Below, piece after piece: positions 1 through 36,175 of a DNA stretch of 36,175 nucleotides. Each line of letters starts with the position of its first letter. The stretch's first letter is position 1. Location: positions 1 to 36,175 of the forward strand of contig DASSSU010000018.1 of the NCBI GenBank assembly GCA_035708305.1. The letters are read 5' to 3'. The translations under genes were made by a program, and so were the position numbers. A model generated the notes under the pieces. That model searched no databases. It saw nothing but the letters and a program-made list of their open reading frames with translations, and was not told the origin of the DNA. The DNA comes from Minisyncoccota bacterium. Its GTDB lineage: Bacteria > Patescibacteriota > Minisyncoccia > Phycocordibacterales > DASSSU01.

Positions 1-116
1 CGAGACGCCTCCGCTCACCTCGTGCGCCGCATCCCGCGCCCATTTCCCTTTGCATCTTTTTTGCGGCTCCTCCCCCTGTCCCCCTCCACCGCAGAATGGA
101 AAAGGAAATGGGCGCG
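1..116. repeat. Left copy of a perfect 116-bp inverted repeat (partner at 8161..8276). Each copy can fold on itself: 14-bp stem 34..47/104..117 around a C-rich loop ctcctccccctgtccccctcc.
   Basis: I reverse-complemented 1..116 by hand and it matches 8161..8276 exactly. Flanking bases do not match, so the repeat is 116 bp. The internal stem cgcgcccatttcc/ggaaatgggcgcg was read directly. Confidence 0.9.
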
Positions 117-435
117 GTCTGCTCCGCCACTTCGTCCTGCAAAAGCTCCGAAAGGTCGCAAAGTATCCAATGCTCCCAATCTCCGCTTTCTCCGTCCTCG
201 TGGCGGCCCGAGGCGCTCGCGTAGCGAGAGTGCGTGGTAAATCGTACGTTCGCTCACACTTCGCCGCACCTCGCACTGGCCGCTCACATTCGCTCGCGAT
301 GCCTACTCGGTGCGACTTCGTGTTCACTCGGTGGCTTCTGCAATGTCCATTGTAGCTCGAAAAAGGCGGATTTGTATTTACACACAAATTACCACTCTAT
401 TGTGTCAAATGACAATAGGTGCTATATTACGTCAT

Positions 436-2607
436 ATGCAGGATAAATTTCTAAAACCATATAACTCTAGTGAAGTTGAGCCGTCTATTTACAAACTTTG
501 GGAAAACTCTGGTTATTTTAATCCTGCTAACTTGCCCGGTGAACAAAAAGAAACCTTTACTGTCGTATTACCGCCCCCAAACGTGACAGGAGTACTCCAC
601 TTAGGCCATGCCTACGAAGACTCATTACAAGATGCGGTTATTCGCTATCAGCGCATGCGTGGCAAACGAGCTTTATGGGTTCCTGGGACAGATTCTGCCG
701 CTATTGCTACGCAAGCTCGGGTTGAGAAAAACATTCAAAAAGACGAAAGTAAAAGCAGACATGATTTGGGGCGAGCAGAATTAGTACGCCGAGTGTCAGA
801 ATTCGCTAAAAATAGCGAAGACACTATTCTAAATCAAGTGCGTCGCATGGGCGCATCACTTGATTGGAGTCGTTACGCGTATACGCTTGATGAAAAACGT
901 AATTTTGCCGTGTCAACTGCTTTTAAGCGCATGTATGATGCGGGACTTATTTATCGTGGTAATCGTATTGTGAACTGGGACCCGAAAGGTCAGACCACTA
1001 TTTCTGATGATGAGATAATTCACGAAGAACGCACCACAAAACTCTACACATTTAAATACTCGAAAGAATTTCCAATAGCAATCTCGACAACTCGTCCAGA
1101 AACCAAGGTTGGTGATACTGCCGTTGCTGTGCATCCTGACGATGAAAGATATAAAAACTTTATTGGTAAAGAATTCGACGTTGTTTTCTGTGATGTGCCG
1201 CTCCACATAAAAATTGTGGGCGATGATTCAGTAGAAAAAGAATTCGGCACTGGTGCACTTGGTGTAACTCCAGCACACAGTCAAATTGACTGGGATATTG
1301 CAGATCGCCACAACCTTGAACGACCACAAGTGATAAACGAATATGCCAAAATGATCGCTCCTGGACGCTTGAAAGATAAAAAAGTCTTAGATGCGCGAGA
1401 AGATGTTGTTACATGGCTCAAAGAACAGGGGTTGCTTGAGCAGGAAGAAGAAATTACACAAAACGTATCGACTTCTGAACGGACTGGTGCAGTTATTGAA
1501 CCGCTCCCTAAATTGCAGTGGTGGGTTGATGTGAATAAGACTTTTACTATTCCGCACTCTGAAATACCAGGAATCGCAAGTGGATCACAAACGTCTCTGA
1601 AGGAAATCATGCGGAAGAGTGTAGAAAGTGGCGCTGTCGATATGCCGCAAGAGCGATTCAAAAAAACATACTTTCATTGGATTGATAATCTGAGAGACTG
1701 GTGTATTTCTCGACAAATTTGGTTTGGCCATCGTATCCCTGTTTGGTATAAAGGCGATGAAATTTACTGTGACACTATTGCTCCAGAAGGTTCCGAGTGG
1801 AAGCAGGAAGAGGACGTGCTTGATACTTGGTTTTCTTCTGCACTCTGGACATTCTCAACGCTTGGCTGGCCAGAAAAGACGAAGGACTTAGAGACTTTTC
1901 ATCCAACTTCGTTTATGTCACCAGCATATGAAATTCTGCCACTTTGGGTCTCTCGCATGATTTTGATGAGTGGTTTTCACCTAGGGCAAGTGCCGTTTAA
2001 AACAGTAATGATTCATGGACTGGTGCGAGACAAGCAAGGCTGCAAGTTTAGTAAGTCTCTTGGAAATGGTGTTGACCCGATAGAAGTTATTGATAAATAT
2101 GGAGCGGATGCATTGCGCATGGGCTTACTTGTAGGCACTGCTATCGGCAATGATATTAAATTCGATGAAAGTAAGATTAAGGGATATAAGCATTTTGCAA
2201 ACAAAGTTTGGAATATAACAAGATTTGTTTTAGAAAATACTGAAGGTGTTGATTTCTCGCAACCAGTAACTTCTACACATAAAGATCAGGAACTAATAAA
2301 GAATCTTGAAGCTCTCATTACCGAAATAACGGAAGATTTTGATAATTACCGACTCTATCTTGCCGCTGAAAAGATTTATCATTATGTATGGCATGAAGTT
2401 GCAGACAAGATTTTAGAAGAATCAAAACCAATTCTAAATGGCAATAATAGTGACGAGAAACTATCTCGCCAACATACACTTTATACACTTCTAACAACGT
2501 CACTCAAACTGTTACATCCATTTATGCCGTTTGTAACTGAAGAAATTTGGCAATCATTGCCAGAAAAGGAAACAGATATGCTAATTGTCACAGAATGGCC
2601 ATCATAA
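436..2607 (+). CDS. valS: Valyl-tRNA synthetase, class I aaRS. HIGH motif PPPNVTGVLHLGHA, KMSKS motif KFSKSLGN, anticodon-binding domain present. It ends at ...IVTEWPS, so the usual C-terminal coiled-coil domain is absent.
   Basis: The N-terminus MQDKFLKPY..IYKLWENSGYF aligns with canonical ValRS starts. The ATG at 436 is the first start consistent with that alignment; the track ORF from 310 runs back into GC-rich non-coding sequence. 723 aa. Confidence 0.9.
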   Translation: MQDKFLKPYNSSEVEPSIYKLWENSGYFNPANLPGEQKETFTVVLPPPNVTGVLHLGHAYEDSLQDAVIRYQRMRGKRALWVPGTDSAAIATQARVEKNIQKDESKSRHDLGRAELVRRVSEFAKNSEDTILNQVRRMGASLDWSRYAYTLDEKRNFAVSTAFKRMYDAGLIYRGNRIVNWDPKGQTTISDDEIIHEERTTKLYTFKYSKEFPIAISTTRPETKVGDTAVAVHPDDERYKNFIGKEFDVVFCDVPLHIKIVGDDSVEKEFGTGALGVTPAHSQIDWDIADRHNLERPQVINEYAKMIAPGRLKDKKVLDAREDVVTWLKEQGLLEQEEEITQNVSTSERTGAVIEPLPKLQWWVDVNKTFTIPHSEIPGIASGSQTSLKEIMRKSVESGAVDMPQERFKKTYFHWIDNLRDWCISRQIWFGHRIPVWYKGDEIYCDTIAPEGSEWKQEEDVLDTWFSSALWTFSTLGWPEKTKDLETFHPTSFMSPAYEILPLWVSRMILMSGFHLGQVPFKTVMIHGLVRDKQGCKFSKSLGNGVDPIEVIDKYGADALRMGLLVGTAIGNDIKFDESKIKGYKHFANKVWNITRFVLENTEGVDFSQPVTSTHKDQELIKNLEALITEITEDFDNYRLYLAAEKIYHYVWHEVADKILEESKPILNGNNSDEKLSRQHTLYTLLTTSLKLLHPFMPFVTEEIWQSLPEKETDMLIVTEWPS

Positions 2608-2613
2608 AGTTAT

Positions 2614-4368
2614 ATGAAAGTTAAAAAAGATGAGTATATTATTGGTGTTAACGTCGGACACGATTCTGGTATCGCATTGGTGCATAATGGTGTTTTTGTT
2701 GAGGTTATTTCTGAAGAAAGATTTACACGTCAAAAGGGGCATTTAGGTTTTCCTCACAAATCTTTGGATTACATAAAAGACAAATATCACATTAATGCAT
2801 TTGACAGGGTTGTGGTTATTTCTGGCAGTGGCCGCTATAAAACGATATTTTTTGATGAGCAAAAAAATAAAAGTCTACGACAACAGCGAAAAGGAGATGT
2901 TGAGGATGTCTTTATTAAGTCTATTCTTTTTAGATACAAAATTCTCAACATTTTAAATGCTTGGAAACATGTAAAGAAAATTTTTAAGCAGTATTTTAGG
3001 GCGCGTAAAATCAATCAATTCCTTCAGAAAAAGTTCCCAAATCAAGAAGTTTTGCACCTAGATCACCATCTTGCCCATGCGTGGGGCGCATTGGCATTTG
3101 CTGATTGTTCACAGGATCAGCTAATTGTCACGCTCGACGGTGAAGGAGATGGTTTGTCAGGTTCAATTTGTGAATATAAGAACAATCAACTAAAACGACA
3201 CTCTGTCGTTTTAGCTAAAAATTCTATAGGTACGCTTTATGGCCGCGTGACTGATTACCTTGGAATGAAAAGAAATGAACACGAGTACAAAATCATGGGT
3301 CTCGCGCCTTATGCAAAGGAGGATTCGAGCCGAATTGTGCTCGATAAATTCAGAGAGATTTTATGGTTAAGCAAAAACTCACTGAATTTTGAAAGTGCAT
3401 TTGATATGCAATTTGCACATTACTATATGGTTGCAAATAACTTCGGAAACTACCGCTTTGATGCTGTTGCATGGGCGATACAGGAATTTACTGAAACTAC
3501 CGTCTTAAGGTTTGTTCAGGCTGCACTCAAAAAGCATGGAGCAATAAATCTTTCTCTTGGCGGCGGGGTATTTATGAATATAAAATTAAATCAGCGGATA
3601 CTTTCCACTTGCGATCTTCACATTTTTAACCCGGCACCATCGTGTGGCGACGACTCACTATCAATTGGCGCAGCAAAGTTTGGTTATGACAATTTTTCAG
3701 GTAAAAAAACAGCACCGATCAAACATCTCTACCTAGGGACTGAATATACAGATGTTGAGATCAAGAAACATCTAGACAAGTTAGATGCTAACCAATACAA
3801 CATAAGCCATTTCAAAGGTGAACACGAAATTGAACAAGAAGTCGCTAAACTTCTAAGTAAGAATGAAATTGTTGCTCGATTCAAGGGACGTATGGAATGG
3901 GGTGCTCGTGCTTTAGGAAATAGATCAATCTTGGCAAACCCAACTACATTTGACAATGTTCGAACTATCAACGAAGCAATTAAAAATAGAGACTTTTGGA
4001 TGCCGTTTGCTCCTAGTATGTTAGCGGAACGTGCAGATGATTATCTAATTAATCCACAAAAGTTTTTATCGCCCTTTATGGCTGTTGGATTTGAGACAAA
4101 CAGTGAGAAAGCGAACGAATTTGTTGCTGCAATACATCCTTATGACAAAACTTGTAGACCTCAGGTGGTTTCTAAAGAGGTTAATCCTGACTACCATTCA
4201 CTTATTAAGTCTTTCGAGGAATTTACGGGAGCTGGGGTGATACTGAACACTAGTTTTAATCTTCATGGGCAGCCTATAGTTGAAAACCCTGCGGACGCAC
4301 TACAGACACTTGAACAAAGTGGTTTGCGGTATTTAGCAATTGGAAACTATTTGGTTTCTAAAAAATGA
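2614..4368 (+). CDS. NodU/CmcH/TobZ-family carbamoyltransferase
   Basis: 584 aa. Hallmark motifs GVNVGHDSGIALV near the N-terminus and LHLDHHLAHAWGA (metal-binding HxxH region), plus a C-terminal YrdC/Kae1-like portion. Starts 7 nt after the valS stop. Confidence 0.85.
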   Translation: MKVKKDEYIIGVNVGHDSGIALVHNGVFVEVISEERFTRQKGHLGFPHKSLDYIKDKYHINAFDRVVVISGSGRYKTIFFDEQKNKSLRQQRKGDVEDVFIKSILFRYKILNILNAWKHVKKIFKQYFRARKINQFLQKKFPNQEVLHLDHHLAHAWGALAFADCSQDQLIVTLDGEGDGLSGSICEYKNNQLKRHSVVLAKNSIGTLYGRVTDYLGMKRNEHEYKIMGLAPYAKEDSSRIVLDKFREILWLSKNSLNFESAFDMQFAHYYMVANNFGNYRFDAVAWAIQEFTETTVLRFVQAALKKHGAINLSLGGGVFMNIKLNQRILSTCDLHIFNPAPSCGDDSLSIGAAKFGYDNFSGKKTAPIKHLYLGTEYTDVEIKKHLDKLDANQYNISHFKGEHEIEQEVAKLLSKNEIVARFKGRMEWGARALGNRSILANPTTFDNVRTINEAIKNRDFWMPFAPSMLAERADDYLINPQKFLSPFMAVGFETNSEKANEFVAAIHPYDKTCRPQVVSKEVNPDYHSLIKSFEEFTGAGVILNTSFNLHGQPIVENPADALQTLEQSGLRYLAIGNYLVSKK

Positions 4369-4967
4369 TCCGGCCGCATTTTGACAATATCAATAATTGT
4401 ACGAGTCATACGGATGTAGTTCTGATCACCAGAGTTAATCAGATATTTTGTTAAGGTACTTTCATCGAACAGCTTTTTTAAAAGACGTTGTCTTTGTATA
4501 TAAAAGTCTATGAATTTTTCTTGATCTCCGTCGGAGCGTTCCATAACATATTGTACCCACTGCACATTTCTATATTTTAGTGCATCAAGCAGGCGTCTTT
4601 TTAATGCTTCTTCTGGTATATCTATAAAAAATAGTATTGCATTATGTCGTTTCAGACTACTTTCTATGTCTGCAAAATCCTTGATGGTGGAATTGGTTTT
4701 TATTGTATGAGTAAAATGTAATCTGTCAAAAACGTAAAGGTTTTTATTTTCAGCAAATACAGTTTTAAGTAGCTTTCTTAGAAATTCCTGATTATGTTTC
4801 AGATTCGTACTGTCGATGCATGGGATTACAGTCTCTTCTTCAGGTAAAAAAGTTCCTGACAAACCATGTTCTTTCGCGTAACGTCTTAGGTTGTCAGCGA
4901 TAGTGCTTTTACCACTTGTTGTCACTCCCTCAACTATGATAGTGCGATGGAAATTTTCTATACTCAT
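4347..4967 (-). CDS. P-loop NTPase, nucleoside/nucleotide-kinase-like. Walker A GVTTSGKST and DRxH motif FDRLHFTH, dNK/thymidylate-kinase-like fold.
   Basis: 206 aa. Last gene of the minus-strand operon. Start overlaps the upstream gene by 4 nt (4964..4967). The 3' end overlaps the convergent carbamoyltransferase by 22 nt. Confidence 0.6.
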   Translation of the reverse strand: MSIENFHRTIIVEGVTTSGKSTIADNLRRYAKEHGLSGTFLPEEETVIPCIDSTNLKHNQEFLRKLLKTVFAENKNLYVFDRLHFTHTIKTNSTIKDFADIESSLKRHNAILFFIDIPEEALKRRLLDALKYRNVQWVQYVMERSDGDQEKFIDFYIQRQRLLKKLFDESTLTKYLINSGDQNYIRMTRTIIDIVKMRPDHFLETK

Positions 4968-7240
4968 ACGTATTTTTGGATATATTTTATCTCATTAAGC
5001 ATATGCATTACTCCATGAACCAGAGGAGCAGGTAAAACCTTATCAAATTTTTTTCTCGAAGATGAATGTAGCTTATGGTTTTGAACTCCAATCGATAAAT
5101 GATTTTCTATGCGTGTATCTGGTATATCAAATTCATCATCCCCTACATGAACAGAAAGTATCTGTTTCCCGTATTGCTTTTTCAGTGTTTCTAAGCCAGT
5201 AAATTTACTACCATGTAAAGGATTAACAACTACTTTTAGTTCCCGTGTATTTGTGAAGTAATAGTATAAGTTAAATATCGACCAATCAATCTCTATCATA
5301 GAATCTTTGAGGATATTAAATTTGTACCCATCCCTGATATATAATGTGCCGTCACGTTCATGGAAGATGGAGATATTTTGCCTTACGAGTAACTCTTTAA
5401 GCTCTTGGAGATTCCCCAGATATTCTTTTGGAGCTAGGATTTTCTGTTTGTCCGATGCCGTGTCGTACAATACCGCACCATTTTCTGCCAATATGTAATC
5501 GAATTTCAAGGATGCATTAATCTCTTTTGCTTGACCAATGCTATTGTTTGTATTAAGAACAGTTACAAAATTGGGATTTATGTCTTTAACATAGTGCTGA
5601 ATTTGTGTAGCTTCCATAGCTAGCGGACTATGAATAGACTCTCTTAGGGTTCCATCTAAATCAAAAGAAAGAATGATAGGATTGTTATCCTTGATAGAAC
5701 AGCGTATCTTCTCATACTCTTTACCTAAGTAGTCATAAGCTCCTAGTTCACGAAATAAATCATGTATTTGTTCCGTCTTGGCATTGATACTAATGAAGAT
5801 ATTTAACAGGGCCTCTGTTTTGTTCTCTGTTTCAGCAGAGAATTTATAAGAAGTCATGTTGTCTAAAGCTACTTCAAAATCTAATATTTGGTTTAGTGAG
5901 TCAAGTAATATCTCTTTCGTGCGAGAACTTCCAGAACCGTTGATCTGAGTAACCGCATGTTTTACTTTCTTAATGTCTGTCCTTATCTCATTGGTTCTTT
6001 TTTGTGAAATATCTTTCAAGAATTTGGCAAAATACAAGCTATTGTTTTCCGATAATTTGATTAAGCAGCTGTATATTTGTGGGTCATTATCTCTTAATAA
6101 TGCTTCCACTATATGGGAAGGACTTGCAGCATCACCATTGTTTTTTCTTCGTCTAATATGTCTCGGTCCGGTTGCAATTTTTATTGCGTTTACCCCAAAT
6201 TTACTCCTCACTTGAGCAGAGATTACCAGGTCCTGAAGAGAAAAAGGCAGGACGAGTAGATTACTTATCGCTGTTGCGCGTATACTAAATGCACCCCCGT
6301 TTATTGTGAATGTGTGAGCAGAAGTTTGATTGTTTCTGCTCCTTGTATAAAGATTTGAAATCGGTTTTCGATCAACAAAACTGCGCAAAATTGTGTCTAC
6401 TTTTTCTTCAAGTTCTTTCCTGTTTGCAATAGTAGTATTTTCCTCGTTGTCAAAAATATTGAAAGGTGTAAAACGGGATTGTGACAATGAAGTAGAGAGC
6501 ATTTGTAGTATATCAACGAAATCACGGAACATTTTGTAAGGCGATCCTGTGTGATGAGTAACCCTGCCGGAAACAACCTGACTGTTTGGAAGCGAGAATA
6601 ACAACTCTCTCTCCTTGAAAAAATCAAAATCATTAACAATATATTTTCCGTCATTTTCGTCAAGTACTGAGTAATGGATGTCATCATCATGAAAAGTACA
6701 TATTGTTTGTTCAGGCTCAAAATTGTATTTTCCTATGGTGTATTGACTCATAAGGAGCGAGTAATTGAAAGCTCCAATTGTTCCACCAATATTCTTGAAT
6801 TCTTGTGAAATAAAGGAGATAAACTCTTCTTTGGGAAAAACTCTTGGGTTTAATTTCTCAATTTGTTCAAAAATTTTATTTCGGTCGTGTATATGATAGA
6901 TGTGAACGTTGATAAATTCGGGAGCAGTTGAGTTCAAACGATTGACTAGTGCATCAAATACAGTGGCGATTTCTCCCTCTTTCGTATCGTTGATAATGTT
7001 AATGATTATTTTATCTCGTTGGACGCTATATTTTTGAACATTGTCGAAGATAGAAATAATAAGACGTTCAACCAAATATGGATAGTTACAAGCGCGGATA
7101 TTAACAATTTCATTCTTTATTTCAAAAAGAGTCCCGTATCGTTTTTTTATAAAAATCTCCACCTGCCCTAAGTCAAAAGAATTTAAGTAGATATCTCCGA
7201 ATTCATCATAATTTTGTTTTCCCATAGTTACAGGTTTCAT
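4964..7240 (-). CDS. Large two-part protein. The ~500-aa N-terminal region has unassigned function (acidic DDD/DxD-containing, possibly a glycosyltransferase-like synthase). It is fused to a C-terminal HAD-IIB (Cof/MPGP/SPP-type) phosphatase domain.
   Basis: 758 aa. HAD motifs are visible: ILSFDLDGTL (motif I DxDGT), ILAENGAVLYD, and VHVGDDEFDIPD (motif IV-like). Both start and stop overlap neighbouring genes by 4 nt (ATGA). Confidence 0.6.
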   Translation of the reverse strand: MKPVTMGKQNYDEFGDIYLNSFDLGQVEIFIKKRYGTLFEIKNEIVNIRACNYPYLVERLIISIFDNVQKYSVQRDKIIINIINDTKEGEIATVFDALVNRLNSTAPEFINVHIYHIHDRNKIFEQIEKLNPRVFPKEEFISFISQEFKNIGGTIGAFNYSLLMSQYTIGKYNFEPEQTICTFHDDDIHYSVLDENDGKYIVNDFDFFKERELLFSLPNSQVVSGRVTHHTGSPYKMFRDFVDILQMLSTSLSQSRFTPFNIFDNEENTTIANRKELEEKVDTILRSFVDRKPISNLYTRSRNNQTSAHTFTINGGAFSIRATAISNLLVLPFSLQDLVISAQVRSKFGVNAIKIATGPRHIRRRKNNGDAASPSHIVEALLRDNDPQIYSCLIKLSENNSLYFAKFLKDISQKRTNEIRTDIKKVKHAVTQINGSGSSRTKEILLDSLNQILDFEVALDNMTSYKFSAETENKTEALLNIFISINAKTEQIHDLFRELGAYDYLGKEYEKIRCSIKDNNPIILSFDLDGTLRESIHSPLAMEATQIQHYVKDINPNFVTVLNTNNSIGQAKEINASLKFDYILAENGAVLYDTASDKQKILAPKEYLGNLQELKELLVRQNISIFHERDGTLYIRDGYKFNILKDSMIEIDWSIFNLYYYFTNTRELKVVVNPLHGSKFTGLETLKKQYGKQILSVHVGDDEFDIPDTRIENHLSIGVQNHKLHSSSRKKFDKVLPAPLVHGVMHMLNEIKYIQKYV

Positions 7241-7881
7241 TGGTTAAGCATGAAATGGTTCGGCTCAAGACAATGTCCGCCAATCGGTCCCTCAACATAT
7301 TTTAAGACGTATTTCGTGAACTCAAGATGTCCGAGTTTAGTATATCCGTCATTGTATGTTTTGTTTGCGAGTGTATAGACGATATCAAAATCAAGCTCGT
7401 GTTCATCGCAGTATTGGTGGATACGTTTGTTAAGCAAAATTGCTTCGCGGTAAATTTCAGTGTCCCATAATTTCATCGCTTCGGTATTTTCCGGCTTTTC
7501 AGTCGTGACAGTTTCAACGCCAAACGCAGAGAAGTGGGCTGCCACCTCTTCAGCACGCTCACCGCCAAAGAATTTAACAAATGTTTTAATGCCTTCGGCA
7601 AGATGTGGATGTTTACCACGCACTGGCGAATGCACCGCTTCCTTACCACACTTGCTGGTTGTACCCACAGGCACAGTGGAGTGAATAACGATCACACTCG
7701 CTCCCGTATCATGTTTGTATTTTTGTACTAATTCAACAAACTGGTCTGAGTACGGAAAGCAGATATGAATAATATCTGCTTTCCGTACTTCATCATTTTT
7801 ATCAATGCCATCGCATTGCAATACTTCCGCGAGGCCAGTTCCAATTTCACCCATTCCAATCACTAAATGTTTTTTCATCAT
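7237..7881 (-). CDS. NAD(P)-binding Rossmann oxidoreductase. The N-terminal fold resembles UDP-glucose/GDP-mannose dehydrogenase (VIGMGEIG, HSTVPVGTT); a GGHCLEPN cysteine motif is present.
   Basis: 214 aa, which is short for a full UDPGDH. Starts with MM, 4 nt after the XRE gene stop. Confidence 0.5.
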   Translation of the reverse strand: MMKKHLVIGMGEIGTGLAEVLQCDGIDKNDEVRKADIIHICFPYSDQFVELVQKYKHDTGASVIVIHSTVPVGTTSKCGKEAVHSPVRGKHPHLAEGIKTFVKFFGGERAEEVAAHFSAFGVETVTTEKPENTEAMKLWDTEIYREAILLNKRIHQYCDEHELDFDIVYTLANKTYNDGYTKLGHLEFTKYVLKYVEGPIGGHCLEPNHFMLNQ

Positions 7882-7885
7882 ATAA

Positions 7886-8092
7886 TCACTTCAATAACTC
7901 ATCACTTGTAACCCCCAACGCCCCTGCCAGCCGCTCAATCGTCGCAAGGGTAGGATTACCGTTTCCCGATTCAATATTACTTACTTGTGCACGATCAAGC
8001 CTTGTCGCACGGCAAATATCGCCTTGCGACATATTCTTTTGCTCACGAATACGTTTGATATTTTTACCGAGTCGTTTTGTTGGGGTATCCAC
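7886..8092 (-). CDS. XRE-family helix-turn-helix transcriptional regulator. Probable GTG start giving ~68 aa.
   Basis: The sequence KRLGKNIKRIREQKNMSQGDICRATRLDRAQVSNIESGNGNPTLATIERLAGALGVTSDELLK is a classic HTH_XRE helix pattern. The track ORF runs back to 8326 through the inverted repeat, which is implausible. An internal ATG at 8032 would cut off helix 1, so the GTG at 8092 is preferred. Confidence 0.6.
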   Translation of the reverse strand: MDTPTKRLGKNIKRIREQKNMSQGDICRATRLDRAQVSNIESGNGNPTLATIERLAGALGVTSDELLK

Positions 8093-8150
8093 GTCACATA
8101 TTTTACTCTTATTGTTAAGTATAACAATAGTGTGGTATATTTCAATAGCG
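8093..8150 (-). promoter_or_regulatory. Candidate sigma70-like promoter, TTGAAA-16-TATACT read on the minus strand. An overlapping palindromic operator ttgtta-N4-taacaa sits at 8111..8126. Likely autoregulation of the XRE operon.
   Basis: On the minus strand: ttgaaa tataccacactattgt tatact taacaataagag...GTG. The inverted-repeat half-sites TTGTTA/TAACAA were seen directly. Confidence 0.4.
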
Positions 8151-8160
8151 CCTTTACACC

Positions 8161-8276
8161 CGCGCCCATTTCCTTTTCCATTCTGCGGTGGAGGGGGACA
8201 GGGGGAGGAGCCGCAAAAAAGATGCAAAGGGAAATGGGCGCGGGATGCGGCGCACGAGGTGAGCGGAGGCGTCTCG
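8161..8276. repeat. Right copy of the perfect 116-bp inverted repeat. The terminal palindrome ggcgtctc-gtca-gagacgcc spans the repeat boundary at 8266..8285.
   Basis: Exact reverse complement of 1..116. Followed by ~300 bp of GC-rich non-coding sequence. Confidence 0.9.
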
Positions 8277-8573
8277 TCAGAGACGCCGGAGCGAGCCGAG
8301 GGCGCACCGAAGCGTAGGACCACCACGCGATCGGAGCGTACGAGTTAATCAGAAGCCACCACGCGCTTCCGCGCGTGCGAAGTGGGTTCGAGCAAAGGTT
8401 AGTATTTCTGCACAAAACGAGTGCGGCGAGTTTTTGTTCCCGAGAGGAAGCCGCTCTACGGCTTCCGTGCAGGAATCGAAGCCCGATTGAGCGGATTTTG
8501 TGAGTGAAACGAAACAAAATCTCCAATCGGGATACTGCTCCTGTAAGGAGAGATCCTTGCCGAGGGCACCAAC

Positions 8574-8601
8574 AAAAAACCACACAAGATTGTGGTTTTT
8601 T
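8574..8601. terminator. Bidirectional rho-independent terminator: A6-ccaca-caagat-tgtgg-T7
   Basis: Hairpin flanked by an A-run and a T-run, 21 nt downstream of the glutaredoxin stop. It also closes the GC-rich non-coding region. Confidence 0.6.
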
Positions 8602-8621
8602 ACTTACTTTTGGAATCAATT

Positions 8622-8867
8622 TTACGCCGCAATCCCGAGGATTTCCGCCATGGCGTTTCGTTCAAAGCCAACTACCGGGTCTTTGCCGGGAACCACGATC
8701 ACCGGGACTGCCATTTGACCGGTCAGCTCAAGCATTTCCGTCCGTTTTTCCACATCCGTGCTTACGTCGTAATCTGTATATGCCACACCCTTTTCCGTAA
8801 AAAACTCTTTCGCCTGTTTGCAGTAGGTGCAGGTCGGAGTACTGTAAATAATAACTTTTTCGTCCAT
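8622..8867 (-). CDS. Glutaredoxin/NrdH-like thiol-disulfide oxidoreductase (CxxC = CTYC)
   Basis: 81 aa. MDEKVIIYSTPTCTYCKQAKEFF is a typical glutaredoxin N-terminus. Confidence 0.85.
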   Translation of the reverse strand: MDEKVIIYSTPTCTYCKQAKEFFTEKGVAYTDYDVSTDVEKRTEMLELTGQMAVPVIVVPGKDPVVGFERNAMAEILGIAA

Positions 8868-8922
8868 ATTTTTTAAAAATTATATCCTCATTGTATCACA
8901 GGGAAGCACAAAAAGTGAAAAA

Positions 8923-9315
8923 TTATGGCATTTGGAGTTTTTCCTGGATTTTCTCGACAATTTCGCTCAGTTCGGTTGCGCTTTTTACATAATAGTCCGC
9001 GCCGAGGGATTTCACTTCTTTGATTTTGTCCGGGTCGGAAACATTGGAGAGAACAATAACCTCAAGTGAAGCAAGATTCTCGTCCGATTTAATTTCACGC
9101 AAAATAGAAATGCCGTCCAGCTCGGGAAGAATCACATCGAGCAATGCCAAATCGTGGGTCGCCCGCTTGGCAACTTCCAGTCCTTCTTTTCCGTTTCGGC
9201 AGATAGTGACCTCGTATCCTTCTTGTCGCAGACGTTCATCAAGTACCCGGGCGAGAAAACTATCATCTTCAACGAGAAGAATAGAGCCGGAATTTTTCAC
9301 GCTTTCTTCATCCAT
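8923..9315 (-). CDS. Stand-alone response regulator, receiver (CheY-like) domain only
   Basis: 130 aa. ILLVEDD...LALLDVILPELDG...K receiver motifs. No output domain and no histidine kinase in the window. Confidence 0.85.
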   Translation of the reverse strand: MDEESVKNSGSILLVEDDSFLARVLDERLRQEGYEVTICRNGKEGLEVAKRATHDLALLDVILPELDGISILREIKSDENLASLEVIVLSNVSDPDKIKEVKSLGADYYVKSATELSEIVEKIQEKLQMP

Positions 9316-9342
9316 TTCGTCTTTAATAGTAGCAAATTCTCT

Positions 9343-11877
9343 TTATTTTACAAGGCGCCAACTTCCTCCTTCGATCAGCGGAAGTGCTTTTTTATACTTC
9401 ATGGATTTAGTCTCCTTGCCATCCGTGATCTCCACCACATCATTTCGCCCGATCTTCTCTTCCGTCGCCGGTGAGTGACTTTTCTTGGTTGAAGCATCGG
9501 CTTTTCCTTCTTCGCCGCCCGCCTCGCGGAAACTTTTTTGCATTTCTTTCGCCTCCTGCTCTGCTTTGACAAACATGCCGCCGCCAATATTGCCAATGAG
9601 TCGGATGGTCTCGCTGCGGAAAGTGTCTTCCATGTCATGGAACATCTGCAAGCCTTCTTTCTTGTACTCCACGAGCGGATCACGCTGTCCGTACGCACGC
9701 AAGCCCACGGAAGAGCGCAAATACTCCATGGCTTCGAGATGGTCCATCCAGAGCATGTCCGTCAGCTGGAGGAAGAGCCGACGCACGAGTCCGAGAAAAT
9801 CTTCCTCACCAAGCTCGGCTTTTTTCTTCTCCACGAGTTTCGCGGCATCATCATCCCCCGCGATCAATTCATCCAAGAATTCACGGATAAAATCCATGTC
9901 ACCGAGCAAGATCTTGCGCCGCCGTTCGTAGATCTTGTTGCGCTGCTGGGCAAGCACGTTGTCGTACTGAAGCACGTTGCGGCGAGAATCGAAATGAAAC
10001 CCTTCGATCTTTGTCTGTGCGGTTTCGAGTGACCGTGAAATAATTTTGTTTTCGATCGGCTGATCTTCCGGAATTCCAAAGGTGCCCATCATCCGCTTGA
10101 TCGCATCGGCAGCAAAGACCCGCATGAGGGAATCCTCCAGTGAAACAAAAAATTGCGTTTCACCCGGATCACCCTGACGTCCTGAACGTCCGCGAAGCTG
10201 GTTGTCGATCCGCCGCGCTTCATGCCGCTCCGTTCCAAGCACAAAAAGCCCGCCAAGCTGCTTGATCTCCTCGTATGTTTCCTCTGTCCCGGGATTGCCG
10301 CCAAGTTTGATGTCCACGCCGCGCCCTGCGAGGTTGGTCGCGATCACCACGCTTCCTTTCTTCCCTGCCTGTGCAATGATCTCTCCTTCGTTTTCGTGGT
10401 TCTTGGCATTCAAAACCTGATGCGGAACGCCTTCTTTCTGCAAAAATGCCGAGAGAAGTTCGTTTTTCTCGATCGAAACCGTACCGATCAAAATCGGCTG
10501 ATTTTTTTCGTGCACTTCTTTTACCCGCGCCGCAATAGCTTTGAATTTTCCAATCTCTGTTTGGTAGATCAGATCGTTTTTGTCGATGCGCTGTACTGGC
10601 ACGTTCGTCGGCACTTCCGTCACATCAAGTCCATAGACTTTGTAAAATTCCTCACGCGACGTGCTTGCGGTTCCCGTCATGCCCGCAAGTTTTTTGTACA
10701 TGCGAAAATAGTTTTGAAACGTAATCGATGCAACCGTACGCGACTCCTTTTGAATCGTCACACCCTCTTTCGCCTCCACCGCCTGATGAAGCCCTTCCGA
10801 CCACCGGCGTCCCGGCTGAAGCCGCCCGGTAAATTCGTCTACGATGATGATCTCTCCATCGCGGATCACGTATTCTTTGTCTCGTTCAAAAAGCGCTTTC
10901 GCCCGCACAGCAGTTTCCAGGTGATGCACATCTTTGATCCCACCTTCGGTGTAAATATTTTCTACACCAAGGAGTTTCTCTGCCTTGGTAATGCCCTCAT
11001 CCGTAAGCTGAATAGCGCGAAGTTTTTCATCTACTTCATAATCCTCATCCGGCTTCAAACGCTCGGCAATTCGTGCGAACTTCACGTACAGATCTTCAGA
11101 CTCTCCGGAAATGGCAGAGATGATAAGCGGTGTTCTCGCTTCGTCGATCAAAATAGAGTCGATCTCGTCCACAATCGCGAAATGGTAATCACGCTGCACC
11201 AGTGCTTCCGACGCGTATGCGAGATTGTCGCGCAGATAGTCGAAGCCGAACTCGTTGTTCGTACCATACGTGATATCTGCCGCGTAGGCTTCCCGCCGCG
11301 TGCATGGACGCAAAAATTCATACTCTACTTTAAAAGACCCGAGTTCATCGCGCACCTCGTCGTCCTCCTTGCTTTTATGCTCGGCGTCGTAGAGATATGA
11401 GGACTCATGGTTGATCACGCCGACCGAAAGCCCGAGAAAAGCATAGATCTGTCCCATCCACACCGCATCACGCCGGGAGAGGTAATCATTCACCGTCACC
11501 ACATGCACTCCTTTTCCTTCGAGTGCATTTAAGTACACAGGAAGCGTTGCCACAAGCGTCTTTCCTTCTCCAGTACGCATCTCAGAAATATTTCCCTGAT
11601 GAAGCGCGATGCCTCCCATCAGCTGCACATCGTAATGTCGCTGGCCAAGCACACGCTTTGCTGTTTCGCGTACCACCGCAAACGCCTCCGGAAGAATGTC
11701 GTCCAGTGTTTCATTTTTGTTCAGCCGCGTTTGAAACTCTTTCGTCTTTTCGCGCAATTCCTCGTCCGAGAGTTTTTGTATCTCAGATTCAAGGGCGTTA
11801 ACTTTTTCCACCAGAGGACGCATCGTCTTTAGCGTCTTCTGTGTCCCTCCTCCAAACAGGTTTTTGAAAAGCTCCAT
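9343..11877 (-). CDS. secA: Preprotein translocase ATPase SecA
   Basis: 844 aa. MELFKNLFGG...TGEGKTLVATLPVYLNAL (Walker A in NBD1), DEAD-like helicase motifs, long helical scaffold domain. Confidence 0.95.
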   Translation of the reverse strand: MELFKNLFGGGTQKTLKTMRPLVEKVNALESEIQKLSDEELREKTKEFQTRLNKNETLDDILPEAFAVVRETAKRVLGQRHYDVQLMGGIALHQGNISEMRTGEGKTLVATLPVYLNALEGKGVHVVTVNDYLSRRDAVWMGQIYAFLGLSVGVINHESSYLYDAEHKSKEDDEVRDELGSFKVEYEFLRPCTRREAYAADITYGTNNEFGFDYLRDNLAYASEALVQRDYHFAIVDEIDSILIDEARTPLIISAISGESEDLYVKFARIAERLKPDEDYEVDEKLRAIQLTDEGITKAEKLLGVENIYTEGGIKDVHHLETAVRAKALFERDKEYVIRDGEIIIVDEFTGRLQPGRRWSEGLHQAVEAKEGVTIQKESRTVASITFQNYFRMYKKLAGMTGTASTSREEFYKVYGLDVTEVPTNVPVQRIDKNDLIYQTEIGKFKAIAARVKEVHEKNQPILIGTVSIEKNELLSAFLQKEGVPHQVLNAKNHENEGEIIAQAGKKGSVVIATNLAGRGVDIKLGGNPGTEETYEEIKQLGGLFVLGTERHEARRIDNQLRGRSGRQGDPGETQFFVSLEDSLMRVFAADAIKRMMGTFGIPEDQPIENKIISRSLETAQTKIEGFHFDSRRNVLQYDNVLAQQRNKIYERRRKILLGDMDFIREFLDELIAGDDDAAKLVEKKKAELGEEDFLGLVRRLFLQLTDMLWMDHLEAMEYLRSSVGLRAYGQRDPLVEYKKEGLQMFHDMEDTFRSETIRLIGNIGGGMFVKAEQEAKEMQKSFREAGGEEGKADASTKKSHSPATEEKIGRNDVVEITDGKETKSMKYKKALPLIEGGSWRLVK

Positions 11878-11933
11878 AATATTACGTCAAAAGATAAACA
11901 ATAGATGCAATTATACCATGGAAAGAACCAAAG

Positions 11934-11960
11934 AAAAACCCCTCAAAATAAGGGGTTTTT
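11934..11960. terminator. Bidirectional rho-independent terminator: A5-cccct-caaaata-agggg-T5
   Basis: Lies between the K-rich small gene (stop 11980) and the secA start (11877). Confidence 0.6.
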
Positions 11961-11979
11961 CGAAGAGAACTCGGAAAAA

Positions 11980-12126
11980 TTATTTCTTCTTTCGAGTGGT
12001 CTTTTTTGCAGCTTTCTTTTTTGCTGGAGCTTTTTTCTTTGCAACCTTTTTCTTGGCCACTTTCTTTTTTGCTACTTTTTTCTTTGCAACCTTTTTCTTT
12101 GAAGCAGCTTTCTTTTTTGCTGGCAT
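11980..12126 (-). CDS. Lysine/alanine-rich small basic protein (histone H1-like / KKAA-repeat DNA-binding protein): MPAKKKAASKKKVAKKKVAKKKVAKKKVAKKKAPAKKKAAKKTTRKKK
   Basis: I reverse-complemented and translated this by hand: ATG at 12126..12124, TAA at 11982..11980. At 48 aa it is below the ORF-track cutoff. The track's 83-aa ORF on the same strand in another frame is Cys-rich and less credible. A terminator follows immediately. Confidence 0.55.
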   Translation of the reverse strand: MPAKKKAASKKKVAKKKVAKKKVAKKKVAKKKAPAKKKAAKKTTRKKK

Positions 12127-12427
12127 AAAACAAAAATTATTTATTCCCTCAAAAAATTTTTTAAAAAATAAAAAAACATTTTGAAGGGGGCTTATTAAAA
12201 ATCAGCGAAAGCTTCGACCTCGGTTCAAATCTTTTTTGCGATCAAAATGAAACGCAAAACTTTTTCTAAACCTTCGCAACGATCTGCATTAATTATCATT
12301 CAATTAAAAATTAATACAATATTTTTTTACAAAAAAATTGTGGATAACTTTTTATTTTTTAAAAAAAATTTTTGTAAAAGTTTTTTATTTTTTATTCCGC
12401 AAGATACTTTTAAATTTTTTTTAAGCA

Positions 12428-12484
12428 AGAAAAAATCTCCGGCATTGCTTTTCGAAGTTTGTGGGCTTCACGAGAAAAGCAATG
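12428..12484 (-). terminator. Probable murB terminator: 11-bp stem cattgcttttc/gaaaagcaatg enclosing the 20-nt core GAAGTTTGTGGGCTTCACGA, followed on the minus strand by a T-run
   Basis: Stem 12443..12453/12474..12484, loop 12454..12473. The A-run at 12428..12436 on plus gives a T-run on the minus strand. Confidence 0.5.
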
Positions 12485-12516
12485 ACAGAGATTTTTTCTT
12501 TTTTCTCTCACAATAT

Positions 12517-12606
12517 CGAGAACGAGAAGCTTCCTTCTTTCAAGACACCGCTCCAAGGGCGCTTGCCCGGTCTTAGTGTCTTGAAAGAAGGAAGCTTCTC
12601 GTTCGA
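12517..12606. repeat. Long near-perfect hairpin. A 28-bp perfect stem (12521..12548 / 12576..12603), plus 4 bp beyond a 2-nt bulge, around a 27-nt loop that holds a small gggc/gccc hairpin.
   Basis: I reverse-complemented the arms directly: aacgagaagcttccttctttcaagacac pairs with gtgtcttgaaagaaggaagcttctcgtt. The right arm ends 20 nt from the murB stop at 12626. Confidence 0.7.
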
Positions 12607-12625
12607 ATATTTCCAAGATGGGTTT

Positions 12626-13648
12626 TCAAAAAAACCGCACTTCGTATTCAAGTTCAACAGCCGTCTTGTCTTTCACACACGCACGCACTTCTTCCGAAAA
12701 ATTTCGTACATCCGCCGCACTTCCCTCGCCATAGTTTACGATTGCCAGTGGCTGTTTCGGGTAAGTCCCCACATCGCCTTTTCGGTACCCACGCATGCCG
12801 CACACATGATCAATCAGCCACGCCGCTGGGACTTTGTAGCCTTGCTCCACCGTGTAGAACGGCATTTCAGCATACGTTTTCTGCAGTTGTGCAAAAGCGC
12901 TTTCAGAAAGAATAGGGTTTTTGAAAAAAGAGCCAAGTGTCCCCAAAACTGCCGGATCAGGGAGCTTGTTTTTTCGGATCGTGATCACGGCCTGGCGCAC
13001 ATCCGCAAGTGTCGGATGATCGTTCTTTTCTGCTTCAAAATACGCACGGACATCTTTGTAGTTCGTATTGATCGGAGCGTTCTTTTGTAGACGAAACAAC
13101 ACCCGCGTGACGACGAAATGCTTTCCTTCTTCTGTTTTGAAAAAACTGTTGCGATAAGAGAAGTTGCATGCTTCGTTTGAAAACTTTTTTACGACAAGCG
13201 TTCGAGTGTCCAGCGCTTCCACTTCATGAATCGTTTCTTTCACTTCCGTTCCGTACGCGCCGATATTTTGCACCGGACTCGCGCCAACCGTACCAGGAAT
13301 CCAAGAAAGGTTTTCAATACCACCAAGATTCCTTCTCACCGTTTCCGCCACAAACCCATCCCAGTTTTCTCCCGCACCGACACTTACGACAGCATTCCCC
13401 TTTTCGTCTTCATCTCCAAACTCCATCCCGAGCATTTGATTGCGGATGATCAACCCTGGAAAGCCATCATCAGAAAAATACATGTTCGACCCTCCGCCGA
13501 TGGTGAGCAGCGGAAGCTTTTTTTCTTTTGCAAAACCCACCGCTTCTTTCAGATCCGCGAGATTTTCCACGGTACAAAAAAACCTCGCAGGTCCGCCGAC
13601 ACGCAAGGTTCCAAAATTTTTGAGCAGAACGTTTTCCTCCATTTTCAT
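12626..13648 (-). CDS. murB: UDP-N-acetylenolpyruvoylglucosamine reductase
   Basis: 340 aa. FAD-binding PCMH domain (TIGGGSN), MurB C-terminal domain (GxGSFFKNP...GYRxGD). Confidence 0.9.
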   Translation of the reverse strand: MKMEENVLLKNFGTLRVGGPARFFCTVENLADLKEAVGFAKEKKLPLLTIGGGSNMYFSDDGFPGLIIRNQMLGMEFGDEDEKGNAVVSVGAGENWDGFVAETVRRNLGGIENLSWIPGTVGASPVQNIGAYGTEVKETIHEVEALDTRTLVVKKFSNEACNFSYRNSFFKTEEGKHFVVTRVLFRLQKNAPINTNYKDVRAYFEAEKNDHPTLADVRQAVITIRKNKLPDPAVLGTLGSFFKNPILSESAFAQLQKTYAEMPFYTVEQGYKVPAAWLIDHVCGMRGYRKGDVGTYPKQPLAIVNYGEGSAADVRNFSEEVRACVKDKTAVELEYEVRFF

Positions 13649-13889
13649 CGCGGTCTTTTCAAATTACGATGAAATCACGGCCACTTGCGGCCAACGGAGG
13701 CGAGCTCCAAGCAAACGTCTATGTGAGTGCTGCCGTTAGCCACAGCCAGCCATGATTATCTATTGTATTATACCAGTTATGAGAGCGAAATGAAAAACTT
13801 TTTTCTCTTCACGGAGTGGATAAAATCGCAGTAGATTTCTTATGAATTCTTAAGAAATATAGAGACTTTACTGGTTTTTGCCGAAAAAG

Positions 13890-13918
13890 TTGCAAAATAT
13901 TTTTTCTGTGCTATACTG
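13890..13918 (+). promoter_or_regulatory. Candidate sigma70 promoter TTGCAA-17-TATACT
   Basis: -35 at 13890..13895, -10 at 13913..13918, exact 17-nt spacer. There is no annotated plus-strand gene downstream before the terminator at 13962..13988. Confidence 0.35.
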
Positions 13919-13924
13919 CCTTTG

Positions 13925-13988
13925 TGAGTGTTGGAGTTTCCAACAACGAACGTCTACATCAAATTCCCGTTCTGCGGGAATTTTTTGT
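13925..13988 (+). ncRNA. Candidate ~65-nt small RNA bounded by the promoter above and a canonical terminator. The terminator has an 8-bp stem aattcccg/cgggaatt (13962..13969/13975..13982), loop ttctg, then TTTTTTG. An internal hairpin gttgga-gtt-tccaac is also present.
   Basis: Called purely from the promoter and terminator geometry in the murB upstream intergenic region. There is no homology support. Confidence 0.25.
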
Positions 13989-14059
13989 GCCTGATTTCTT
14001 TTTTTATATTCTTTTGCACAAATTTCATTCACTTTACTTTCTCGGAGAATTTCCAGGGG

Positions 14060-14091
14060 AAAAAATATCGCGCAACCTCTCGTTGCGCGAT
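14060..14091 (-). terminator. Rho-independent terminator for the 14144..14770 gene: 10-bp stem atcgcgcaac/gttgcgcgat, loop ctctc, T-run on the minus strand
   Basis: About 53 nt downstream of the stop at 14144. The A6 at 14060..14065 on plus gives the T-run on minus. Confidence 0.5.
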
Positions 14092-14143
14092 TGAAGTTTT
14101 GTGCCATTTATAGCACGCTATTCATCTTTTTTGAATATATCCT

Positions 14144-14770
14144 TTACTTTGTCTCCTTCCAACCAACGACAAAATACCCTTTGACTTCTTTATTGAGAGG
14201 CCAGATAAAGTACGGTTTCCCCTCCCAAACCTCAAGAAATATCTCATCTGTCCTCTGTACCAAGAATACTTTTCTTCTATGGACCCGTATTTCCCAACAA
14301 TTCAAGCTCCCCTCTTGTCCGGGTGTTCCGACATTTAATTTTTGCTCTTTCTGCGGTAAATCCAGTATCGGCGTCCTCCATAAGATAATTAAACTCAGCC
14401 AATTCTGTTTGGCATGGATGACACGAACTTCTTGAATCAGCACTTTTTTGGAAAATTCGGTTTTGTCTTGTCCCACCTCATCCGGGATTTGATAGTACAA
14501 TTCCGTTTCAAAGCATGCATTCCGGCCGTACCATCGTTCCACAAAAATTTTCCGAAAATGCCGAGAAAAGACAAGCAACAAAAGAAATCGGAAGGGAGCA
14601 ATGCACAGGATCGTCATTAAAAGAATCACGGGCAGGAAAAGGAACTGCGCCAAGGAAGAGAGGTGGGTATAACTCCCCACAAGGTCGCTTGCTGGAATTT
14701 GCCCCGTAAACACTTGTCCGATTTTCTTAGCAAATAAAACAGAAGTGAGCTTTTTTTGTGAAGAATTCAT
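14144..14770 (-). CDS. Hypothetical membrane protein: N-terminal transmembrane hairpin plus a soluble domain, possibly bacterial-PH/DUF304-like
   Basis: The start is set at MNSSQKK, the ATG at 14770, which is preceded by GGAGGAAAAAC. The track ORF extends further, to 14935. Hydrophobic segment LAQFLFLPVILLMTILCIAPFRFLLLLVF. Confidence 0.5.
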   Translation of the reverse strand: MNSSQKKLTSVLFAKKIGQVFTGQIPASDLVGSYTHLSSLAQFLFLPVILLMTILCIAPFRFLLLLVFSRHFRKIFVERWYGRNACFETELYYQIPDEVGQDKTEFSKKVLIQEVRVIHAKQNWLSLIILWRTPILDLPQKEQKLNVGTPGQEGSLNCWEIRVHRRKVFLVQRTDEIFLEVWEGKPYFIWPLNKEVKGYFVVGWKETK

Positions 14771-14928
14771 GTTTTTCCTCCGTTTGGGCACATCGTGCTT
14801 GGTAAAGAGCCTGTTTCTGTTTGTACCATAAACAGCGCGTTTTATCCAGATTTCTCCCCTCCTCAGCTTTGCCCACAAAAACAAAGGAGGAACTGAAAAC
14901 TGAAATCTCACCGCCTCTGCCAAAATGC

Positions 14929-14957
14929 TTGACAAGTAACGATTTTTATGTATAAAT
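14929..14957 (+). promoter_or_regulatory. Candidate sigma70 promoter TTGACA-16-TATAAAT upstream of the SPFH gene
   Basis: The -10 overlaps the ATG at 14948. If this promoter is used, the true start is more likely the in-frame TTG at 15005, which is preceded by GGAG at 14990..14993. Confidence 0.4.
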
Positions 14958-16087
14958 ACAGACCGGAACAGTTCCTTGACATCAATTATGGAGCGGCAAA
15001 GATCTTGAGCAGATTACAAAAATTCTACCTTGGATCTTTAATTGTCTTTCTTGCCATATCTTTTTTAGGAGGTTTCCTCTGGTTTCTTGGTGTACAAGCT
15101 GGACAGGTAATTCTTGGAATCAACATTGCCTATTTTGCCTCTAGCCTTCGAATTGTAAAACCAGATCAAGTCGGAGCACTCATCGTACTTGGATATTCTA
15201 TCTCCAGTCTTCAACGGGGGCTACACTTTGCTCCTTTCTTCATTAGTGACTTCCCAACAGAACCACTCCCCGTGATAGAGGAAGAATTCCCAGGAGAACC
15301 GGAAAGAGTTTGGCACGAGGATGCACCCATTCCCACTATCCCAGAAATTAATAGGTTCGGAAAAATGGTCCCTTACTATGTTTATCCAGTACGGGTTACT
15401 ACCGGACGTCCTGACTATGGGAATGAGGGGGGTGGCGCATCAACCGGGAATCCATTAGATATTCAAGGCACAGTAGAACCAGTGTTTTTTGTTCGTTTTC
15501 AGGTGAAATCACATGAGTACCTTGAAAAATTCATTCCAAACATTGGGACACTCTATGAAGTAGTGAGACAGATTCAAGACACGATGGTTCGTGTACTTAC
15601 CTCACAATTTAGCCAAAGAACCATACAGAAAATCATCGAGGACATTGATCAGATTAATACTGAACTCCAAAAAAAGATAGAAGAAATAACCGGAGACTGG
15701 GGTATTGAAGTGCGGGACGCCTATATAAAAACGGTCGGACTCAGTCATACGCTCAATACCGCTCTTCGAGATGTCGGCGTAGAAAAAACCAAAGCACTGG
15801 CGACTATCATTGCAGCAGAAGCAGAGAAAAAGAAACTCATCGAAGAAGGAACTGGTAACGCAAAGGCCAGGGAGCTTTTGTTGCAAGGAGAAGGAGCTGG
15901 TATTAAGTCCATAGCAGACGCGCTGCAGATACAGCAAGGAGAGGTGATGGAACTTATCCGCACAAAAGCTGCACAAGATGCACTCAAAGAAATTGATCAC
16001 CTTAATATGTTTACTGGCAACATGCAGGGTTTGCCTGGACTTTTCGGTCTTGCCGATGCGTTAAAAAATAGAGGAACGTCAGAATGA
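14948..16087 (+). CDS. SPFH/band-7 (stomatin/prohibitin-like) membrane protein with a ~90-aa insertion. The start may be the TTG at 15005.
   Basis: N-terminal transmembrane helix, then an SPFH core: GTLYEVVRQIQDTMVRVLTSQFSQRTIQKI...GIEVRDAYIKTV...ALATIIAAEAEKK. Overlaps the next gene by 4 nt. Confidence 0.8.
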   Translation: MYKYRPEQFLDINYGAAKILSRLQKFYLGSLIVFLAISFLGGFLWFLGVQAGQVILGINIAYFASSLRIVKPDQVGALIVLGYSISSLQRGLHFAPFFISDFPTEPLPVIEEEFPGEPERVWHEDAPIPTIPEINRFGKMVPYYVYPVRVTTGRPDYGNEGGGASTGNPLDIQGTVEPVFFVRFQVKSHEYLEKFIPNIGTLYEVVRQIQDTMVRVLTSQFSQRTIQKIIEDIDQINTELQKKIEEITGDWGIEVRDAYIKTVGLSHTLNTALRDVGVEKTKALATIIAAEAEKKKLIEEGTGNAKARELLLQGEGAGIKSIADALQIQQGEVMELIRTKAAQDALKEIDHLNMFTGNMQGLPGLFGLADALKNRGTSE

Positions 16088-17001
16088 CAAATTTTTGGGT
16101 AGCAATGATTGGTGGGTTTCTTCTATTTATCTCCTGGAGAAAAAGAACTGAAATTAAAGGTTCCCTAAGTTCTCTTACAGAATACTTTAAGAAAATAAGA
16201 GAAGGACGGGCTTCCGAGAGTTCTCCAAATCAAAAATGGAAATTTCGCCTCTTTCGCCTCTTAAGGTGGATATTCTTACTCCTGTTTACACTCAGCATGA
16301 TCAGGATCATTTGGAAGGTTTGGGTAGATACCATCTACCCTTCTTTGAATCCTGAAGCACAGGTTCACATTGCACATTTGGGAAACCAAGCAAAGAGTTT
16401 TGTGTTTGGTGATCCACTTACCTTTCTTGCTGTCCTCGTGGTGTTCATTGGAATCTTGGTCTGGCTTCTCAAGGGAAGTGCAGCATCCTCGAACGGAGCT
16501 GGTTCCGGCGGCGGGCTGAGTGCAAGTGATATCGCAAGGGTGAGAGCAAGGCGAAGAGTACATGAAGCAAAGCAGATATCAAGGATATCGTGGGGCTTCT
16601 TGGTTCTCCTTGTCATCGCTGCTTGCTTTGGACTGTGGTACACCCACTATCATGACGCAACCGCATGGAACCAGATCTCAAACTGGATGCGACACGGCGG
16701 TATAGATACCCGGAAGATTCCGAACTATGAACCCATAATGCTCATACTCCTGACGATCGGAATCTTGCTGATTTTCGTCGAAGGATACACCCGCCATGTG
16801 GGCATAATGTGCCTGGTGGCAACCGCCATTCTCTTTGTTCTTGGGATCGTGCTGGTGATCGTCATGGGGACATGGATCACACTCCTGCTCCTTGCGGGAA
16901 TCATCCTGATGGTGTTTGGATTTCCCGCTGCTCTGGTGGGTTTTCCACTGTTTTTGGTGGGGATCTTTCTCATTCTTCCTCTCCTGTTGGTTTTCTTGTA
17001 G
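16084..17001 (+). CDS. Polytopic membrane protein, operon partner of the SPFH protein (NfeD-like role possible)
   Basis: 305 aa. Multiple hydrophobic helices, a Gly/Ser-rich linker, ATGA overlap with the SPFH gene. Confidence 0.65.
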   Translation: MTNFWVAMIGGFLLFISWRKRTEIKGSLSSLTEYFKKIREGRASESSPNQKWKFRLFRLLRWIFLLLFTLSMIRIIWKVWVDTIYPSLNPEAQVHIAHLGNQAKSFVFGDPLTFLAVLVVFIGILVWLLKGSAASSNGAGSGGGLSASDIARVRARRRVHEAKQISRISWGFLVLLVIAACFGLWYTHYHDATAWNQISNWMRHGGIDTRKIPNYEPIMLILLTIGILLIFVEGYTRHVGIMCLVATAILFVLGIVLVIVMGTWITLLLLAGIILMVFGFPAALVGFPLFLVGIFLILPLLLVFL

Positions 17002-17032
17002 TTCTTTTTTGGCTGCTTTTGTGCAGTCAAAC

Positions 17033-17067
17033 AAAAACCCGAAGCACGAAGCTTCGGGTTTCTTTTT
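17033..17067. terminator. Bidirectional rho-independent terminator: A5-cccgaagc-acgaa-gcttcggg-TTTCTTTTT
   Basis: Between the convergent genes ending at 17001 (+) and 17113 (-). Confidence 0.65.
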
Positions 17068-17112
17068 GTTTGTTTTTTCAGCTCTGTCTCCGTTTTTTTA
17101 GAATCAACACGC

Positions 17113-17364
17113 TTAGGTAAACAGCGTAACAATCGTGTCAACGATGAAGTTCATGATGGCGAACACAGAAAGCATGATCACCATCCCGATCACTCCCCAC
17201 AGCATGTGCCGAGAAGCGTTCTGTCTGTTCTCCGGTGTGTCATTAAACAGAAACTGCACAATTCCGATAAAGAAGACGACCACCGCAAGAGCAAACAGGA
17301 GAACAATCAACGGATTTACGATCACGTGATTGATCTTGTTGATCAGATCGGTGATATTGTCCAT
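17113..17364 (-). CDS. Small two-transmembrane membrane protein, paralog 1 of a five-member family (no signal peptide)
   Basis: 83 aa. TM1 LIVLLFALAVVVFFIGIV, a short basic loop, TM2 LWGVIGMVIMLSVFAI. The pattern is shared with the four upstream paralogs. Confidence 0.6.
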   Translation of the reverse strand: MDNITDLINKINHVIVNPLIVLLFALAVVVFFIGIVQFLFNDTPENRQNASRHMLWGVIGMVIMLSVFAIMNFIVDTIVTLFT

Positions 17365-17398
17365 AGGAATATGCTAGAAAGTTCAAACAACCATTGGG

Positions 17399-17791
17399 TT
17401 ACGCACCCGGGATAGTTGGCGTCAATTGCTGAACGTTTGTAGGAGCAGTTACAGTTGTTGCACCGCCGTTGTTTACGCCAAACGTGTCTTGTAAAATCTT
17501 TACCAATCCCCAGACAGACACAATCACAAAAAGAGCAATAATACCCCAAATCATGATTGAAATACCTTCCGATCGTGCACCGGCATCTCCTGACTTCAGG
17601 ATAAACATTGCCAATCCATAGAAGAAGAAAAGAACAGCAAGTGTGATGAGGATCGGGATAATAATGTTGATAAGGTTGCCGATAATTCCAAGGATACCTG
17701 CGAGCCCACCACTACCACCTGACGTTTGTGCAAAAGCAAATCCCGGAGTAACCGCCAAAAGCGCTAACGCTCCATACAGAATTTTTTTCAT
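17399..17791 (-). CDS. Small two-transmembrane secreted/membrane protein, paralog 2 (signal peptide MKKILYGALALLAVTPGFAFA)
   Basis: 130 aa. Conserved core ILITLAVLFFFYGLAMFILKSGDAGARSEGISIMIWGIIALFVIVSVWGLVKILQDTF. Confidence 0.65.
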   Translation of the reverse strand: MKKILYGALALLAVTPGFAFAQTSGGSGGLAGILGIIGNLINIIIPILITLAVLFFFYGLAMFILKSGDAGARSEGISIMIWGIIALFVIVSVWGLVKILQDTFGVNNGGATTVTAPTNVQQLTPTIPGA

Positions 17792-17967
17792 ACGTAATTC
17801 GATAAAAAATAATAATTTGCGACCTAATATTAATTTATCCGAAACGCGCGCAAATTGGGAGCGTTTCTTTATTCAACATCATAAAATGTTCATCCAAATT
17901 CCGCAACTCAAACTGTGGATAATCTCTTTCTAAGAGGAAGCAGGCGACAAAACAACTCTCAGTTACC

Positions 17968-18243
17968 TTATACACTCGGCGCCGGAAAGACCTGAACTGA
18001 TTGATTGACGTTGAAGGTATCCTGCAAAACAAACACAAGCCCCCAAAGAGAGACCATCACAAACAGTGCAATGATACCATAAATCATCAGGTTGATTCCC
18101 TGTTTCCTTGATTCTTCATTCCCTGCCGCGAACATAAAACGAACGATACCATAGAAAAAAAACAGAACCGTGAGTGCAATAAGAAGTGCAATGATGGTCT
18201 GGAGAATGCTTCCAGCACTGTAGAGCAAACTGCTGATATCCAT
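17968..18243 (-). CDS. Small two-transmembrane membrane protein, paralog 3 (no signal peptide)
   Basis: 91 aa. LLIALTVLFFFYGIVRFMFAAGNEESRKQGINLMIYGIIALFVMVSLWGLVFVLQDTF. Confidence 0.65.
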   Translation of the reverse strand: MDISSLLYSAGSILQTIIALLIALTVLFFFYGIVRFMFAAGNEESRKQGINLMIYGIIALFVMVSLWGLVFVLQDTFNVNQSVQVFPAPSV

Positions 18244-18263
18244 AGAAGTAAAAAATAGAAAAA

Positions 18264-18635
18264 TTAAAAATCAGGAATTTGAGGAAGCGTGGAATATGTG
18301 GATCCAGCAGGACCAAAAACAGAATACTGGATGATCGCCACCAGCCCCCAAATAGAAATCATGACAAAAATAGCGATAATACCGTAGAGCATGTACTTCC
18401 CACCCTCGGTCCGCGCTTTCGGGTCTCCGGCAGAGAAAAGGTACTTTGCGATCCCCCAAAAAAAAGCCACCACTGAGAGCGCAATAAGAAGCGGAATAAC
18501 TGCCCCGATCATGCCCAGGAGGTTGTCCACCAAACCAGTAAAATCAATGGCAAAAGCAAAAAATGGAGTAAAGAGAGAAGCAAAAAGAAGAAAGGGCAAG
18601 AAATTTTTCTTTGAAGGTTTTTTATGTGTGTTCAT
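18264..18635 (-). CDS. Small two-transmembrane secreted/membrane protein, paralog 4 (signal peptide ...FTPFFAFA)
   Basis: 123 aa. LLIALSVVAFFWGIAKYLFSAGDPKARTEGGKYMLYGIIAIFVMISIWGLVAIIQYS. Confidence 0.65.
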   Translation of the reverse strand: MNTHKKPSKKNFLPFLLFASLFTPFFAFAIDFTGLVDNLLGMIGAVIPLLIALSVVAFFWGIAKYLFSAGDPKARTEGGKYMLYGIIAIFVMISIWGLVAIIQYSVFGPAGSTYSTLPQIPDF

Positions 18636-18661
18636 GGTTTTAATTACTCTGGTTACTTCCT

Positions 18662-19027
18662 CTACAACTGAGCGATGGTCTGAGCAATGGCATGCGCCAG
18701 AACTTTTGCTCCGAGAATAATCGCCGCGCCAATCACTACCGCCACAAAGGCGCTGCGAGCGCGTGTGAGCTTCTGCGTATCGCCCTGTGCGGTGATAAAC
18801 ATAAAGCCAGAGATAATGATAAAAATCACGATCACCGGGACCGCGATCTGTATCACGATAGTCAAAAGCGCGTCGATAAAGTCCGGAAGAGTGCTAATGC
18901 TTGTGAGAGGATTCTCAAAGGTCATTGCACCAGCAAAAAGCACGCTGGGGAAAAAGAGAGCGAGCAATGAAAGTAAAAAGTACCAAATATGCCGTGTTTT
19001 CTTTTTCCAATTTTGCAGCTTTTTCAT
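18662..19027 (-). CDS. Small two-transmembrane secreted/membrane protein, paralog 5 (most divergent). The start is taken at MKKLQNWKKK..., a signal-peptide-like N-terminus.
   Basis: The track ORF extends to 19108 and would overlap the solute-binding-protein gene by 44 nt. The ATG at 19027 gives a K-rich n-region, an h-region and an AGA cleavage-like site. Core VIVIFIIISGFMFITAQGDTQKLTRARSAFVAVVIGAAIILGAKVL. Confidence 0.55.
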   Translation of the reverse strand: MKKLQNWKKKTRHIWYFLLSLLALFFPSVLFAGAMTFENPLTSISTLPDFIDALLTIVIQIAVPVIVIFIIISGFMFITAQGDTQKLTRARSAFVAVVIGAAIILGAKVLAHAIAQTIAQL

Positions 19028-19064
19028 AAAAAATATTGTAACCGCTTCCGTAAGAAAAAACAAT

Positions 19065-20429
19065 TTATAGCTGTGCATTAGCGCTCGGCAGCGCTCCACC
19101 ACCCGCACTCACCGCCGGAGGAGGTGCAACACTCTTCAGAAGAAGATCCATTTCTTTTTGCATCATCTGAATCGCACCAGCTACGGTAAGCGCTCCTGAG
19201 TTCACATTATCGATCGCTTCCTGGAAAATGCGCGATGTCTGGTCTGGATCCGGGTCACGCCACCCGCGGCTGATGATGGCGGAATTGTAGAAAACTGTTC
19301 GGAAAGCATCCGTCGGCCTGGTTGCATAGAGATCGCGGCGAACTGGCGGGAGATACGTCGCCTGAGAAAGCGCCTGCGAGAACTTCGGCCCGGCGAGGGT
19401 AAGTGCCACGATGTAGGCAGAGTTGATGTTGTGAGACTGCTTCAAAATCGCCACTCCAAAAATCTTGCCGATAGTTGCGGAGAACTTTCCATCCCGTACC
19501 TGCGGCACCTGGGCGACATCGAAGTCGAGAAGCGGGTTCTTGCGCTGGATATCCGCATACTCGCTCGCATAGCCGAAGTAGATCGCGAGCTTTTGGTTGG
19601 TAAACATATCCAAAGAATCCGGCAAGGCGCGATTCCAGGAGTAGATATCAGGCTGGGTCGGATCGGCGAAATTGGTAAAAAAAGTCAGAGCATCACCTGC
19701 GGGAGGAATACTACCGCCCTTATCTCCGATGAGCGTGGCAGTTGTTACTCCCTGATTCAACTCCACGATCGGGTTGCCCAACTGAAGCATCAGCATCGCC
19801 AAAATATCTTTTGCATGAGTGACGTTTTGGTATTCTCCAAGTGCTACCGCGCTTTGCGTGATGTTGTCATCCTGTGTTTTTTCCGTAAGAATCGGCGCAA
19901 GCTTATAGAGCTCATCCCAATATTGAGGGGGACGGACAATTCCCTTTTGCGCAAACATGTCACGGTTCCAATACATCACCATCGGATCTATATAAAACGG
20001 TAGAGCAAGAATACCGTCCGAACGAAGGTAGATTTCTCCCTGTTGGAGATAGGCGTTTCGAAAATCACGCTCGGAAATAACACTGAACGGGATAACCTGC
20101 AGACTCTGCTGGCGCTTCAGAATCAAATCCTGTGGGATCAGTACCAGATCAGGACCCTGGCCGATCGCCAGAGCCTCCACCAGATCGTTATCAAAATTTG
20201 TGGCGTCTTTCTCCACATACTTCACCTGATTCGGGGGATAAAATTTTCCGATCAGCTGACTCATGGACTGCTGCGGAAAGGTTCCCCAGATGGTAACCGT
20301 TCCTTGGACATCCCCGCCTTCTTTCGCAGCTTTATGTGGTTTTGGAATAAGTCCAGAAAAAACCAAAATGCCGCCGACAAAAAACGCGATACAAATTCCT
20401 GTCACAAGTAATGGAAAACCGGTTTTCAT
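19065..20429 (-). CDS. Extracellular solute-binding protein family 1 (sugar-type ABC transporter substrate-binding protein) with an N-terminal transmembrane anchor. Orphan: no permease or ATPase is adjacent.
   Basis: 454 aa. MalE-like features TVTIWGTF, ALPFYIDPMVMYWNRDMF, PPQYWDEL. Confidence 0.8.
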   Translation of the reverse strand: MKTGFPLLVTGICIAFFVGGILVFSGLIPKPHKAAKEGGDVQGTVTIWGTFPQQSMSQLIGKFYPPNQVKYVEKDATNFDNDLVEALAIGQGPDLVLIPQDLILKRQQSLQVIPFSVISERDFRNAYLQQGEIYLRSDGILALPFYIDPMVMYWNRDMFAQKGIVRPPQYWDELYKLAPILTEKTQDDNITQSAVALGEYQNVTHAKDILAMLMLQLGNPIVELNQGVTTATLIGDKGGSIPPAGDALTFFTNFADPTQPDIYSWNRALPDSLDMFTNQKLAIYFGYASEYADIQRKNPLLDFDVAQVPQVRDGKFSATIGKIFGVAILKQSHNINSAYIVALTLAGPKFSQALSQATYLPPVRRDLYATRPTDAFRTVFYNSAIISRGWRDPDPDQTSRIFQEAIDNVNSGALTVAGAIQMMQKEMDLLLKSVAPPPAVSAGGGALPSANAQL

Positions 20430-20956
20430 GCTTGTTTTTCAAAAATAATTCCGTAATGAAATGCTCCCGCCGGGATATGCTTTCGATAAGAAAAACCTCC
20501 CTGCTCACAGAGAAGCCGCGCATCACGGGAGTCTAAAACATTTTCCGGATGCGGACCCAAATGTCCAAAAGATTCGCTCCAGTCGATCAAAAGAAGTCGA
20601 CCGCGAGGCTTGAGCGTGCGCCTGATTTCCTGCAGCAGAACAGTCTTGTACATACACTGAAAAAAGACGTTGGATGCGATCGCGAAATCCAAAATACCGT
20701 CTCCAATCTTTGACCCGCCCGGCATTTCAAGATCTCCGTGCAAAGTATCCACGTGAGCAATGCCTTGATCTGAAAGCGTATTACGGAGTCTCACAAGAAG
20801 GTTTTTCTGCACATCAATGGCATAAACCCGGCCGTAATCCTTGACCACCCTTGCCGCCTCAAGGGCATATGCACCGGAGCCGGTTCCAAAATCGCCGACA
20901 TGCATTCCCTCAAGAACACCCGCACGCATAATATTTTCTCGTGGATTGGTAAACAT
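20426..20956 (-). CDS. Class I SAM-dependent methyltransferase (motif I VGDFGTGSG)
   Basis: 176 aa. Overlaps the solute-binding-protein gene by 4 nt. No in-frame ATG, GTG or TTG exists upstream before a TGA, so the ATG at 20956 stands. Confidence 0.8.
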   Translation of the reverse strand: MFTNPRENIMRAGVLEGMHVGDFGTGSGAYALEAARVVKDYGRVYAIDVQKNLLVRLRNTLSDQGIAHVDTLHGDLEMPGGSKIGDGILDFAIASNVFFQCMYKTVLLQEIRRTLKPRGRLLLIDWSESFGHLGPHPENVLDSRDARLLCEQGGFSYRKHIPAGAFHYGIIFEKQA

Positions 20957-20980
20957 CTTGCAAGTTACATGTCTTAAAAA

Positions 20981-21044
20981 CCTCCTCTGAGAAAATCTTT
21001 TTTCGTGAAGCCCACAAACTTCAAAAAGAATTTCTCAGAGGAGG
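20981..21044 (-). other. Hairpin with a 14-bp stem (cctcctctgagaaa/tttctcagaggagg) whose 36-nt loop contains the same 20-nt core as the murB terminator loop, in reverse orientation. It is followed on the minus strand by TTTTT, 19 nt before the methyltransferase ATG.
   Basis: Arms and core (21003..21022 = reverse complement of 12454..12473) read directly. The GAGGAGG in the 3' arm would be sequestered in the stem. Confidence 0.5.
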
Positions 21045-21343
21045 GCTGACGTTCTAAAAAAAGAAATAAACTACGAACTTACAGAAACTTCAAATGAAGC
21101 TCCTGTTCGTCAAAGTGAACAGACTTTCATTTCTGAGTACAAGTGATTCAAAATACAGTCTGTTCTAGAACAGGGTTTCAAAATTGGATGAGATGTCCAC
21201 CTGAGGCGGATCTACCTCAGGTGCGACAAGGAAAAAATGGATTTTTAATCATGAGCCGTACTCCTTCGTACGGTGAATGTTAAAAATTATTTTTTTGACA
21301 CAGCAGATTGCCAATTTTGGAAGCCTGCAGGTAAAGTATATCA

Positions 21344-23818
21344 TTAAAGGAAAAGTATGCTTGCGACGCTATCCCCAGTCCGTGGCTTCATCACCCGTAC
21401 TCCCTGCGTCGATCTTCCCAGTGTCGAAACTTCATCCACGCCGAGCCGGATCACCTGTCCTTTTTTCGAAACCGCCACAAGTTCATCTTCTTCACCCTCC
21501 AGGACTTTGATTCCCACAAGGTCACCGGTTTTTGCCGTTACGGCTGCGGTTTTGATGCCGGACCCGCCGCGCTTCTGTACTTTGTACTCTGAAAGCGGCG
21601 TTTTCTTTCCATAGCCGTGTTCGCTGATCGTCAAAAGCTTGAAGTCGTTGTTGTTCCCTTTGATCACATCCACACCAACCAGTTCATCGCCTTTTCTCAG
21701 GGTCAGTGCTTTTACTCCGCCAGCCAAACGCCCCATCTGCCGCACATCCGACTCCAAGAAACGCACCGACTGCCCCTTTGCCGTTGCGAGTACGACCGCA
21801 TCTCCTTTCGCCACCCAAAGTGCCGAGAGAAGTTCGTCGCCATCTGAAAGCTTGATCGCAATAATTCCGCTCTTTCGTACATCGTGGAAACTGTCCCCTG
21901 CGGCTTTTTTCACCACGCCTTTTTTCGTTACCATGAGGAGCGAGTGCGTGGAACCGTCCATGTCTTTTGGAACAGCGAGAATAGAGGTTGTTTTTTCATC
22001 GCTTCCAATGGAGAGGAAATTCATGATCGACTTTCCTTTCGTTGATCGTCTTCCTTCCGGCACCTCGTACATTTTCATCTGGTATGCCTTGCCTTTGTCG
22101 CTGAAGAAGAGGAGGTTGGAATGCGTAGAAGTAGAAAGAAACATCGTCACAAAATCCTCTTCTTTGGTATTCAGGTCCACCACGCCGACGCCGCCGCGCT
22201 TTTGTTTTTTGTACTCGTTTGGATTTGTACGCTTGATATAACCACCGTTCGTGAAGACCAAAATGCTCTCTTCTTCCGCCACGAGATCTTCCACGGAAAA
22301 AGACTTCGGCCCGGAAGCGACAATTCTGGTGCGGCGCGGATCACCATACTTTTTCTCCGCTTCGACAAGCTCATCTTTGATCACGGCAAGAATTTTCTTT
22401 GGACTTGCCAAGAGTGCCTCAAGTTCTTTGATCAATTTCAAAAGCTCTTTGAGTTCGTCTTCGATCTTCTTGCGTTCCAACCCGGCAAGTTTCTGAAGCC
22501 GCATTTCGAGGATGGCGGTTGTCTGCCGGTCGGAAAACTGAAACTTCTTCATCAAGTTTGCGTGCGCGGTTGGCGTGTCTTTGGATGCTTTGATCACCTT
22601 GATCACTTCGTCGATATGGTCCAGTGCTTTTTTCAAACCTTCGAGAATGTGGGCACGGTCACGAGCTTTTGCCAAGTCAAATTCCGTGCGACGGCGCACC
22701 ACGATCTGACGGTGCGAGAGAAATTCTGTAAGTGCTGAATGGAGTGAGAGCGTCTGGGGTACGCCGTCTACCAGCGCCACCATGTTCATATGGAAAGTGC
22801 TCTCCAATTCGGTGTGTTTGTAGAGATAGTTCAAAACTTTTTGCGGCTGCACGCCGGACTTGAGATCGATCACCACGCGAATGTCAGTCGTGGATTCATC
22901 GCGAAGCCCTTTCACTCCTTCAAGCTTTTTCTCGCGCACCAAATCAGCGATCTTCGAGATCATTTCAGACTTGTTCACACGATATGGGATGGACGTTATC
23001 ACGATCTGCTCGCCGCCACCTTTCGTTTCTACGATCTCCGCCTCTCCTCGGCAGACGATACCGCCGCGACCAGAGGCATACGCATGGGCAATATCTTTTT
23101 TGCCGAAAATAATTCCTCCCAGTGGGAAATCCGGTCCTTTGACGAACTGGAGCAGATCTTCCGTCGTAGCGTTTGGCTGATCGATCAAATGAATCGTCGC
23201 CTCCACCACTTCGCTCAAGTTGTGCGGCGGAATGTTCGTCGCCATCCCTACGGCAATACCAAGCGTTCCGTTTAAAAGTGTGTTTGGAAGGGCGGAAGGA
23301 AGAACGGTCGGCTCTTTGTTTTGCCCGTCGTAGTTCGGCACAAAATCCACGGTGTTCTTTTCCAAATCTTTCAGAAGCTCGCCGGAAATGGCGGACATTT
23401 TCGCCTCCGTGTAACGCATGGCTGCGGCCGAGTCTCCGTCTACAGAACCGAAGTTTCCCTGCCCAATCACGAGTGGATACCGATACCCAAACGGCTGTGC
23501 CATCTTGACCATCGCATCATACACCGATGCGTCACCGTGCGGGTGGTATTTTCCGAGTACATCTCCGACTACCGCCGCGGATTTTCGAAAGCGCGCACCG
23601 GAAGTCAGACCCATTTCGCTCATGGTATAGAGAATGCGGCGGTGCACCGGCTTCAAACCATCGCGAATATCCGGAAGCGCACGGGTGGTGATCACAGACA
23701 TGGCGTAGTCCAAATACGACTCACGCATTTCGGTGCTGATGGAAACTGGAAGCAGTCCGCCTTCCGGGCGGTTATCTCCAAGATTGTTGTTTGAATCGCT
23801 GTTGGTTTTCTTTGCCAT
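21344..23818 (-). CDS. gyrA: DNA gyrase subunit A
   Basis: 824 aa. The N-terminal catalytic region ([16 protein letters not shown], active-site tyrosine region) and C-terminal beta-pinwheel repeats are recognisable. Confidence 0.95.
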
Positions 23819-23874
23819 GTTAATAAATTATTTTATTTTTAAATTGTCTTTGTTGCTGACTTATGAATGAAAAA

Positions 23875-24372
23875 TTAATACGACGGAAGAATTTCTACAG
23901 GAGTTGTGGAAGTGGGAACCGAACTGCTTGAGGTGCCGGCGGAAAAATCAGAAGAAGTTGCCATTGTGGAAGCAGCAGACTGAAAATCTGAACCTTCCGT
24001 GGAGGAAGCAGTCGAAGATGCATTTCCATCTCCGGCTGAAGTCATCGTGTTTGTCGTAGTACTCAAACTCGTCTGCTGGTTTTTGGTAGAACTCGCTTTG
24101 AGAGTGGCATTCAAGTCTTTCAAGCCTCCAGTACTGCTTCCAAACGAACTTTTGATTCCACTCCAGAGCGCTCCCGCTGTTTCCCTCAGTGTGTCAGTCG
24201 GGGTGTTGTTTTCATAGGCGATTTTTTCTTCCGAAGGAGCAGAAAGCCGTGCCCCAAGCGTACTCGCCCAAACCCCCATGATCACGAACATGATAACGCC
24301 AGTCGTGGCGTGGAGAATCATTCTTCGCGTCTTCTCTGGCTTTGCGCGGATCTTGTCCAAAAAATCGAACAT
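23875..24372 (-). CDS. Membrane-anchored Ser/Thr-rich low-complexity protein (hypothetical)
   Basis: 165 aa. One N-terminal transmembrane helix (ILHATTGVIMFVIMGVWAS), then an S/T-rich disordered tail. Confidence 0.45.
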   Translation of the reverse strand: MFDFLDKIRAKPEKTRRMILHATTGVIMFVIMGVWASTLGARLSAPSEEKIAYENNTPTDTLRETAGALWSGIKSSFGSSTGGLKDLNATLKASSTKNQQTSLSTTTNTMTSAGDGNASSTASSTEGSDFQSAASTMATSSDFSAGTSSSSVPTSTTPVEILPSY

Positions 24373-24418
24373 AAAGATATTTTCAAAGAATTCACGGGCT
24401 CAGAAAAATCAGCAGAAC

Positions 24419-25087
24419 TTAGCCGCTTTCTCCGAGAACGACGATTTCATTTTCTTTGTCTATCAAGTCTTTGGGTTTGATAGTGAGCTTTTCTTTCTTT
24501 TCACTTTTTTCTACACCGCCTTCTTTCAAAAAAATCTGAAGTGCATCCTTGTCCGTTTTCACGCCCTCGTAATGCATCGGAATCACTATTTTTGCTCCCA
24601 TGTTAACCGCAAGCCGATACGCCTCGTGAGGAGAAAGCACTCCCTCACCCCCAATCGGCACAAAAAGAATATCCACTTCCCCAAGCTCGCCCAGCACATC
24701 CGAACCAAGCTCCGCCTTCCCTAAAGCACCCAGAAAAACCAGATGCATACCCTCCAGCTTGGCGGAAAAAACCGTGTTGATCCGCGGTTTCTCGAGCTTG
24801 CCAGATCCTGAGCTAAAAAAACTCTGGGACTGGTAGCCCTTGACAAAGACTTCTTTGATTTCATACTCTCCGGGACCGAAAATCACAAAAGGTTCTTTTT
24901 CTTTGAAGGAGAGGTTGTCCACCCCGCTGAAGAGCGGATCCCGAAGCGAGATGAAAGCAATGTCCGCGCCATAACGAGCGGATTTTGCGTTTTCTTTGGC
25001 CTCATTTTTGCTGATCGGATTGAAGCCCAAGATAGTATCTCCAAACTGGACTTTGAAGCTCTCCGCGCCGTGGTATGTGATTATCAT
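24419..25087 (-). CDS. MBL-fold metallo-hydrolase (Lactamase_B_3-like)
   Basis: 222 aa. ITYHGAESFKV..., FVPIGGEGV, PMHYEG match MBL-fold patterns of YcfH/UlaG-like small hydrolases. Confidence 0.65.
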   Translation of the reverse strand: MIITYHGAESFKVQFGDTILGFNPISKNEAKENAKSARYGADIAFISLRDPLFSGVDNLSFKEKEPFVIFGPGEYEIKEVFVKGYQSQSFFSSGSGKLEKPRINTVFSAKLEGMHLVFLGALGKAELGSDVLGELGEVDILFVPIGGEGVLSPHEAYRLAVNMGAKIVIPMHYEGVKTDKDALQIFLKEGGVEKSEKKEKLTIKPKDLIDKENEIVVLGESG

Positions 25088-25157
25088 GAAAACATTATAT
25101 CAAAAAAAATCCAAAAAATATACCTTTTTGGAATGAAAAACATGAGAAAATAAACGA

Positions 25158-28100
25158 CTACAAAGACGAATTCAAAGGAGCCGTTTCGCCCTTGGCGGAT
25201 ACGTCAGATGGGTCCGTTTGGTCTGAGTTTCCACTTTGCAGCGTTTCGGTGTCTTTTTGGGTTGTGGTTGTTTGATCCAGCGAGATCGTGGTATCTGGAA
25301 CAGTGGCGTTCGTCACTATATTTTCATCAGTACCAGAACCAGTATCAACATCGGACGGTTTGTTTTCCGTGCTTTCTTCCGTCAAATCATCACCTCCACT
25401 TGCAGCTTTTATTTCCGCGTCACTCGAACTTGCCGCTGTCTCTGATTTTTCTGAATCGCCATCTGGTGTCGTCGTGGCAAGTGTTTTTGAAGTTTGAGAA
25501 GCTTCGGAAGTCTGAGAAGCCACTGAGGTTTGGCTTACATGGGCGTTTTCCAGAAGTATTTTAAGCTGACTTTCATTCACACAGGTATCCCCCACACAAA
25601 GCTCATCCTTCACGTGTACATCATCGGCAAAAATACTCTTGAAGTACCCCACCACAGCTTTCATCGAATCCGTCACGAATGAAGCCGTGCGGGCAAAGAA
25701 GTTTTGGTTCTCCTTGTTCGCACTTGTTACCAGTGCATCCGCTTCCGCCTCTGAAAGATGAACAGACGGAACCCACGAAACATGTACAAACATCATCACC
25801 GTGTCCGTGCCGTTGGAATCTTCAAGGGCAGTTCCCAGGATGGTACCGGTGGAGGTAGCTTTCACGGCGATGCCGGGGGTGGTGGAAGAGAGGGTGAGGA
25901 GATCACCGGGCTTTACCTCGCCGTTGGTGTTTGAGAACTTCACCGGAACACGGCCAGAGAGAGCAACCGGGCGAGTGCTCGTACCGGTTTCATCACCCAA
26001 GAGAACTCCAGGAGCGGTAGAGACAATTCCCAGGATTCTCTGTGCTTCTTCGCTTCCTGCCTTTACGAGTTTTCCGTCCTGGTCAATTGCTACCACATCG
26101 CCTGCTTCAAGAGAGTGATCATTGACAGGATAATTTTCCGCCAAGTCTGAGGCCGTGAAACTTGAAGAGTCGCCGTAGACCACGCCCGCGGTGAGAGTGC
26201 CCTGGCATTTTGTGCCGCCGCCATTATCCGCACAGATGGCGCCGTTTGCTGCGGCGATGTTACCACTCGCGACAGTGAGTTTGGCGAAAGGAGTAGTGGT
26301 TCCGATGCCGATATTGCCGGTTACCTGCAAATTTCCTGGAGTTGTTCCATCAAAACTCCCAGCAATCTGAAAGGTATTTGCCGAGCTTCTTGAAAGAAAG
26401 ATGTCGCGAGTGCTATTTCCGGATCCAACGCCAAAAGCACCATTTGAGTAGAAAATAGCTCGATCATAACTTTCTGTCGGAACACCCACAGAAAATGCTC
26501 GCCCACTGCCGGCAGAGTTTGCCAGATCAGCCTGAAATTCGGCAGTGTTATCGGACGCAACCACCTTCAACTGAGTATTTGGGTTTGAGAGAGTGTCTGG
26601 TGTCGTCCCTATCCCCACCTTGCCAGTGATATAGGCTTGTCCATTCACCACAAGTGGATAAGCCGGAGTAGTAGTCCCGGTATCAATGCCGATATTACCG
26701 GTAGAGAGATCACCGTAAATCGTATTGCCGATATTCAACTGATAGTTCGCTGTCGGATCAGCCGCGTTGGTTTCCGAACCGATGAAAATGTTGTTTGACC
26801 CGGTCGTAATGTTGTAGCCGGCCTTGTAACCCATCGCGACATTTTTTGTGGCTGCGTTTATAGCATTGTAAAGCGCGCTTGAGCCAAAAGCAGAATTGTA
26901 ACTTCCCCACGTGTTGTTGAGCAGCGCTTCATATCCCAAACCGGTGTTCTCCACACCATCCGTCGTGTGCCCAAGCGCGTAACTCCCCAAAGCAAGATTG
27001 GCAGTTCCGTCAGTGCTGTTGGTAAGCGCGCCGGTACCGAGTGCAACGTTGTCATTCCCCGTGATATTGCTCTGGAGCGCGCCGGTACCGAGTGCCAAGT
27101 TGGTGGCACCGGTGGTGTTGTCGTGAAGCGCACTGGTTCCAATAGCAACGTTTTCATTGCCGGTCGTTACAGAAGAAAGCGCACCAATCCCCATTCCAAG
27201 GTTACTTTGTCCGTCACTTCCCGTCATGTGCGACAGACTTTCGCCACCACCGCCGATAAAAAGCGAACCATAAAAAGATGCTTGATCCGGAACATAGAGT
27301 GCGTCCTGACCTCCTATCGCAAGAACTTCTGTAGAGGATGCGAGATTTAAATTTCCATCGATCGTGAGGCCACCCGAAATATTTACCGGAGAATTAAAAT
27401 AGGAAGCAGAACTGGTACCAGTATCAAATCGAAGATTTCCGGTACTCTCCAACCAAAGCTGTCCTGAAGCAGTATAAATCTGCTGATCCTGATTCCATGC
27501 GTCATTCCCATTCCCGAAAGAAAGTCCTCCGCGAACAAACGGATCAACAAGATCTGATTGATATCCGAGATGTGAAGTGCCAGAAACTTGAACCGTTGTT
27601 CCGTTAGAAAGCTCATATTTTCCATCAACGCCATAGCTTCCCACCATGTAACTCGTCAAAGCACCGGTATCAAAGCCGGTCACCAACACGTCCGAAGAAT
27701 TATCCGAATCTACCGTAACATTCGATGCACTGATAAGTGGAGCCTGACCGGTGGACATGTCTAACTTAATACCATGACTGTTCTCCGCCTGAATCCAGGT
27801 ATTCGCGAAGTTAGGAGTTGCGCTGTCCACTTCAAGTGCGTATCCGTTTGTGGCGGGACCAGAAATATTCACATTCGTAAAATAGTTTGCCGCGGTATAA
27901 CTTCCGCTTACCGGATAATAAATCCCGACAGCAACACCATTTGTCGAAACAGTATTTGCTTCCACCACCAATCCGCTGAAAAAGTTGTACGCCACTGGCT
28001 GGCTCGTTCCCGCTTCAAGACGAAGGCCGTAATCCAAGAAATCACGTATGTCGATATTATTATAAAAATCACGATACGCACCACCGGCAAGATAAAGACC

Positions 28101-29051
28101 GGTCGATCCTGTTCCATTCGGGCCGCTCCCCTCCATGCCTATATTTTCCAAACGGAAATTTACCACCAGTCCTGTGTCATTTCCCACTTGGATAACCGGC
28201 TTGGAAGTGTCGTATGGAACAAGCTTGTTTGGTGTGTTGTACTCCCCGGAAGATTCTCCCAAGATGTGGATGTTGTCCTGTGTAATCACCAAGTTAACGG
28301 CCCATTCACCGTTTGGAACGTAGATCGTGCCGCCGGCAGTTCCGAGTGATGCAATCGCGGCATTGAAGGCGGCCGTATCATCTGTGGTGCCGTCACCTTT
28401 CGCACCGAACGCCCGCACGTCCACCCACGGACCCTTGGTGATCAGATCATCCGCCGTTACCGTGCCGGTAATTTCCGCATTACCACCCACCGTAAGCCTT
28501 TGCGATGGAGTGGAAGTGCCAATTCCAACATTGCCGGCTGTATACGAAATGTTTGAACCCGAGACTACCCAAGGAGATGAACTTGAAGAACTGTCACTCG
28601 ACGGCGAAAGTGAGGCTGACGCAACCTGATTGGTCACGGAGTTTCCACTTGCAACCGTGCTCATGTTGGAATCACTCTGAAGTGCAATGAGCGTGCGAAG
28701 GCGATTTTCGGAGGCGAGGAGGTCGGATTGCGAAACACCATGATCGACACTGACACCCCAAGAAGCATTTTGATTCGCAAGCTGTGGGAGTGCTTCAGAA
28801 ATGGAAAGCAAAATCCCATTCAGTGCACTGACCAAAATGGATGTAGAGTGTGCAAGAGCATTCAAGCGGGCTTCAAGATCTTGCTCTTGAATGCTTTGAC
28901 CAGACGCCGAAGACATGGTGGAGTTAGCATTTTCGGGGGCGGAAGCAAAGGCAGCACCGGGGAAAAGAAAAGCAAGCACCAAAATCGCCAAAACCCCTTG
29001 TGTGGATACAAAGAAGAGAAAAGCTTTTTGTGCTCGTTTAATAAACCACAT
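25158..29051 (-). CDS. Giant secreted/surface protein. It has a signal peptide, a pectate-lyase-3/tailspike-like right-handed beta-helix domain, and many YadA-head/tail-fibre-like NxAxGxxAL repeats. It ends in a conserved C-terminal domain and an acidic S/T/D-rich tail.
   Basis: 1297 aa. VDVRAFGAKGDGTTDDTAAFNAAIASLGTAGGTIYVPNGEW is the Pectate_lyase_3 signature. Repeats NVAIGTSALHDNTTGATNLALGTGALQSNITGNDNVALGTGAL.... Confidence 0.75.
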   Translation of the reverse strand: MWFIKRAQKAFLFFVSTQGVLAILVLAFLFPGAAFASAPENANSTMSSASGQSIQEQDLEARLNALAHSTSILVSALNGILLSISEALPQLANQNASWGVSVDHGVSQSDLLASENRLRTLIALQSDSNMSTVASGNSVTNQVASASLSPSSDSSSSSSPWVVSGSNISYTAGNVGIGTSTPSQRLTVGGNAEITGTVTADDLITKGPWVDVRAFGAKGDGTTDDTAAFNAAIASLGTAGGTIYVPNGEWAVNLVITQDNIHILGESSGEYNTPNKLVPYDTSKPVIQVGNDTGLVVNFRLENIGMEGSGPNGTGSTGLYLAGGAYRDFYNNIDIRDFLDYGLRLEAGTSQPVAYNFFSGLVVEANTVSTNGVAVGIYYPVSGSYTAANYFTNVNISGPATNGYALEVDSATPNFANTWIQAENSHGIKLDMSTGQAPLISASNVTVDSDNSSDVLVTGFDTGALTSYMVGSYGVDGKYELSNGTTVQVSGTSHLGYQSDLVDPFVRGGLSFGNGNDAWNQDQQIYTASGQLWLESTGNLRFDTGTSSASYFNSPVNISGGLTIDGNLNLASSTEVLAIGGQDALYVPDQASFYGSLFIGGGGESLSHMTGSDGQSNLGMGIGALSSVTTGNENVAIGTSALHDNTTGATNLALGTGALQSNITGNDNVALGTGALTNSTDGTANLALGSYALGHTTDGVENTGLGYEALLNNTWGSYNSAFGSSALYNAINAATKNVAMGYKAGYNITTGSNNIFIGSETNAADPTANYQLNIGNTIYGDLSTGNIGIDTGTTTPAYPLVVNGQAYITGKVGIGTTPDTLSNPNTQLKVVASDNTAEFQADLANSAGSGRAFSVGVPTESYDRAIFYSNGAFGVGSGNSTRDIFLSRSSANTFQIAGSFDGTTPGNLQVTGNIGIGTTTPFAKLTVASGNIAAANGAICADNGGGTKCQGTLTAGVVYGDSSSFTASDLAENYPVNDHSLEAGDVVAIDQDGKLVKAGSEEAQRILGIVSTAPGVLLGDETGTSTRPVALSGRVPVKFSNTNGEVKPGDLLTLSSTTPGIAVKATSTGTILGTALEDSNGTDTVMMFVHVSWVPSVHLSEAEADALVTSANKENQNFFARTASFVTDSMKAVVGYFKSIFADDVHVKDELCVGDTCVNESQLKILLENAHVSQTSVASQTSEASQTSKTLATTTPDGDSEKSETAASSSDAEIKAASGGDDLTEESTENKPSDVDTGSGTDENIVTNATVPDTTISLDQTTTTQKDTETLQSGNSDQTDPSDVSAKGETAPLNSSL

Positions 29052-29160
29052 ACTATATTATTCTTCACTGAAGTGTTTAATCGTCTTTAAGTATAACAAG
29101 AGAGGTATGGGAAAGGAACGCTTACAGTGGATAACTTCCTTACTTTATTCCCCGCCCTCC

Positions 29161-29189
29161 TTGCAAAATTTCCTTTTTTCTTGTATCTT
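29161..29189 (+). promoter_or_regulatory. Weak candidate promoter TTGCAA-17-TATCTT upstream of rpsA
   Basis: Motif spacing seen directly. The -10 is a poor match, so confidence is low. Confidence 0.25.
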
Positions 29190-29305
29190 TTGAGCAAATT
29201 TGTCTTGATGGTATCGAGAAAATTTTTATCAACTTTTTTGGAAATAATCCCGCTTTTTGAAAATTCCTGTACCGATAAAGCGGAATTCCGAAAAAACATT
29301 CAATT

Positions 29306-30535
29306 ATGAACAAAGAAAACAAAGCAGTAGCAGACCGGGCAGTCGACGTGCTCGACGAAAACGAAGACCGATCCTCTGAAGAAGAAAAAAGCGAAAAAGG
29401 TGAAAATGCACCAGCTCCCGAAAAAAGAAAAAAGCGAAGTACGCAATCTTTCGTGGTAAAAAACCCAAAGAGCGGCATGGTTCAATTTTCCGCTGAAGTC
29501 GGCGTTCCCCCGGAAGAGGGCGAGCTGGTAGACGGAAAAGTCATTCACGTTGGAAAATCAGCTTTGTATCTGGACCTGCACCCGTACGGAACAGGGATTA
29601 TTTACGGACGAGAATTTCTCGTTGCCCGCGATCTCATCAAGAAGATCAATATTGGGGACATGGTCAATGCCAAAGTAATTGACCCGGAAAACGAAGACGG
29701 CTATATCGAGCTTTCTCTCAAAGAGGCACGGCGGGCGATTCTCTGGAGCGAAGCGGAAGACCACGTGAAGCAAAAAACTCCGCTTGAGCTTTTGGTGAAA
29801 GACGCAAACAAAGGCGGACTCCTGATCGACTGGCAAGGCTTGACCGGGTTCCTTCCCGCTTCCCAGCTGAAGCCGGAGCATTACCCGCGTGTGGAAGACG
29901 GCAACAAAGATCGAATTCTTGAGGAATTGAAAAAGTTGGTTGGCGAACGCCTTCCAGTGGTGATCATCGCCGCTTCTCCAAGAGAAGAAAAACTTATTTT
30001 CTCTGAAAAAAGCTATGCACCGAAAGAAACACAGGAAGCCGTGTCCAAATACCAGGTGGGTGAAATCGTTGAGGGGGTGGCGACGGGCGTGGTAGACTTC
30101 GGGATTTTTGTGAAAGTGGAAGAAGGTCTTGAAGGACTCGTTCACATTTCCGAGATCGACTGGGGTTTGGTGGAAGATCCGCGAAATCTCTACAAGCAAG
30201 GAGACAAGATCCGCGCGAAGATTATCGAAGCAACGAACGACAAAATTTCCCTCTCCATCAAAGCGCTGAAGGAAAATCCTTGGAAAAATGCCGCTGAGAA
30301 ATACAAAAAGGGCGACGAAGTAACCGCGGTGGTCATCAAATTCAACAAACACGGTGTGCTTGCTTCCATTGAAGAAGGGGTTGCCGGGCTGGTCCACGTG
30401 TCAGAATTTGGATCCATGGAAAAACTCCGCGAAACCTTTGAACTTGGCAAAACATACCCGTTCAAGATCACACTCTTCAATCCAAAAGAGCAAAAAATGA
30501 CGCTTTCGCCGGTGGAAAAAGGAAAGGAGAAGTAA
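29306..30535 (+). CDS. rpsA: 30S ribosomal protein S1 (multiple S1 RNA-binding domains) with an acidic/basic N-terminal extension
   Basis: 409 aa. Four recognisable S1 repeats (GxxVxGxVxxxxxxGxFVxL patterns). Confidence 0.9.
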   Translation: MNKENKAVADRAVDVLDENEDRSSEEEKSEKGENAPAPEKRKKRSTQSFVVKNPKSGMVQFSAEVGVPPEEGELVDGKVIHVGKSALYLDLHPYGTGIIYGREFLVARDLIKKINIGDMVNAKVIDPENEDGYIELSLKEARRAILWSEAEDHVKQKTPLELLVKDANKGGLLIDWQGLTGFLPASQLKPEHYPRVEDGNKDRILEELKKLVGERLPVVIIAASPREEKLIFSEKSYAPKETQEAVSKYQVGEIVEGVATGVVDFGIFVKVEEGLEGLVHISEIDWGLVEDPRNLYKQGDKIRAKIIEATNDKISLSIKALKENPWKNAAEKYKKGDEVTAVVIKFNKHGVLASIEEGVAGLVHVSEFGSMEKLRETFELGKTYPFKITLFNPKEQKMTLSPVEKGKEK

Positions 30536-30547
30536 TCTCCTTTTGAA

Positions 30548-30591
30548 CGAACAAATAAAAAATCCCCGAGTGGGGATTTTTTATTTGTTCG
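30548..30591. terminator. Strong bidirectional terminator: 20-bp palindromic stem cgaacaaataaaaaatcccc/ggggattttttatttgttcg, loop gagt
   Basis: Between convergent rpsA (+) and the S9 peptidase (-). Confidence 0.7.
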
Positions 30592-30637
30592 CTTTTTTTT
30601 CAGAAACTTTAGCCGGAAGAGCTTTGAGTTTGGGATC

Positions 30638-32503
30638 TTAGAGATGACAATCAACACCTGAGAGATCGAAGCGATTGACGACAGCGGTACAGAGATCATC
30701 AAGCGTAGAGCGTTCTCGCAAAATGTGCTCTTCATCTGGATAGTACGCAGTCTGGACGTCCTTTCCGAAAGCTTTCGCAAAGGAGATGAAGTTCGTCGAC
30801 TGCCAGTTTGGTACTTCCGTGTCCTTTCCTCCGTACGCCACGAGAATTTTCTCAGAATCCGGAAGGCTCGGGATCTTCGCGTCAACTGATGCCTGGAGAT
30901 ACAAGCCCATGTTTGCAGCATTTGGAAGGCCGTGGAAAAGATCCTTGAACGGCGAAGACGGGATACGAGTAATGAGACTGTACCAGTCTGTCACGCCGTT
31001 AATCGAGACAGCACCATCGAAAAGGCTTGGATCCTCTACCAGTGCACGAAGCGAGAGATAGCCACCGTAACTGTTGCCGATCAAGTACGTGTGATCGATT
31101 CCCTTTTCCTGCTGCAGTTCTTTCGCTGCGGAAAGTACGTCGTCTACATCTGCTTTTCCGACATTTGCGTCCAGCCCATCAAGCACCTGCTTGCCGTAGC
31201 CGGAACTTCCGGTGTAATCAAGCTTGAGTACGTACGCACCGCTTGCTGCCAGTCGTTCGAGCAGTTCATCGTACACACCGTAGGAAAGATAGGAGTGATA
31301 TCCGACAGACGCCTGCCGCATCGGGCCGCCGTGGAGCCAAATGAACAAATCTTTTTCTTTCTTAGAAGAATCTTTCGGCGAGAGCAAAACCGCATATCGT
31401 CCGTTGTTCAGCTTTACTGTCTCACGACTCACCGCATCCGAAGCGGGTGAATCCCCTTCCGGTGCAAACTCATACGTCACGCCCGTTTCCGGATCGTAAG
31501 AAAAGATGTTTGCGTTCTTCCCATCCAGCTTCTGATACAAAAGCTTTCCGTCCTGCGCTTTCATGTATTCGCCGTATGAAACATTGTCCGCAATATCCGT
31601 AGAATCTCCAGTCTGGAAATCGTACTCGTAAATCGACCAGATCATTGGATTATCTTTGTTGGCCATATAGAAAAGATGACTTCCGACAAAGAGATAGTCT
31701 TCGATTTCAAAGTTTCCATCCGTAATCTGCTTTGGAAGCACCGATGCCGCTGCGGCAGACATTCCTGAGAGATCAACCGCGTAGAGACTCTGGAAATTCC
31801 CATTCTGATCTTCATATGCTGCCTGGTTGTCGTCTCCAAATTCCAAGTATGAAGGATCAGTACCCTTCACCTGGGCTGAAGTGTTGGTGTCTAAGTCGTA
31901 AATCTGGTGAGCACTCTGCACGTAATTGTACGCGCTCATGTACTGCCCCGAAGGTGAAACCGTCCAAAATGGAAGATCAGTTCCCGAGATTGATGCGGTC
32001 GTCATTTGCCCAGAAGTGATGCTGTATCGAACTGCATGATTATCCTGCGTAATGAAAACGATATTCTGACTGTCTGCCGTAAACTGCTTTTTGACCGCTA
32101 CCTGGTGAAAAGGAAGCAGCGCATCAAAAACCGGAGTGGTACCGGAAAGATCGTAAAGAGAATAATACACGGTCATTCCGCTTGGCGTTTGGATGGCAAA
32201 CGAGCGCAAGCCGTACTTTCCATCGGGAGAGGTGAGCTCAAAAGAAGCCGCCGCTGCACCAGTTTGGAAAAAAGTGCTGCTGGCATCCTGCGCGGTGCAG
32301 TCGTTACTCCCAAGCGAACAAACATAATGCAAAATTCCCGAAGGTCCGCGGTATTCAAGCCCGATCTGGTCACCTTTACTTGCTGCTACTGCGCCGTAGT
32401 GGATTTCATCCTGCGGATTGGCTGCACTTGTCCCCGTATCTGCGTAGGCAAAACTCGTTCCCGTCAAAGCAAGCACTGCCACCAATCCAAAAGCTTCCGC
32501 CAT
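30638..32503 (-). CDS. S9-family serine peptidase (prolyl oligopeptidase/dipeptidyl-peptidase type): beta-propeller plus alpha/beta-hydrolase with a GNSYGG nucleophile elbow. Secreted.
   Basis: The start is taken at MAEAFGLVAVLALTGTSFAYA, a signal peptide with its ATG at 32503. The track ORF extends to 32593. Confidence 0.8.
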   Translation of the reverse strand: MAEAFGLVAVLALTGTSFAYADTGTSAANPQDEIHYGAVAASKGDQIGLEYRGPSGILHYVCSLGSNDCTAQDASSTFFQTGAAAASFELTSPDGKYGLRSFAIQTPSGMTVYYSLYDLSGTTPVFDALLPFHQVAVKKQFTADSQNIVFITQDNHAVRYSITSGQMTTASISGTDLPFWTVSPSGQYMSAYNYVQSAHQIYDLDTNTSAQVKGTDPSYLEFGDDNQAAYEDQNGNFQSLYAVDLSGMSAAAASVLPKQITDGNFEIEDYLFVGSHLFYMANKDNPMIWSIYEYDFQTGDSTDIADNVSYGEYMKAQDGKLLYQKLDGKNANIFSYDPETGVTYEFAPEGDSPASDAVSRETVKLNNGRYAVLLSPKDSSKKEKDLFIWLHGGPMRQASVGYHSYLSYGVYDELLERLAASGAYVLKLDYTGSSGYGKQVLDGLDANVGKADVDDVLSAAKELQQEKGIDHTYLIGNSYGGYLSLRALVEDPSLFDGAVSINGVTDWYSLITRIPSSPFKDLFHGLPNAANMGLYLQASVDAKIPSLPDSEKILVAYGGKDTEVPNWQSTNFISFAKAFGKDVQTAYYPDEEHILRERSTLDDLCTAVVNRFDLSGVDCHL

Positions 32504-32744
32504 GTGAATAATTTTTTCTTTCCCATCCGAAAAAATATCTCTTCCCATAATGTTGTAATATCTTTGAATTTGTAATAATCTGAGAAAGTTCAAGAAGAAA
32601 CTTTAGGATACAAAAATCCACGAAGTTTCAGCAACTTTCACTTTTTCTTAATTTTTAAGACGTCCCCTCTTCTTCATCCTTACACCGCAAAAAGAAATCG
32701 TCCCAAAAATCAAAGAATTTATTCACAAGTATAACACATCGCTC

Positions 32745-34748
32745 ATGCAACCCAATCACCATCATTATTCCCGCCGTGATTCCCACCACAACCAATCTCA
32801 TTCACCCCAGCCCAAAAACACTGTTACTGGGAAACTCTTTACCAGCCCCCGAGGCTTTGGCTTTGTCATTACTCCGGACGAACAAAGGATTGACATTCCG
32901 GATAAAGCCGCACTCAACACCGGACTGCACGGCGACACCGTTCTTGTCGCTATTCATCCTGAGAAAAAAGGCGAGCCGACAACCGGCGAAGTTGTCCGCG
33001 TGGAAAAACGCGCAAAGAAGCGCTTCGTCGGCACCGTTCAGAAAAACACACGCGTTGCTTTTCTCCTTCCCGACCACAAAAAAATGTATACCGATATTTT
33101 TCTTCCGCTTGATCGGCTGAAAGGCGCAAAAGATGGTGATAAGGTTCTGGCGGAAATCGTCAAATGGACAGACGCCAACAAAAACCCAGAAGGAACCGTG
33201 CTTCAGGTGATCGGCAAAAAGGGCGAGCACGAAACCGAAATGCGAGCGGCCGCCCTGGAGCGAGGCTTTGAAACTTCCTTTCCAGAAGGAATTGAAGAAG
33301 AAGCTTCACACATCAAGCACGAAGTCTCAGAAGAAGAGACCAGCAAACGCCGAGATTTTCGAAACGTTACCACCTTTACGATCGACCCAGCTGACGCAAA
33401 GGACTTTGATGATGCCCTTTCCTATGAAGAAAAAGCAGATGGCAACGTGGAAATCGGGATTCACATTGCAGACGTGACACACTACGTCCGCCCCGGCATG
33501 AAGATCGACGAAGAAGCTTTTGAGCGCGGAACTTCCGTCTACCTCGTGGACCGCACCATCCCGATGCTTCCGGAAGTGCTTTCAAATGACCTCTGCTCTC
33601 TCCGTCCGAACGAAGATCGTCTCGCCTTTTCTGCCGTGTTTACATTTTCTAAAAATTCTTTTGAAGCGGGCGAAAAATACGAAATGACCGACGCATGGTA
33701 CGGGCGCACGATCATCCACTCCGATCGGCGTTTTACCTACAAAGAGGCAGAGGATGTTTTGAAATCCGGCACGGGCGACTTCCCGCACGAGATCCAGAGG
33801 CTCTACGCACTCTCTCAAAAACTCAAAGAAGAACGCTTCCGAAACGGCGCTGTGCAGTTTGAAACGGAAGAAATCAAAATGCAGCTCGGACCAGAAGGCG
33901 TTCCACTGGCGATTGCCAAAACCGAGCATCTAGAAACACACGGACTCATCGAAGAATACATGCTCCTGGCAAACCGCATGGTGGCAAAATATGCGAGTGA
34001 CCAGATCCAAAAGCGCGGCGGAAATTTGCCGTTCATCTACCGCGTGCATGACGAACCGGATCCAGAACGCATGGAAGAATTCATCACTTTTATCGGCTCT
34101 CTTGGGTACCATCTCAAAATGAAAGACGGGGCGGTTTCCTCGAAAGATCTCAACCGCGTTCTCGAAGAATCCAAAGACACTCCGGAAGAAAGCATCATCC
34201 ACACCGCCGCGATCCGCACTATGTCCAAAGCCGTCTACTCTACCGTGAACATCGGGCACTTCGGACTGGCGTTTGAGTTTTACACCCACTTCACTTCCCC
34301 GATCCGCCGCTACCCGGACATGGCGGTTCACCGATTGTTCCAGGAATACCTCACTGGCGAACATCTCCCGAAAAAAGAAGATTTAGCAAAATACAAAAAC
34401 CTGACCGAGCATTCTTCCGAACGCGAACAGGATGCCGCAGAAGCGGAGCGCGATTCCGTCAAATACAAACAGACGGAATTCATGCAGACCAAAGTTGGCG
34501 AAATCTTTACTGGCGTCATTTCAGGAATTTCCAAGAGCGGAATTTTTGTCCAGGAAGAAGAAACACTGGCGGAGGGGCTCATTCGTTTCCGCGACCTGAA
34601 TGACGACTTCTACGAACTCGATGAAAAAAATTACCAGCTCGTAGGACAAAATACCAAAAAAACGTATCGCCTGGGCGATGAAATAAAAATCAAGCTCATT
34701 GGCGTCAACCTCGAACGGAAGCAGATTGACTACGCTCTGGCGGAATAG
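32745..34748 (+). CDS. rnr: Ribonuclease R (RNB-family 3'-5' exoribonuclease) with cold-shock-like and C-terminal S1 domains. His-rich N-terminal extension.
   Basis: 667 aa. GFGFVI CSD start, RNB catalytic motifs (DFDDALS..., HIADV), C-terminal S1 domain. Confidence 0.9.
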   Translation: MQPNHHHYSRRDSHHNQSHSPQPKNTVTGKLFTSPRGFGFVITPDEQRIDIPDKAALNTGLHGDTVLVAIHPEKKGEPTTGEVVRVEKRAKKRFVGTVQKNTRVAFLLPDHKKMYTDIFLPLDRLKGAKDGDKVLAEIVKWTDANKNPEGTVLQVIGKKGEHETEMRAAALERGFETSFPEGIEEEASHIKHEVSEEETSKRRDFRNVTTFTIDPADAKDFDDALSYEEKADGNVEIGIHIADVTHYVRPGMKIDEEAFERGTSVYLVDRTIPMLPEVLSNDLCSLRPNEDRLAFSAVFTFSKNSFEAGEKYEMTDAWYGRTIIHSDRRFTYKEAEDVLKSGTGDFPHEIQRLYALSQKLKEERFRNGAVQFETEEIKMQLGPEGVPLAIAKTEHLETHGLIEEYMLLANRMVAKYASDQIQKRGGNLPFIYRVHDEPDPERMEEFITFIGSLGYHLKMKDGAVSSKDLNRVLEESKDTPEESIIHTAAIRTMSKAVYSTVNIGHFGLAFEFYTHFTSPIRRYPDMAVHRLFQEYLTGEHLPKKEDLAKYKNLTEHSSEREQDAAEAERDSVKYKQTEFMQTKVGEIFTGVISGISKSGIFVQEEETLAEGLIRFRDLNDDFYELDEKNYQLVGQNTKKTYRLGDEIKIKLIGVNLERKQIDYALAE

Positions 34749-34763
34749 TCGAAAAATAAATTA

Positions 34764-34802
34764 CTAAAACAAAACTCCGTTTCTCGCGGAGTTTTGTTTT
34801 AG
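34764..34802. terminator. Rho-independent terminator: 16-bp stem ctaaaacaaaactccg/cggagttttgttttag, loop tttctcg
   Basis: 16 nt after the rnr stop. Confidence 0.7.
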
Positions 34803-34993
34803 TAAAAAATTTCCATTCTCAACTTGCTCATACATTCCCATTTTCTTGAGAACGCTTCCAAATAACTTTTGGAGTGATGTTCTTCCCTCCAACAAGACGG
34901 ATCTCATCAATTTCTCCGTAGGTATTTGGAATGGAAATTTGGAAAGGCGTGTCTTTGCTACCAAATTGCCTCACCTGTTGTTTGTCGCTCTTG

Positions 34994-35024
34994 AAAAAAC
35001 TACCCACGATATGAGTAGTTTTTT
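34994..35024 (-). terminator. AT-rich hairpin terminator (aaaaaactac/gtagtttttt) downstream of the 35044..35733 gene
   Basis: 20 nt after the minus-strand stop at 35044. Confidence 0.45.
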
Positions 35025-35043
35025 CTGTCTATTTCAAAAGTGA

Positions 35044-35733
35044 TTACTTGAATGTTCGTGATTTAAGATTAAACGTATATGTAGTACCACCTTTGGTTGT
35101 CACATCACGTCGAGTGTCGGTATTTGCGTCGTATACCTCATAGGTGCCTGCAACCGATTGCACCGTAAGGGTACCGTTCGCTTCGGAGACGATCTTGAGC
35201 GGGCCGGTTGCAATTGGTGCGGAAATGACTTGAGAGCCTGTGGGATTAAAACCATTCATAACAAACAGTATTCCCTGAGACGGGTCAGTAGTTTCTGCAG
35301 TGCCGGTGACAACCATGAATTTTCCATCAACGTACCCAGCCCATGAATTGATGCCTGGGATAAGACCTTGTTGTTTAAGGTATGTTGGACTGATAGCGTC
35401 TCGCACACCGAGAACGACAGGAGGAAGCGGGTCCGCGTCAGGTGCGGGAGTAAAGCCTGCCATCGCCTGCTTTTTAGCGACAATTGCAGCCTTTTCTTCC
35501 GGTAACAACTTCCGCAATGCACAGATGCGAGCTTCCTCTCGCTCTAAGATAGGCAAACCCTTCAGTTTTGCTTGAAGTGCGGGGTCTTGCTTGTTTGCAT
35601 TTTGTGCTGCATCTCTTAACATTTGGGCTTCTGGCGTAGTACAAGTCTGATCGTAAGCAAATGTGCTTCCAAAAGCCCCCAAGAGGAGGACTGCGACAGC
35701 ACTGAAACCTATTATTTTGGTTTTATTAGTCAT
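35044..35733 (-). CDS. Secreted hypothetical protein (signal peptide MTNKTKIIGFSAVAVLLLGAFGSTFA)
   Basis: 229 aa. No recognisable catalytic motif. Confidence 0.55.
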   Translation of the reverse strand: MTNKTKIIGFSAVAVLLLGAFGSTFAYDQTCTTPEAQMLRDAAQNANKQDPALQAKLKGLPILEREEARICALRKLLPEEKAAIVAKKQAMAGFTPAPDADPLPPVVLGVRDAISPTYLKQQGLIPGINSWAGYVDGKFMVVTGTAETTDPSQGILFVMNGFNPTGSQVISAPIATGPLKIVSEANGTLTVQSVAGTYEVYDANTDTRRDVTTKGGTTYTFNLKSRTFK

Positions 35734-35885
35734 ATTCTAATATATTAGACGCGTTATTTTATAATCACTTACCTCCATTTCATGTCATCTGACCACGTCA
35801 GGTTTTGAGCCGTTCACGTGGATGCTTGCGAAACGTGAACACAGACAAGATACTTTCTCTCCGAAAATTCCTTAAATCATTCACG

Positions 35886-35920
35886 AAAAAAATCAAAAGC
35901 CCCGCATTGCAGCAGGGCTT
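35886..35920 (-). terminator. Rho-independent terminator (stem agccctgc/gcggggct with one mismatch, T-run on the minus strand)
   Basis: 19 nt downstream of the partial gene ending at 35939. Confidence 0.45.
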
Positions 35921-35938
35921 GTTGGAGTCACCAAGGAG

Positions 35939-36175
35939 TTAGAGATCAATTTCAGTTAATTCAGCAAGGTCATGCTTTCTGTATCCAATCCATTTAAAAT
36001 AACCGGGAAGATCATCCTTCCTCACGAAATTGTCTAAAAAACATCGTGTCTTGAAGTTGTATCGAAACACGCGATGAGGCGTAACAGTAGGGCAACCAAA
36101 CAATTGAAGTCCGTAGTCATCAGCAGCAACAAACTCATTTACCACCACCAACGAAGACACTCCGAATGCAAGCTC
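35939..36175 (-). CDS. Hypothetical protein, 5'-truncated by the window edge
   Basis: The ORF continues past position 36175 (...ELAFGVSSLVVVNEFVAADDYGLQLFGCPTVTPHRVF...). No confident family assignment. Confidence 0.35.
   Translation of the reverse strand, partial: ELAFGVSSLVVVNEFVAADDYGLQLFGCPTVTPHRVFRYNFKTRCFLDNFVRKDDLPGYFKWIGYRKHDLAELTEIDL

Follow-up and report, generated by a model that had tools for sequence, protein, structure and literature searches.

A valS-containing block between hairpin-ended inverted repeats on a Minisyncoccota contig: a probable horizontally acquired cassette

Introduction

What does it mean to find valS, an essential translation gene, between two perfect inverted repeats at one end of a contig from a Minisyncoccota bacterium? 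Patescibacteria have tiny genomes in which few mobile elements have been recognised. Aminoacyl-tRNA synthetase genes are often horizontally transferred, and their replacement has so far been inferred mostly from phylogenetic trees. Synthetase replacement would gain a concrete vehicle in a bordered unit able to carry such a gene between lineages that differ greatly in GC content. The window analysed here is an entire NCBI contig of a metagenome-assembled genome (MAG), 36,175 nt in length, and a preliminary description of it had proposed that its first 8 kb are a horizontally acquired or invertible cassette bounded by terminal inverted repeats.

Results

Positions 1-117 and 8160-8276 are 100% complementary and are separated by 8042 nt; across the whole 36,175-nt window this pair is the sole strong repeat, and only these two copies are visible. 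The repeat is genuine; a perfect 117-mer cannot have arisen by chance in 36 kb. The preliminary description had recognised the perfect complementarity and given its length one nucleotide too short, at 116 bp. It had also described a sharp loss of identity at both ends. This holds at the inner ends, where positions 118-127 and the reverse complement of 8150-8159 match at only about 2 of 10 positions, but at the outer end the left arm simply coincides with the end of the contig and no boundary is observed.

The left arm (1..117), cut by the contig end, contains an inverted copy of a long hairpin, H, in which 24-55 pair with 96-127, and the fully complementary part of the right arm (8160..8276) contains the H hairpin itself. 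The point where visible identity ends is spanned by a small palindrome, GGCGTCTC-GTCA-GAGACGCC, at 8268..8287. Beyond it, positions 8277..8417 are probably the outer part of the right arm, an L' element whose partner would fall beyond the contig start; this stretch is homologous to the arms of other loci described below (L003-type, L011, L048 and L026). Three indirect lines suggest that the true outer edge of the right arm lies near 8417 and that each arm is about 258 nt long: homology to the arms of relatives stops at 8417; homology to the arms of L048 stops at 8413-8414, which is the outer edge of the L048 arms; and a Logan unitig, L002, begins at 8388 (8417-29). Outside the cassette, a hairpin-rich non-coding stretch on the host side (8418..8575) is conserved in distant Paceibacteria and terminates in the grx terminator. 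As a side observation, the visible length of 117 equals 258-141, which may be coincidence; assembler k-mer sizes gave no explanation of it.

The contig stops inside the left arm because the assembler was unable to pass the repeat, as the preliminary description had suspected. Run SRR25158513 has been assembled independently into Logan unitigs (k=31), which match the contig at 100%. Unitig L001 among them corresponds to window positions 88-7323; its start lies within the arm, at exactly 30 nt (k-1) from the inner boundary (88 = 117-29). A Logan contig from another run, L010 (8096 nt), has 90% nucleotide identity to the block, and its ends are exact reverse complements over exactly 30 nt. One could instead suppose that the first 117 nt are a chimeric or fold-back extension made by the assembler, and not genomic DNA: the arm does lie exactly at the contig end, and its length could, by inference, stem from the mechanics of the assembly graph. 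Against this, the junction between arm and unique DNA at 117|118 is present in the independent k=31 assembly, the second sample has the same terminal 30-nt inverted overlap around an orthologous block, and in three further lineages inverted repeats occupy the corresponding positions within long contigs. We consider an artefact extremely improbable.

The arms are GC-rich and are built of an outer segment, L, and the inner hairpin, H. In single-sequence folds, from which all hairpin structures reported here are taken, the H hairpin of the right arm consists of a roughly 19-bp stem, an inner stem of GCGG/CCGC and a loop rich in G. An H hairpin is found in all five arm lineages, with differing stem sequences that RNAalifold aligned poorly, giving no usable consensus. 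Stable hairpins are abundant in arm regions generally, with z-scores of -3 to -7. The arms contain 1-nt indels relative to L010 and are thus non-coding, as is, on the same grounds, the spacer that follows the left arm upstream of valS (118..397, plus strand; 55% GC, about 93% conserved with L010). At the gathering threshold the arms match no family in Rfam and hence no known structured RNA; their sole match, a sub-threshold miRNA hairpin, we judge to be due to chance. A T-box leader for valS was considered and rejected, as Rfam at gathering and E-value thresholds gave only this chance match.

Six genes lie between the arms, the first of which is valS. Alignment to relatives favours an ATG at 436 as the start of valS (valine--tRNA ligase; 436..2607, plus strand, GC3 0.33); ORF lists place it at 310 or 409. 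The gene is followed on the same strand by that of a NodU/CmcH-type carbamoyltransferase (2614..4368). The remaining genes lie on the minus strand and encode a 206-aa P-loop protein resembling nucleotide kinases (4347..4967; weak matches only), a 758-aa protein whose residues 524-661 weakly match Cof-type HAD proteins (4964..7240), a 214-aa Rossmann-like protein with a weak match to nucleotide-sugar dehydrogenases (7237..7881), and an XRE-family helix-turn-helix regulator of 68 aa, which has a GTG start (7886..8092). Of the labels given in the preliminary description, those of valS, the carbamoyltransferase and the XRE regulator are solid, whereas 'kinase-like', 'HAD-fusion' and 'dehydrogenase-like' correspond to sub-threshold matches only. 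Sequence searches of the PDB returned no match to the 758-aa or the 214-aa protein, and a sequence look-up found no database record of the latter.

Two operator-like palindromes mark the ends of this gene block: TATTGTGTCAAATGACAATA at 398..417, 18 nt ahead of the likely true valS start, and TATTGTTAAGTATAACAATA at 8110..8129, 17 nt ahead of the XRE start. The pattern is expected 0.03 times in the window, where it occurs twice, and L010, L003 and L011 retain the pair. The XRE protein probably binds these matching TATTGT-N8-ACAATA palindromes before its own gene and before valS, and such predicted binding at both sites would make the block act as one regulated unit. Both valS and the XRE gene have their operator and start codon inside the block, and no ORF extends across an arm.

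The DNA between the arms has a higher AT content than the rest of the contig, as first noted by eye. Its GC content is 38.8% (118-8159), or 36.9% over 2614-7881, against 47.1% from 8277 to the end, and mean GC3 is 0.342 for the six enclosed genes against 0.490 for 21 genes outside (Mann-Whitney p=0.0006), the values being 0.29-0.40 for genes of the block and for the most part 0.45-0.59 for the others. Tetranucleotide correlations (TETRA) discriminate weakly and are only modestly lower between the block and other chunks (0.27-0.38) than among the other chunks (0.37-0.61). The compositional break coincides with the arms and takes in valS; it is not at any tRNA. The GC3 of the block stays at 0.30-0.40 in hosts with flanking-gene values of about 0.29, about 0.50 and about 0.50. 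Sequence relationships are discordant as well. The best matches of valS are at 94, 91, 91, 91, 90 and 89% identity, with at least eight database clusters at 89-94%, while the best matches of SecA from the same contig reach 79, 77 and 75% and those of GyrA 79, 76 and 72%. This discordance is a matter of best-hit patterns, not of trees, and may be overstated if the true close relatives are represented by fragmentary assemblies without full-length SecA or GyrA. At one locus without arms, L174, valS is 81% identical and has a host-like GC3. With a composition shift that falls at the arms and includes valS, a valS at 89-94% beside SecA and GyrA at 79% or less, and a block GC3 that is constant across hosts, the earlier proposal of a cassette that was acquired horizontally and ends in inverted repeats is supported. 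Under the explanation that we favour, the whole cassette including the essential valS was probably acquired from a Paceibacteria lineage of lower GC content, a direction of transfer that we infer.

The valS gene, which had first been listed as ordinary cargo, is the only visible valS and lies at the ancestral position of that gene. The order valS(+), a variable region of 2-8 kb and then grx(-) is widespread in Paceibacteria; the orientation in the contig is this ancestral one, and the cassette now occupies the ancestral valS position adjoining grx-RR-secA. All hosts examined have the cassette at their native valS position, the comparison loci all having been fetched via valS, and other arm-bounded cassettes, retrieved in the same way, are also near the tRNA-Val/valS region. 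The flanks of L003-type loci (RecG upstream, PRTase-PilM downstream) had been considered a sign of the block moving as a unit; this was dropped because L174 has the same flanks around its native valS. With a native position and shared flanks, replacement by homologous recombination fits as well as mobility mediated by the arms. In most Paceibacteria tRNA-Val and tRNA-Phe flank the region, and on the left side of L011 the order is tRNA-Val, L, H', valS, with the tRNA preceding the arm; the 36-kb contig has no tRNA. Inverted repeats of 41-52 nt (82-88%) that flank valS in distant loci proved to be tRNA-Val against tRNA-Phe, and were rejected as arms. Beside grx in L173, which has the closest SecA relative (77%), there is no arm-like DNA.

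These positions bear on the possibility that the arms are a passive inverted duplication, that is, duplicated intergenic hairpins or terminators, possibly a small RNA, at the ends of a valS-XRE regulon, homogenised by gene conversion and with no role in transfer, the foreign valS having arrived by ordinary homologous recombination at the valS/tRNA locus. The cassette is always at its host's native valS position, tRNA-Val and tRNA-Phe could supply flanking homology in most Paceibacteria, arm regions are rich in stable hairpins, and no mobility gene was found, all as such a history would have it. Yet in distant hosts homologous arms surround cargo that is unrelated and of foreign composition, the shift in composition within the window falls at the arms and not at a tRNA, and no Rfam family fits the arms. 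We consider a passive origin unlikely, and continue to favour arms that bracket an acquired cassette.

The same bracketed architecture is present in three related lineages, one of them with different cargo. In L003-type loci, known from about ten independent assemblies, the repeats extend over 100 nt at 86% and are 8050 nt apart; in L011 the visible part is a perfect 40 nt, and the cargo includes GluRS-like, MetK and sulfotransferase genes. A profile of the arms also matches both arms of L048 (216 nt) and L026 (247 nt), two distant Paceibacteria in which perfect or near-perfect repeats (99-100%) enclose unrelated cargo, which in L048 has 43% GC in a host of 59% GC. The two arms of one genome share 99-100% identity, whereas arms of different genomes share no more than 83%; between L010 and the window, about 8 of 30 arm positions differ, against 93-94% identity in the neighbouring unique DNA. 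This combination points to copy correction by recombination, which would also invert the intervening region. The cassette is a member of a small, undescribed family of similarly bracketed cassettes. Outside these loci, an exact pattern scan for the hairpin core, CGCGCCCATTTCC-N40-70-GGAAATGGGCGCG, gave 0 matches in each of the genome, metagenome and viral contig collections, which do not contain the source MAG; the conserved 20-mer of the L core has no match in viral contigs, and the XRE gene with the arm region has no BLASTN match in phages or plasmids.

In both L048 and L026 the arms adjoin a gene for a large serine recombinase. This enzyme is the only candidate for moving the cassette, and its gene is not on the contig studied here: neither the block nor the rest of the 36 kb contains a transposase, integrase or invertase, and Pfam and NCBIfam scans of the six enclosed ORFs found no transposase. 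A rival reading is programmed inversion, in which a site-specific recombinase (for example of the serine type, encoded just off the contig) would flip the 8-kb block at sites in the arms, such as the palindrome at 8268-8287, and coexisting orientations would have broken the assembly. In its favour, long perfect inverted repeats flank the block, the palindrome lies exactly where visible identity ends, homologous arms adjoin the recombinase gene in L048 and L026, and polymorphism would produce the observed unitig breaks at the arms, although these are expected with or without inversion. Set against this are the lack of a recombinase on the 36-kb contig and in the visible flanks of L011 and L003-type loci, the single orientation of all L003-type assemblies, and the crossover sites of known invertases, which are tens of base pairs long and not about 250. 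Moreover, each terminal gene has its own promoter and operator within the block, and inversion would therefore have no obvious switching effect. Programmed inversion thus strikes us as improbable.

Discussion

We propose that a GC-rich arm is present in two inverted copies, of which positions 1-117 and 8160-8276 form the inner parts, and that these arms bracket a cassette of valS, four genes for small-molecule or sugar modification and an XRE regulator. The proposal builds on the repeat and its recurrence, on within-genome identity set against between-genome divergence, on the discordance in composition and best hits, and on the operator pair. Recombination or gene conversion between the arms would keep both copies identical within a genome, and an exchange between them would flip the block as well, probably with no effect on gene expression. 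The arms would mark the transferred unit. Taken together, a horizontally acquired valS cassette under XRE regulation, with arms homogenised by recombination, is the account that we consider probable.

No established class of element accommodates the locus fully. As in a transposon there are terminal inverted repeats, but the block encodes no transposase, and no target-site duplication is obvious in the sequence that borders the L048 arms on the outside (…aaccta | atagta…). Composite transposons of the Tn5/Tn10 type likewise have identical inverted copies around several kilobases of cargo, a composition discordant with the host and cargo that varies between hosts; their arms, however, are transposase-encoding insertion sequences, not hairpin DNA of about 250 nt without coding capacity, and the cassette differs further in that its cargo includes an essential housekeeping gene at its ancestral locus. 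The resemblance to invertible segments such as the G segment of Mu (Gin), the C segment of P1 (Cin) and shufflons lies in a multi-kilobase segment between perfect inverted repeats, which in the P1 C segment are 0.6 kb long, and in the serine recombinase gene beside relatives of the arms in two genomes. On the 36-kb contig, by contrast, the inverted bracketing sites are accompanied by neither an adjacent invertase nor an expression switch; the arms split no gene or promoter, and the block is known in one orientation. The enzymes also differ, Hin and Gin being small invertases and those of L048 and L026 large serine recombinases of the integrase type.

A genomic island would show compositional deviation and best-hit discordance with core genes, both of which are found here, but the contig provides neither the integrase nor the tRNA that would form its border. 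Integrons are more remote: there is no IntI, attI or array of promoterless cassettes in the same orientation, the scans revealed no tyrosine recombinase, and the sites stand in inverted orientation around a block of several genes with promoters of its own. The inner end of each arm does recall integron attC sites, the ends of IS200/IS605 elements and REP elements, in that a long imperfect hairpin keeps its structure while its sequence changes, and in single-sequence folds the H hairpin loosely fits an imperfect attC-type site (about 60-140 nt, of conserved structure and variable sequence). It departs from them in that no gene for IntI, an HUH/Y1 transposase or RAYT was found here, and in that the hairpins lie within much longer arms, inverted around cargo, where those systems would have one site per cassette in the same orientation.

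Plastid inverted repeats, known for concerted evolution and flip-flop recombination, share with the arms the property of being identical within a genome and diverged between genomes; they are 10-25 kb long, against about 0.25 kb, and the cassette arms carry no genes and bracket a unit that is apparently exchanged horizontally. The closest precedent for the cargo is xenologous replacement of aminoacyl-tRNA synthetases, in which, as here, the gene is foreign in composition, has closer relatives than the rest of its contig and occupies the place of the native gene. This valS differs in belonging to a defined block that encodes an XRE regulator of its own, includes accessory genes that vary, and is bordered by long inverted repeats.

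A literature search found nothing that joins Patescibacteria, an inverted repeat and a serine recombinase. The features of the arm family (an L segment followed by a long hairpin, perfect identity within genomes and fast divergence between them) could serve as a search signature for variable cassettes at the tRNA-Val/valS hotspot, and the link to large serine recombinases in two genomes provides a testable candidate mechanism. Going further, the arms could represent a new class of Patescibacteria cassette whose hairpin-ended, GC-rich borders of about 250 nt are recognised in trans by a large serine recombinase residing in its own inverted-repeat-bounded module; such cassettes could carry an essential synthetase under an XRE repressor, and loss of the native valS would then make the host dependent on them. 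We offer this as a speculation that is rather unlikely to hold in full. The variable cargo (carbamoyltransferase, kinase and HAD protein, or GluRS-like protein, AdoMet synthase and sulfotransferase) might make a mimic of an aminoacyl-adenylate, with the co-regulated valS as a resistant target.

The repeats also matter for genome recovery. Short-read assemblies are systematically interrupted by them at valS, with consequences for the completeness of MAGs and the inference of gene order in this group.

A bracketed valS block of foreign origin

The preliminary description had reported perfect 116-bp inverted repeats whose identity stops sharply at both ends. Self-comparison of the window shows a sole strong repeat, in which 1-117 pairs with 8160-8276 at 100% complementarity across 8042 intervening nt. 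Perfect complementarity is thus upheld, with a length of 117 nt, one base longer than described, and the boundary is abrupt at the inner ends; the left outer end is the contig end. The database entries for the window's SecA and GyrA trace to one NCBI contig of exactly 36,175 nt (protein HET8574863.1, from a 'Candidatus Paceibacterota bacterium' MAG), so coordinate 1 marks that end.

The GC-rich repeat arms enclose six genes. On the plus strand lies valS, ending at 2607 and encoding an ordinary Patescibacteria ValRS; mechanical open-reading-frame prediction places its start at 310 and Logan gene calling at 409, but alignment with relatives indicates ATG 436 as the likely start. It is followed by a NodU-type carbamoyltransferase gene (2614-4368), three minus-strand genes with no more than weak family matches, for a P-loop kinase-like protein, a protein of 758 aa that includes a weak Cof-HAD stretch and a 214-aa protein weakly resembling nucleotide-sugar dehydrogenases, and finally a 68-aa XRE regulator gene (7886-8092). 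Neither the block nor the rest of the 36-kb contig encodes a recombinase or transposase.

The enclosed DNA is AT-richer than its surroundings, as first described: GC content is 38.8% for 118-8159 versus 47.1% from 8277 to the end. GC3 of the six enclosed genes, valS included, is 0.29-0.40 (mean 0.342), versus a mean of 0.490 for 21 outside genes (p=0.0006) and 0.56-0.59 for those encoding SecA, GyrA and RNase R. The block's GC3 is unchanged across hosts, from L003-type relatives carrying the same cassette (flanks 0.45-0.54) to another cassette-bearing relative, L011 (flanks ~0.29); valS is like its flanks in GC3 in distant relatives and in L174, a relative with a native valS and no cassette. 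Among 5.8 billion database proteins, at least 8 clusters match ValS at 89-94% identity, versus best identities of 79/77/75% for SecA and 79/76/72% for GyrA from the same contig, a contrast of best-hit patterns rather than trees, in which fragmentary assemblies could hide close SecA or GyrA relatives. GyrA's named neighbours are Yonathbacteria, not Lloydbacteria. The enclosed block is foreign, and the main reading of the preliminary description, that of a cassette gained by horizontal transfer with inverted repeats at its borders, is supported. On the simplest reading, the whole bracketed block would derive from a low-GC lineage resembling the one to which L011 belongs.

The repeat is not an assembly artefact, and the contig stops at coordinate 1 on account of it; the preliminary description had raised an assembly break at a multi-copy element as an alternative. 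Among Logan k=31 contigs of run SRR25158513, retrieved by exact protein sequence and 100% identical to the window, L001 spans 88-7323 and starts exactly 30 nt (k-1) inside the left arm's inner boundary, and L002 spans 8388-11253. L010, an 8096-nt contig from run SRR32573209 with a block copy 90% identical to ours, has ends that are exact reverse complements over exactly 30 nt, the signature of a unitig spanning one repeat copy to the other. The SRR25158513 unitigs also break at 7323 and 11253, where no repeat is visible in the window and where low coverage or strain variants could be the cause.

Relatives of the block

The window's ValS shares 94% identity with that of L010, 91% with those of Ca. 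Lloydbacteria RIFOXYC12_FULL_46_25 and further assemblies, and 89% with that of L011. The L003-type locus, found in ~10 independent assemblies, carries all six genes in the same order as the window, within a flanking inverted repeat of 100 nt at 86% (~180 nt at 75%) whose arms lie 8050 nt apart. L011 likewise keeps the XRE gene last, and its alternative cargo (12197-15222) comprises a tRNA gene overlapping the end of valS and genes for a 294-aa GluRS-like protein, an archaeal-type AdoMet synthase and a sulfotransferase, which looks like a small-molecule pathway beside an aminoacyl-tRNA synthetase gene. A perfect repeat brackets the block here too; 40 nt of it can be seen before the SPAdes contig ends, directly past the right arm, in poly-G-rich junk (15541-15597) that probably arose during sequencing or assembly of the repeat.

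Across 36 kb the motif TATTGT-N8-ACAATA has exactly two matches (0.03 expected), at 398-417, 18 nt upstream of the valS ATG, and at 8110-8129, 17 nt upstream of the XRE start; the ATG at 409 falls within the first of these operator-like palindromes. Corresponding TTGT-N8-ACAA pairs occupy these two sites in L010, L003 and L011 and are missing from L174. The XRE protein thus probably acts at both ends of the block, controlling valS and its own gene.

Arm extent, structure and distribution

Each arm probably extends over ~258 nt (8160-8417) and may be perfect over that length or interrupted near 8277. Three findings point to an outer edge close to 8417: L002 starts at 8388 (8417-29); the right arm of L003-type relatives matches the window as far as 8417; and both arms of the perfect 216-nt repeat in L048, a locus in a distant Paceibacteria genome, share 82% identity with 8326-8414, the match ending at those arms' outer edge. 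The order on the left side of L011 (tRNA-Val, the outer L element, the H' hairpin, spacer, valS) is that expected if what the window's left arm lost beyond the contig is the L element.

At the inner end of each arm lies a long hairpin, H, with a ~19 bp stem, an inner GCGG/CCGC stem and a G-rich loop. It is kept in all five arm lineages (5/5) with differing stem sequences, and arm folding z-scores range from -3 to -7. A small palindrome, GGCGTCTC-GTCA-GAGACGCC, straddles 8276/8277, and an Rfam search of the arms gave no family matches. Just outside the right arm, 8418-8575 is hairpin-rich, non-coding and 69-71% conserved in the distant loci L115, L168, L022, L018 and L011; it lacks an Rfam match, and its minus strand bears a tRNA T-arm-like GGGCTTCGATTCC. 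This stretch may represent the remains of a tRNA or an RNA gene not yet recognised.

The window and L010 differ at ~8/30 visible arm bases, while adjoining unique DNA is 93-94% identical. The arms differ in this way between the two genomes yet are identical within each; they evolve fast and in concert.

Searching loci retrieved via valS (~10 kb either side of it) with a profile built from the arms, we matched both arms of two more repeats in distant Paceibacteria (ValS 61-63%) and a lone arm copy in L035. In L048, arms at 670-885 and 3081-3296 (216 nt, 100%) enclose three small ORFs and an XRE gene adjoining the right arm, cargo of 43% GC in a 59% GC host; in L026, arms at 4638-4882 and 7658-7904 (247 nt, 99%) enclose genes for an FkbM methyltransferase and a 561-aa protein. 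Identity is 99-100% between the two arms of one genome and at most 83% between arms of different genomes. In all, homologous arms surround identical or different cargo in five lineages besides that of the window. A search of the literature turned up no earlier report of elements like these.

A gene for a large serine recombinase with Resolvase, Recombinase and Zn_ribbon_recom domains lies immediately next to the cassette in both L048 (3293-5000) and L026 (2974-4646). The two proteins (539 and 534 aa) are 62% mutually identical, and each gene adjoins tRNA genes and is enclosed by a separate GC-rich inverted repeat (152 nt at 93% and 136 nt at 100%). A degraded copy lies beside tRNA-Val in L045 (2252-4613). 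Serine recombinases beside homologous arms in these two genomes are the only lead on a transfer mechanism.

Genomic position

The usual Paceibacteria order is SPase, HisRS, YbeY, FtsA, FtsZ, TrxB, tRNAs including tRNA-Val, and plus-strand valS, followed by a variable 2-8 kb, tRNA-Phe and tRNA-Arg, and minus-strand grx, with RR and SecA further along in some genomes. The window's right flank (grx, RR, secA), the left flank of L011 and the block orientation are ancestral, and the native valS of L174 has the same neighbours (RecG upstream, PRTase-PilM downstream) as the L003-type cassette; these flanks indicate that the cassette always occupies the position of the host's own valS. This fits replacement at a hotspot, and position alone is no demonstration of arm-mediated mobility. 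ARAGORN found no tRNA genes in the window; since distant relatives carry tRNA-Val upstream of valS and tRNA-Phe/tRNA-Arg between the valS region and grx, these genes have been displaced or lost here. Inversion of the block as a by-product of arm recombination, without obvious function, is plausible.

Elsewhere in the window, 17399-19108 holds three tandem T4SS-pilin paralogues (PF18895/TrbC), neighbours being ~60% similar in nucleotide sequence. A Lys/Ala-rich histone H1-like ORF at 11882-12133, of low GC (0.34), is made up of repeats of 15-nt period, and between it and murB lies a palindrome cluster (12427-12604) with a perfect 29-nt pair (12520-12548/12576-12604). Positions 12448-12479 and 20997-21028, 8.5 kb apart, form an inverted repeat of 32 nt at 94% identity.

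Follow-up and report, generated by a model that had tools for sequence, protein, structure and literature searches.

A conserved gene for a lysine-rich mini-protein very probably occupies the murB-secA interval in a clade of ultra-small Paceibacteria

A short open reading frame (ORF) at positions 11980..12126 on the minus strand of the window, i.e., the whole 36,175-nucleotide stretch analysed here, very probably represents a genuine gene that has a promoter and a terminator of its own and that is located between murB and secA in a clade of ultra-small Paceibacteria. We are highly confident that its 48-codon frame is translated. With regard to the function, we lean, by a modest degree, towards a free-standing, histone-H1-tail-like polycation that would act stoichiometrically on nucleic acids, most likely the chromosome. 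The comparison of the window with related loci showed a real small gene, conserved in place, under selection in the lysine frame or on its strand, and equipped with its own expression signals.

Translation of the minus strand from 11980 to 12126 gave MPAKKKAASKKKVAKKKVAKKKVAKKKVAKKKAPAKKKAAKKTTRKKK, a sequence of 48 aa that runs from MPAKKK to TTRKKK and is delimited by ATG and TAA, and this agrees exactly with the lysine/alanine-rich peptide described in a sequence-only reading of this DNA. The ATG is the first start codon past the preceding in-frame stop. The assignment as the CDS of a 48-aa polycationic protein was made from this translation together with synteny and the bracketing by ATG and stop. 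The protein contains 26 Lys, 1 Arg, 11 Ala, 4 Val, 2 Pro, 2 Thr and 1 Ser, and no acidic, aromatic or large hydrophobic residues; its pI is 11.8, its mass without Met is 5,169 Da (5.17 kDa), and its net charge is about +27. The basic block extends from residue 4 to the stop and includes four KKKVA pentamer repeats, and TRF reported a repeat with a period of 15 nt and 7.7 copies on the ORF. The AlphaFold2 model consisted of a single uninterrupted helix over residues 2–47 (mean pLDDT 90), with no globular domain or fold. For a peptide with a charge of +27, this model is best read as a helical propensity upon charge neutralisation. Every tryptic peptide of the protein is 4 aa or shorter, and trypsin-based proteomics is therefore blind to it. 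On an identical 1.2-kb Logan contig, which comes from an independent assembly, a gene caller predicted exactly this 48-aa ORF.

The SecA sequence places the window in the Patescibacteria, class Paceibacteria, with 70% identity to the best genome match and 71% to the best metagenome match. The neighbours of the small ORF, both on the minus strand, are secA (9343..11877, with its ATG at 11877) and murB (12626..13648; NCBIfam NF000755, 351 bits against a cut-off of 277). A Lys/Arg/Ala-rich ORF was found after murB and before secA, or before hpf-secA, on the same strand in 16 other loci with a SecA identity of 54–71% (L002, L004, L005, L006, L008, L009, L010, L082, L083, L084, L086, L088, L093, L094, L095 and L099). 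Because position, strand and composition are kept in these 16 loci, the ORF is far beyond chance. The claim that a small Lys/Ala-rich gene had been overlooked by ORF-length cut-offs was thus borne out by its conservation. The orthologous ORFs encode 13–106 aa with a K+R fraction of 0.49–0.72, and their N-terminus reads M-(A/P)-(A)-K-K-(K/R) throughout. The shortest have only 13–25 aa, and the sequence of a short orthologue is MAKRKKAAKKKKR. The ORF is located directly 5' of secA in 15 of the 17 loci, and hpf intervenes in L010 and L086.

Of the 13 loci whose SecA is at least 64% identical, 11 have the ORF; at a threshold of 61% the figure is 16 of 26, and below 60% it is 1 of 17. From this distribution, it is a clade-specific conserved gene and no accident of composition. 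Elsewhere, small Lys/Arg/Ala-rich ORFs were rare across the first ~750 kb of the DNA retrieved. The ORF is absent from the murB-secA position in some close relatives, namely L085, L087, L003 and L007, of which L003 and L007 keep murB and secA adjacent; the gene is therefore dispensable or relocated in these four. In L094 (2045-2365), the orthologue has grown to 106 aa by near-perfect, Arg-rich repeats of the KRKPAKRKRKAA type, which shows rapid repeat amplification inside the orthologue group. The metagenome scan yielded nothing above 71% SecA identity. Since no closer relative was available, the internal repeats and the codon usage were used in place of a codon-level alignment for dN/dS.

The small ORF is accompanied by putative expression signals on both sides. 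On the minus strand, an intrinsic-terminator-like hairpin with a T-run (11923..11961; stem 11961..11933, 13 pairs GAAAAACCCCT/AGGGGTTTTTC, −19.9 kcal/mol) starts 18 nt past the TAA. The sequence-only reading had described a bidirectional terminator after the stop. The hairpin and T-run are in place, and with an A-run on the 5' side and a T-run on the 3' side the element has the bidirectional form, but the terminator scan listed it for the minus strand only, and a terminator in the other direction is not needed because murB and secA are both on the minus strand. Of the 16 orthologues examined, 15 have a strong hairpin (−16 to −34 kcal/mol) with a sense T-run behind it within 70 nt past the stop; L094 is the only orthologue without a clear T-run terminator.

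Upstream of the ORF, TTATCCACA (12339..12347, minus strand), which is identical to the DnaA-box consensus, precedes a putative promoter whose -10-like hexamer, GATAAT (12292..12297, minus strand), was read from the sequence 41 nt downstream of the box. This DnaA-box-like 9-mer, usually GTTATCCACA, matches perfectly in the window and in 10 orthologous loci and nearly so in a further 4, and the succession of the box, 37–42 nt and (G/C)ATAAT recurs in L002, L004, L008, L009, L082, L088, L093 and L099. In this shared layout the hexamer is followed by GCAG, and in the window GCAG at 12287..12284 on the minus strand is likely to be the transcription start region. The presumed 5' leader contains GGTCGA (12214..12219, minus strand), and the word GGTCG(A/G) occurs in 12 of 16 loci (besides the window, L002, L004, L006, L009, L010, L084, L086, L088, L093, L094 and L099), mostly 27–54 nt before the ATG and about 85–95 nt before it in the window, L002 and L086. 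In this window a hairpin, CCCCCUUCAAAA...UUUUUUGAGGG, is also predicted in the leader just 5' of the ORF start (12146..12187, minus strand). Between the terminator and the secA ATG, an extended -10-like sequence, TGGTATAAT (11910..11918, minus strand), was recognised by sequence, which suggests that secA has its own promoter. From the terminator and the upstream elements, the small gene looks like a monocistronic unit, and it appears to be built for strong expression.

Two long back-to-back hairpins, unique in the window, are located just downstream of murB at 12520-12604 and 12427-12500. One has 29-nt arms with 100% complementarity and a 27-nt loop, and the other has 27-nt arms with 93% complementarity and a 20-nt loop. 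They make the spacer between murB and the ORF (502 nt, 30% GC) about double the 137–307 nt of the relatives, and they may represent either a pair of terminators or an inserted element.

The DnaA-box-like element is also found elsewhere. The TTATCCAC(A/T) box precedes the T4SS-pilin gene (17922..17914), murB (13823..13815) and the gene for a 1297-aa protein (29134..29126), all on the minus strand, and a box with one mismatch is located at 14842-14850 on the plus strand before the SPFH gene. GGTCGC occurs at 17825-17821 (minus strand), 27 nt before the pilin-gene ATG at 17791. The TTATCCAC(A/T) box was also observed in L012, L043 and L044. The distance from the box to the -10-like hexamer is either ~30–32 nt or ~40–43 nt, one helical turn apart. 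Perfect box sites number 2 in the window against 0.22 expected, and at least 15 of 23 box sites in Paceibacteria-like loci are intergenic, where the intergenic share of the DNA is only 11%. Judged by its sequence and placement, TTATCCAC(A/T) looks like a lineage-wide promoter-upstream element that is identical to the DnaA box, and it may serve as an activator site or as a UP-like promoter element, perhaps bound by DnaA. A replication origin in the AT-rich 500-bp spacer was considered and rejected, because a single box stands there at a fixed distance from the -10, other genes carry the same box, and the cumulative GC skew shows no turning point at 12.3 kb.

A-rich DNA is without stop codons in several frames. 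The ORF could accordingly be untranslated, a side effect of a repetitive A-rich spacer or of a small non-coding RNA; alternatively, an antisense frame could be the real one. Competing ORFs had been pointed out earlier, and both were confirmed: a Cys-containing frame of 83 aa at 11882..12133 on the minus strand and a Phe-rich antisense frame of 106 aa at 11864..12184 on the plus strand. The lysine frame is open in 17 of 17 loci, begins with ATG-(A/P)-(A)-K-K (GTG in L083) and stops right past the basic block, and it is the only frame bracketed by ATG and stop at every locus; the other sense frames contain stops or have no start. The antisense Phe-rich frame is open in 13 of the 17 loci, but a start codon is lacking in four loci and ATG is hardly ever used; its two ends overhang at random, by −43 to +39 codons on one side and by 0 to 173 on the other.

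Among the four KKKVA units of 15 nt each, all differences fall at the five wobble positions, and the other ten positions are identical. Lysine is encoded by AAG in 70% of cases in the small ORFs compared with 40% in the adjacent secA, and the AAG share is higher in 16 of 16 loci (Fisher P = 1e-18). AAA codons are interspersed with AAG, and long A runs are avoided: the longest in the window was 6, against a mean of 9.7 for synonymous shuffles (P = 0.011), and pooling the small ORFs gave P ~ 0.0005. These KKKVA-wobble and lysine-codon tests reveal constraint on a pair of frames, because the antisense Phe-rich frame has the same wobble positions and carries the same synonymous-site signal. The third-position test was therefore downgraded as proof of the lysine frame, and the ATG/stop bracketing was used instead. 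The choice of the strand rests on this bracketing, on the orientation of promoter and terminator, and on plausibility; the arrangement of the promoter elements and the T-runs that follow the hairpins point along the sense strand.

No Shine-Dalgarno sequence was found at a proper distance before the small-ORF ATG, which would suit an untranslated element, but several other genes of the window are likewise without one. With regard to a non-coding RNA, Rfam gave no match at gathering thresholds, and the relaxed matches were all sub-threshold hairpin look-alikes. RNAalifold on 10 leaders returned zero consensus pairs; the hairpin placements vary by locus, and only the word GGTCGR is kept. No tRNA or tmRNA genes were found. 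Together with the gene-caller prediction on the independent assembly, these observations make an untranslated element or a real antisense gene very unlikely, and translation of the 48-codon lysine frame remains our strongly preferred reading.

Its location directly upstream of secA on the same strand gives the small ORF a likeness to SecM, and we examined whether it might be a regulatory leader for secA, in which slow or stalled translation of lysine codons would modulate terminator read-through or secA expression. Poly-lysine stretches slow ribosomes, the ORF is immediately 5' of secA in nearly all loci, and a terminator is located between them. SecM carries a signal peptide together with a specific arrest motif and shares its transcript with secA, whereas the small ORF encodes no hydrophobic segment for secretion sensing (the maximum 9-aa Kyte-Doolittle mean is −0.76) and is separated from secA by the terminator and by the putative extended -10 promoter. 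Neither a signal peptide or transmembrane segment nor, at the level of the sequence, co-transcription with and translational coupling to the sec gene, as in leaders of the SecM/MifM/VemP type, was found. In addition, the codon choice avoids slippery or stalling A runs, and the terminator stem, 18 nt past the stop, is beyond the footprint of the terminating ribosome. The gene hpf stands between the ORF and secA in L010 and L086, L003 and L007 keep the gene pair without the ORF, and the length variation of 13–106 aa is unlike that of arrest peptides. A leader of this kind was rejected on these points and seems highly improbable.

The 48-aa protein was then compared with known families. A phmmer and profile search of 5.8 billion proteins gave nothing significant, and its weak matches were K/A-rich tails of unrelated proteins; a PDB search gave no significant match. 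No exact-sequence cluster for the protein and 10 orthologues was present in the collection, which is uninformative on their annotation. The absence of a significant homologue in any library is due to the low complexity of the sequence, and consequently the functional assignment rests on composition and analogy. The sequence-only reading had likened the protein to H1 and Hc proteins. The resemblance stands, since the KKKVA repeats resemble the C-terminal tail of H1 and chlamydial Hc2, but membership of these families does not, as the scores fall below the cut-offs: 15.4 bits against 40 for Pfam HC2 (PF07382), 10.8 bits against 135 for NCBIfam Hc2 (NF038052), and 13.1 bits against 80 for the Burkholderia/Bordetella H1-like family (NCBIfam NF038053). 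Neither the winged-helix domain of linker histone H1/H5 (PF00538) nor the N-terminal dimerisation domain of Hc1/HctA (PF07432) was matched in Pfam, even at E up to 10. Judged from these profile scores, the small gene belongs to no curated histone-like family.

With 26 K, 11 A, 2 P and 0 D/E in 48 aa, the protein has the Lys/Ala/Pro-rich character of the linker-histone basic tail, and, with KKKVA four times followed by degenerate pentamers, it has the consecutive basic pentamers of Hc2, in which A, V, T or P are the other residues. The 36-aa higher-order repeat elements, the conserved flanks and the length of 165–237 aa that mark Hc2 were not found, and neither were the KPAA motif and the structured N-terminal domain of the AlgP and PhaF type. 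The single-domain H1-like architecture matches the 48-aa protein, although a sequence of such low complexity gives no significant alignment on descent. In related sequences, a MAAKKK...AKK module is attached N-terminally to domains associated with DNA, as in SWIB-domain proteins. In L009 (1922-2188 and 9161-9634), K/A-rich N-terminal tails were also observed on a MazE/AbrB-like protein, whose DNA-binding domain scored 24.4 bits, just below the cut-off of 24.7, and on a Cys-rich protein of 138–157 aa; tails of this type thus look like a widespread module of the lineage.

Since lysine-rich H1-like proteins have been described from several bacterial groups, this kind of protein is already known. 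Hc2 consists of basic pentamers with A, V, T or P, as do Hc2-like proteins from Bordetella and Burkholderia; all of them vary in length by gain and loss of repeats and bind DNA and RNA (PMC2848022). The 48-aa protein shares with Hc2 (HctB) and BpH1 the runs of basic pentamers with Ala, Val, Thr and Pro, the lack of acidic repeat residues and the variable length; Hc2 and BpH1 condense the nucleoid, and their binding to DNA (and RNA) is non-specific (PMC2848022). It differs in its size of 48 aa compared with 165–237 aa, in having three basic residues per pentamer instead of two (PMC2848022), in the higher-order repeats and conserved flanks that it lacks, and in its occurrence in another phylum and in the murB-secA context. 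The single-domain K/A/P-rich H1 proteins of trypanosomes and the TgH1-like protein of Toxoplasma organise or compact chromatin without a globular domain (PMC3486875, PMC9769792). Like these and the C-terminal domain of metazoan H1, the 48-aa protein is one Lys/Ala/Pro-rich domain without a globular winged helix, whereas the kinetoplastid and TgH1-like proteins are eukaryotic, act on nucleosomal chromatin, have 70–110 aa and contain more Pro.

The K/P/A-rich region of PhaF binds specific mRNAs and activates translation (PMC12818456), and AlgP associates with polyphosphate granules (PMC9239181). These proteins, which bind polyanions, resemble the 48-aa protein as bacterial Lys/Ala/Pro low-complexity polycations that vary in repeat number by species; they differ in that the repeats are tails on larger proteins, the motif is KPAA (absent here), and the demonstrated partners are not bulk DNA. 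A free-standing small peptide in which more than half of the residues are basic is also reminiscent of protamines. Protamines are free-standing proteins of ~30–50 residues with >50% basic residues, and act solely by charge neutralisation and condensation of DNA; they differ in being Arg-rich, where the present protein is Lys-rich, often Cys-containing, eukaryotic and of unrelated descent.

The protein would most likely be disordered alone and helical once its charge is neutralised. By analogy, it would attach to the phosphates of DNA or RNA irrespective of their sequence, and the bound polycation would screen charge and bridge or condense the polymer, with the chromosome of the ultra-small Paceibacteria cells as its main target. 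The C-terminal tail of histone H1, the single-domain H1 of trypanosomes, chlamydial Hc2 and protamines act in the same manner. We infer that the protein is abundant, that it binds nucleic acids, and that its main partner is DNA rather than RNA. The nucleoid compaction that had been proposed for KKAA-repeat proteins would follow from the composition.

DNA is not the sole candidate partner, because PhaF and Hc2 bind RNA and AlgP associates with polyphosphate granules. Binding to RNA or to the ribosome is a serious rival, and polyphosphate a lesser one. The same protein might have RNA or the ribosome as its main partner and chaperone RNA, modulate translation or attach loosely to the ribosome as an accessory polycation; we give this a modest chance. 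The direct binding of mRNA by the K/P/A-rich disordered region of PhaF (PMC12818456), the high RNA affinity of Hc2 (PMC2848022) and the association of the Toxoplasma H1-like protein also with nucleolar and ribosomal proteins (PMC9769792) are consistent with such a role. So are the position of the ORF directly 5' of the ribosome-hibernation gene hpf in L010 and L086 and the 13–25 aa orthologues, which have the size of small basic ribosomal proteins (bTHX, bS22, bL37). On the other hand, no ribosomal-protein family in NCBIfam or Pfam was matched at E up to 10, the 13–106 aa range with free expansion of repeats in L094 is a misfit for a fixed slot on the ribosome, and the adjacency to hpf is limited to 2 of 17 loci.

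The polycation might also serve another polyanion or another cell, as an organiser of polyphosphate granules or as an exported cell-penetrating or antimicrobial peptide of an episymbiont against its host; we consider this quite improbable. Lysine-rich helical peptides are often membrane-active, and the gene for a type IV secretion pilin in the window has the same TTATCCACA promoter box, but this shared box is unspecific because it also precedes murB and other genes. No signal peptide was found, and there is no amphipathic pattern, as the periodicity is of 5 residues and the only apolar residues are Val and Ala. For the granules, the localisation of the K/P/A-repeat protein AlgP (PMC9239181) is the precedent, but no polyphosphate kinase or export genes are adjacent to the ORF.

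Beyond the preferred H1-tail-like polycation acting on the chromosome, a more speculative proposal, which we regard as rather doubtful, is that the tail-only polycation is a genetically encoded counter-ion, a surrogate of protamines or polyamines, that would set the compaction of both nucleoid and ribosomes near the lower limit of cell size. It would be strongly expressed, would vary between 13 and 106 aa by gain and loss of repeats, and would belong to a DnaA-box-like promoter class, possibly tying its supply to the replication initiator.

Several other features of the window were recorded. The region of ~2000-7900 has a low GC content (34–40% against 45–51% elsewhere) and contains three minus-strand ORFs without a Pfam match (4347-4967, 4964-7240 and 7237-7881), which adjoin an XRE-type HTH regulator (7886-8326); PADLOC and NCBIfam gave only weak hints there (VakA-like, HAD-like). 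This region may be an acquired island. At 17399-19108 on the minus strand, three consecutive small genes match T4SS pilin / TrbC-VirB2 (PF18895, PF04956). At 25087-25100, also on the minus strand, TATAAT is located just 8 nt before the ATG of a gene for a 222-aa protein of the metallo-beta-lactamase fold, a spacing which suggests that its mRNA is leaderless or near-leaderless.

What is distinct in the present case is the very small, tail-only form, the plasticity of 13–106 aa and the fixed murB-secA site in a clade of the CPR, together with the conserved promoter and leader words and the failure of every curated family test. In the literature on Patescibacteria (CPR), we found no paper on nucleoid proteins or lysine-rich mini-proteins, and to our knowledge nothing is known experimentally of how these bacteria package a chromosome of ~1 Mb in extremely small cells. 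ORF-length cut-offs and composition filters hide a conserved gene here, and HMMER-based searches return nothing for it. If the protein is merely one more H1-like protein, the gain would be an annotation fix for a CPR clade. As a conserved, free-standing basic mini-protein, it is a concrete and cheap candidate for nucleoid packaging in the CPR, and the peptide can be synthesised.

Follow-up and report, generated by a model that had tools for sequence, protein, structure and literature searches.

The window, by which we mean the whole stretch of DNA that was analysed, is the complete 36,175-bp contig of one MAG. Two of its intergenic regions are considered here, and the genes neighbouring both are all on the minus strand. 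The first region lies between murB (12626-13648) and a 48-aa lysine/alanine-rich ORF (11980-12126), beyond which lies secA (9343-11877). The second lies between gyrA (21344-23818) and a gene for a class I SAM methyltransferase (20426-20956), followed by a solute-binding protein gene (19065-20429). Each region contains a long hairpin, delimited from its complementary arms and its predicted fold. In the first, hairpin S1 (12427-12500) has the A-tract/stem/T-tract layout of a bidirectional terminator. It comes second in a pair of long hairpins behind murB, at a distance of 126 nt from the stop codon, and the Lys-rich ORF lies 301 nt further on. The original prediction had named it the murB terminator; S1 does lie after murB, but the label is loose, since another hairpin, I1 (12520-12604), intervenes. 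In the second region, hairpin S2 (20981-21044, minus strand) is found 300 nt after the gyrA stop codon and 24 nt before the methyltransferase ATG (20956), with a tract of five U directly after it on the gene strand (20976-20980).

Hairpin I1, also recognised from its arms and fold, starts 22 nt after the murB stop and consists of a perfect 29-bp stem (~35 bp counting the outer pairs) and a 27-nt loop, with a folding energy of -63 kcal/mol (z = -11). The self-complementary sequence GAAGCTTC is found within its arms, and its loop has a CAAG/CTTG mini-stem of its own. The sequence of this loop is not repeated in the window and is unrelated to the 20-mer described below, and no U-tract follows the hairpin. 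I1 and S1 together form a block of ~190 nt that is absent from relatives.

Several other features of the contig were recorded. The Lys-rich ORF (MPAKKKAASKKKVAKKKV...; 11980-12126, minus strand) has its own promoter region and terminator, and its position between murB and secA is kept in two relatives (L003 and L004); by composition only, it may encode a histone H1-like or basic small protein. Sequences fitting the DnaA-box consensus, TTATCCACA / GTTATCCAC(A/T), are located at 12339-12347, 17914-17922 and 29126-29134 in promoter-proximal A/T-rich regions, among them those upstream of the Lys-rich ORF and of a 1297-aa ORF. The motif is conserved at equivalent places in L003 (~11124), L004 (~11061) and a third relative, L005 (~5837 and ~5948), and seems to be a promoter-associated motif of the whole clade. 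The methyltransferase and solute-binding protein genes are followed downstream by five small T4SS-pilin/TrbC-like ORFs (17113-19108, minus strand), an arrangement conserved in L005, L009 and L053. At the other end of the contig, a 117-bp exact inverted repeat occupies positions 1-117 and 8160-8276, the contig beginning precisely at one copy, and each copy has a 15-bp stem around 56 nt. The ~8.2-kb segment between these repeats is low in GC over part of its length (34-40% at 2-7 kb vs 45-51% elsewhere) and carries genes for a class I aminoacyl-tRNA synthetase, a carbamoyltransferase, an AAA protein and an HTH protein, together with two ORFs without Pfam match. The repeat pair may delimit an invertible or mobile segment, or may be a repeat that broke the assembly. 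Finally, between the HTH and glutaredoxin genes there is a G+C-rich, ORF-poor stretch of ~450 nt (8150-8600, plus strand) with a clean terminator at its end (8574-8601), in which we found no Rfam family, tRNA or tmRNA; it is possibly an unclassified non-coding RNA.

The 20-mer GAAGTTTGTGGGCTTCACGA occurs exactly at 12454-12473 on the plus strand, in S1, and its exact reverse complement at 21003-21022, in S2. The observation from which this work started, that the same 20-nt core lies in two hairpins in inverted orientation, is thus confirmed at both sites. Allowing up to three mismatches yielded no third site in the window. None of 100 dinucleotide-preserving shuffles reproduced a two-match outcome, in agreement with the earlier claim that the identity of the cores is not due to chance. 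To delimit the shared unit, a sensitive local alignment was made between the whole intergenic regions (12184-12626 vs 20957-21343) in both orientations. A single block is common to the two, ATT-CTTTTY-core-RAAAAG, with a score of 55. After masking this module the best score fell to 22, which is the level of shuffled sequences (mean 21.6 +/- 2.5), leaving no residual intergenic similarity; the outer stems of the two hairpins are therefore unrelated, as had been claimed. Since only this block aligns, the homologous unit is larger than the 20-mer and amounts to a module of ~32 nt, at 12448-12479 on the plus strand and 20997-21028 on the minus strand, an extent supported by comparison of the two apices and, for the first copy, by its fold.

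The consensus of the module is CTTTTY-GAAG-TTTGTGGG-CTTC-ACGA-RAAAAG, the copy in S1 being CTTTTC-GAAG-TTTGTGGG-CTTC-ACGA-GAAAAG and the copy in S2 the CTTTTT ... AAAAAG variant. It is composed of 6-bp outer pairs, a 4-nt bulge, a 4-bp mini-stem and an 8-nt loop. When compared in the same sense, the copies are identical at 30 of 32 positions, the identity taking in CTTTT to the left of the core and AAAAG to its right, and the sole two differences form one compensatory pair beside the core (C-G vs T-A). The borders of the module are ambiguous, as the data would agree just as well with an insert of 20 nt into a CTTTTY|RAAAAG target. On its own, the module forms a weak hairpin (-3.4 to -6.6 kcal/mol), and none of its 11-mers occurs in the window beyond the two sites.

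The hairpins that host the module are longer than was first described. The arms of S1 (12427-12453 / 12474-12500) span 27 nt with 2 mismatches (93% complementary), so that the 11-bp stem initially assigned to this site (12443-12453 / 12474-12484) was an understatement, and those of S2 (20981-21002 / 21023-21044) span 22 nt (95% complementary), what had been taken for a 36-nt loop being itself mostly paired. When folded as RNA from either strand, S1 and S2 each form one continuous long stem whose apex comprises the 4-nt bulge (ACGA/UCGU), the GAAG/CUUC mini-stem, which the original prediction had anticipated and which is present in both, and the 8-nt apical loop. Folding energies range from -33 to -36 kcal/mol, with z-scores of -5.4 to -7.1. 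The module lengthens the stems to ~31 bp, interrupted by the 4-nt bulge, and their upper part is A/U-rich. We found no meaningful recurrence in the window of the stem arms of S1 or S2 as guide-like or target-like copies of other sequences.

Both hairpins combine a stable stem-loop with a U-tract 3′ of a gene, as intrinsic terminators do, and are putative terminators. At S1 there are U-rich tracts on both strands: a T-rich tail, TTTTCTCTC, comes next on the plus strand, and the tract TTTTTTCTT lies within the arm on the minus strand. A simple terminator scanner lists neither hairpin because of its loop limit of 8 nt. If the core is read as GAAG...ACGA, a U-rich tract follows both hairpins, and it is in the opposite sense that the stem of S1 is slightly better as RNA. 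We then removed the module in silico. S2 is then reduced to a perfect 14-bp stem, CCUCCUCUGAGAAA/UUUCUCAGAGGAGG, closed by a 4-nt loop (UUAU) and followed by UUUUU on the gene strand, and S1 to a hairpin with a 4-nt loop (UGCA) whose stem is set between an A-tract and a U-tract. The contig's other terminators at 30548-30591, 34761-34805, 17028-17068 and 11933-11961, which are strong gene-end hairpins, are built in the same way. As deletion of the module leaves ordinary hairpins with 4-nt loops, the module sits exactly at the dyad centre of both. Hence, the suggestion that these structures are something other than a generic terminator does not hold for the hosts, which without the module are generic terminator-type hairpins like others on the contig. 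The module is nested within them and does not replace them.

The position of S2 constrains its role. A promoter has no room after it, so that S2 must be transcribed within the leader of the methyltransferase gene and, with the ATG only 24 nt away, full efficiency as a terminator is excluded. Its 3′ arm holds the only SD-like sequence (GAGGAGG) upstream of this gene. The arm ends in GAGGAGG; ten nt past it we noticed a mini-ORF made of a start and a stop codon only (ATG TAA, 20970-20965), and a further 8 nt on lies the methyltransferase ATG, which has no SD of its own. The layout of this segment (20954-20987, minus strand) suggests sequestration of the SD combined with reinitiation or translational coupling. 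The 300-nt spacer between gyrA and S2 (21045-21343, minus strand) contains a promoter-like TTGGCA-17-AATAAT (21314-21286) and several small hairpins, with neither a convincing ORF nor an Rfam match, and may be a leader or a small RNA ending at S2.

The structure of S1 is also present in an independent assembly of the same organism, made from run SRR25158513. Two of its Logan contigs, L002 (12450-14187) and L012 (11230-12461), are 100% identical to the window and together confirm S1, each carrying the core plus one of the arms, which are complementary to each other. This assembly breaks inside the S1 core, where the two contigs overlap by 12 nt (12450-12461). The end of L002 lies 30 nt into the module and could be taken for a repeat branch at k=31, and hence for the trace of a third copy, an interpretation that we rejected from the position of L012. 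Indeed, an overlap of 12 nt implies that 18 consecutive 31-mers are missing, which fits a coverage gap at a hairpin; the repeat-branch model would need an asymmetric shared block of 48 nt, which makes a gap the simpler account. The break is thus explained most simply by a coverage gap at a strong hairpin. A search for S2 by way of the methyltransferase and solute-binding protein genes returned no record of either gene.

The original prediction had proposed that the 20-mer is a recognised motif. As far as our searches reach, their outcome is largely negative: exact matches are absent from the representative genomes of 185,579 species and from IMG/VR, BLAST against plasmid and phage records gave nothing relevant, and JGI metagenomes yielded a single match (L001), where we estimate that roughly one is expected by chance. 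This match was rejected as a true copy, since the contig is high-GC and unrelated and shows no significant local hairpin (z about -0.9). A 16-mer lacking the ACGA found 40 loci in IMG/VR, which were likewise discarded, being related phage coding-sequence clusters with flanking stems of at most 5 bp and no hairpin context. On the contig, a fuzzy search (up to 5 edits) returned only the two known copies. An unfiltered covariance model of the module (R1) scored these at 66.8 and 66.1 bits, and its next match, 15.9 bits at 29245-29288, was discarded as an unrelated A/T-rich hairpin. The fuzzy search and R1 found no module in ~83 kb of relatives' loci either. Translations of the module in all open frames gave no candidate among 5.8 billion predicted proteins, which is weak negative evidence only. 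Rfam at gathering thresholds had no match in the window, and sensitive scans at the hairpins returned only sub-threshold generic miRNA-precursor models, reflecting the shape of a long hairpin. Readings of the element as a K-turn, an attC site, a dif/Xer site, a DNA-uptake sequence or a ribozyme were dismissed, as the defining motifs, judged by eye, are absent.

To assess conservation we turned to the orthologous loci. Homologues of MurB and of the methyltransferase assign the organism to the Paceibacterota/Parcubacteria (CPR), and its nearest other relatives are ~50-55% identical in these two proteins. The order of murB, the A/T-rich promoter region, the Lys-rich ORF and secA is kept in L003 and L004, and there the murB stop directly meets the promoter region, so that the I1 and S1 block is lineage-specific. 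The gyrA, methyltransferase, solute-binding protein and pilin-like genes are kept in other relatives (L005-L009 and L053), where gyrA is followed by plain terminators with short loops and nothing resembling the core is seen. The closest MurB relative (L056, 55% identity) has a contig that stops 27 nt after murB and is thus uninformative, and a locus search with MurB in the representative genome collection confirmed no relatives. The expected conservation at orthologous loci is therefore absent at both sites, in relatives that are distant (~50% protein identity). Based on such relatives and on a single contig of the genome, these results speak neither for nor against two of the options in the original prediction, a protein-binding site and a small-RNA target.

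One of these relatives, L003 (MurB 51% identical), contains a pair of structures of its own: E1 (11379-11496) has a 19-bp stem around an 80-nt interior and E2 (15930-16050) a perfect 27-bp stem around a 67-nt interior. Their interiors are homologous and in inverted orientations, with a local alignment score of 48 vs 14.2 +/- 2.4 for shuffles (maximum 26), and their closing stems (19 and 27 bp) are unrelated to each other. The cores are ~25% diverged and share a branched fold of ~67 nt that is backed by several compensatory double changes. They fold better in one sense (-29.3 vs -19.9 kcal/mol), in which each is placed 37-56 nt ahead of a start codon, that of secA or bacA. No Rfam family matches them. 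E1 and E2 are candidates for a new leader RNA or for a mobile hairpin element. Judged from its diverged but visibly selected core, the pair appears to behave as a selected structured RNA, unlike a recent insertion. E1 and E2 have the architecture of S1 and S2 with a different core, which shows that a conserved core within unrelated, perfect stems can arise in paralogous structured RNAs too.

We tentatively favour the view that the module is a lineage-specific small dispersed palindromic repeat that was copied, at the DNA level, into the apices of terminators. Here, a self-complementary unit of ~32 nt, non-autonomous and REP/MITE-like in kind, would have been copied into the 4-nt loop, at the dyad centre, of two unrelated and pre-existing terminator-type hairpins. 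As the ends of the module pair with each other, the host stems are extended coaxially instead of being disrupted, so that S1, after murB, and S2, in the gyrA-methyltransferase spacer, can keep working and the insertion would be tolerated. Insertion into a symmetric target also accounts for the opposite orientations of the copies. The unit could have spread by transposition aimed at hairpin tips, or by templated repair of breaks occurring there. A perfect core beside wholly unrelated stems is to be expected of a recent copy placed in different hosts and normally not of slow divergence, which is why we regard copying as a more probable origin of the pair than divergence of the stems. Furthermore, the two copies are oppositely oriented relative to the gene strand; together with the better stem of S1 in the sense that lacks the shared trailing U-tract, this means that no single RNA sense is favoured, and a sense-specific function would seem improbable. 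The favoured view also draws on the ordinary hairpins that remain once the module is deleted, on the absence of the feature from relatives and of the 20-mer from the representative genomes, and on a size, an extragenic location and a use of both orientations that agree with small palindromic repeats such as REPs. The mobile mini-element listed among the options of the original prediction comes close to this small repeat, but the contig encodes no transposase and the copies number two. Indeed, no transposase or recombinase was found on the contig, with no transposase-like Pfam match among 30 scanned ORFs. This lack of a mobility gene and the lack of a visible target-site duplication speak against the favoured reading, as may the compensatory difference between the copies, which may denote selection on pairing. 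The weakness of the isolated module as a hairpin, its ambiguous borders and the parallel of E1 and E2 count against it as well. With only two copies known, a repeat family is not demonstrated.

Several other explanations have to be weighed against copying of a repeat. S1 and S2 might be paralogous functional RNA hairpins, in which the apex serves as a site for a protein or processing enzyme or as part of a regulatory hairpin, and in which pairing of the closing stems alone was selected while their sequence drifted. We consider this rather unlikely, yet it draws on real features of the data: the only two differences in 32 nt are compensatory (C-G vs U-A in RNA), S2 sits in the methyltransferase leader with its 3′ arm sequestering the only SD-like sequence, a U-rich tract follows both hairpins when the core reads GAAG...ACGA, and E1 and E2 offer a parallel, with a homologous structured core, unrelated stems, compensatory changes and a location near start codons. 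A 100% identical 20-mer next to dissimilar stems is nevertheless hard to obtain by divergence alone. Moreover, measured against the local gene strand, the two cores point in opposite directions. Were the site sense-specific, S1 would have to be transcribed antisense to murB, and no gene lies there. The lack of conservation at orthologous loci or in public data, and of an Rfam family at threshold, argues in the same direction. An unlikely alternative at the DNA level is that of a one-off event of ectopic templated repair or gene conversion, which would have copied one apex into the other through A/T-rich microhomology, with neither a family nor a function. It agrees with the finding of exactly two copies in all the sequence searched, with the near-perfect identity (30/32), which indicates a recent event, and with the contig's lack of a mobility gene. 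The tips of hairpins and cruciforms are the point at which SbcCD-type nucleases cleave, and the junctions lie at the dyad centres, where such tips would form. On the other hand, a single copying event leaves the origin of the first copy unexplained and needs two more coordinated changes afterwards to produce the compensatory difference, and I1 and the long-stem structures with large interiors in relatives suggest a recurrent process.

The inverted arrangement of the copies raises another prospect, that of a kissing-loop pair acting in trans, in which a hairpin of the murB 3′-UTR and one of the methyltransferase leader, both transcribed from the minus strand, act as antisense partners and their pairing could open S2 and free the SD. 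The minus-strand RNAs do present complementary 8-nt apical loops, CCCACAAA / UUUGUGGG, with a duplex energy of -10.3 kcal/mol (-35.7 kcal/mol for the complementary 20-nt cores), no base of the S1 loop is paired in the ensemble, and one of the loops begins with UUUG, in keeping with the YUNR U-turn motif. Bulges in the upper stem, as seen here, are typical of recognition hairpins of antisense RNAs of the CopA/CopT type, and the SD-like GAGGAGG lies in the 3′ arm of S2. However, complementarity of this kind arises automatically between inverted copies of any repeat and provides no independent evidence. Both hairpins are also very stable alone, with a cofold energy that equals the two monomer energies added together, relatives in which both gene arrangements are kept show no conservation, and we know of no functional link between murB and the methyltransferase operon. 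We thus see little prospect of such a pair. Least credible of all is a chance match, or an assembly artefact that placed one loop in two hairpins. The independent assembly covers S1 only and not S2, and it breaks within S1, which would leave some room for an artefact. Against this, the shuffles gave no such match, two independent Logan contigs carry the core with the left or the right arm of S1, and gene order across both sites agrees with that of relatives. In addition, the perfect runs in the arms are shorter than usual assembly k-mers, which makes the orientation of the loops unambiguous.

More speculatively, and with a low probability in our estimation, S1 and S2, perhaps I1, and E1 and E2 of L003 could represent a class of Paceibacterota elements in which a short conserved core is set, in either orientation, in locus-specific, perfectly paired long stems. 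Its members would be either miniature mobile units of ~32 nt, which would be the smallest known and would target terminator hairpin tips, or RNAs with a leader or processing role and with long closing stems that are actively kept perfect. Should the module prove multi-copy across the whole genome, it would join the small number of dispersed repeats reported from CPR bacteria, whose genomes are very small and poor in repeats, and would be an unusual one in nesting at terminator hairpin tips, with a bearing on how non-coding DNA is gained and tolerated in such genomes. If the apex were instead a selected RNA, it would represent an uncharacterised regulatory or processing signal beside essential genes (murB, secA, gyrA). 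As it stands, the module is a two-copy, lineage-private repeat without demonstrated function.

Comparison with known systems helps to place this repeat. Antisense systems of the CopA/CopT and RNAI/RNAII type are mostly cis-antisense, transcribed from one locus. S1 and S2 resemble CopA/CopT-type RNAs in having stem-loops with complementary loops of 7-8 nt, bulges in the upper stem and a YUNR-like loop start, but their complementarity, which is computed only, is a plain product of inverted repeat copies. With intrinsic terminators the module-free hairpins share stems followed by U-tracts and, in S1, an upstream A-tract; they depart from them, once the module is in place, in their ~31-bp stems with a 4-nt bulge and, for S2, in lying 24 nt before a start codon. 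MITEs measure ~50-500 bp, their terminal inverted repeats are conserved, and they show direct target-site duplications. Like them, and like Correia elements and SPRITEs, the module would be a non-autonomous dispersed intergenic repeat with inverted ends that forms hairpins in transcripts, SPRITE being a repeat that resembles a Rho-independent terminator (PMC3184786). The copies differ from MITEs in that only the 6-bp CTTTTY/RAAAAG ends are common to both, the long inverted repeats (27 and 22 nt) being unrelated, and in that no direct target-site duplication is found, the flanks read in the same sense being TG|CA in S1 and TT|AT in S2.

Insertion aimed at extragenic hairpin-forming DNA has a precedent in IS1397, ISKpn1, IS621 and ISPpu9/10, which insert specifically into palindromic units (PMC1525189). 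Those elements are full IS with a transposase, whereas the module has 32 nt and no transposase on its contig, and its targeting of loop centres would be deduced from two cases only. Closest in appearance are the REPs, which measure ~35 bp (range 21-65; PMC3184786), are G+C-rich and usually present in more than 100 copies per genome (PMC2817692), often in BIME arrays, and have a conserved tetranucleotide of the GTAG type at their start and an association with RAYT (Y1) transposases (PMC3333891). The module differs in that it begins with CTTTTY, has A/T-rich ends without GTAG, and is nested inside other hairpins, whereas REPs stand alone. On the 36-kb contig it is known from two copies, which form no array and from which I1 differs in sequence, and no RAYT is encoded among the 30 ORFs of the contig scanned with Pfam. 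REPs are often located at gene ends and are able to act on the ends of transcripts. As in REPs and BIMEs, the module is short, extragenic, imperfectly palindromic and present in both orientations: its 32 nt fall within the 21-65 bp of such elements, it is intergenic at both sites, and it folds as stem-bulge-stem-loop. With modest confidence, the module can therefore be assigned to the broad kind of small dispersed palindromic repeats.

What the first reader, a model, noticed from the sequence alone, without database searches (positions are those of the whole stretch)
17113..19027. Tandem array of five divergent paralogous small two-transmembrane proteins (pilin-like, VirB2/TrbC topology)
Five consecutive minus-strand genes (83, 130, 91, 123 and ~121 aa) share one architecture: TM1 (..LLIALxVLFFFYG..), a short positively charged loop (SAGDPKARTEGG / AAGNEESRKQG / KSGDAGARSEG), TM2 (..YGIIALFVxVSxWGLVxxLQDTF), then a short tail. 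Paralogs 2, 4 and 5 have Sec signal peptides; paralogs 1 and 3 do not. The signal-peptide-containing members resemble T4SS pilins (VirB2/TrbC), but no VirB4/VirD4 or other secretion ATPases are in the window. The strong divergence among neighbouring copies suggests diversifying selection on a surface-exposed or interaction module. For a host-associated reduced-genome organism this could be a novel adhesion, pilus or immunity-like system.
Basis: partly seen in the sequence, partly recalled or inferred. Interest (0 to 1): 0.75.

Follow-up and report, generated by a model that had tools for sequence, protein, structure and literature searches.

The report
Patescibacterial VirB2-like pilin gene array
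Five neighbouring small membrane-protein genes are a real tandem array of type IV secretion pilin-like proteins, a feature already described in ultrasmall Patescibacteria; this copy is a typical member whose paralogs are ancient and ordered rather than rapidly diversifying.

Summary
Five minus-strand genes (17113-19027) encode homologous two-helix membrane proteins. All five pass the curated cutoff of Pfam PF18895 (T4SS_pilin), and the first transcribed one also passes PF04956 (TrbC/VirB2). The contig is from a Candidatus Paceibacterota MAG.

Such arrays are already published. Wang 2023 reported an essential pilin series in Southlakia epibionticum. Quinonero-Coronel 2025 reported 441 VirB2 arrays of 2-11 genes with about 25% mean identity. 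This is therefore a new member of a known kind.

Three points may go beyond those papers:
- In 80 related loci the array has a conserved order: TrbC-like type A, then 2-4 type B, then one short leaderless type C. Each window paralog has many closer relatives in other genomes than in its own array, and pilin orthologues are no more diverged than neighbouring genes. This argues for ancient subfunctionalised paralogs, not diversifying selection.
- The array sits in a housekeeping context (gyrA, methyltransferase, solute-binding-like protein, pilins). No VirB4 or VirD4 was found within about 10 kb in any locus.
- Type C passes the NCBIfam cutoff for a Mycoplasma ICE pilin-like family.

The likely function is as subunits of the patescibacterial T4SS pilus or conduit. 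That is inferred, not shown.

The parts
18662..19027 (-). Pilin type A, first gene of the array: 121 aa, TrbC/VirB2-like, with a predicted Sec signal peptide (cleavage around residues 32-34) followed by a helical hairpin.
   Evidence: PF04956 TrbC 32.9 bits (cutoff 27.9), PF18895 32.0 bits and DUF6112 30.2 bits. NCBI 121-aa protein named 'DUF6112 family protein [Candidatus Paceibacterota bacterium]'. AF2 pLDDT 89.8 with helices 3-34, 47-79 and 84-120. Its orthologues are the first or an early gene in other arrays.
18264..18635 (-). Pilin type B, copy 1: 123 aa, signal peptide (AFA|I after residue 29), two TM helices and a Pro/Thr-rich C-terminal tail.
   Evidence: PF18895 31.5 bits. Three hydrophobic segments. 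Best foreign hits occupy middle positions of arrays.
17968..18243 (-). Pilin type B, copy 2: 91 aa, leaderless, two TM helices and a short tail.
   Evidence: PF18895 35.7 bits. Two hydrophobic segments. A 20-bp gap to the upstream stop leaves no room for a leader. 56-59% local identity to the 130-aa copy.
17399..17791 (-). Pilin type B, copy 3: 130 aa, signal peptide (AFA|Q after residue 21), two TM helices and a 30-aa Gly/Thr/Pro-rich tail. A 176-bp spacer precedes it.
   Evidence: PF18895 30.7 bits. Its best foreign hits are the penultimate gene in 31 of 40 arrays. Exact copies occur on two Logan contigs with the same neighbours.
17113..17364 (-). Pilin type C, last gene: 83 aa, leaderless bare helical hairpin with a conserved N-P motif before helix 1.
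   Evidence: PF18895 41.7 bits. NCBIfam NF045849 'Mbov_0395 family pilin-like conjugal transfer protein' 42.4 bits against cutoff 40; 35 of 36 orthologues also match it. AF2 pLDDT 86.3 with helices 2-40 and 44-82. Orthologues are the last gene in 65 of 70 cases.
17035..17061 (.). GC-rich hairpin flanked by A and T runs: a probable bidirectional intrinsic terminator that closes the pilin array and the convergent SPFH/membrane-protein pair.
   Evidence: 11-pair stem listed. On the minus strand the same stem is followed by TTGTTTG (read).
19065..20429 (-). Conserved upstream partner: a 454-aa membrane-anchored solute-binding-protein-like gene (SBP_bac_1), probably co-transcribed with the array.
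   Evidence: PF01547 60.3 bits. A homologue lies immediately upstream on the same strand in 62 of 69 related loci, with a median gap of 3.5 bp to the first pilin ORF. Functional linkage is inferred from this only.
20426..20956 (-). SAM-dependent methyltransferase whose stop overlaps the SBP-like start by 4 bp; possibly the first gene of the same transcription unit.
   Evidence: Methyltransf_11/25 hits. Homologues were found in 52 loci and lie mostly at position -2. A promoter-like site lies at 21314-21286 on the minus strand (consensus match only).

Best explanation
This is a chromosomal array of five VirB2/TrbC-superfamily (Pfam T4SS_pilin) pilin-like genes in a Paceibacteria-type Patescibacterium. 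It belongs to the published class of patescibacterial VirB2-like pilin arrays.

Proposed mechanism (inferred):
- The proteins insert into the cytoplasmic membrane as N-out/C-out helical hairpins. Three would use Sec with signal-peptide cleavage; the two leaderless ones would insert directly.
- A VirB4-family ATPase and T4SS membrane components encoded elsewhere in the genome would extract them and assemble them into a pilus or conduit at the contact with the host cell.
- The five genes are not interchangeable variants. They represent three ancient, order-conserved subtypes: A (TrbC-like, first), B (2-4 copies, middle, with variable exposed tails) and C (one short leaderless copy, last). That pattern suggests distinct structural roles, such as initiating or minor subunits against bulk subunits.

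Shown: homology, subtype structure, conservation, genomic context. Inferred: dependence on a T4SS, filament formation and subunit roles.
For: - Family: PF18895 is above cutoff for all five and PF04956 for type A. Type C is above the cutoff of a Mycoplasma ICE pilin-like NCBIfam.
- The three subtypes are mutually homologous by hhalign.
- AF2 models are confident helical hairpins.
- Taxon: all 80 best related loci come from Patescibacteria, and more than 560 matches were found. NCBI labels the contig Candidatus Paceibacterota.
- Every related locus carries a same-strand array of 2-7 such genes.
- Order is conserved as A(1-2) B(2-4) C(1): 54 of 66 complete arrays end with C and 59 of 66 have exactly one C.
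[quoted passage not shown] 441 VirB2 arrays occur in 383 assemblies, VirB4 is present in 2,417 of 3,035 assemblies, and the pilin gene lies away from virB4 in about 800 of 1,948 VirB4-positive assemblies (PMC12102498).
Against: - No VirB4, VirD4 or other recognised T4SS gene lies in the 36-kb window, and no VirB4/VirD4 Pfam family appeared among the large flanking ORFs of 80 related loci. The link to a T4SS is therefore by homology only.
- Whether this genome has VirB4 could not be checked.
- Profiles of the three subtypes find no solved conjugative pilin at significance; the best is pKM101 TraM at E = 0.16.
- Fold searches return only generic hairpins.
- No patescibacterial T4SS pilus has been observed, and the role of the T4SS is called 'completely unknown' in PMC11665869.
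- The tight, conserved coupling to an SBP-like gene is not a feature of known T4SS pilin loci.
Confidence: 0.65

Rival explanations
1. The proteins are VirB2-derived but have been exapted to work independently of the T4SS. In this reading they form a membrane complex with the co-transcribed SBP-like protein, for example an uptake or anchoring module that captures host-derived solutes.
For: - An SBP_bac_1-like gene lies immediately upstream on the same strand in 62 of 69 loci, with a median gap of 3.5 bp.
- No ABC permease or ATPase and no T4SS gene were identified among the flanking genes examined in the window or the relatives.
- The array is embedded in conserved housekeeping synteny next to gyrA.
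Against: - The whole region is syntenic, so adjacency alone is weak evidence of a shared function.
- Homology points to T4SS pilins.
- In Saccharimonadia the equivalent array lies inside the T4SS cluster and is essential together with it.
- There is no precedent for VirB2-like proteins acting with an SBP.
Confidence: 0.15
2. The multiplicity exists for surface variation. The paralogs would be alternative, interchangeable pilins under diversifying selection, used to match different host strains or to evade recognition. This is the first reader's idea, and the 2025 paper suggests it by analogy with Bartonella and Anaplasma.
For: - Identity between neighbours is low.
- Type B copy number varies from 1 to 5 between genomes.
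- Type B C-terminal tails are low-complexity and differ between copies.
- PMC12102498 suggests host-range versatility.
Against: - Subtypes and their order are conserved across lineages labelled Kaiser-, Campbell-, Vogel-, Zambryski- and Taylorbacteria.
- Each paralog has dozens of closer relatives in other genomes than in its own array.
- Pilin orthologues are no more diverged than the neighbouring genes.
- Types A and C are nearly always present (type A once or twice, type C exactly once in 59 of 66 arrays), which is not cassette-like behaviour.
Confidence: 0.12
3. The proteins are unrelated small two-TM proteins, such as holins, bacteriocin-immunity proteins or toxin-related membrane peptides, that hit pilin models only through hydrophobic composition.
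For: - Small two-TM proteins attract weak, composition-driven hits; many sub-threshold matches to unrelated membrane families appear.
- Fold searches are non-specific.
Against: - Five independent hits lie above curated cutoffs, plus one above an NCBIfam cutoff.
- Non-hydrophobic motifs are conserved: N-P before helix 1, and Gly/Arg positions in and around the loop.
- No holin family was hit.
- No phage, lysis, toxin or bacteriocin genes were recognised nearby.
- The chromosomal context is stable across hundreds of genomes.
Confidence: 0.03

Closest known systems
VirB2-like pilin arrays of Patescibacteria (Wang et al. 2023, S. epibionticum SEML1 T4SS cluster; Quinonero-Coronel et al. 2025, 441 arrays of 2-11 genes)
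   Same: - Tandem PF18895/PF04956 genes in a Patescibacterium.
- Structurally alike but sequence-divergent copies. The published mean identity is 25% with a maximum of 54%; here identities run from about 28% (global) to about 59% (local, between two type B copies).
- A mixture of Sec-leader and other forms.
   Different: - The published essential array lies inside the T4SS cluster, and the 2025 survey centred on virB4 neighbourhoods and found arrays most abundant in Microgenomatia and Saccharimonadia.
- This array is Paceibacteria-type. No VirB4 or VirD4 family was found within about 10 kb, and it lies downstream of gyrA, a methyltransferase and an SBP-like gene.
- The A-B-C subtype order and the SBP linkage are not mentioned in the parts of those papers I read.
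TrbC/VirB2 conjugative pilins of diderm T4SS (Pfam PF04956: Agrobacterium VirB2, RP4 TrbC, pKM101 TraM)
   Same: - A small pro-pilin with a long signal peptide and two hydrophobic helices joined by a short polar loop.
- Type A passes the PF04956 cutoff.
   Different: - Four of the five genes do not reach PF04956.
- There is no significant sequence match to any solved pilin.
- The host is thought to be a monoderm, according to PMC12102498.
- No adjacent virB3-virB11 genes are present.
- Cyclisation or acetylation, lipid-bound filament formation and dependence on VirB4 are untested.
Mbov_0395 / MMCAP2_0565 pilin-like conjugal transfer protein of Mycoplasma ICEs (NCBIfam NF045849)
   Same: - Leaderless two-helix protein of about 80 aa.
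- Window type C scores 42.4 bits against a cutoff of 40 over the full model, and 35 of 36 orthologues match.
- Both belong to wall-poor or monoderm lineages. That Mycoplasma ICE T4SSs are of the MPF-FATA type is my own knowledge, not tested here.
   Different: - There is no ICE context here: no integrase, relaxase, VirD4 or VirB4 nearby.
- The gene is chromosomal and vertically conserved.
- The other four paralogs fall below that cutoff.
Tandem VirB2 paralogs of Bartonella and Anaplasma virulence T4SS
   Same: Multiple divergent virB2 copies in tandem in a host-dependent bacterium, cited as an analogy in PMC12102498.
   Different: Those copies are interpreted as antigenic or host-range variants. 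Here the copies fall into ancient, order-conserved subtypes that evolve at the same rate as neighbouring genes.

Membership tests
Pfam PF18895 T4SS_pilin | Whole-protein score at or above the curated gathering cutoff (26.6 bits) | tested here: met
   41.7, 30.7, 35.7, 31.5 and 32.0 bits for the five proteins.
Pfam PF04956 TrbC/VirB2 pilin | Whole-protein score at or above the gathering cutoff (27.9 bits) | tested here: inconclusive
   Met only by type A (18662-19108 ORF, 32.9 bits). The other four have no PF04956 hit at E <= 1. They are linked to type A by hhalign at 95.6-97% probability.
VirB2-type T4SS pilin (functional family) | Small protein forming a hairpin of two hydrophobic helices joined by a short polar loop | tested here: met
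   Hydropathy. AF2 models with pLDDT 89.8 and 86.3 show helix-loop-helix.
VirB2-type T4SS pilin (functional family) | N-terminal signal peptide removed from a pro-pilin | tested here: inconclusive
   Three of five have a signal-like segment with an AxA motif and two have none. Cleavage itself cannot be tested here.
VirB2-type T4SS pilin (functional family) | Encoded with VirB4 and other T4SS components | tested here: not met
   No VirB4 or VirD4 Pfam family in any large ORF of the window. None appeared among the recurrent or large flanking ORFs of 80 related loci within +/-10 kb. Caveat: divergent components could escape Pfam, and only the top 25 of 48 families were listed.
VirB2-type T4SS pilin (functional family) | VirB4 present elsewhere in the same genome | not testable with these tools
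   Only this 36-kb contig is available. The literature reports VirB4 in 2,417 of 3,035 Patescibacteria assemblies.
VirB2-type T4SS pilin (functional family) | Sequence or fold similarity to experimentally solved conjugative pilins | tested here: inconclusive
VirB2-type T4SS pilin (functional family) | Polymerises into an extracellular filament | not testable with these tools
   Needs multimer modelling, cryo-ET or biochemistry.
Patescibacterial VirB2-like pilin array (PMC12102498, PMC10633639) | Two or more PF18895/PF04956 genes in tandem in a Patescibacteria genome, with low mutual identity | tested here: met
   Five tandem genes. Taxon. Identities are about 28-47% globally and up to about 59% locally, against a published mean of 25% and maximum of 54%.
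Patescibacterial VirB2-like pilin array (PMC12102498, PMC10633639) | Location within or near the virB4 cluster (true of the essential S. epibionticum array) | tested here: not met
   The paper itself reports the pilin gene away from virB4 in about 40% of VirB4-positive assemblies.
NCBIfam NF045849 Mbov_0395 family pilin-like conjugal transfer protein | Score at or above the cutoff (40 bits), and an ICE context | tested here: inconclusive
   Type C scores 42.4 bits over the full-length model, while the other four score 18-28 bits or have no hit. There is no ICE context in the window.
Holins or other lysis/immunity two-TM proteins | Match to a holin family, or adjacency to endolysin, phage or toxin genes | tested here: not met
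   No such Pfam hit at E <= 1. All neighbours that could be assigned are housekeeping genes.

The most novel reading that the evidence does not exclude
In Paceibacteria, a vertically inherited operon embedded among housekeeping genes (methyltransferase, membrane-anchored SBP-like protein, pilin A, 2-4 pilin B, pilin C) encodes an ordered heteromeric VirB2-like filament. It is physically unlinked from virB4. The SBP-like protein would be a dedicated partner, either a receptor or tip for capturing host metabolites or an assembly factor. In that case the patescibacterial T4SS pilus would be a nutrient-acquisition organelle with defined minor and major subunits, not a set of antigenic variants. 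The leaderless type C subunit would share ancestry with the pilin-like proteins of Mollicutes ICEs, which would mean the pilins arrived with the monoderm (MPF-FATA) T4SS rather than being borrowed from diderm systems.
Probability: 0.15. Interest if true: 0.7.

Novelty: new member of a known kind. Interest (0 to 1): 0.35.

Why it matters
Patescibacteria form a large part of bacterial diversity and appear to live off host cells. In the one species tested genetically, the T4SS and its pilin series are essential, yet their role is unknown (PMC10633639, PMC11665869). This locus adds no new kind of system.

The comparative picture built around it does sharpen the question. The multiple pilins look like fixed, ordered subunit types: one TrbC-like, several bulk-type and one short leaderless. 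They are conserved across many Paceibacteria lineages and are tightly coupled to an SBP-like gene.

That gives concrete, testable hypotheses about subunit roles and about a link between the pilus and solute capture. It also argues against the default explanation of antigenic variation.

Tried and rejected
- Profile searches of the three subtypes against PDB sequences found no significant conjugative pilin.
- tblastn of type C against 72,556 plasmids found no match.
- hhalign of the type C profile against pCF10 PrgF, a 75-aa leaderless two-TM protein, was not significant (Prob 1.7%), and PrgG is unrelated. The PrgF idea therefore stays only a lead from the paper's supplementary table.
- I tried to find specific Zambryski-, Kaiser- and Nomurabacteria pilin accessions in the paper's supplementary table, to see whether those genomes carry VirB4 elsewhere. 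They are not in the stored, truncated part.
- The first attempt to scan genomes with the five-paralog alignment failed because no stretch was conserved enough. The three type B paralogs worked.
- dN/dS among paralogs was not attempted, because synonymous sites are saturated at 28-47% protein identity. Orthologue-versus-neighbour identity was used instead.
- The holin/immunity reading was rejected.
- Rfam and tRNA scans of the window were empty.
Full report
**1. What is there**

The region 17113-19027 holds five consecutive minus-strand ORFs of 83, 130, 91, 123 and 121 aa. The last one is listed mechanically as 148 aa from a GTG at 19108. NCBI's protein for this very contig is the 121-aa form starting at the ATG at 19027.

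A multiple alignment shows one shared layout:
- a short N-terminal segment;
- a hydrophobic helix;
- a short polar loop containing Gly, Asp/Glu and Arg/Lys;
- a second hydrophobic helix;
- a tail that is absent or Pro/Thr/Gly-rich.

Hydropathy gives three hydrophobic segments for the 130-, 123- and 121-aa proteins and two for the 83- and 91-aa proteins. The gaps in front of the two short genes are only 34 and 20 bp, so they have no missed leader.

The array ends at an 11-bp-stem GC-rich hairpin with T-runs on both strands (17035-17061). It shares this hairpin with a convergent SPFH/membrane-protein pair.

Four of the five loops are net neutral rather than positive. The window does contain SecA, although it has no VirB4 or VirD4.

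**2. Family**

- All five proteins exceed the curated cutoff of Pfam PF18895 (T4SS_pilin).
- The first transcribed gene also exceeds the cutoffs of PF04956 (TrbC/VirB2) and DUF6112.
- The last gene exceeds the cutoff of NCBIfam NF045849, a pilin-like conjugal transfer protein of Mycoplasma ICEs (42.4 against 40 bits). 35 of 36 of its orthologues also match.
- Subtype profiles are mutually homologous: hhalign gives 97%, 95.6% and 99.8% probability.
- AlphaFold2 models built from deep alignments are confident helical hairpins. Type A has pLDDT 89.8, with a leader helix followed by helices 47-79 and 84-120. Type C has pLDDT 86.3, with helices 2-40 and 44-82.

**3. Context in the window**

The surrounding genes that could be assigned are mostly housekeeping:
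- a class I aminoacyl-tRNA synthetase, SecA, MurB, GyrA and RNase R;
- an MBL-fold hydrolase;
- a SAM methyltransferase;
- a membrane-anchored SBP_bac_1-like protein directly upstream of the array;
- an SPFH protein with a polytopic membrane protein, convergent downstream.

No T4SS ATPase is present. No Rfam family or tRNA is present.

**4. Relatives**

A scan of one genome per GTDB species found more than 560 related stretches. The 80 best are all Patescibacteria, labelled Paceibacterota, Parcubacteria, or Kaiser-, Campbell-, Vogel-, Zambryski-, Taylor- and Niyogibacteria.

Every locus carries a same-strand tandem array of 2-7 such genes, most often five. Classifying each gene by its best window paralog reveals three deep subtypes with a conserved order:
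- Type A is TrbC-like with a leader. It is the first gene in 55 cases and sits later in the array in 37 (66 complete arrays carry one copy in 42 cases and two in 19).
- Type B occupies the middle, usually in 2-4 copies.
- Type C is about 88 aa and leaderless. It is last in 65 of 70 cases, and exactly one copy is present in 59 of 66 complete arrays.

The window is ABBBC, one of the commonest patterns.

Each window paralog has 49-111 foreign proteins that score above its best own-array paralog, and type A has no BLAST hit to its own neighbours at all. Across the same 38 genomes, the median identity of pilin orthologues to the window proteins is 40-46.5%. That is the same as the methyltransferase (41%), the SBP-like protein (39%) and the MBL-fold protein (45%); GyrA is 65.5%.

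The divergence between neighbours is therefore old. It is not a sign of unusually fast or diversifying evolution.

**5. Synteny**

The order gyrA, (MBL-fold), small ORF, methyltransferase, SBP-like, pilin array recurs in most of the loci (GyrA in 61-62, cluster 0 in 71). The SBP-like gene is immediately upstream on the same strand in 62 of 69 loci, with a median gap of 3.5 bp.

Recurrent downstream genes are IF-2, RbfA, SPFH, ClpB, aminoacyl-tRNA synthetases and similar. Among 34 further large flanking ORFs, no VirB4 or VirD4 family appeared. In this lineage the array is thus a stable chromosomal operon with no recognisable virB4 within about 10 kb.

**6. What is already known**

- Wang et al. 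[quoted passage not shown]
- Quinonero-Coronel et al. 2025 (PMC12102498) used PF18895 and PF04956. They found VirB2-like genes in 1,948 VirB4-positive assemblies, with the pilin gene near virB4 in 1,135 of them. They also found 441 arrays of 2-11 genes with a mean identity of 25%, and suggested host-range versatility by analogy with Bartonella and Anaplasma.
- A 2025 T4SS review repeats this and speculates about a pilus acting as a conduit (PMC12857230).
- The function remains unknown (PMC11665869).

The finding is therefore a new member of a known kind.

I did not find three things in the parts of those papers I read: the A-B-C order, the SBP linkage in Paceibacteria, and the match of type C to the Mollicutes ICE pilin-like family. 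The 2025 paper states that monoderm T4SS classes lack virB2 homologues. The NF045849 match hints that a leaderless pilin-like protein does exist in a monoderm ICE lineage.

The paper's supplementary table also lists triplets of 'VirB2 (T_virB2) + PrgF + PrgF' far from virB4. These may be the same arrays under another label. My single-sequence test with pCF10 PrgF was not significant, so this remains a lead.

**7. Mechanism**

Best-supported reading (confidence about 0.65):
- The five proteins are pilin-like subunits of the patescibacterial T4SS.
- They insert N-out/C-out into the membrane. The three with leaders use Sec, and SecA happens to lie in the window; the two leaderless ones insert directly.
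- A VirB4-type machine encoded elsewhere assembles them into a filament or conduit at the host interface.
- The three conserved subtypes play different structural roles.

Only homology, architecture, conservation and context are shown. Assembly and function are inferred.

The main rival is exaptation into a T4SS-independent complex with the SBP-like protein (about 0.15). Surface variation as the reason for the multiplicity is disfavoured by the orthology and rate data (about 0.12). Holin or immunity readings are rejected.

**8. Verdict**

This is a real and biologically meaningful feature, but not a new kind of system. The claims of diversifying selection and novelty were not.

Interest is 0.35. 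The comparative observations (ordered subtypes, SBP coupling, separation from virB4, link to Mollicutes ICE pilin-like proteins) are modest additions worth recording.

Noticed in passing
window 19065-20956 (minus strand): A membrane-anchored SBP_bac_1-like protein (454 aa) and a SAM methyltransferase lie directly upstream of the pilin array; the methyltransferase stop overlaps the SBP-like start by 4 bp, and the SBP-like stop lies 38 bp before the first pilin's ATG. No ABC permease or ATPase is nearby. The SBP-like gene holds this position in 62 of 69 related loci.
   Followed up: partly
window 17113-17364, and type C orthologues in loci L004-L082: The short leaderless last pilin passes the NCBIfam cutoff for the Mycoplasma ICE 'Mbov_0395 family pilin-like conjugal transfer protein' (NF045849), and 35 of 36 orthologues match it. 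This sits awkwardly with the published statement that monoderm T4SS classes lack VirB2-like genes.
   Followed up: partly
Supplementary table of PMC12102498, e.g. GCA_000990275.1 genes 786-788: Triplets annotated VirB2 (T_virB2) + FATA_PrgF + FATA_PrgF occur far from virB4. They may be A-B-C-type pilin arrays labelled as PrgF. pCF10 PrgF (L083:19545-19772) is itself a 75-aa leaderless two-TM hairpin, but hhalign to type C was not significant.
   Followed up: partly
window ~2000-7900: A low-GC stretch (0.34-0.40, against 0.43-0.51 over most of the rest) holds a carbamoyltransferase (2614-4368), a P-loop kinase-like protein (4347-4967), a 758-aa protein with no Pfam hit and only a weak Cof/HAD-like match (4964-7240), and a 214-aa protein with a weak NDP-sugar-dehydrogenase-like match (7237-7881). 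An HTH_3 regulator (7886-8326) lies just beyond it. This may be an acquired surface-glycan or modification island.
   Followed up: partly
window 25158-29051 (minus strand): A 1,297-aa ORF has only a short pectate-lyase-like (beta-helix) domain hit. It is a candidate large surface or adhesin protein of the kind reported as essential in Saccharibacteria.
   Followed up: no
window 14948-17001 (plus strand): An SPFH/Band 7 protein overlaps by 4 bp with a 305-aa polytopic membrane protein of no known family. The pair is convergent with the pilin array and shares its terminator hairpin. In the 72 loci with a gene called after the array, that gene is convergent in 61, and SPFH-type clusters occupy the second position after it in at least 30 loci; the first convergent gene is not conserved in sequence.
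   Followed up: partly
loci L006, L022, L027, L029 and others, first array position: At least 14 complete arrays begin with an extra pilin-like gene. It is picked up by the family HMM but not by BLAST with any window paralog (shown as '?'). This may be a fourth subtype that is absent from the window.
   Followed up: no
window 17792-17967: A 176-bp spacer separates the second and third type B genes, whereas the other junctions are 20-34 bp. An internal promoter is possible; no terminator-like site was found there on the minus strand.
   Followed up: no
window 8923-9315 (minus strand): A stand-alone response-regulator receiver domain protein (130 aa) lies immediately downstream of secA. No histidine kinase was found among the ORFs scanned in the window.
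   Followed up: no

What the first reader, a model, noticed from the sequence alone, without database searches (positions are those of the whole stretch)
25158..29051. 1297-aa surface protein combining a tailspike-like beta-helix with YadA-head-like repeats
A signal peptide is followed by a Pectate_lyase_3/tailspike-type beta-helix (VDVRAFGAKGDGTTDDTAAFNAAI...). After that come more than 20 NxAxGxxAL repeats of the kind seen in trimeric autotransporter heads and phage tail fibres, then a compact C-terminal domain and an acidic disordered tail. Giant fibre or adhesin proteins like this are candidates for host attachment or polysaccharide degradation in episymbiotic reduced-genome bacteria.
Basis: partly seen in the sequence, partly recalled or inferred. 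Interest (0 to 1): 0.55.

Follow-up and report, generated by a model that had tools for sequence, protein, structure and literature searches.

The report
Phage-tailspike-like surface fibre of a Paceibacterium

The parts
25158..29051 (-). Whole gene, 1297 codons plus stop
   Evidence: ORF list; identical protein P0001 in NCBI
28944..29051 (-). aa 1-36: Sec-type signal peptide or signal anchor (MWFIKRAQKA + hydrophobic core + AFA|S)
   Evidence: The only hydrophobic 19-mer windows in the protein are at aa 8-40. Sequence read. Whether it is cleaved is inferred, not tested.
28572..28943 (-). aa 37-160: Ser/Ala/Leu-rich linker or putative helical stalk
   Evidence: Composition; no family hit; not modelled
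28434..28571 (-). aa 161-206: first 'NVGIGTSTP..L.V.G' fibre motif preceding the helix. It recurs at aa 786, 811 and 913.
   Evidence: Motif search. The same motif is in the same place in P0174 and P0013.
27576..28433 (-). aa 207-492: right-handed parallel beta-helix. The N-cap (aa 209-269) is the PF12708 signature.
   Evidence: Pfam; AF2 pLDDT above 90; Foldseek PDB hits to tailspikes, epimerases and lyases; family of 74 representatives at E<=1e-30
27684..27722 (-). aa 444-456, NVTVDSDNSSDVL: the most conserved motif of the helix body. It contains the invariant acidic D448 and D454. Candidate functional site together with D409, W419, Q421 and D476.
   Evidence: 71-sequence alignment A3: D448 acidic in 71/71, D454 in 52/69, W419 aromatic in 69/71. 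Placement on adjacent coils is inferred from the strand register.
27228..27575 (-). aa 493-608: region after the helix, low-confidence as a monomer
   Evidence: pLDDT below 50
26727..27227 (-). aa 609-775: 8 (to about 10) repeats of 17 residues (N-x-A-h-G-x-x-A-L-x-x-N-T-T-G-x-x) forming a beta-solenoid
   Evidence: Regex and spacing; shuffles; 51-nt DNA period; AF2 pLDDT 75-95 with short strands every 17 aa; PHROGs virion and tail-spike families
26148..26726 (-). aa 776-968: distal shaft with three NxGIGT motifs and a Cys940-x8-Cys949 loop. It ends at the predicted cleavage site S968.
   Evidence: Motifs; cysteines; the same tip sequence occurs in CPR loci L002 and L005; low pLDDT as a monomer
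25764..26147 (-). aa 969-1096: phi29-gp12-type (Peptidase G2-like) intramolecular chaperone domain. The D969-L-A-E972 motif lies at 26136-26147.
25542..25763 (-). aa 1097-1170: two helices, then a Cys1152-x4-Cys1157 beta-hairpin plus helix (ELCVGDTCVNESQLKILLE)
   Evidence: AF2 secondary structure, pLDDT 75-85 for the hairpin and helix. The same motif follows S74 domains in P0018, P0037 and P0174 and the G2-like domain in P0038.
25161..25541 (-). aa 1171-1297: acidic, Ser/Thr-rich low-complexity tail
   Evidence: 24 D/E against 6 K/R, 36% S/T

Best explanation
The gene encodes a Sec-exported cell-surface fibre of a Paceibacterota (CPR) bacterium. The fibre is built like a phage tailspike and is probably trimeric. 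After export it stays attached through its N-terminal hydrophobic segment or is released by signal peptidase. A Ser-rich stalk carries a right-handed beta-helix (aa 207-492) that binds a surface polysaccharide or teichoic-acid-like polymer of a partner cell and possibly cuts it. A 17-residue-repeat beta-solenoid and NxGIGT segments form the distal shaft. The C-terminal domain (aa 969-1096) is a phi29-gp12-type intramolecular chaperone. It would nucleate trimerisation of the shaft and then cut its own chain between S968 and D969, using D969 and E972. That would detach the last 329 residues: the domain, the Cys-hairpin and the acidic tail.

Shown here: the ORF, the folds of three modules, homology of the C-terminal domain to gp12 with catalytic-site residues conserved, the chromosomal context, and the wide distribution of the modules.

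Inferred: trimer state, cleavage, ligand, enzymatic activity and role in host attachment.
For: The ORF and its exact NCBI match come. There is one N-terminal hydrophobic segment and two closely spaced Cys pairs, which fits an extracytoplasmic protein.

The beta-helix is predicted at pLDDT above 90. Foldseek finds tailspikes, epimerases, lyases and phi29 gp12. The closest word-search relative, P0002 (45% identity), lies in a phage tail module next to a T7-like tail-fibre N-domain protein.

In viral contigs the domain ends the protein, as an intramolecular chaperone should. P0174, in another genome between ftsH and recG, has the same signal peptide, NxGIGT motif and beta-helix (47% identity). 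It carries a Peptidase_S74 chaperone in the same slot, followed by the same Cys-hairpin and tail. The gp12 chaperone domain is absent from mature virions, and gp12 digests wall teichoic acid (PMC9863714).

The neighbouring genes are gyrA, an MBL-fold hydrolase, an S1 protein, RNase R, SecA and MurB.
Against: The Pfam Peptidase_G2 score is below the gathering cut-off (17-21.6 bits against 25). The domain is not at the C-terminus here: 201 more residues follow it, and long extensions are the rule in CPR. This is odd for a disposable chaperone. Some CPR proteins have two tandem copies or copies without D-x-A-E (P0015), so the fold can also be a permanent structural module. It is also the fold of phage cement and decoration proteins. 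Release of the gp12 fragment needs ATP (my recollection of Xiang et al. 2009, a paper not held here), and ATP is not available outside the cell.

The helix body has only one invariant acidic residue, and no solved enzyme aligns beyond the N-cap. A non-enzymatic beta-helix adhesin, PfbA, matches the cap equally well. No full-length orthologue exists among 5.8 billion proteins. There are no expression data.
Confidence: 0.55

Rival explanations
1. A non-enzymatic adhesin whose C-terminal domain is a permanent trimeric knob. The beta-helix is only a binding scaffold. The G2-like or cement-like domain is not cleaved and, with the Cys-hairpin and acidic tail, forms the distal end of the fibre.
For: The helix body has only one invariant acidic residue. 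The PfbA adhesin matches the same N-cap. The fold is shared with stable trimeric phage cement and decoration proteins. CPR copies always carry a long extension. Tandem copies and copies lacking D-x-A-E exist.
Against: This protein keeps D969, A971 and E972, which are invariant across the family and align with the gp12 cleavage and catalytic residues. An S74 self-cleaving chaperone occupies the same slot in P0174. D448, D454, W419 and D409 are conserved across a family that includes phage fibres.
Confidence: 0.25
2. A secreted, free polysaccharide depolymerase used for nutrient scavenging or matrix remodelling rather than attachment. The signal peptide is cleaved and the trimer diffuses away.
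For: There is an AFA|S signal-peptidase-like site. Shorter family members (P0173, P0175, P0176) are just a signal peptide plus the helix. Structural neighbours include lyases, epimerases and glycosidases.
Against: About 480 residues of fibre shaft and a chaperone module are typical of receptor-binding fibres, not of soluble enzymes. No catalytic motif of any characterised family is present.
Confidence: 0.12
3. A phage or prophage tail-fibre gene, with the contig being viral or carrying a prophage remnant.
For: All three main modules have phage counterparts.
Against: The protein has an N-terminal signal or anchor segment instead of a virion-attachment domain. Both flanks and the whole 36-kb contig hold housekeeping genes and no phage structural genes. 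GC content matches the neighbours. The analogous P0174 is also chromosomal.
Confidence: 0.04

Closest known systems
Bacillus phage phi29 pre-neck appendage (tailspike) protein gp12 (PDB 3GQ7-3GQH, 3SUC, 6QZ9; MEROPS/Pfam Peptidase_G2)
   Different: gp12 has an N-terminal virion-attachment domain, while this protein has a signal or anchor segment. Here a 17-residue-repeat solenoid and NxGIGT shaft (about 480 aa) lie between the helix and the chaperone. Here the chaperone is followed by 201 more residues. The helix bodies are not alignable by sequence beyond the cap. This gene is cellular.
Geobacillus virus E2 ORF18 (PDB 7CHU) and other phage tailspike depolymerases (Dettilon, Fri1 gp49, phiAB6, CBA120 TSP2, Sf6)
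   Different: Identity is 10-17%. No shared catalytic residues can be named. The phage proteins are virion-bound.
Endosialidase-type tail fibres and spikes with a Peptidase_S74 C-terminal intramolecular chaperone
   Same: The logic is the same: fibre plus self-cleaving C-terminal chaperone. Many relatives of the helix and repeat modules end in S74. P0174 has S74 in the slot occupied here by the G2-like domain.
   Different: S74 is a different domain family, and this protein has no S74 hit.
Trimeric autotransporter adhesin heads (YadA, UspA1, BadA)
   Same: They have Gly/Ala/Asn-rich short repeats predicted to form a beta-solenoid in a surface fibre.
PfbA of Streptococcus pneumoniae (PDB 3ZPP/4MR0), a beta-helix surface adhesin
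   Same: It is a cell-surface beta-helix with the same N-cap motif and an adhesin function without known enzymatic activity.
   Different: PfbA is an LPXTG-anchored monomer and has no fibre shaft or chaperone domain.

Membership tests
Pfam PF12708 Pect-lyase_RHGA_epim (beta-helix N-cap) | Score above the Pfam gathering cut-off | tested here: met
   47.6 bits against 27, aa 209-269 only
Right-handed parallel beta-helix (pectin-lyase-like fold) | Predicted or observed three-sheet beta-helix | tested here: met
   AF2 pLDDT above 90 for aa 207-492; 78 PDB Foldseek hits at E<=1e-3, all beta-helix proteins
Glycoside hydrolase family 28 (the NCBI name of this protein) | Alignment over the catalytic coils carrying the NTD / DD / GHG / RIK motifs (motifs recalled from my own knowledge) | tested here: not met
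   NCBIfam GH28-type equivalogs score 21-32 bits against cut-offs of 500-800 and match only aa 212-310. PDB GH28 chains align only to the cap.
Peptidase_G2 / phi29 gp12 autochaperone | Pfam PF11962 gathering score | tested here: not met
   17.0 to 21.6 bits against 25. 7 of 26 relatives hit it weakly.
Peptidase_G2 / phi29 gp12 autochaperone | Homology detectable by profile methods | tested here: met
   hmmsearch against 6qz9 gives E 1.9e-4. hhalign gives probability 95.5%, E 1.6e-8.
Peptidase_G2 / phi29 gp12 autochaperone | Same fold as the released C-terminal fragment | tested here: met
Peptidase_G2 / phi29 gp12 autochaperone | Asp at P1' and the Glu three residues later at the cleavage site | tested here: met
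   S968|D969-L-A-E972 aligns with S691|D692-F-A-E695. 3gqh starts at that Asp, and 3suc has Gln at the Glu position. The motif is invariant in the family.
Peptidase_G2 / phi29 gp12 autochaperone | Domain forms the extreme C-terminus | tested here: not met
   201 residues follow it here. The median distance from motif to stop is 376 aa in CPR loci against 63 aa in viral loci.
Peptidase_G2 / phi29 gp12 autochaperone | Actual autocleavage after trimerisation, with ATP-dependent release | not testable with these tools
   Needs protein biochemistry or proteomics
YadA-like head / trimeric autotransporter adhesin | Pfam YadA_head (PF05658) repeats with a period of about 14 residues | tested here: not met
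   No hit at E<=10 on the isolated region. The period is 17. No PDB sequence hit with the sequence or the profile.
YadA-like head / trimeric autotransporter adhesin | C-terminal YadA-type beta-barrel membrane anchor | tested here: not met
   No such Pfam hit. The C-terminus is a hydrophilic acidic tail.
Phage tailspike / tail fibre (virion protein) | Phage genomic context and an N-terminal virion-attachment domain | tested here: not met
   The neighbours are housekeeping genes. The N-terminus is a signal or anchor segment.
Sec-exported protein | Positively charged n-region, hydrophobic h-region and an A-x-A site | tested here: inconclusive
   The features are present on inspection. No dedicated predictor was available. 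The long h-region leaves open whether it is a cleaved signal peptide or a signal anchor.

The most novel reading that the evidence does not exclude
Patescibacteria have taken over the phage receptor-binding toolkit wholesale: tailspike beta-helices, fibre repeats, and both the S74 and G2 types of self-cleaving chaperone. They use it to build Sec-exported host-attachment fibres. They have also added a lineage-specific module after the chaperone, a Cys-hairpin plus a long low-complexity tail. This module may keep the cleaved chaperone on the fibre or give it a second function, since extracellular release cannot use ATP. This protein would be one combinatorial product of a very large, unnamed family of CPR surface proteins, with at least 590 loci in species-representative genomes.
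Probability: 0.35. Interest if true: 0.65.

Novelty: new variant of a known kind. Interest (0 to 1): 0.5.

Why it matters
Cultivated Patescibacteria live attached to other microbes, and genetic work shows that their growth needs several adhesins (PMC10633639). Most of their large surface proteins have no annotation. This analysis gives one such protein a testable molecular model: a trimeric tailspike-like fibre, a named cleavage site and a named candidate functional residue. It also shows that its unannotated C-terminal domain is a phi29-gp12-type chaperone that recurs in hundreds of CPR genomes and in phages. Of the 120 listed relatives, 113 have no precomputed Pfam family. That could improve annotation of a large slice of CPR 'dark' proteins. 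It also points to module sharing between CPR surface fibres and phage receptor-binding proteins.

Tried and rejected
- Single-sequence PDB searches of the C-terminal region and of the repeat region gave only noise. The C-terminal relation appeared only with a family profile.
- A profile of the repeats against PDB gave nothing, so YadA membership was dropped.
- The beta-helix family profile against PDB aligned only the N-cap, plus the first coils of 7chu. Catalytic residues could therefore not be transferred from GH28, GH55, AlgE, RbmB or gp12.
- tRNA and Rfam scans of the window were empty.
- The promoter and terminator scan was at or below chance and was not used.
- The primary phi29 gp12 paper (Xiang et al. 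2009, PMC2692858) is not held. The cleavage site was therefore taken from the PDB chain boundaries and from a review.
- Literature searches found no description of this CPR protein class.
- The prophage idea was rejected on context.
- Model coordinates are not exposed. 3D clustering of D409, Q421, D448, D454 and D476 could only be inferred from the strand register.
Full report
**Observation.** The window holds an uninterrupted ATG-started ORF of 1297 codons at 25158..29051 on the minus strand. Its product is identical to an NCBI protein named 'glycosyl hydrolase family 28-related protein' from a Candidatus Paceibacterota MAG. That protein's contig has the length of this window. The only hydrophobic stretch in the protein is aa 8-40. 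It is preceded by K5, R6 and K9 and followed by AFA|S. The protein has four cysteines in two close pairs, C940/C949 and C1152/C1157. Both features fit an exported protein. The tail, aa 1171-1297, has 24 acidic and 6 basic residues and is 36% Ser/Thr. The strict motif occurs 5 times and a relaxed one 8 times, at aa 617-745, in a 17-residue register. Shuffled sequences give about 0.01. Tandem Repeats Finder also sees the 51-nt period.

**Context.** The gene is flanked by an MBL-fold hydrolase, a small membrane-anchored S/T-rich ORF and gyrA on one side. A divergent S1-domain protein, an S9 peptidase and RNase R lie on the other side. SecA, MurB, a class-I tRNA synthetase and a solute-binding protein lie further away. 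There are no phage structural genes, tRNAs or Rfam hits. GC content matches the neighbours. This is a chromosomal gene of a CPR bacterium.

**Beta-helix.** Pfam sees only the N-cap: PF12708 at aa 209-269, 47.6 bits. AlphaFold2 with a 22-sequence alignment predicts a right-handed beta-helix for aa 207-492 at pLDDT above 90. The top Foldseek hits are Geobacillus virus E2 ORF18, AlgE4/AlgE6 epimerases, the RbmB lyase, many phage tailspikes and phi29 gp12. A full HMMER scan of 1.84 billion representatives finds 4492 relatives at E<=1e-3, and 74 at E<=1e-30 that cover the whole helix. In a 71-sequence alignment, D448 is acidic in 71/71. Other conserved positions are W419 (aromatic 69/71), Q421 (Q/E/D 65/71), D454 (52/69), D476 and D292 (52/71 each) and D409 (48/71). 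The best-conserved motif is NVxxDSxxSxDVL at aa 444-456. From the strand register of the model, N303/N332/N393/N417/N444 form a classical Asn ladder. The conserved acids sit at the ends of strands and in turns of three or four successive coils. NCBIfam GH28-type models score far below their cut-offs. Membership in GH28 is therefore not supported. The domain could be an enzyme of unknown specificity or a binding scaffold like PfbA, which matches the same cap. Close family members include signal-peptide proteins (P0173-P0176). Another is a phage tail fibre, P0002, whose contig carries a T7-like tail-fibre N-domain protein.

**Distribution.** A degenerate-pattern scan found at least 590 confirmed loci in species-representative genomes. 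The best 80 are almost all Patescibacteria by title. At least 465 loci were found in IMG/VR viral contigs, at lower identity. D-x-A-E is kept in 78/80 and 80/80 of these loci. In viral loci the protein ends 61-63 residues after the GRVPVK motif. In CPR loci a median of 376 residues follow it. These extensions contain Cys-pair modules and low-complexity tails. In this protein the extension is two helices, a Cys1152-x4-Cys1157 hairpin plus helix (pLDDT 75-85) and the acidic tail. The same hairpin follows S74 chaperones in P0018, P0037 and P0174. P0174 lies between ftsH and recG in another genome. It has a signal peptide, an NxGIGT motif, the same beta-helix (47% identity), S74, the hairpin and a tail. 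Two unrelated self-cleaving chaperone types thus occupy one slot in otherwise parallel architectures. This independently supports the functional reading.

**Caveats.** The Pfam G2 score is sub-threshold. The extension after the chaperone, tandem copies (L006, L014) and copies lacking D-x-A-E (P0015) show that the fold can be a permanent module. No full-length orthologue exists; the best is 45% identity over 29% of the length. There are no expression data.

**Verdict.** The protein is best described as a cellular, exported, tailspike-like fibre with a phi29-type autochaperone. It is a new variant of a known kind, of moderate interest.

Noticed in passing
window 17399-17791 (-): A 130-aa ORF matches Pfam T4SS_pilin (PF18895, E 3.2e-7). 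It may be part of the Patescibacteria type IV secretion apparatus.
   Followed up: no
window about 2000-7900: This stretch has low GC (0.34-0.40 against about 0.48). It holds a carbamoyltransferase, a 206-aa P-loop protein with a weak PADLOC VakA hit (E 3.6e-6), and 758-aa and 214-aa ORFs with no Pfam or PADLOC family. It may be an acquired island.
   Followed up: partly
window 23875-24372 (-): A 165-aa ORF has one membrane segment and a Ser/Thr-rich tail and no Pfam family. It is on the same strand as the fibre gene, downstream of it, between the MBL-fold gene and gyrA.
   Followed up: no
L001-L080 versus L081-L160: In CPR genomes the G2-like domain is always followed by a long extension (median 376 aa from motif to stop). 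In viral contigs the protein ends 61-63 aa after the motif in 80/80 loci.
   Followed up: partly
L006, L014; protein P0015: Some CPR proteins carry two tandem copies of the G2-like domain. P0015 has two copies that lack the D-x-A-E motif, which suggests non-cleaving structural use of the fold.
   Followed up: no
L164 6001-8739 (P0174, GCA_009712145.1): This chromosomal protein lies between ftsH and recG and has a parallel architecture. It carries a Peptidase_S74 chaperone where the window protein has the G2-like one, followed by the same LCVGxTC..QL hairpin.
   Followed up: partly
L161 1-13935: The contig of P0002, the closest beta-helix relative found by word search, looks like a phage tail module. 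It has a 1312-aa protein, a T7-like tail-fibre N-domain protein, then P0002 with S74.
   Followed up: partly
window 29052-29079 (-): A weak -10-like TATAGT abuts the ATG and no Shine-Dalgarno sequence is evident. The mRNA may be leaderless. The promoter scan was not above chance.
   Followed up: no
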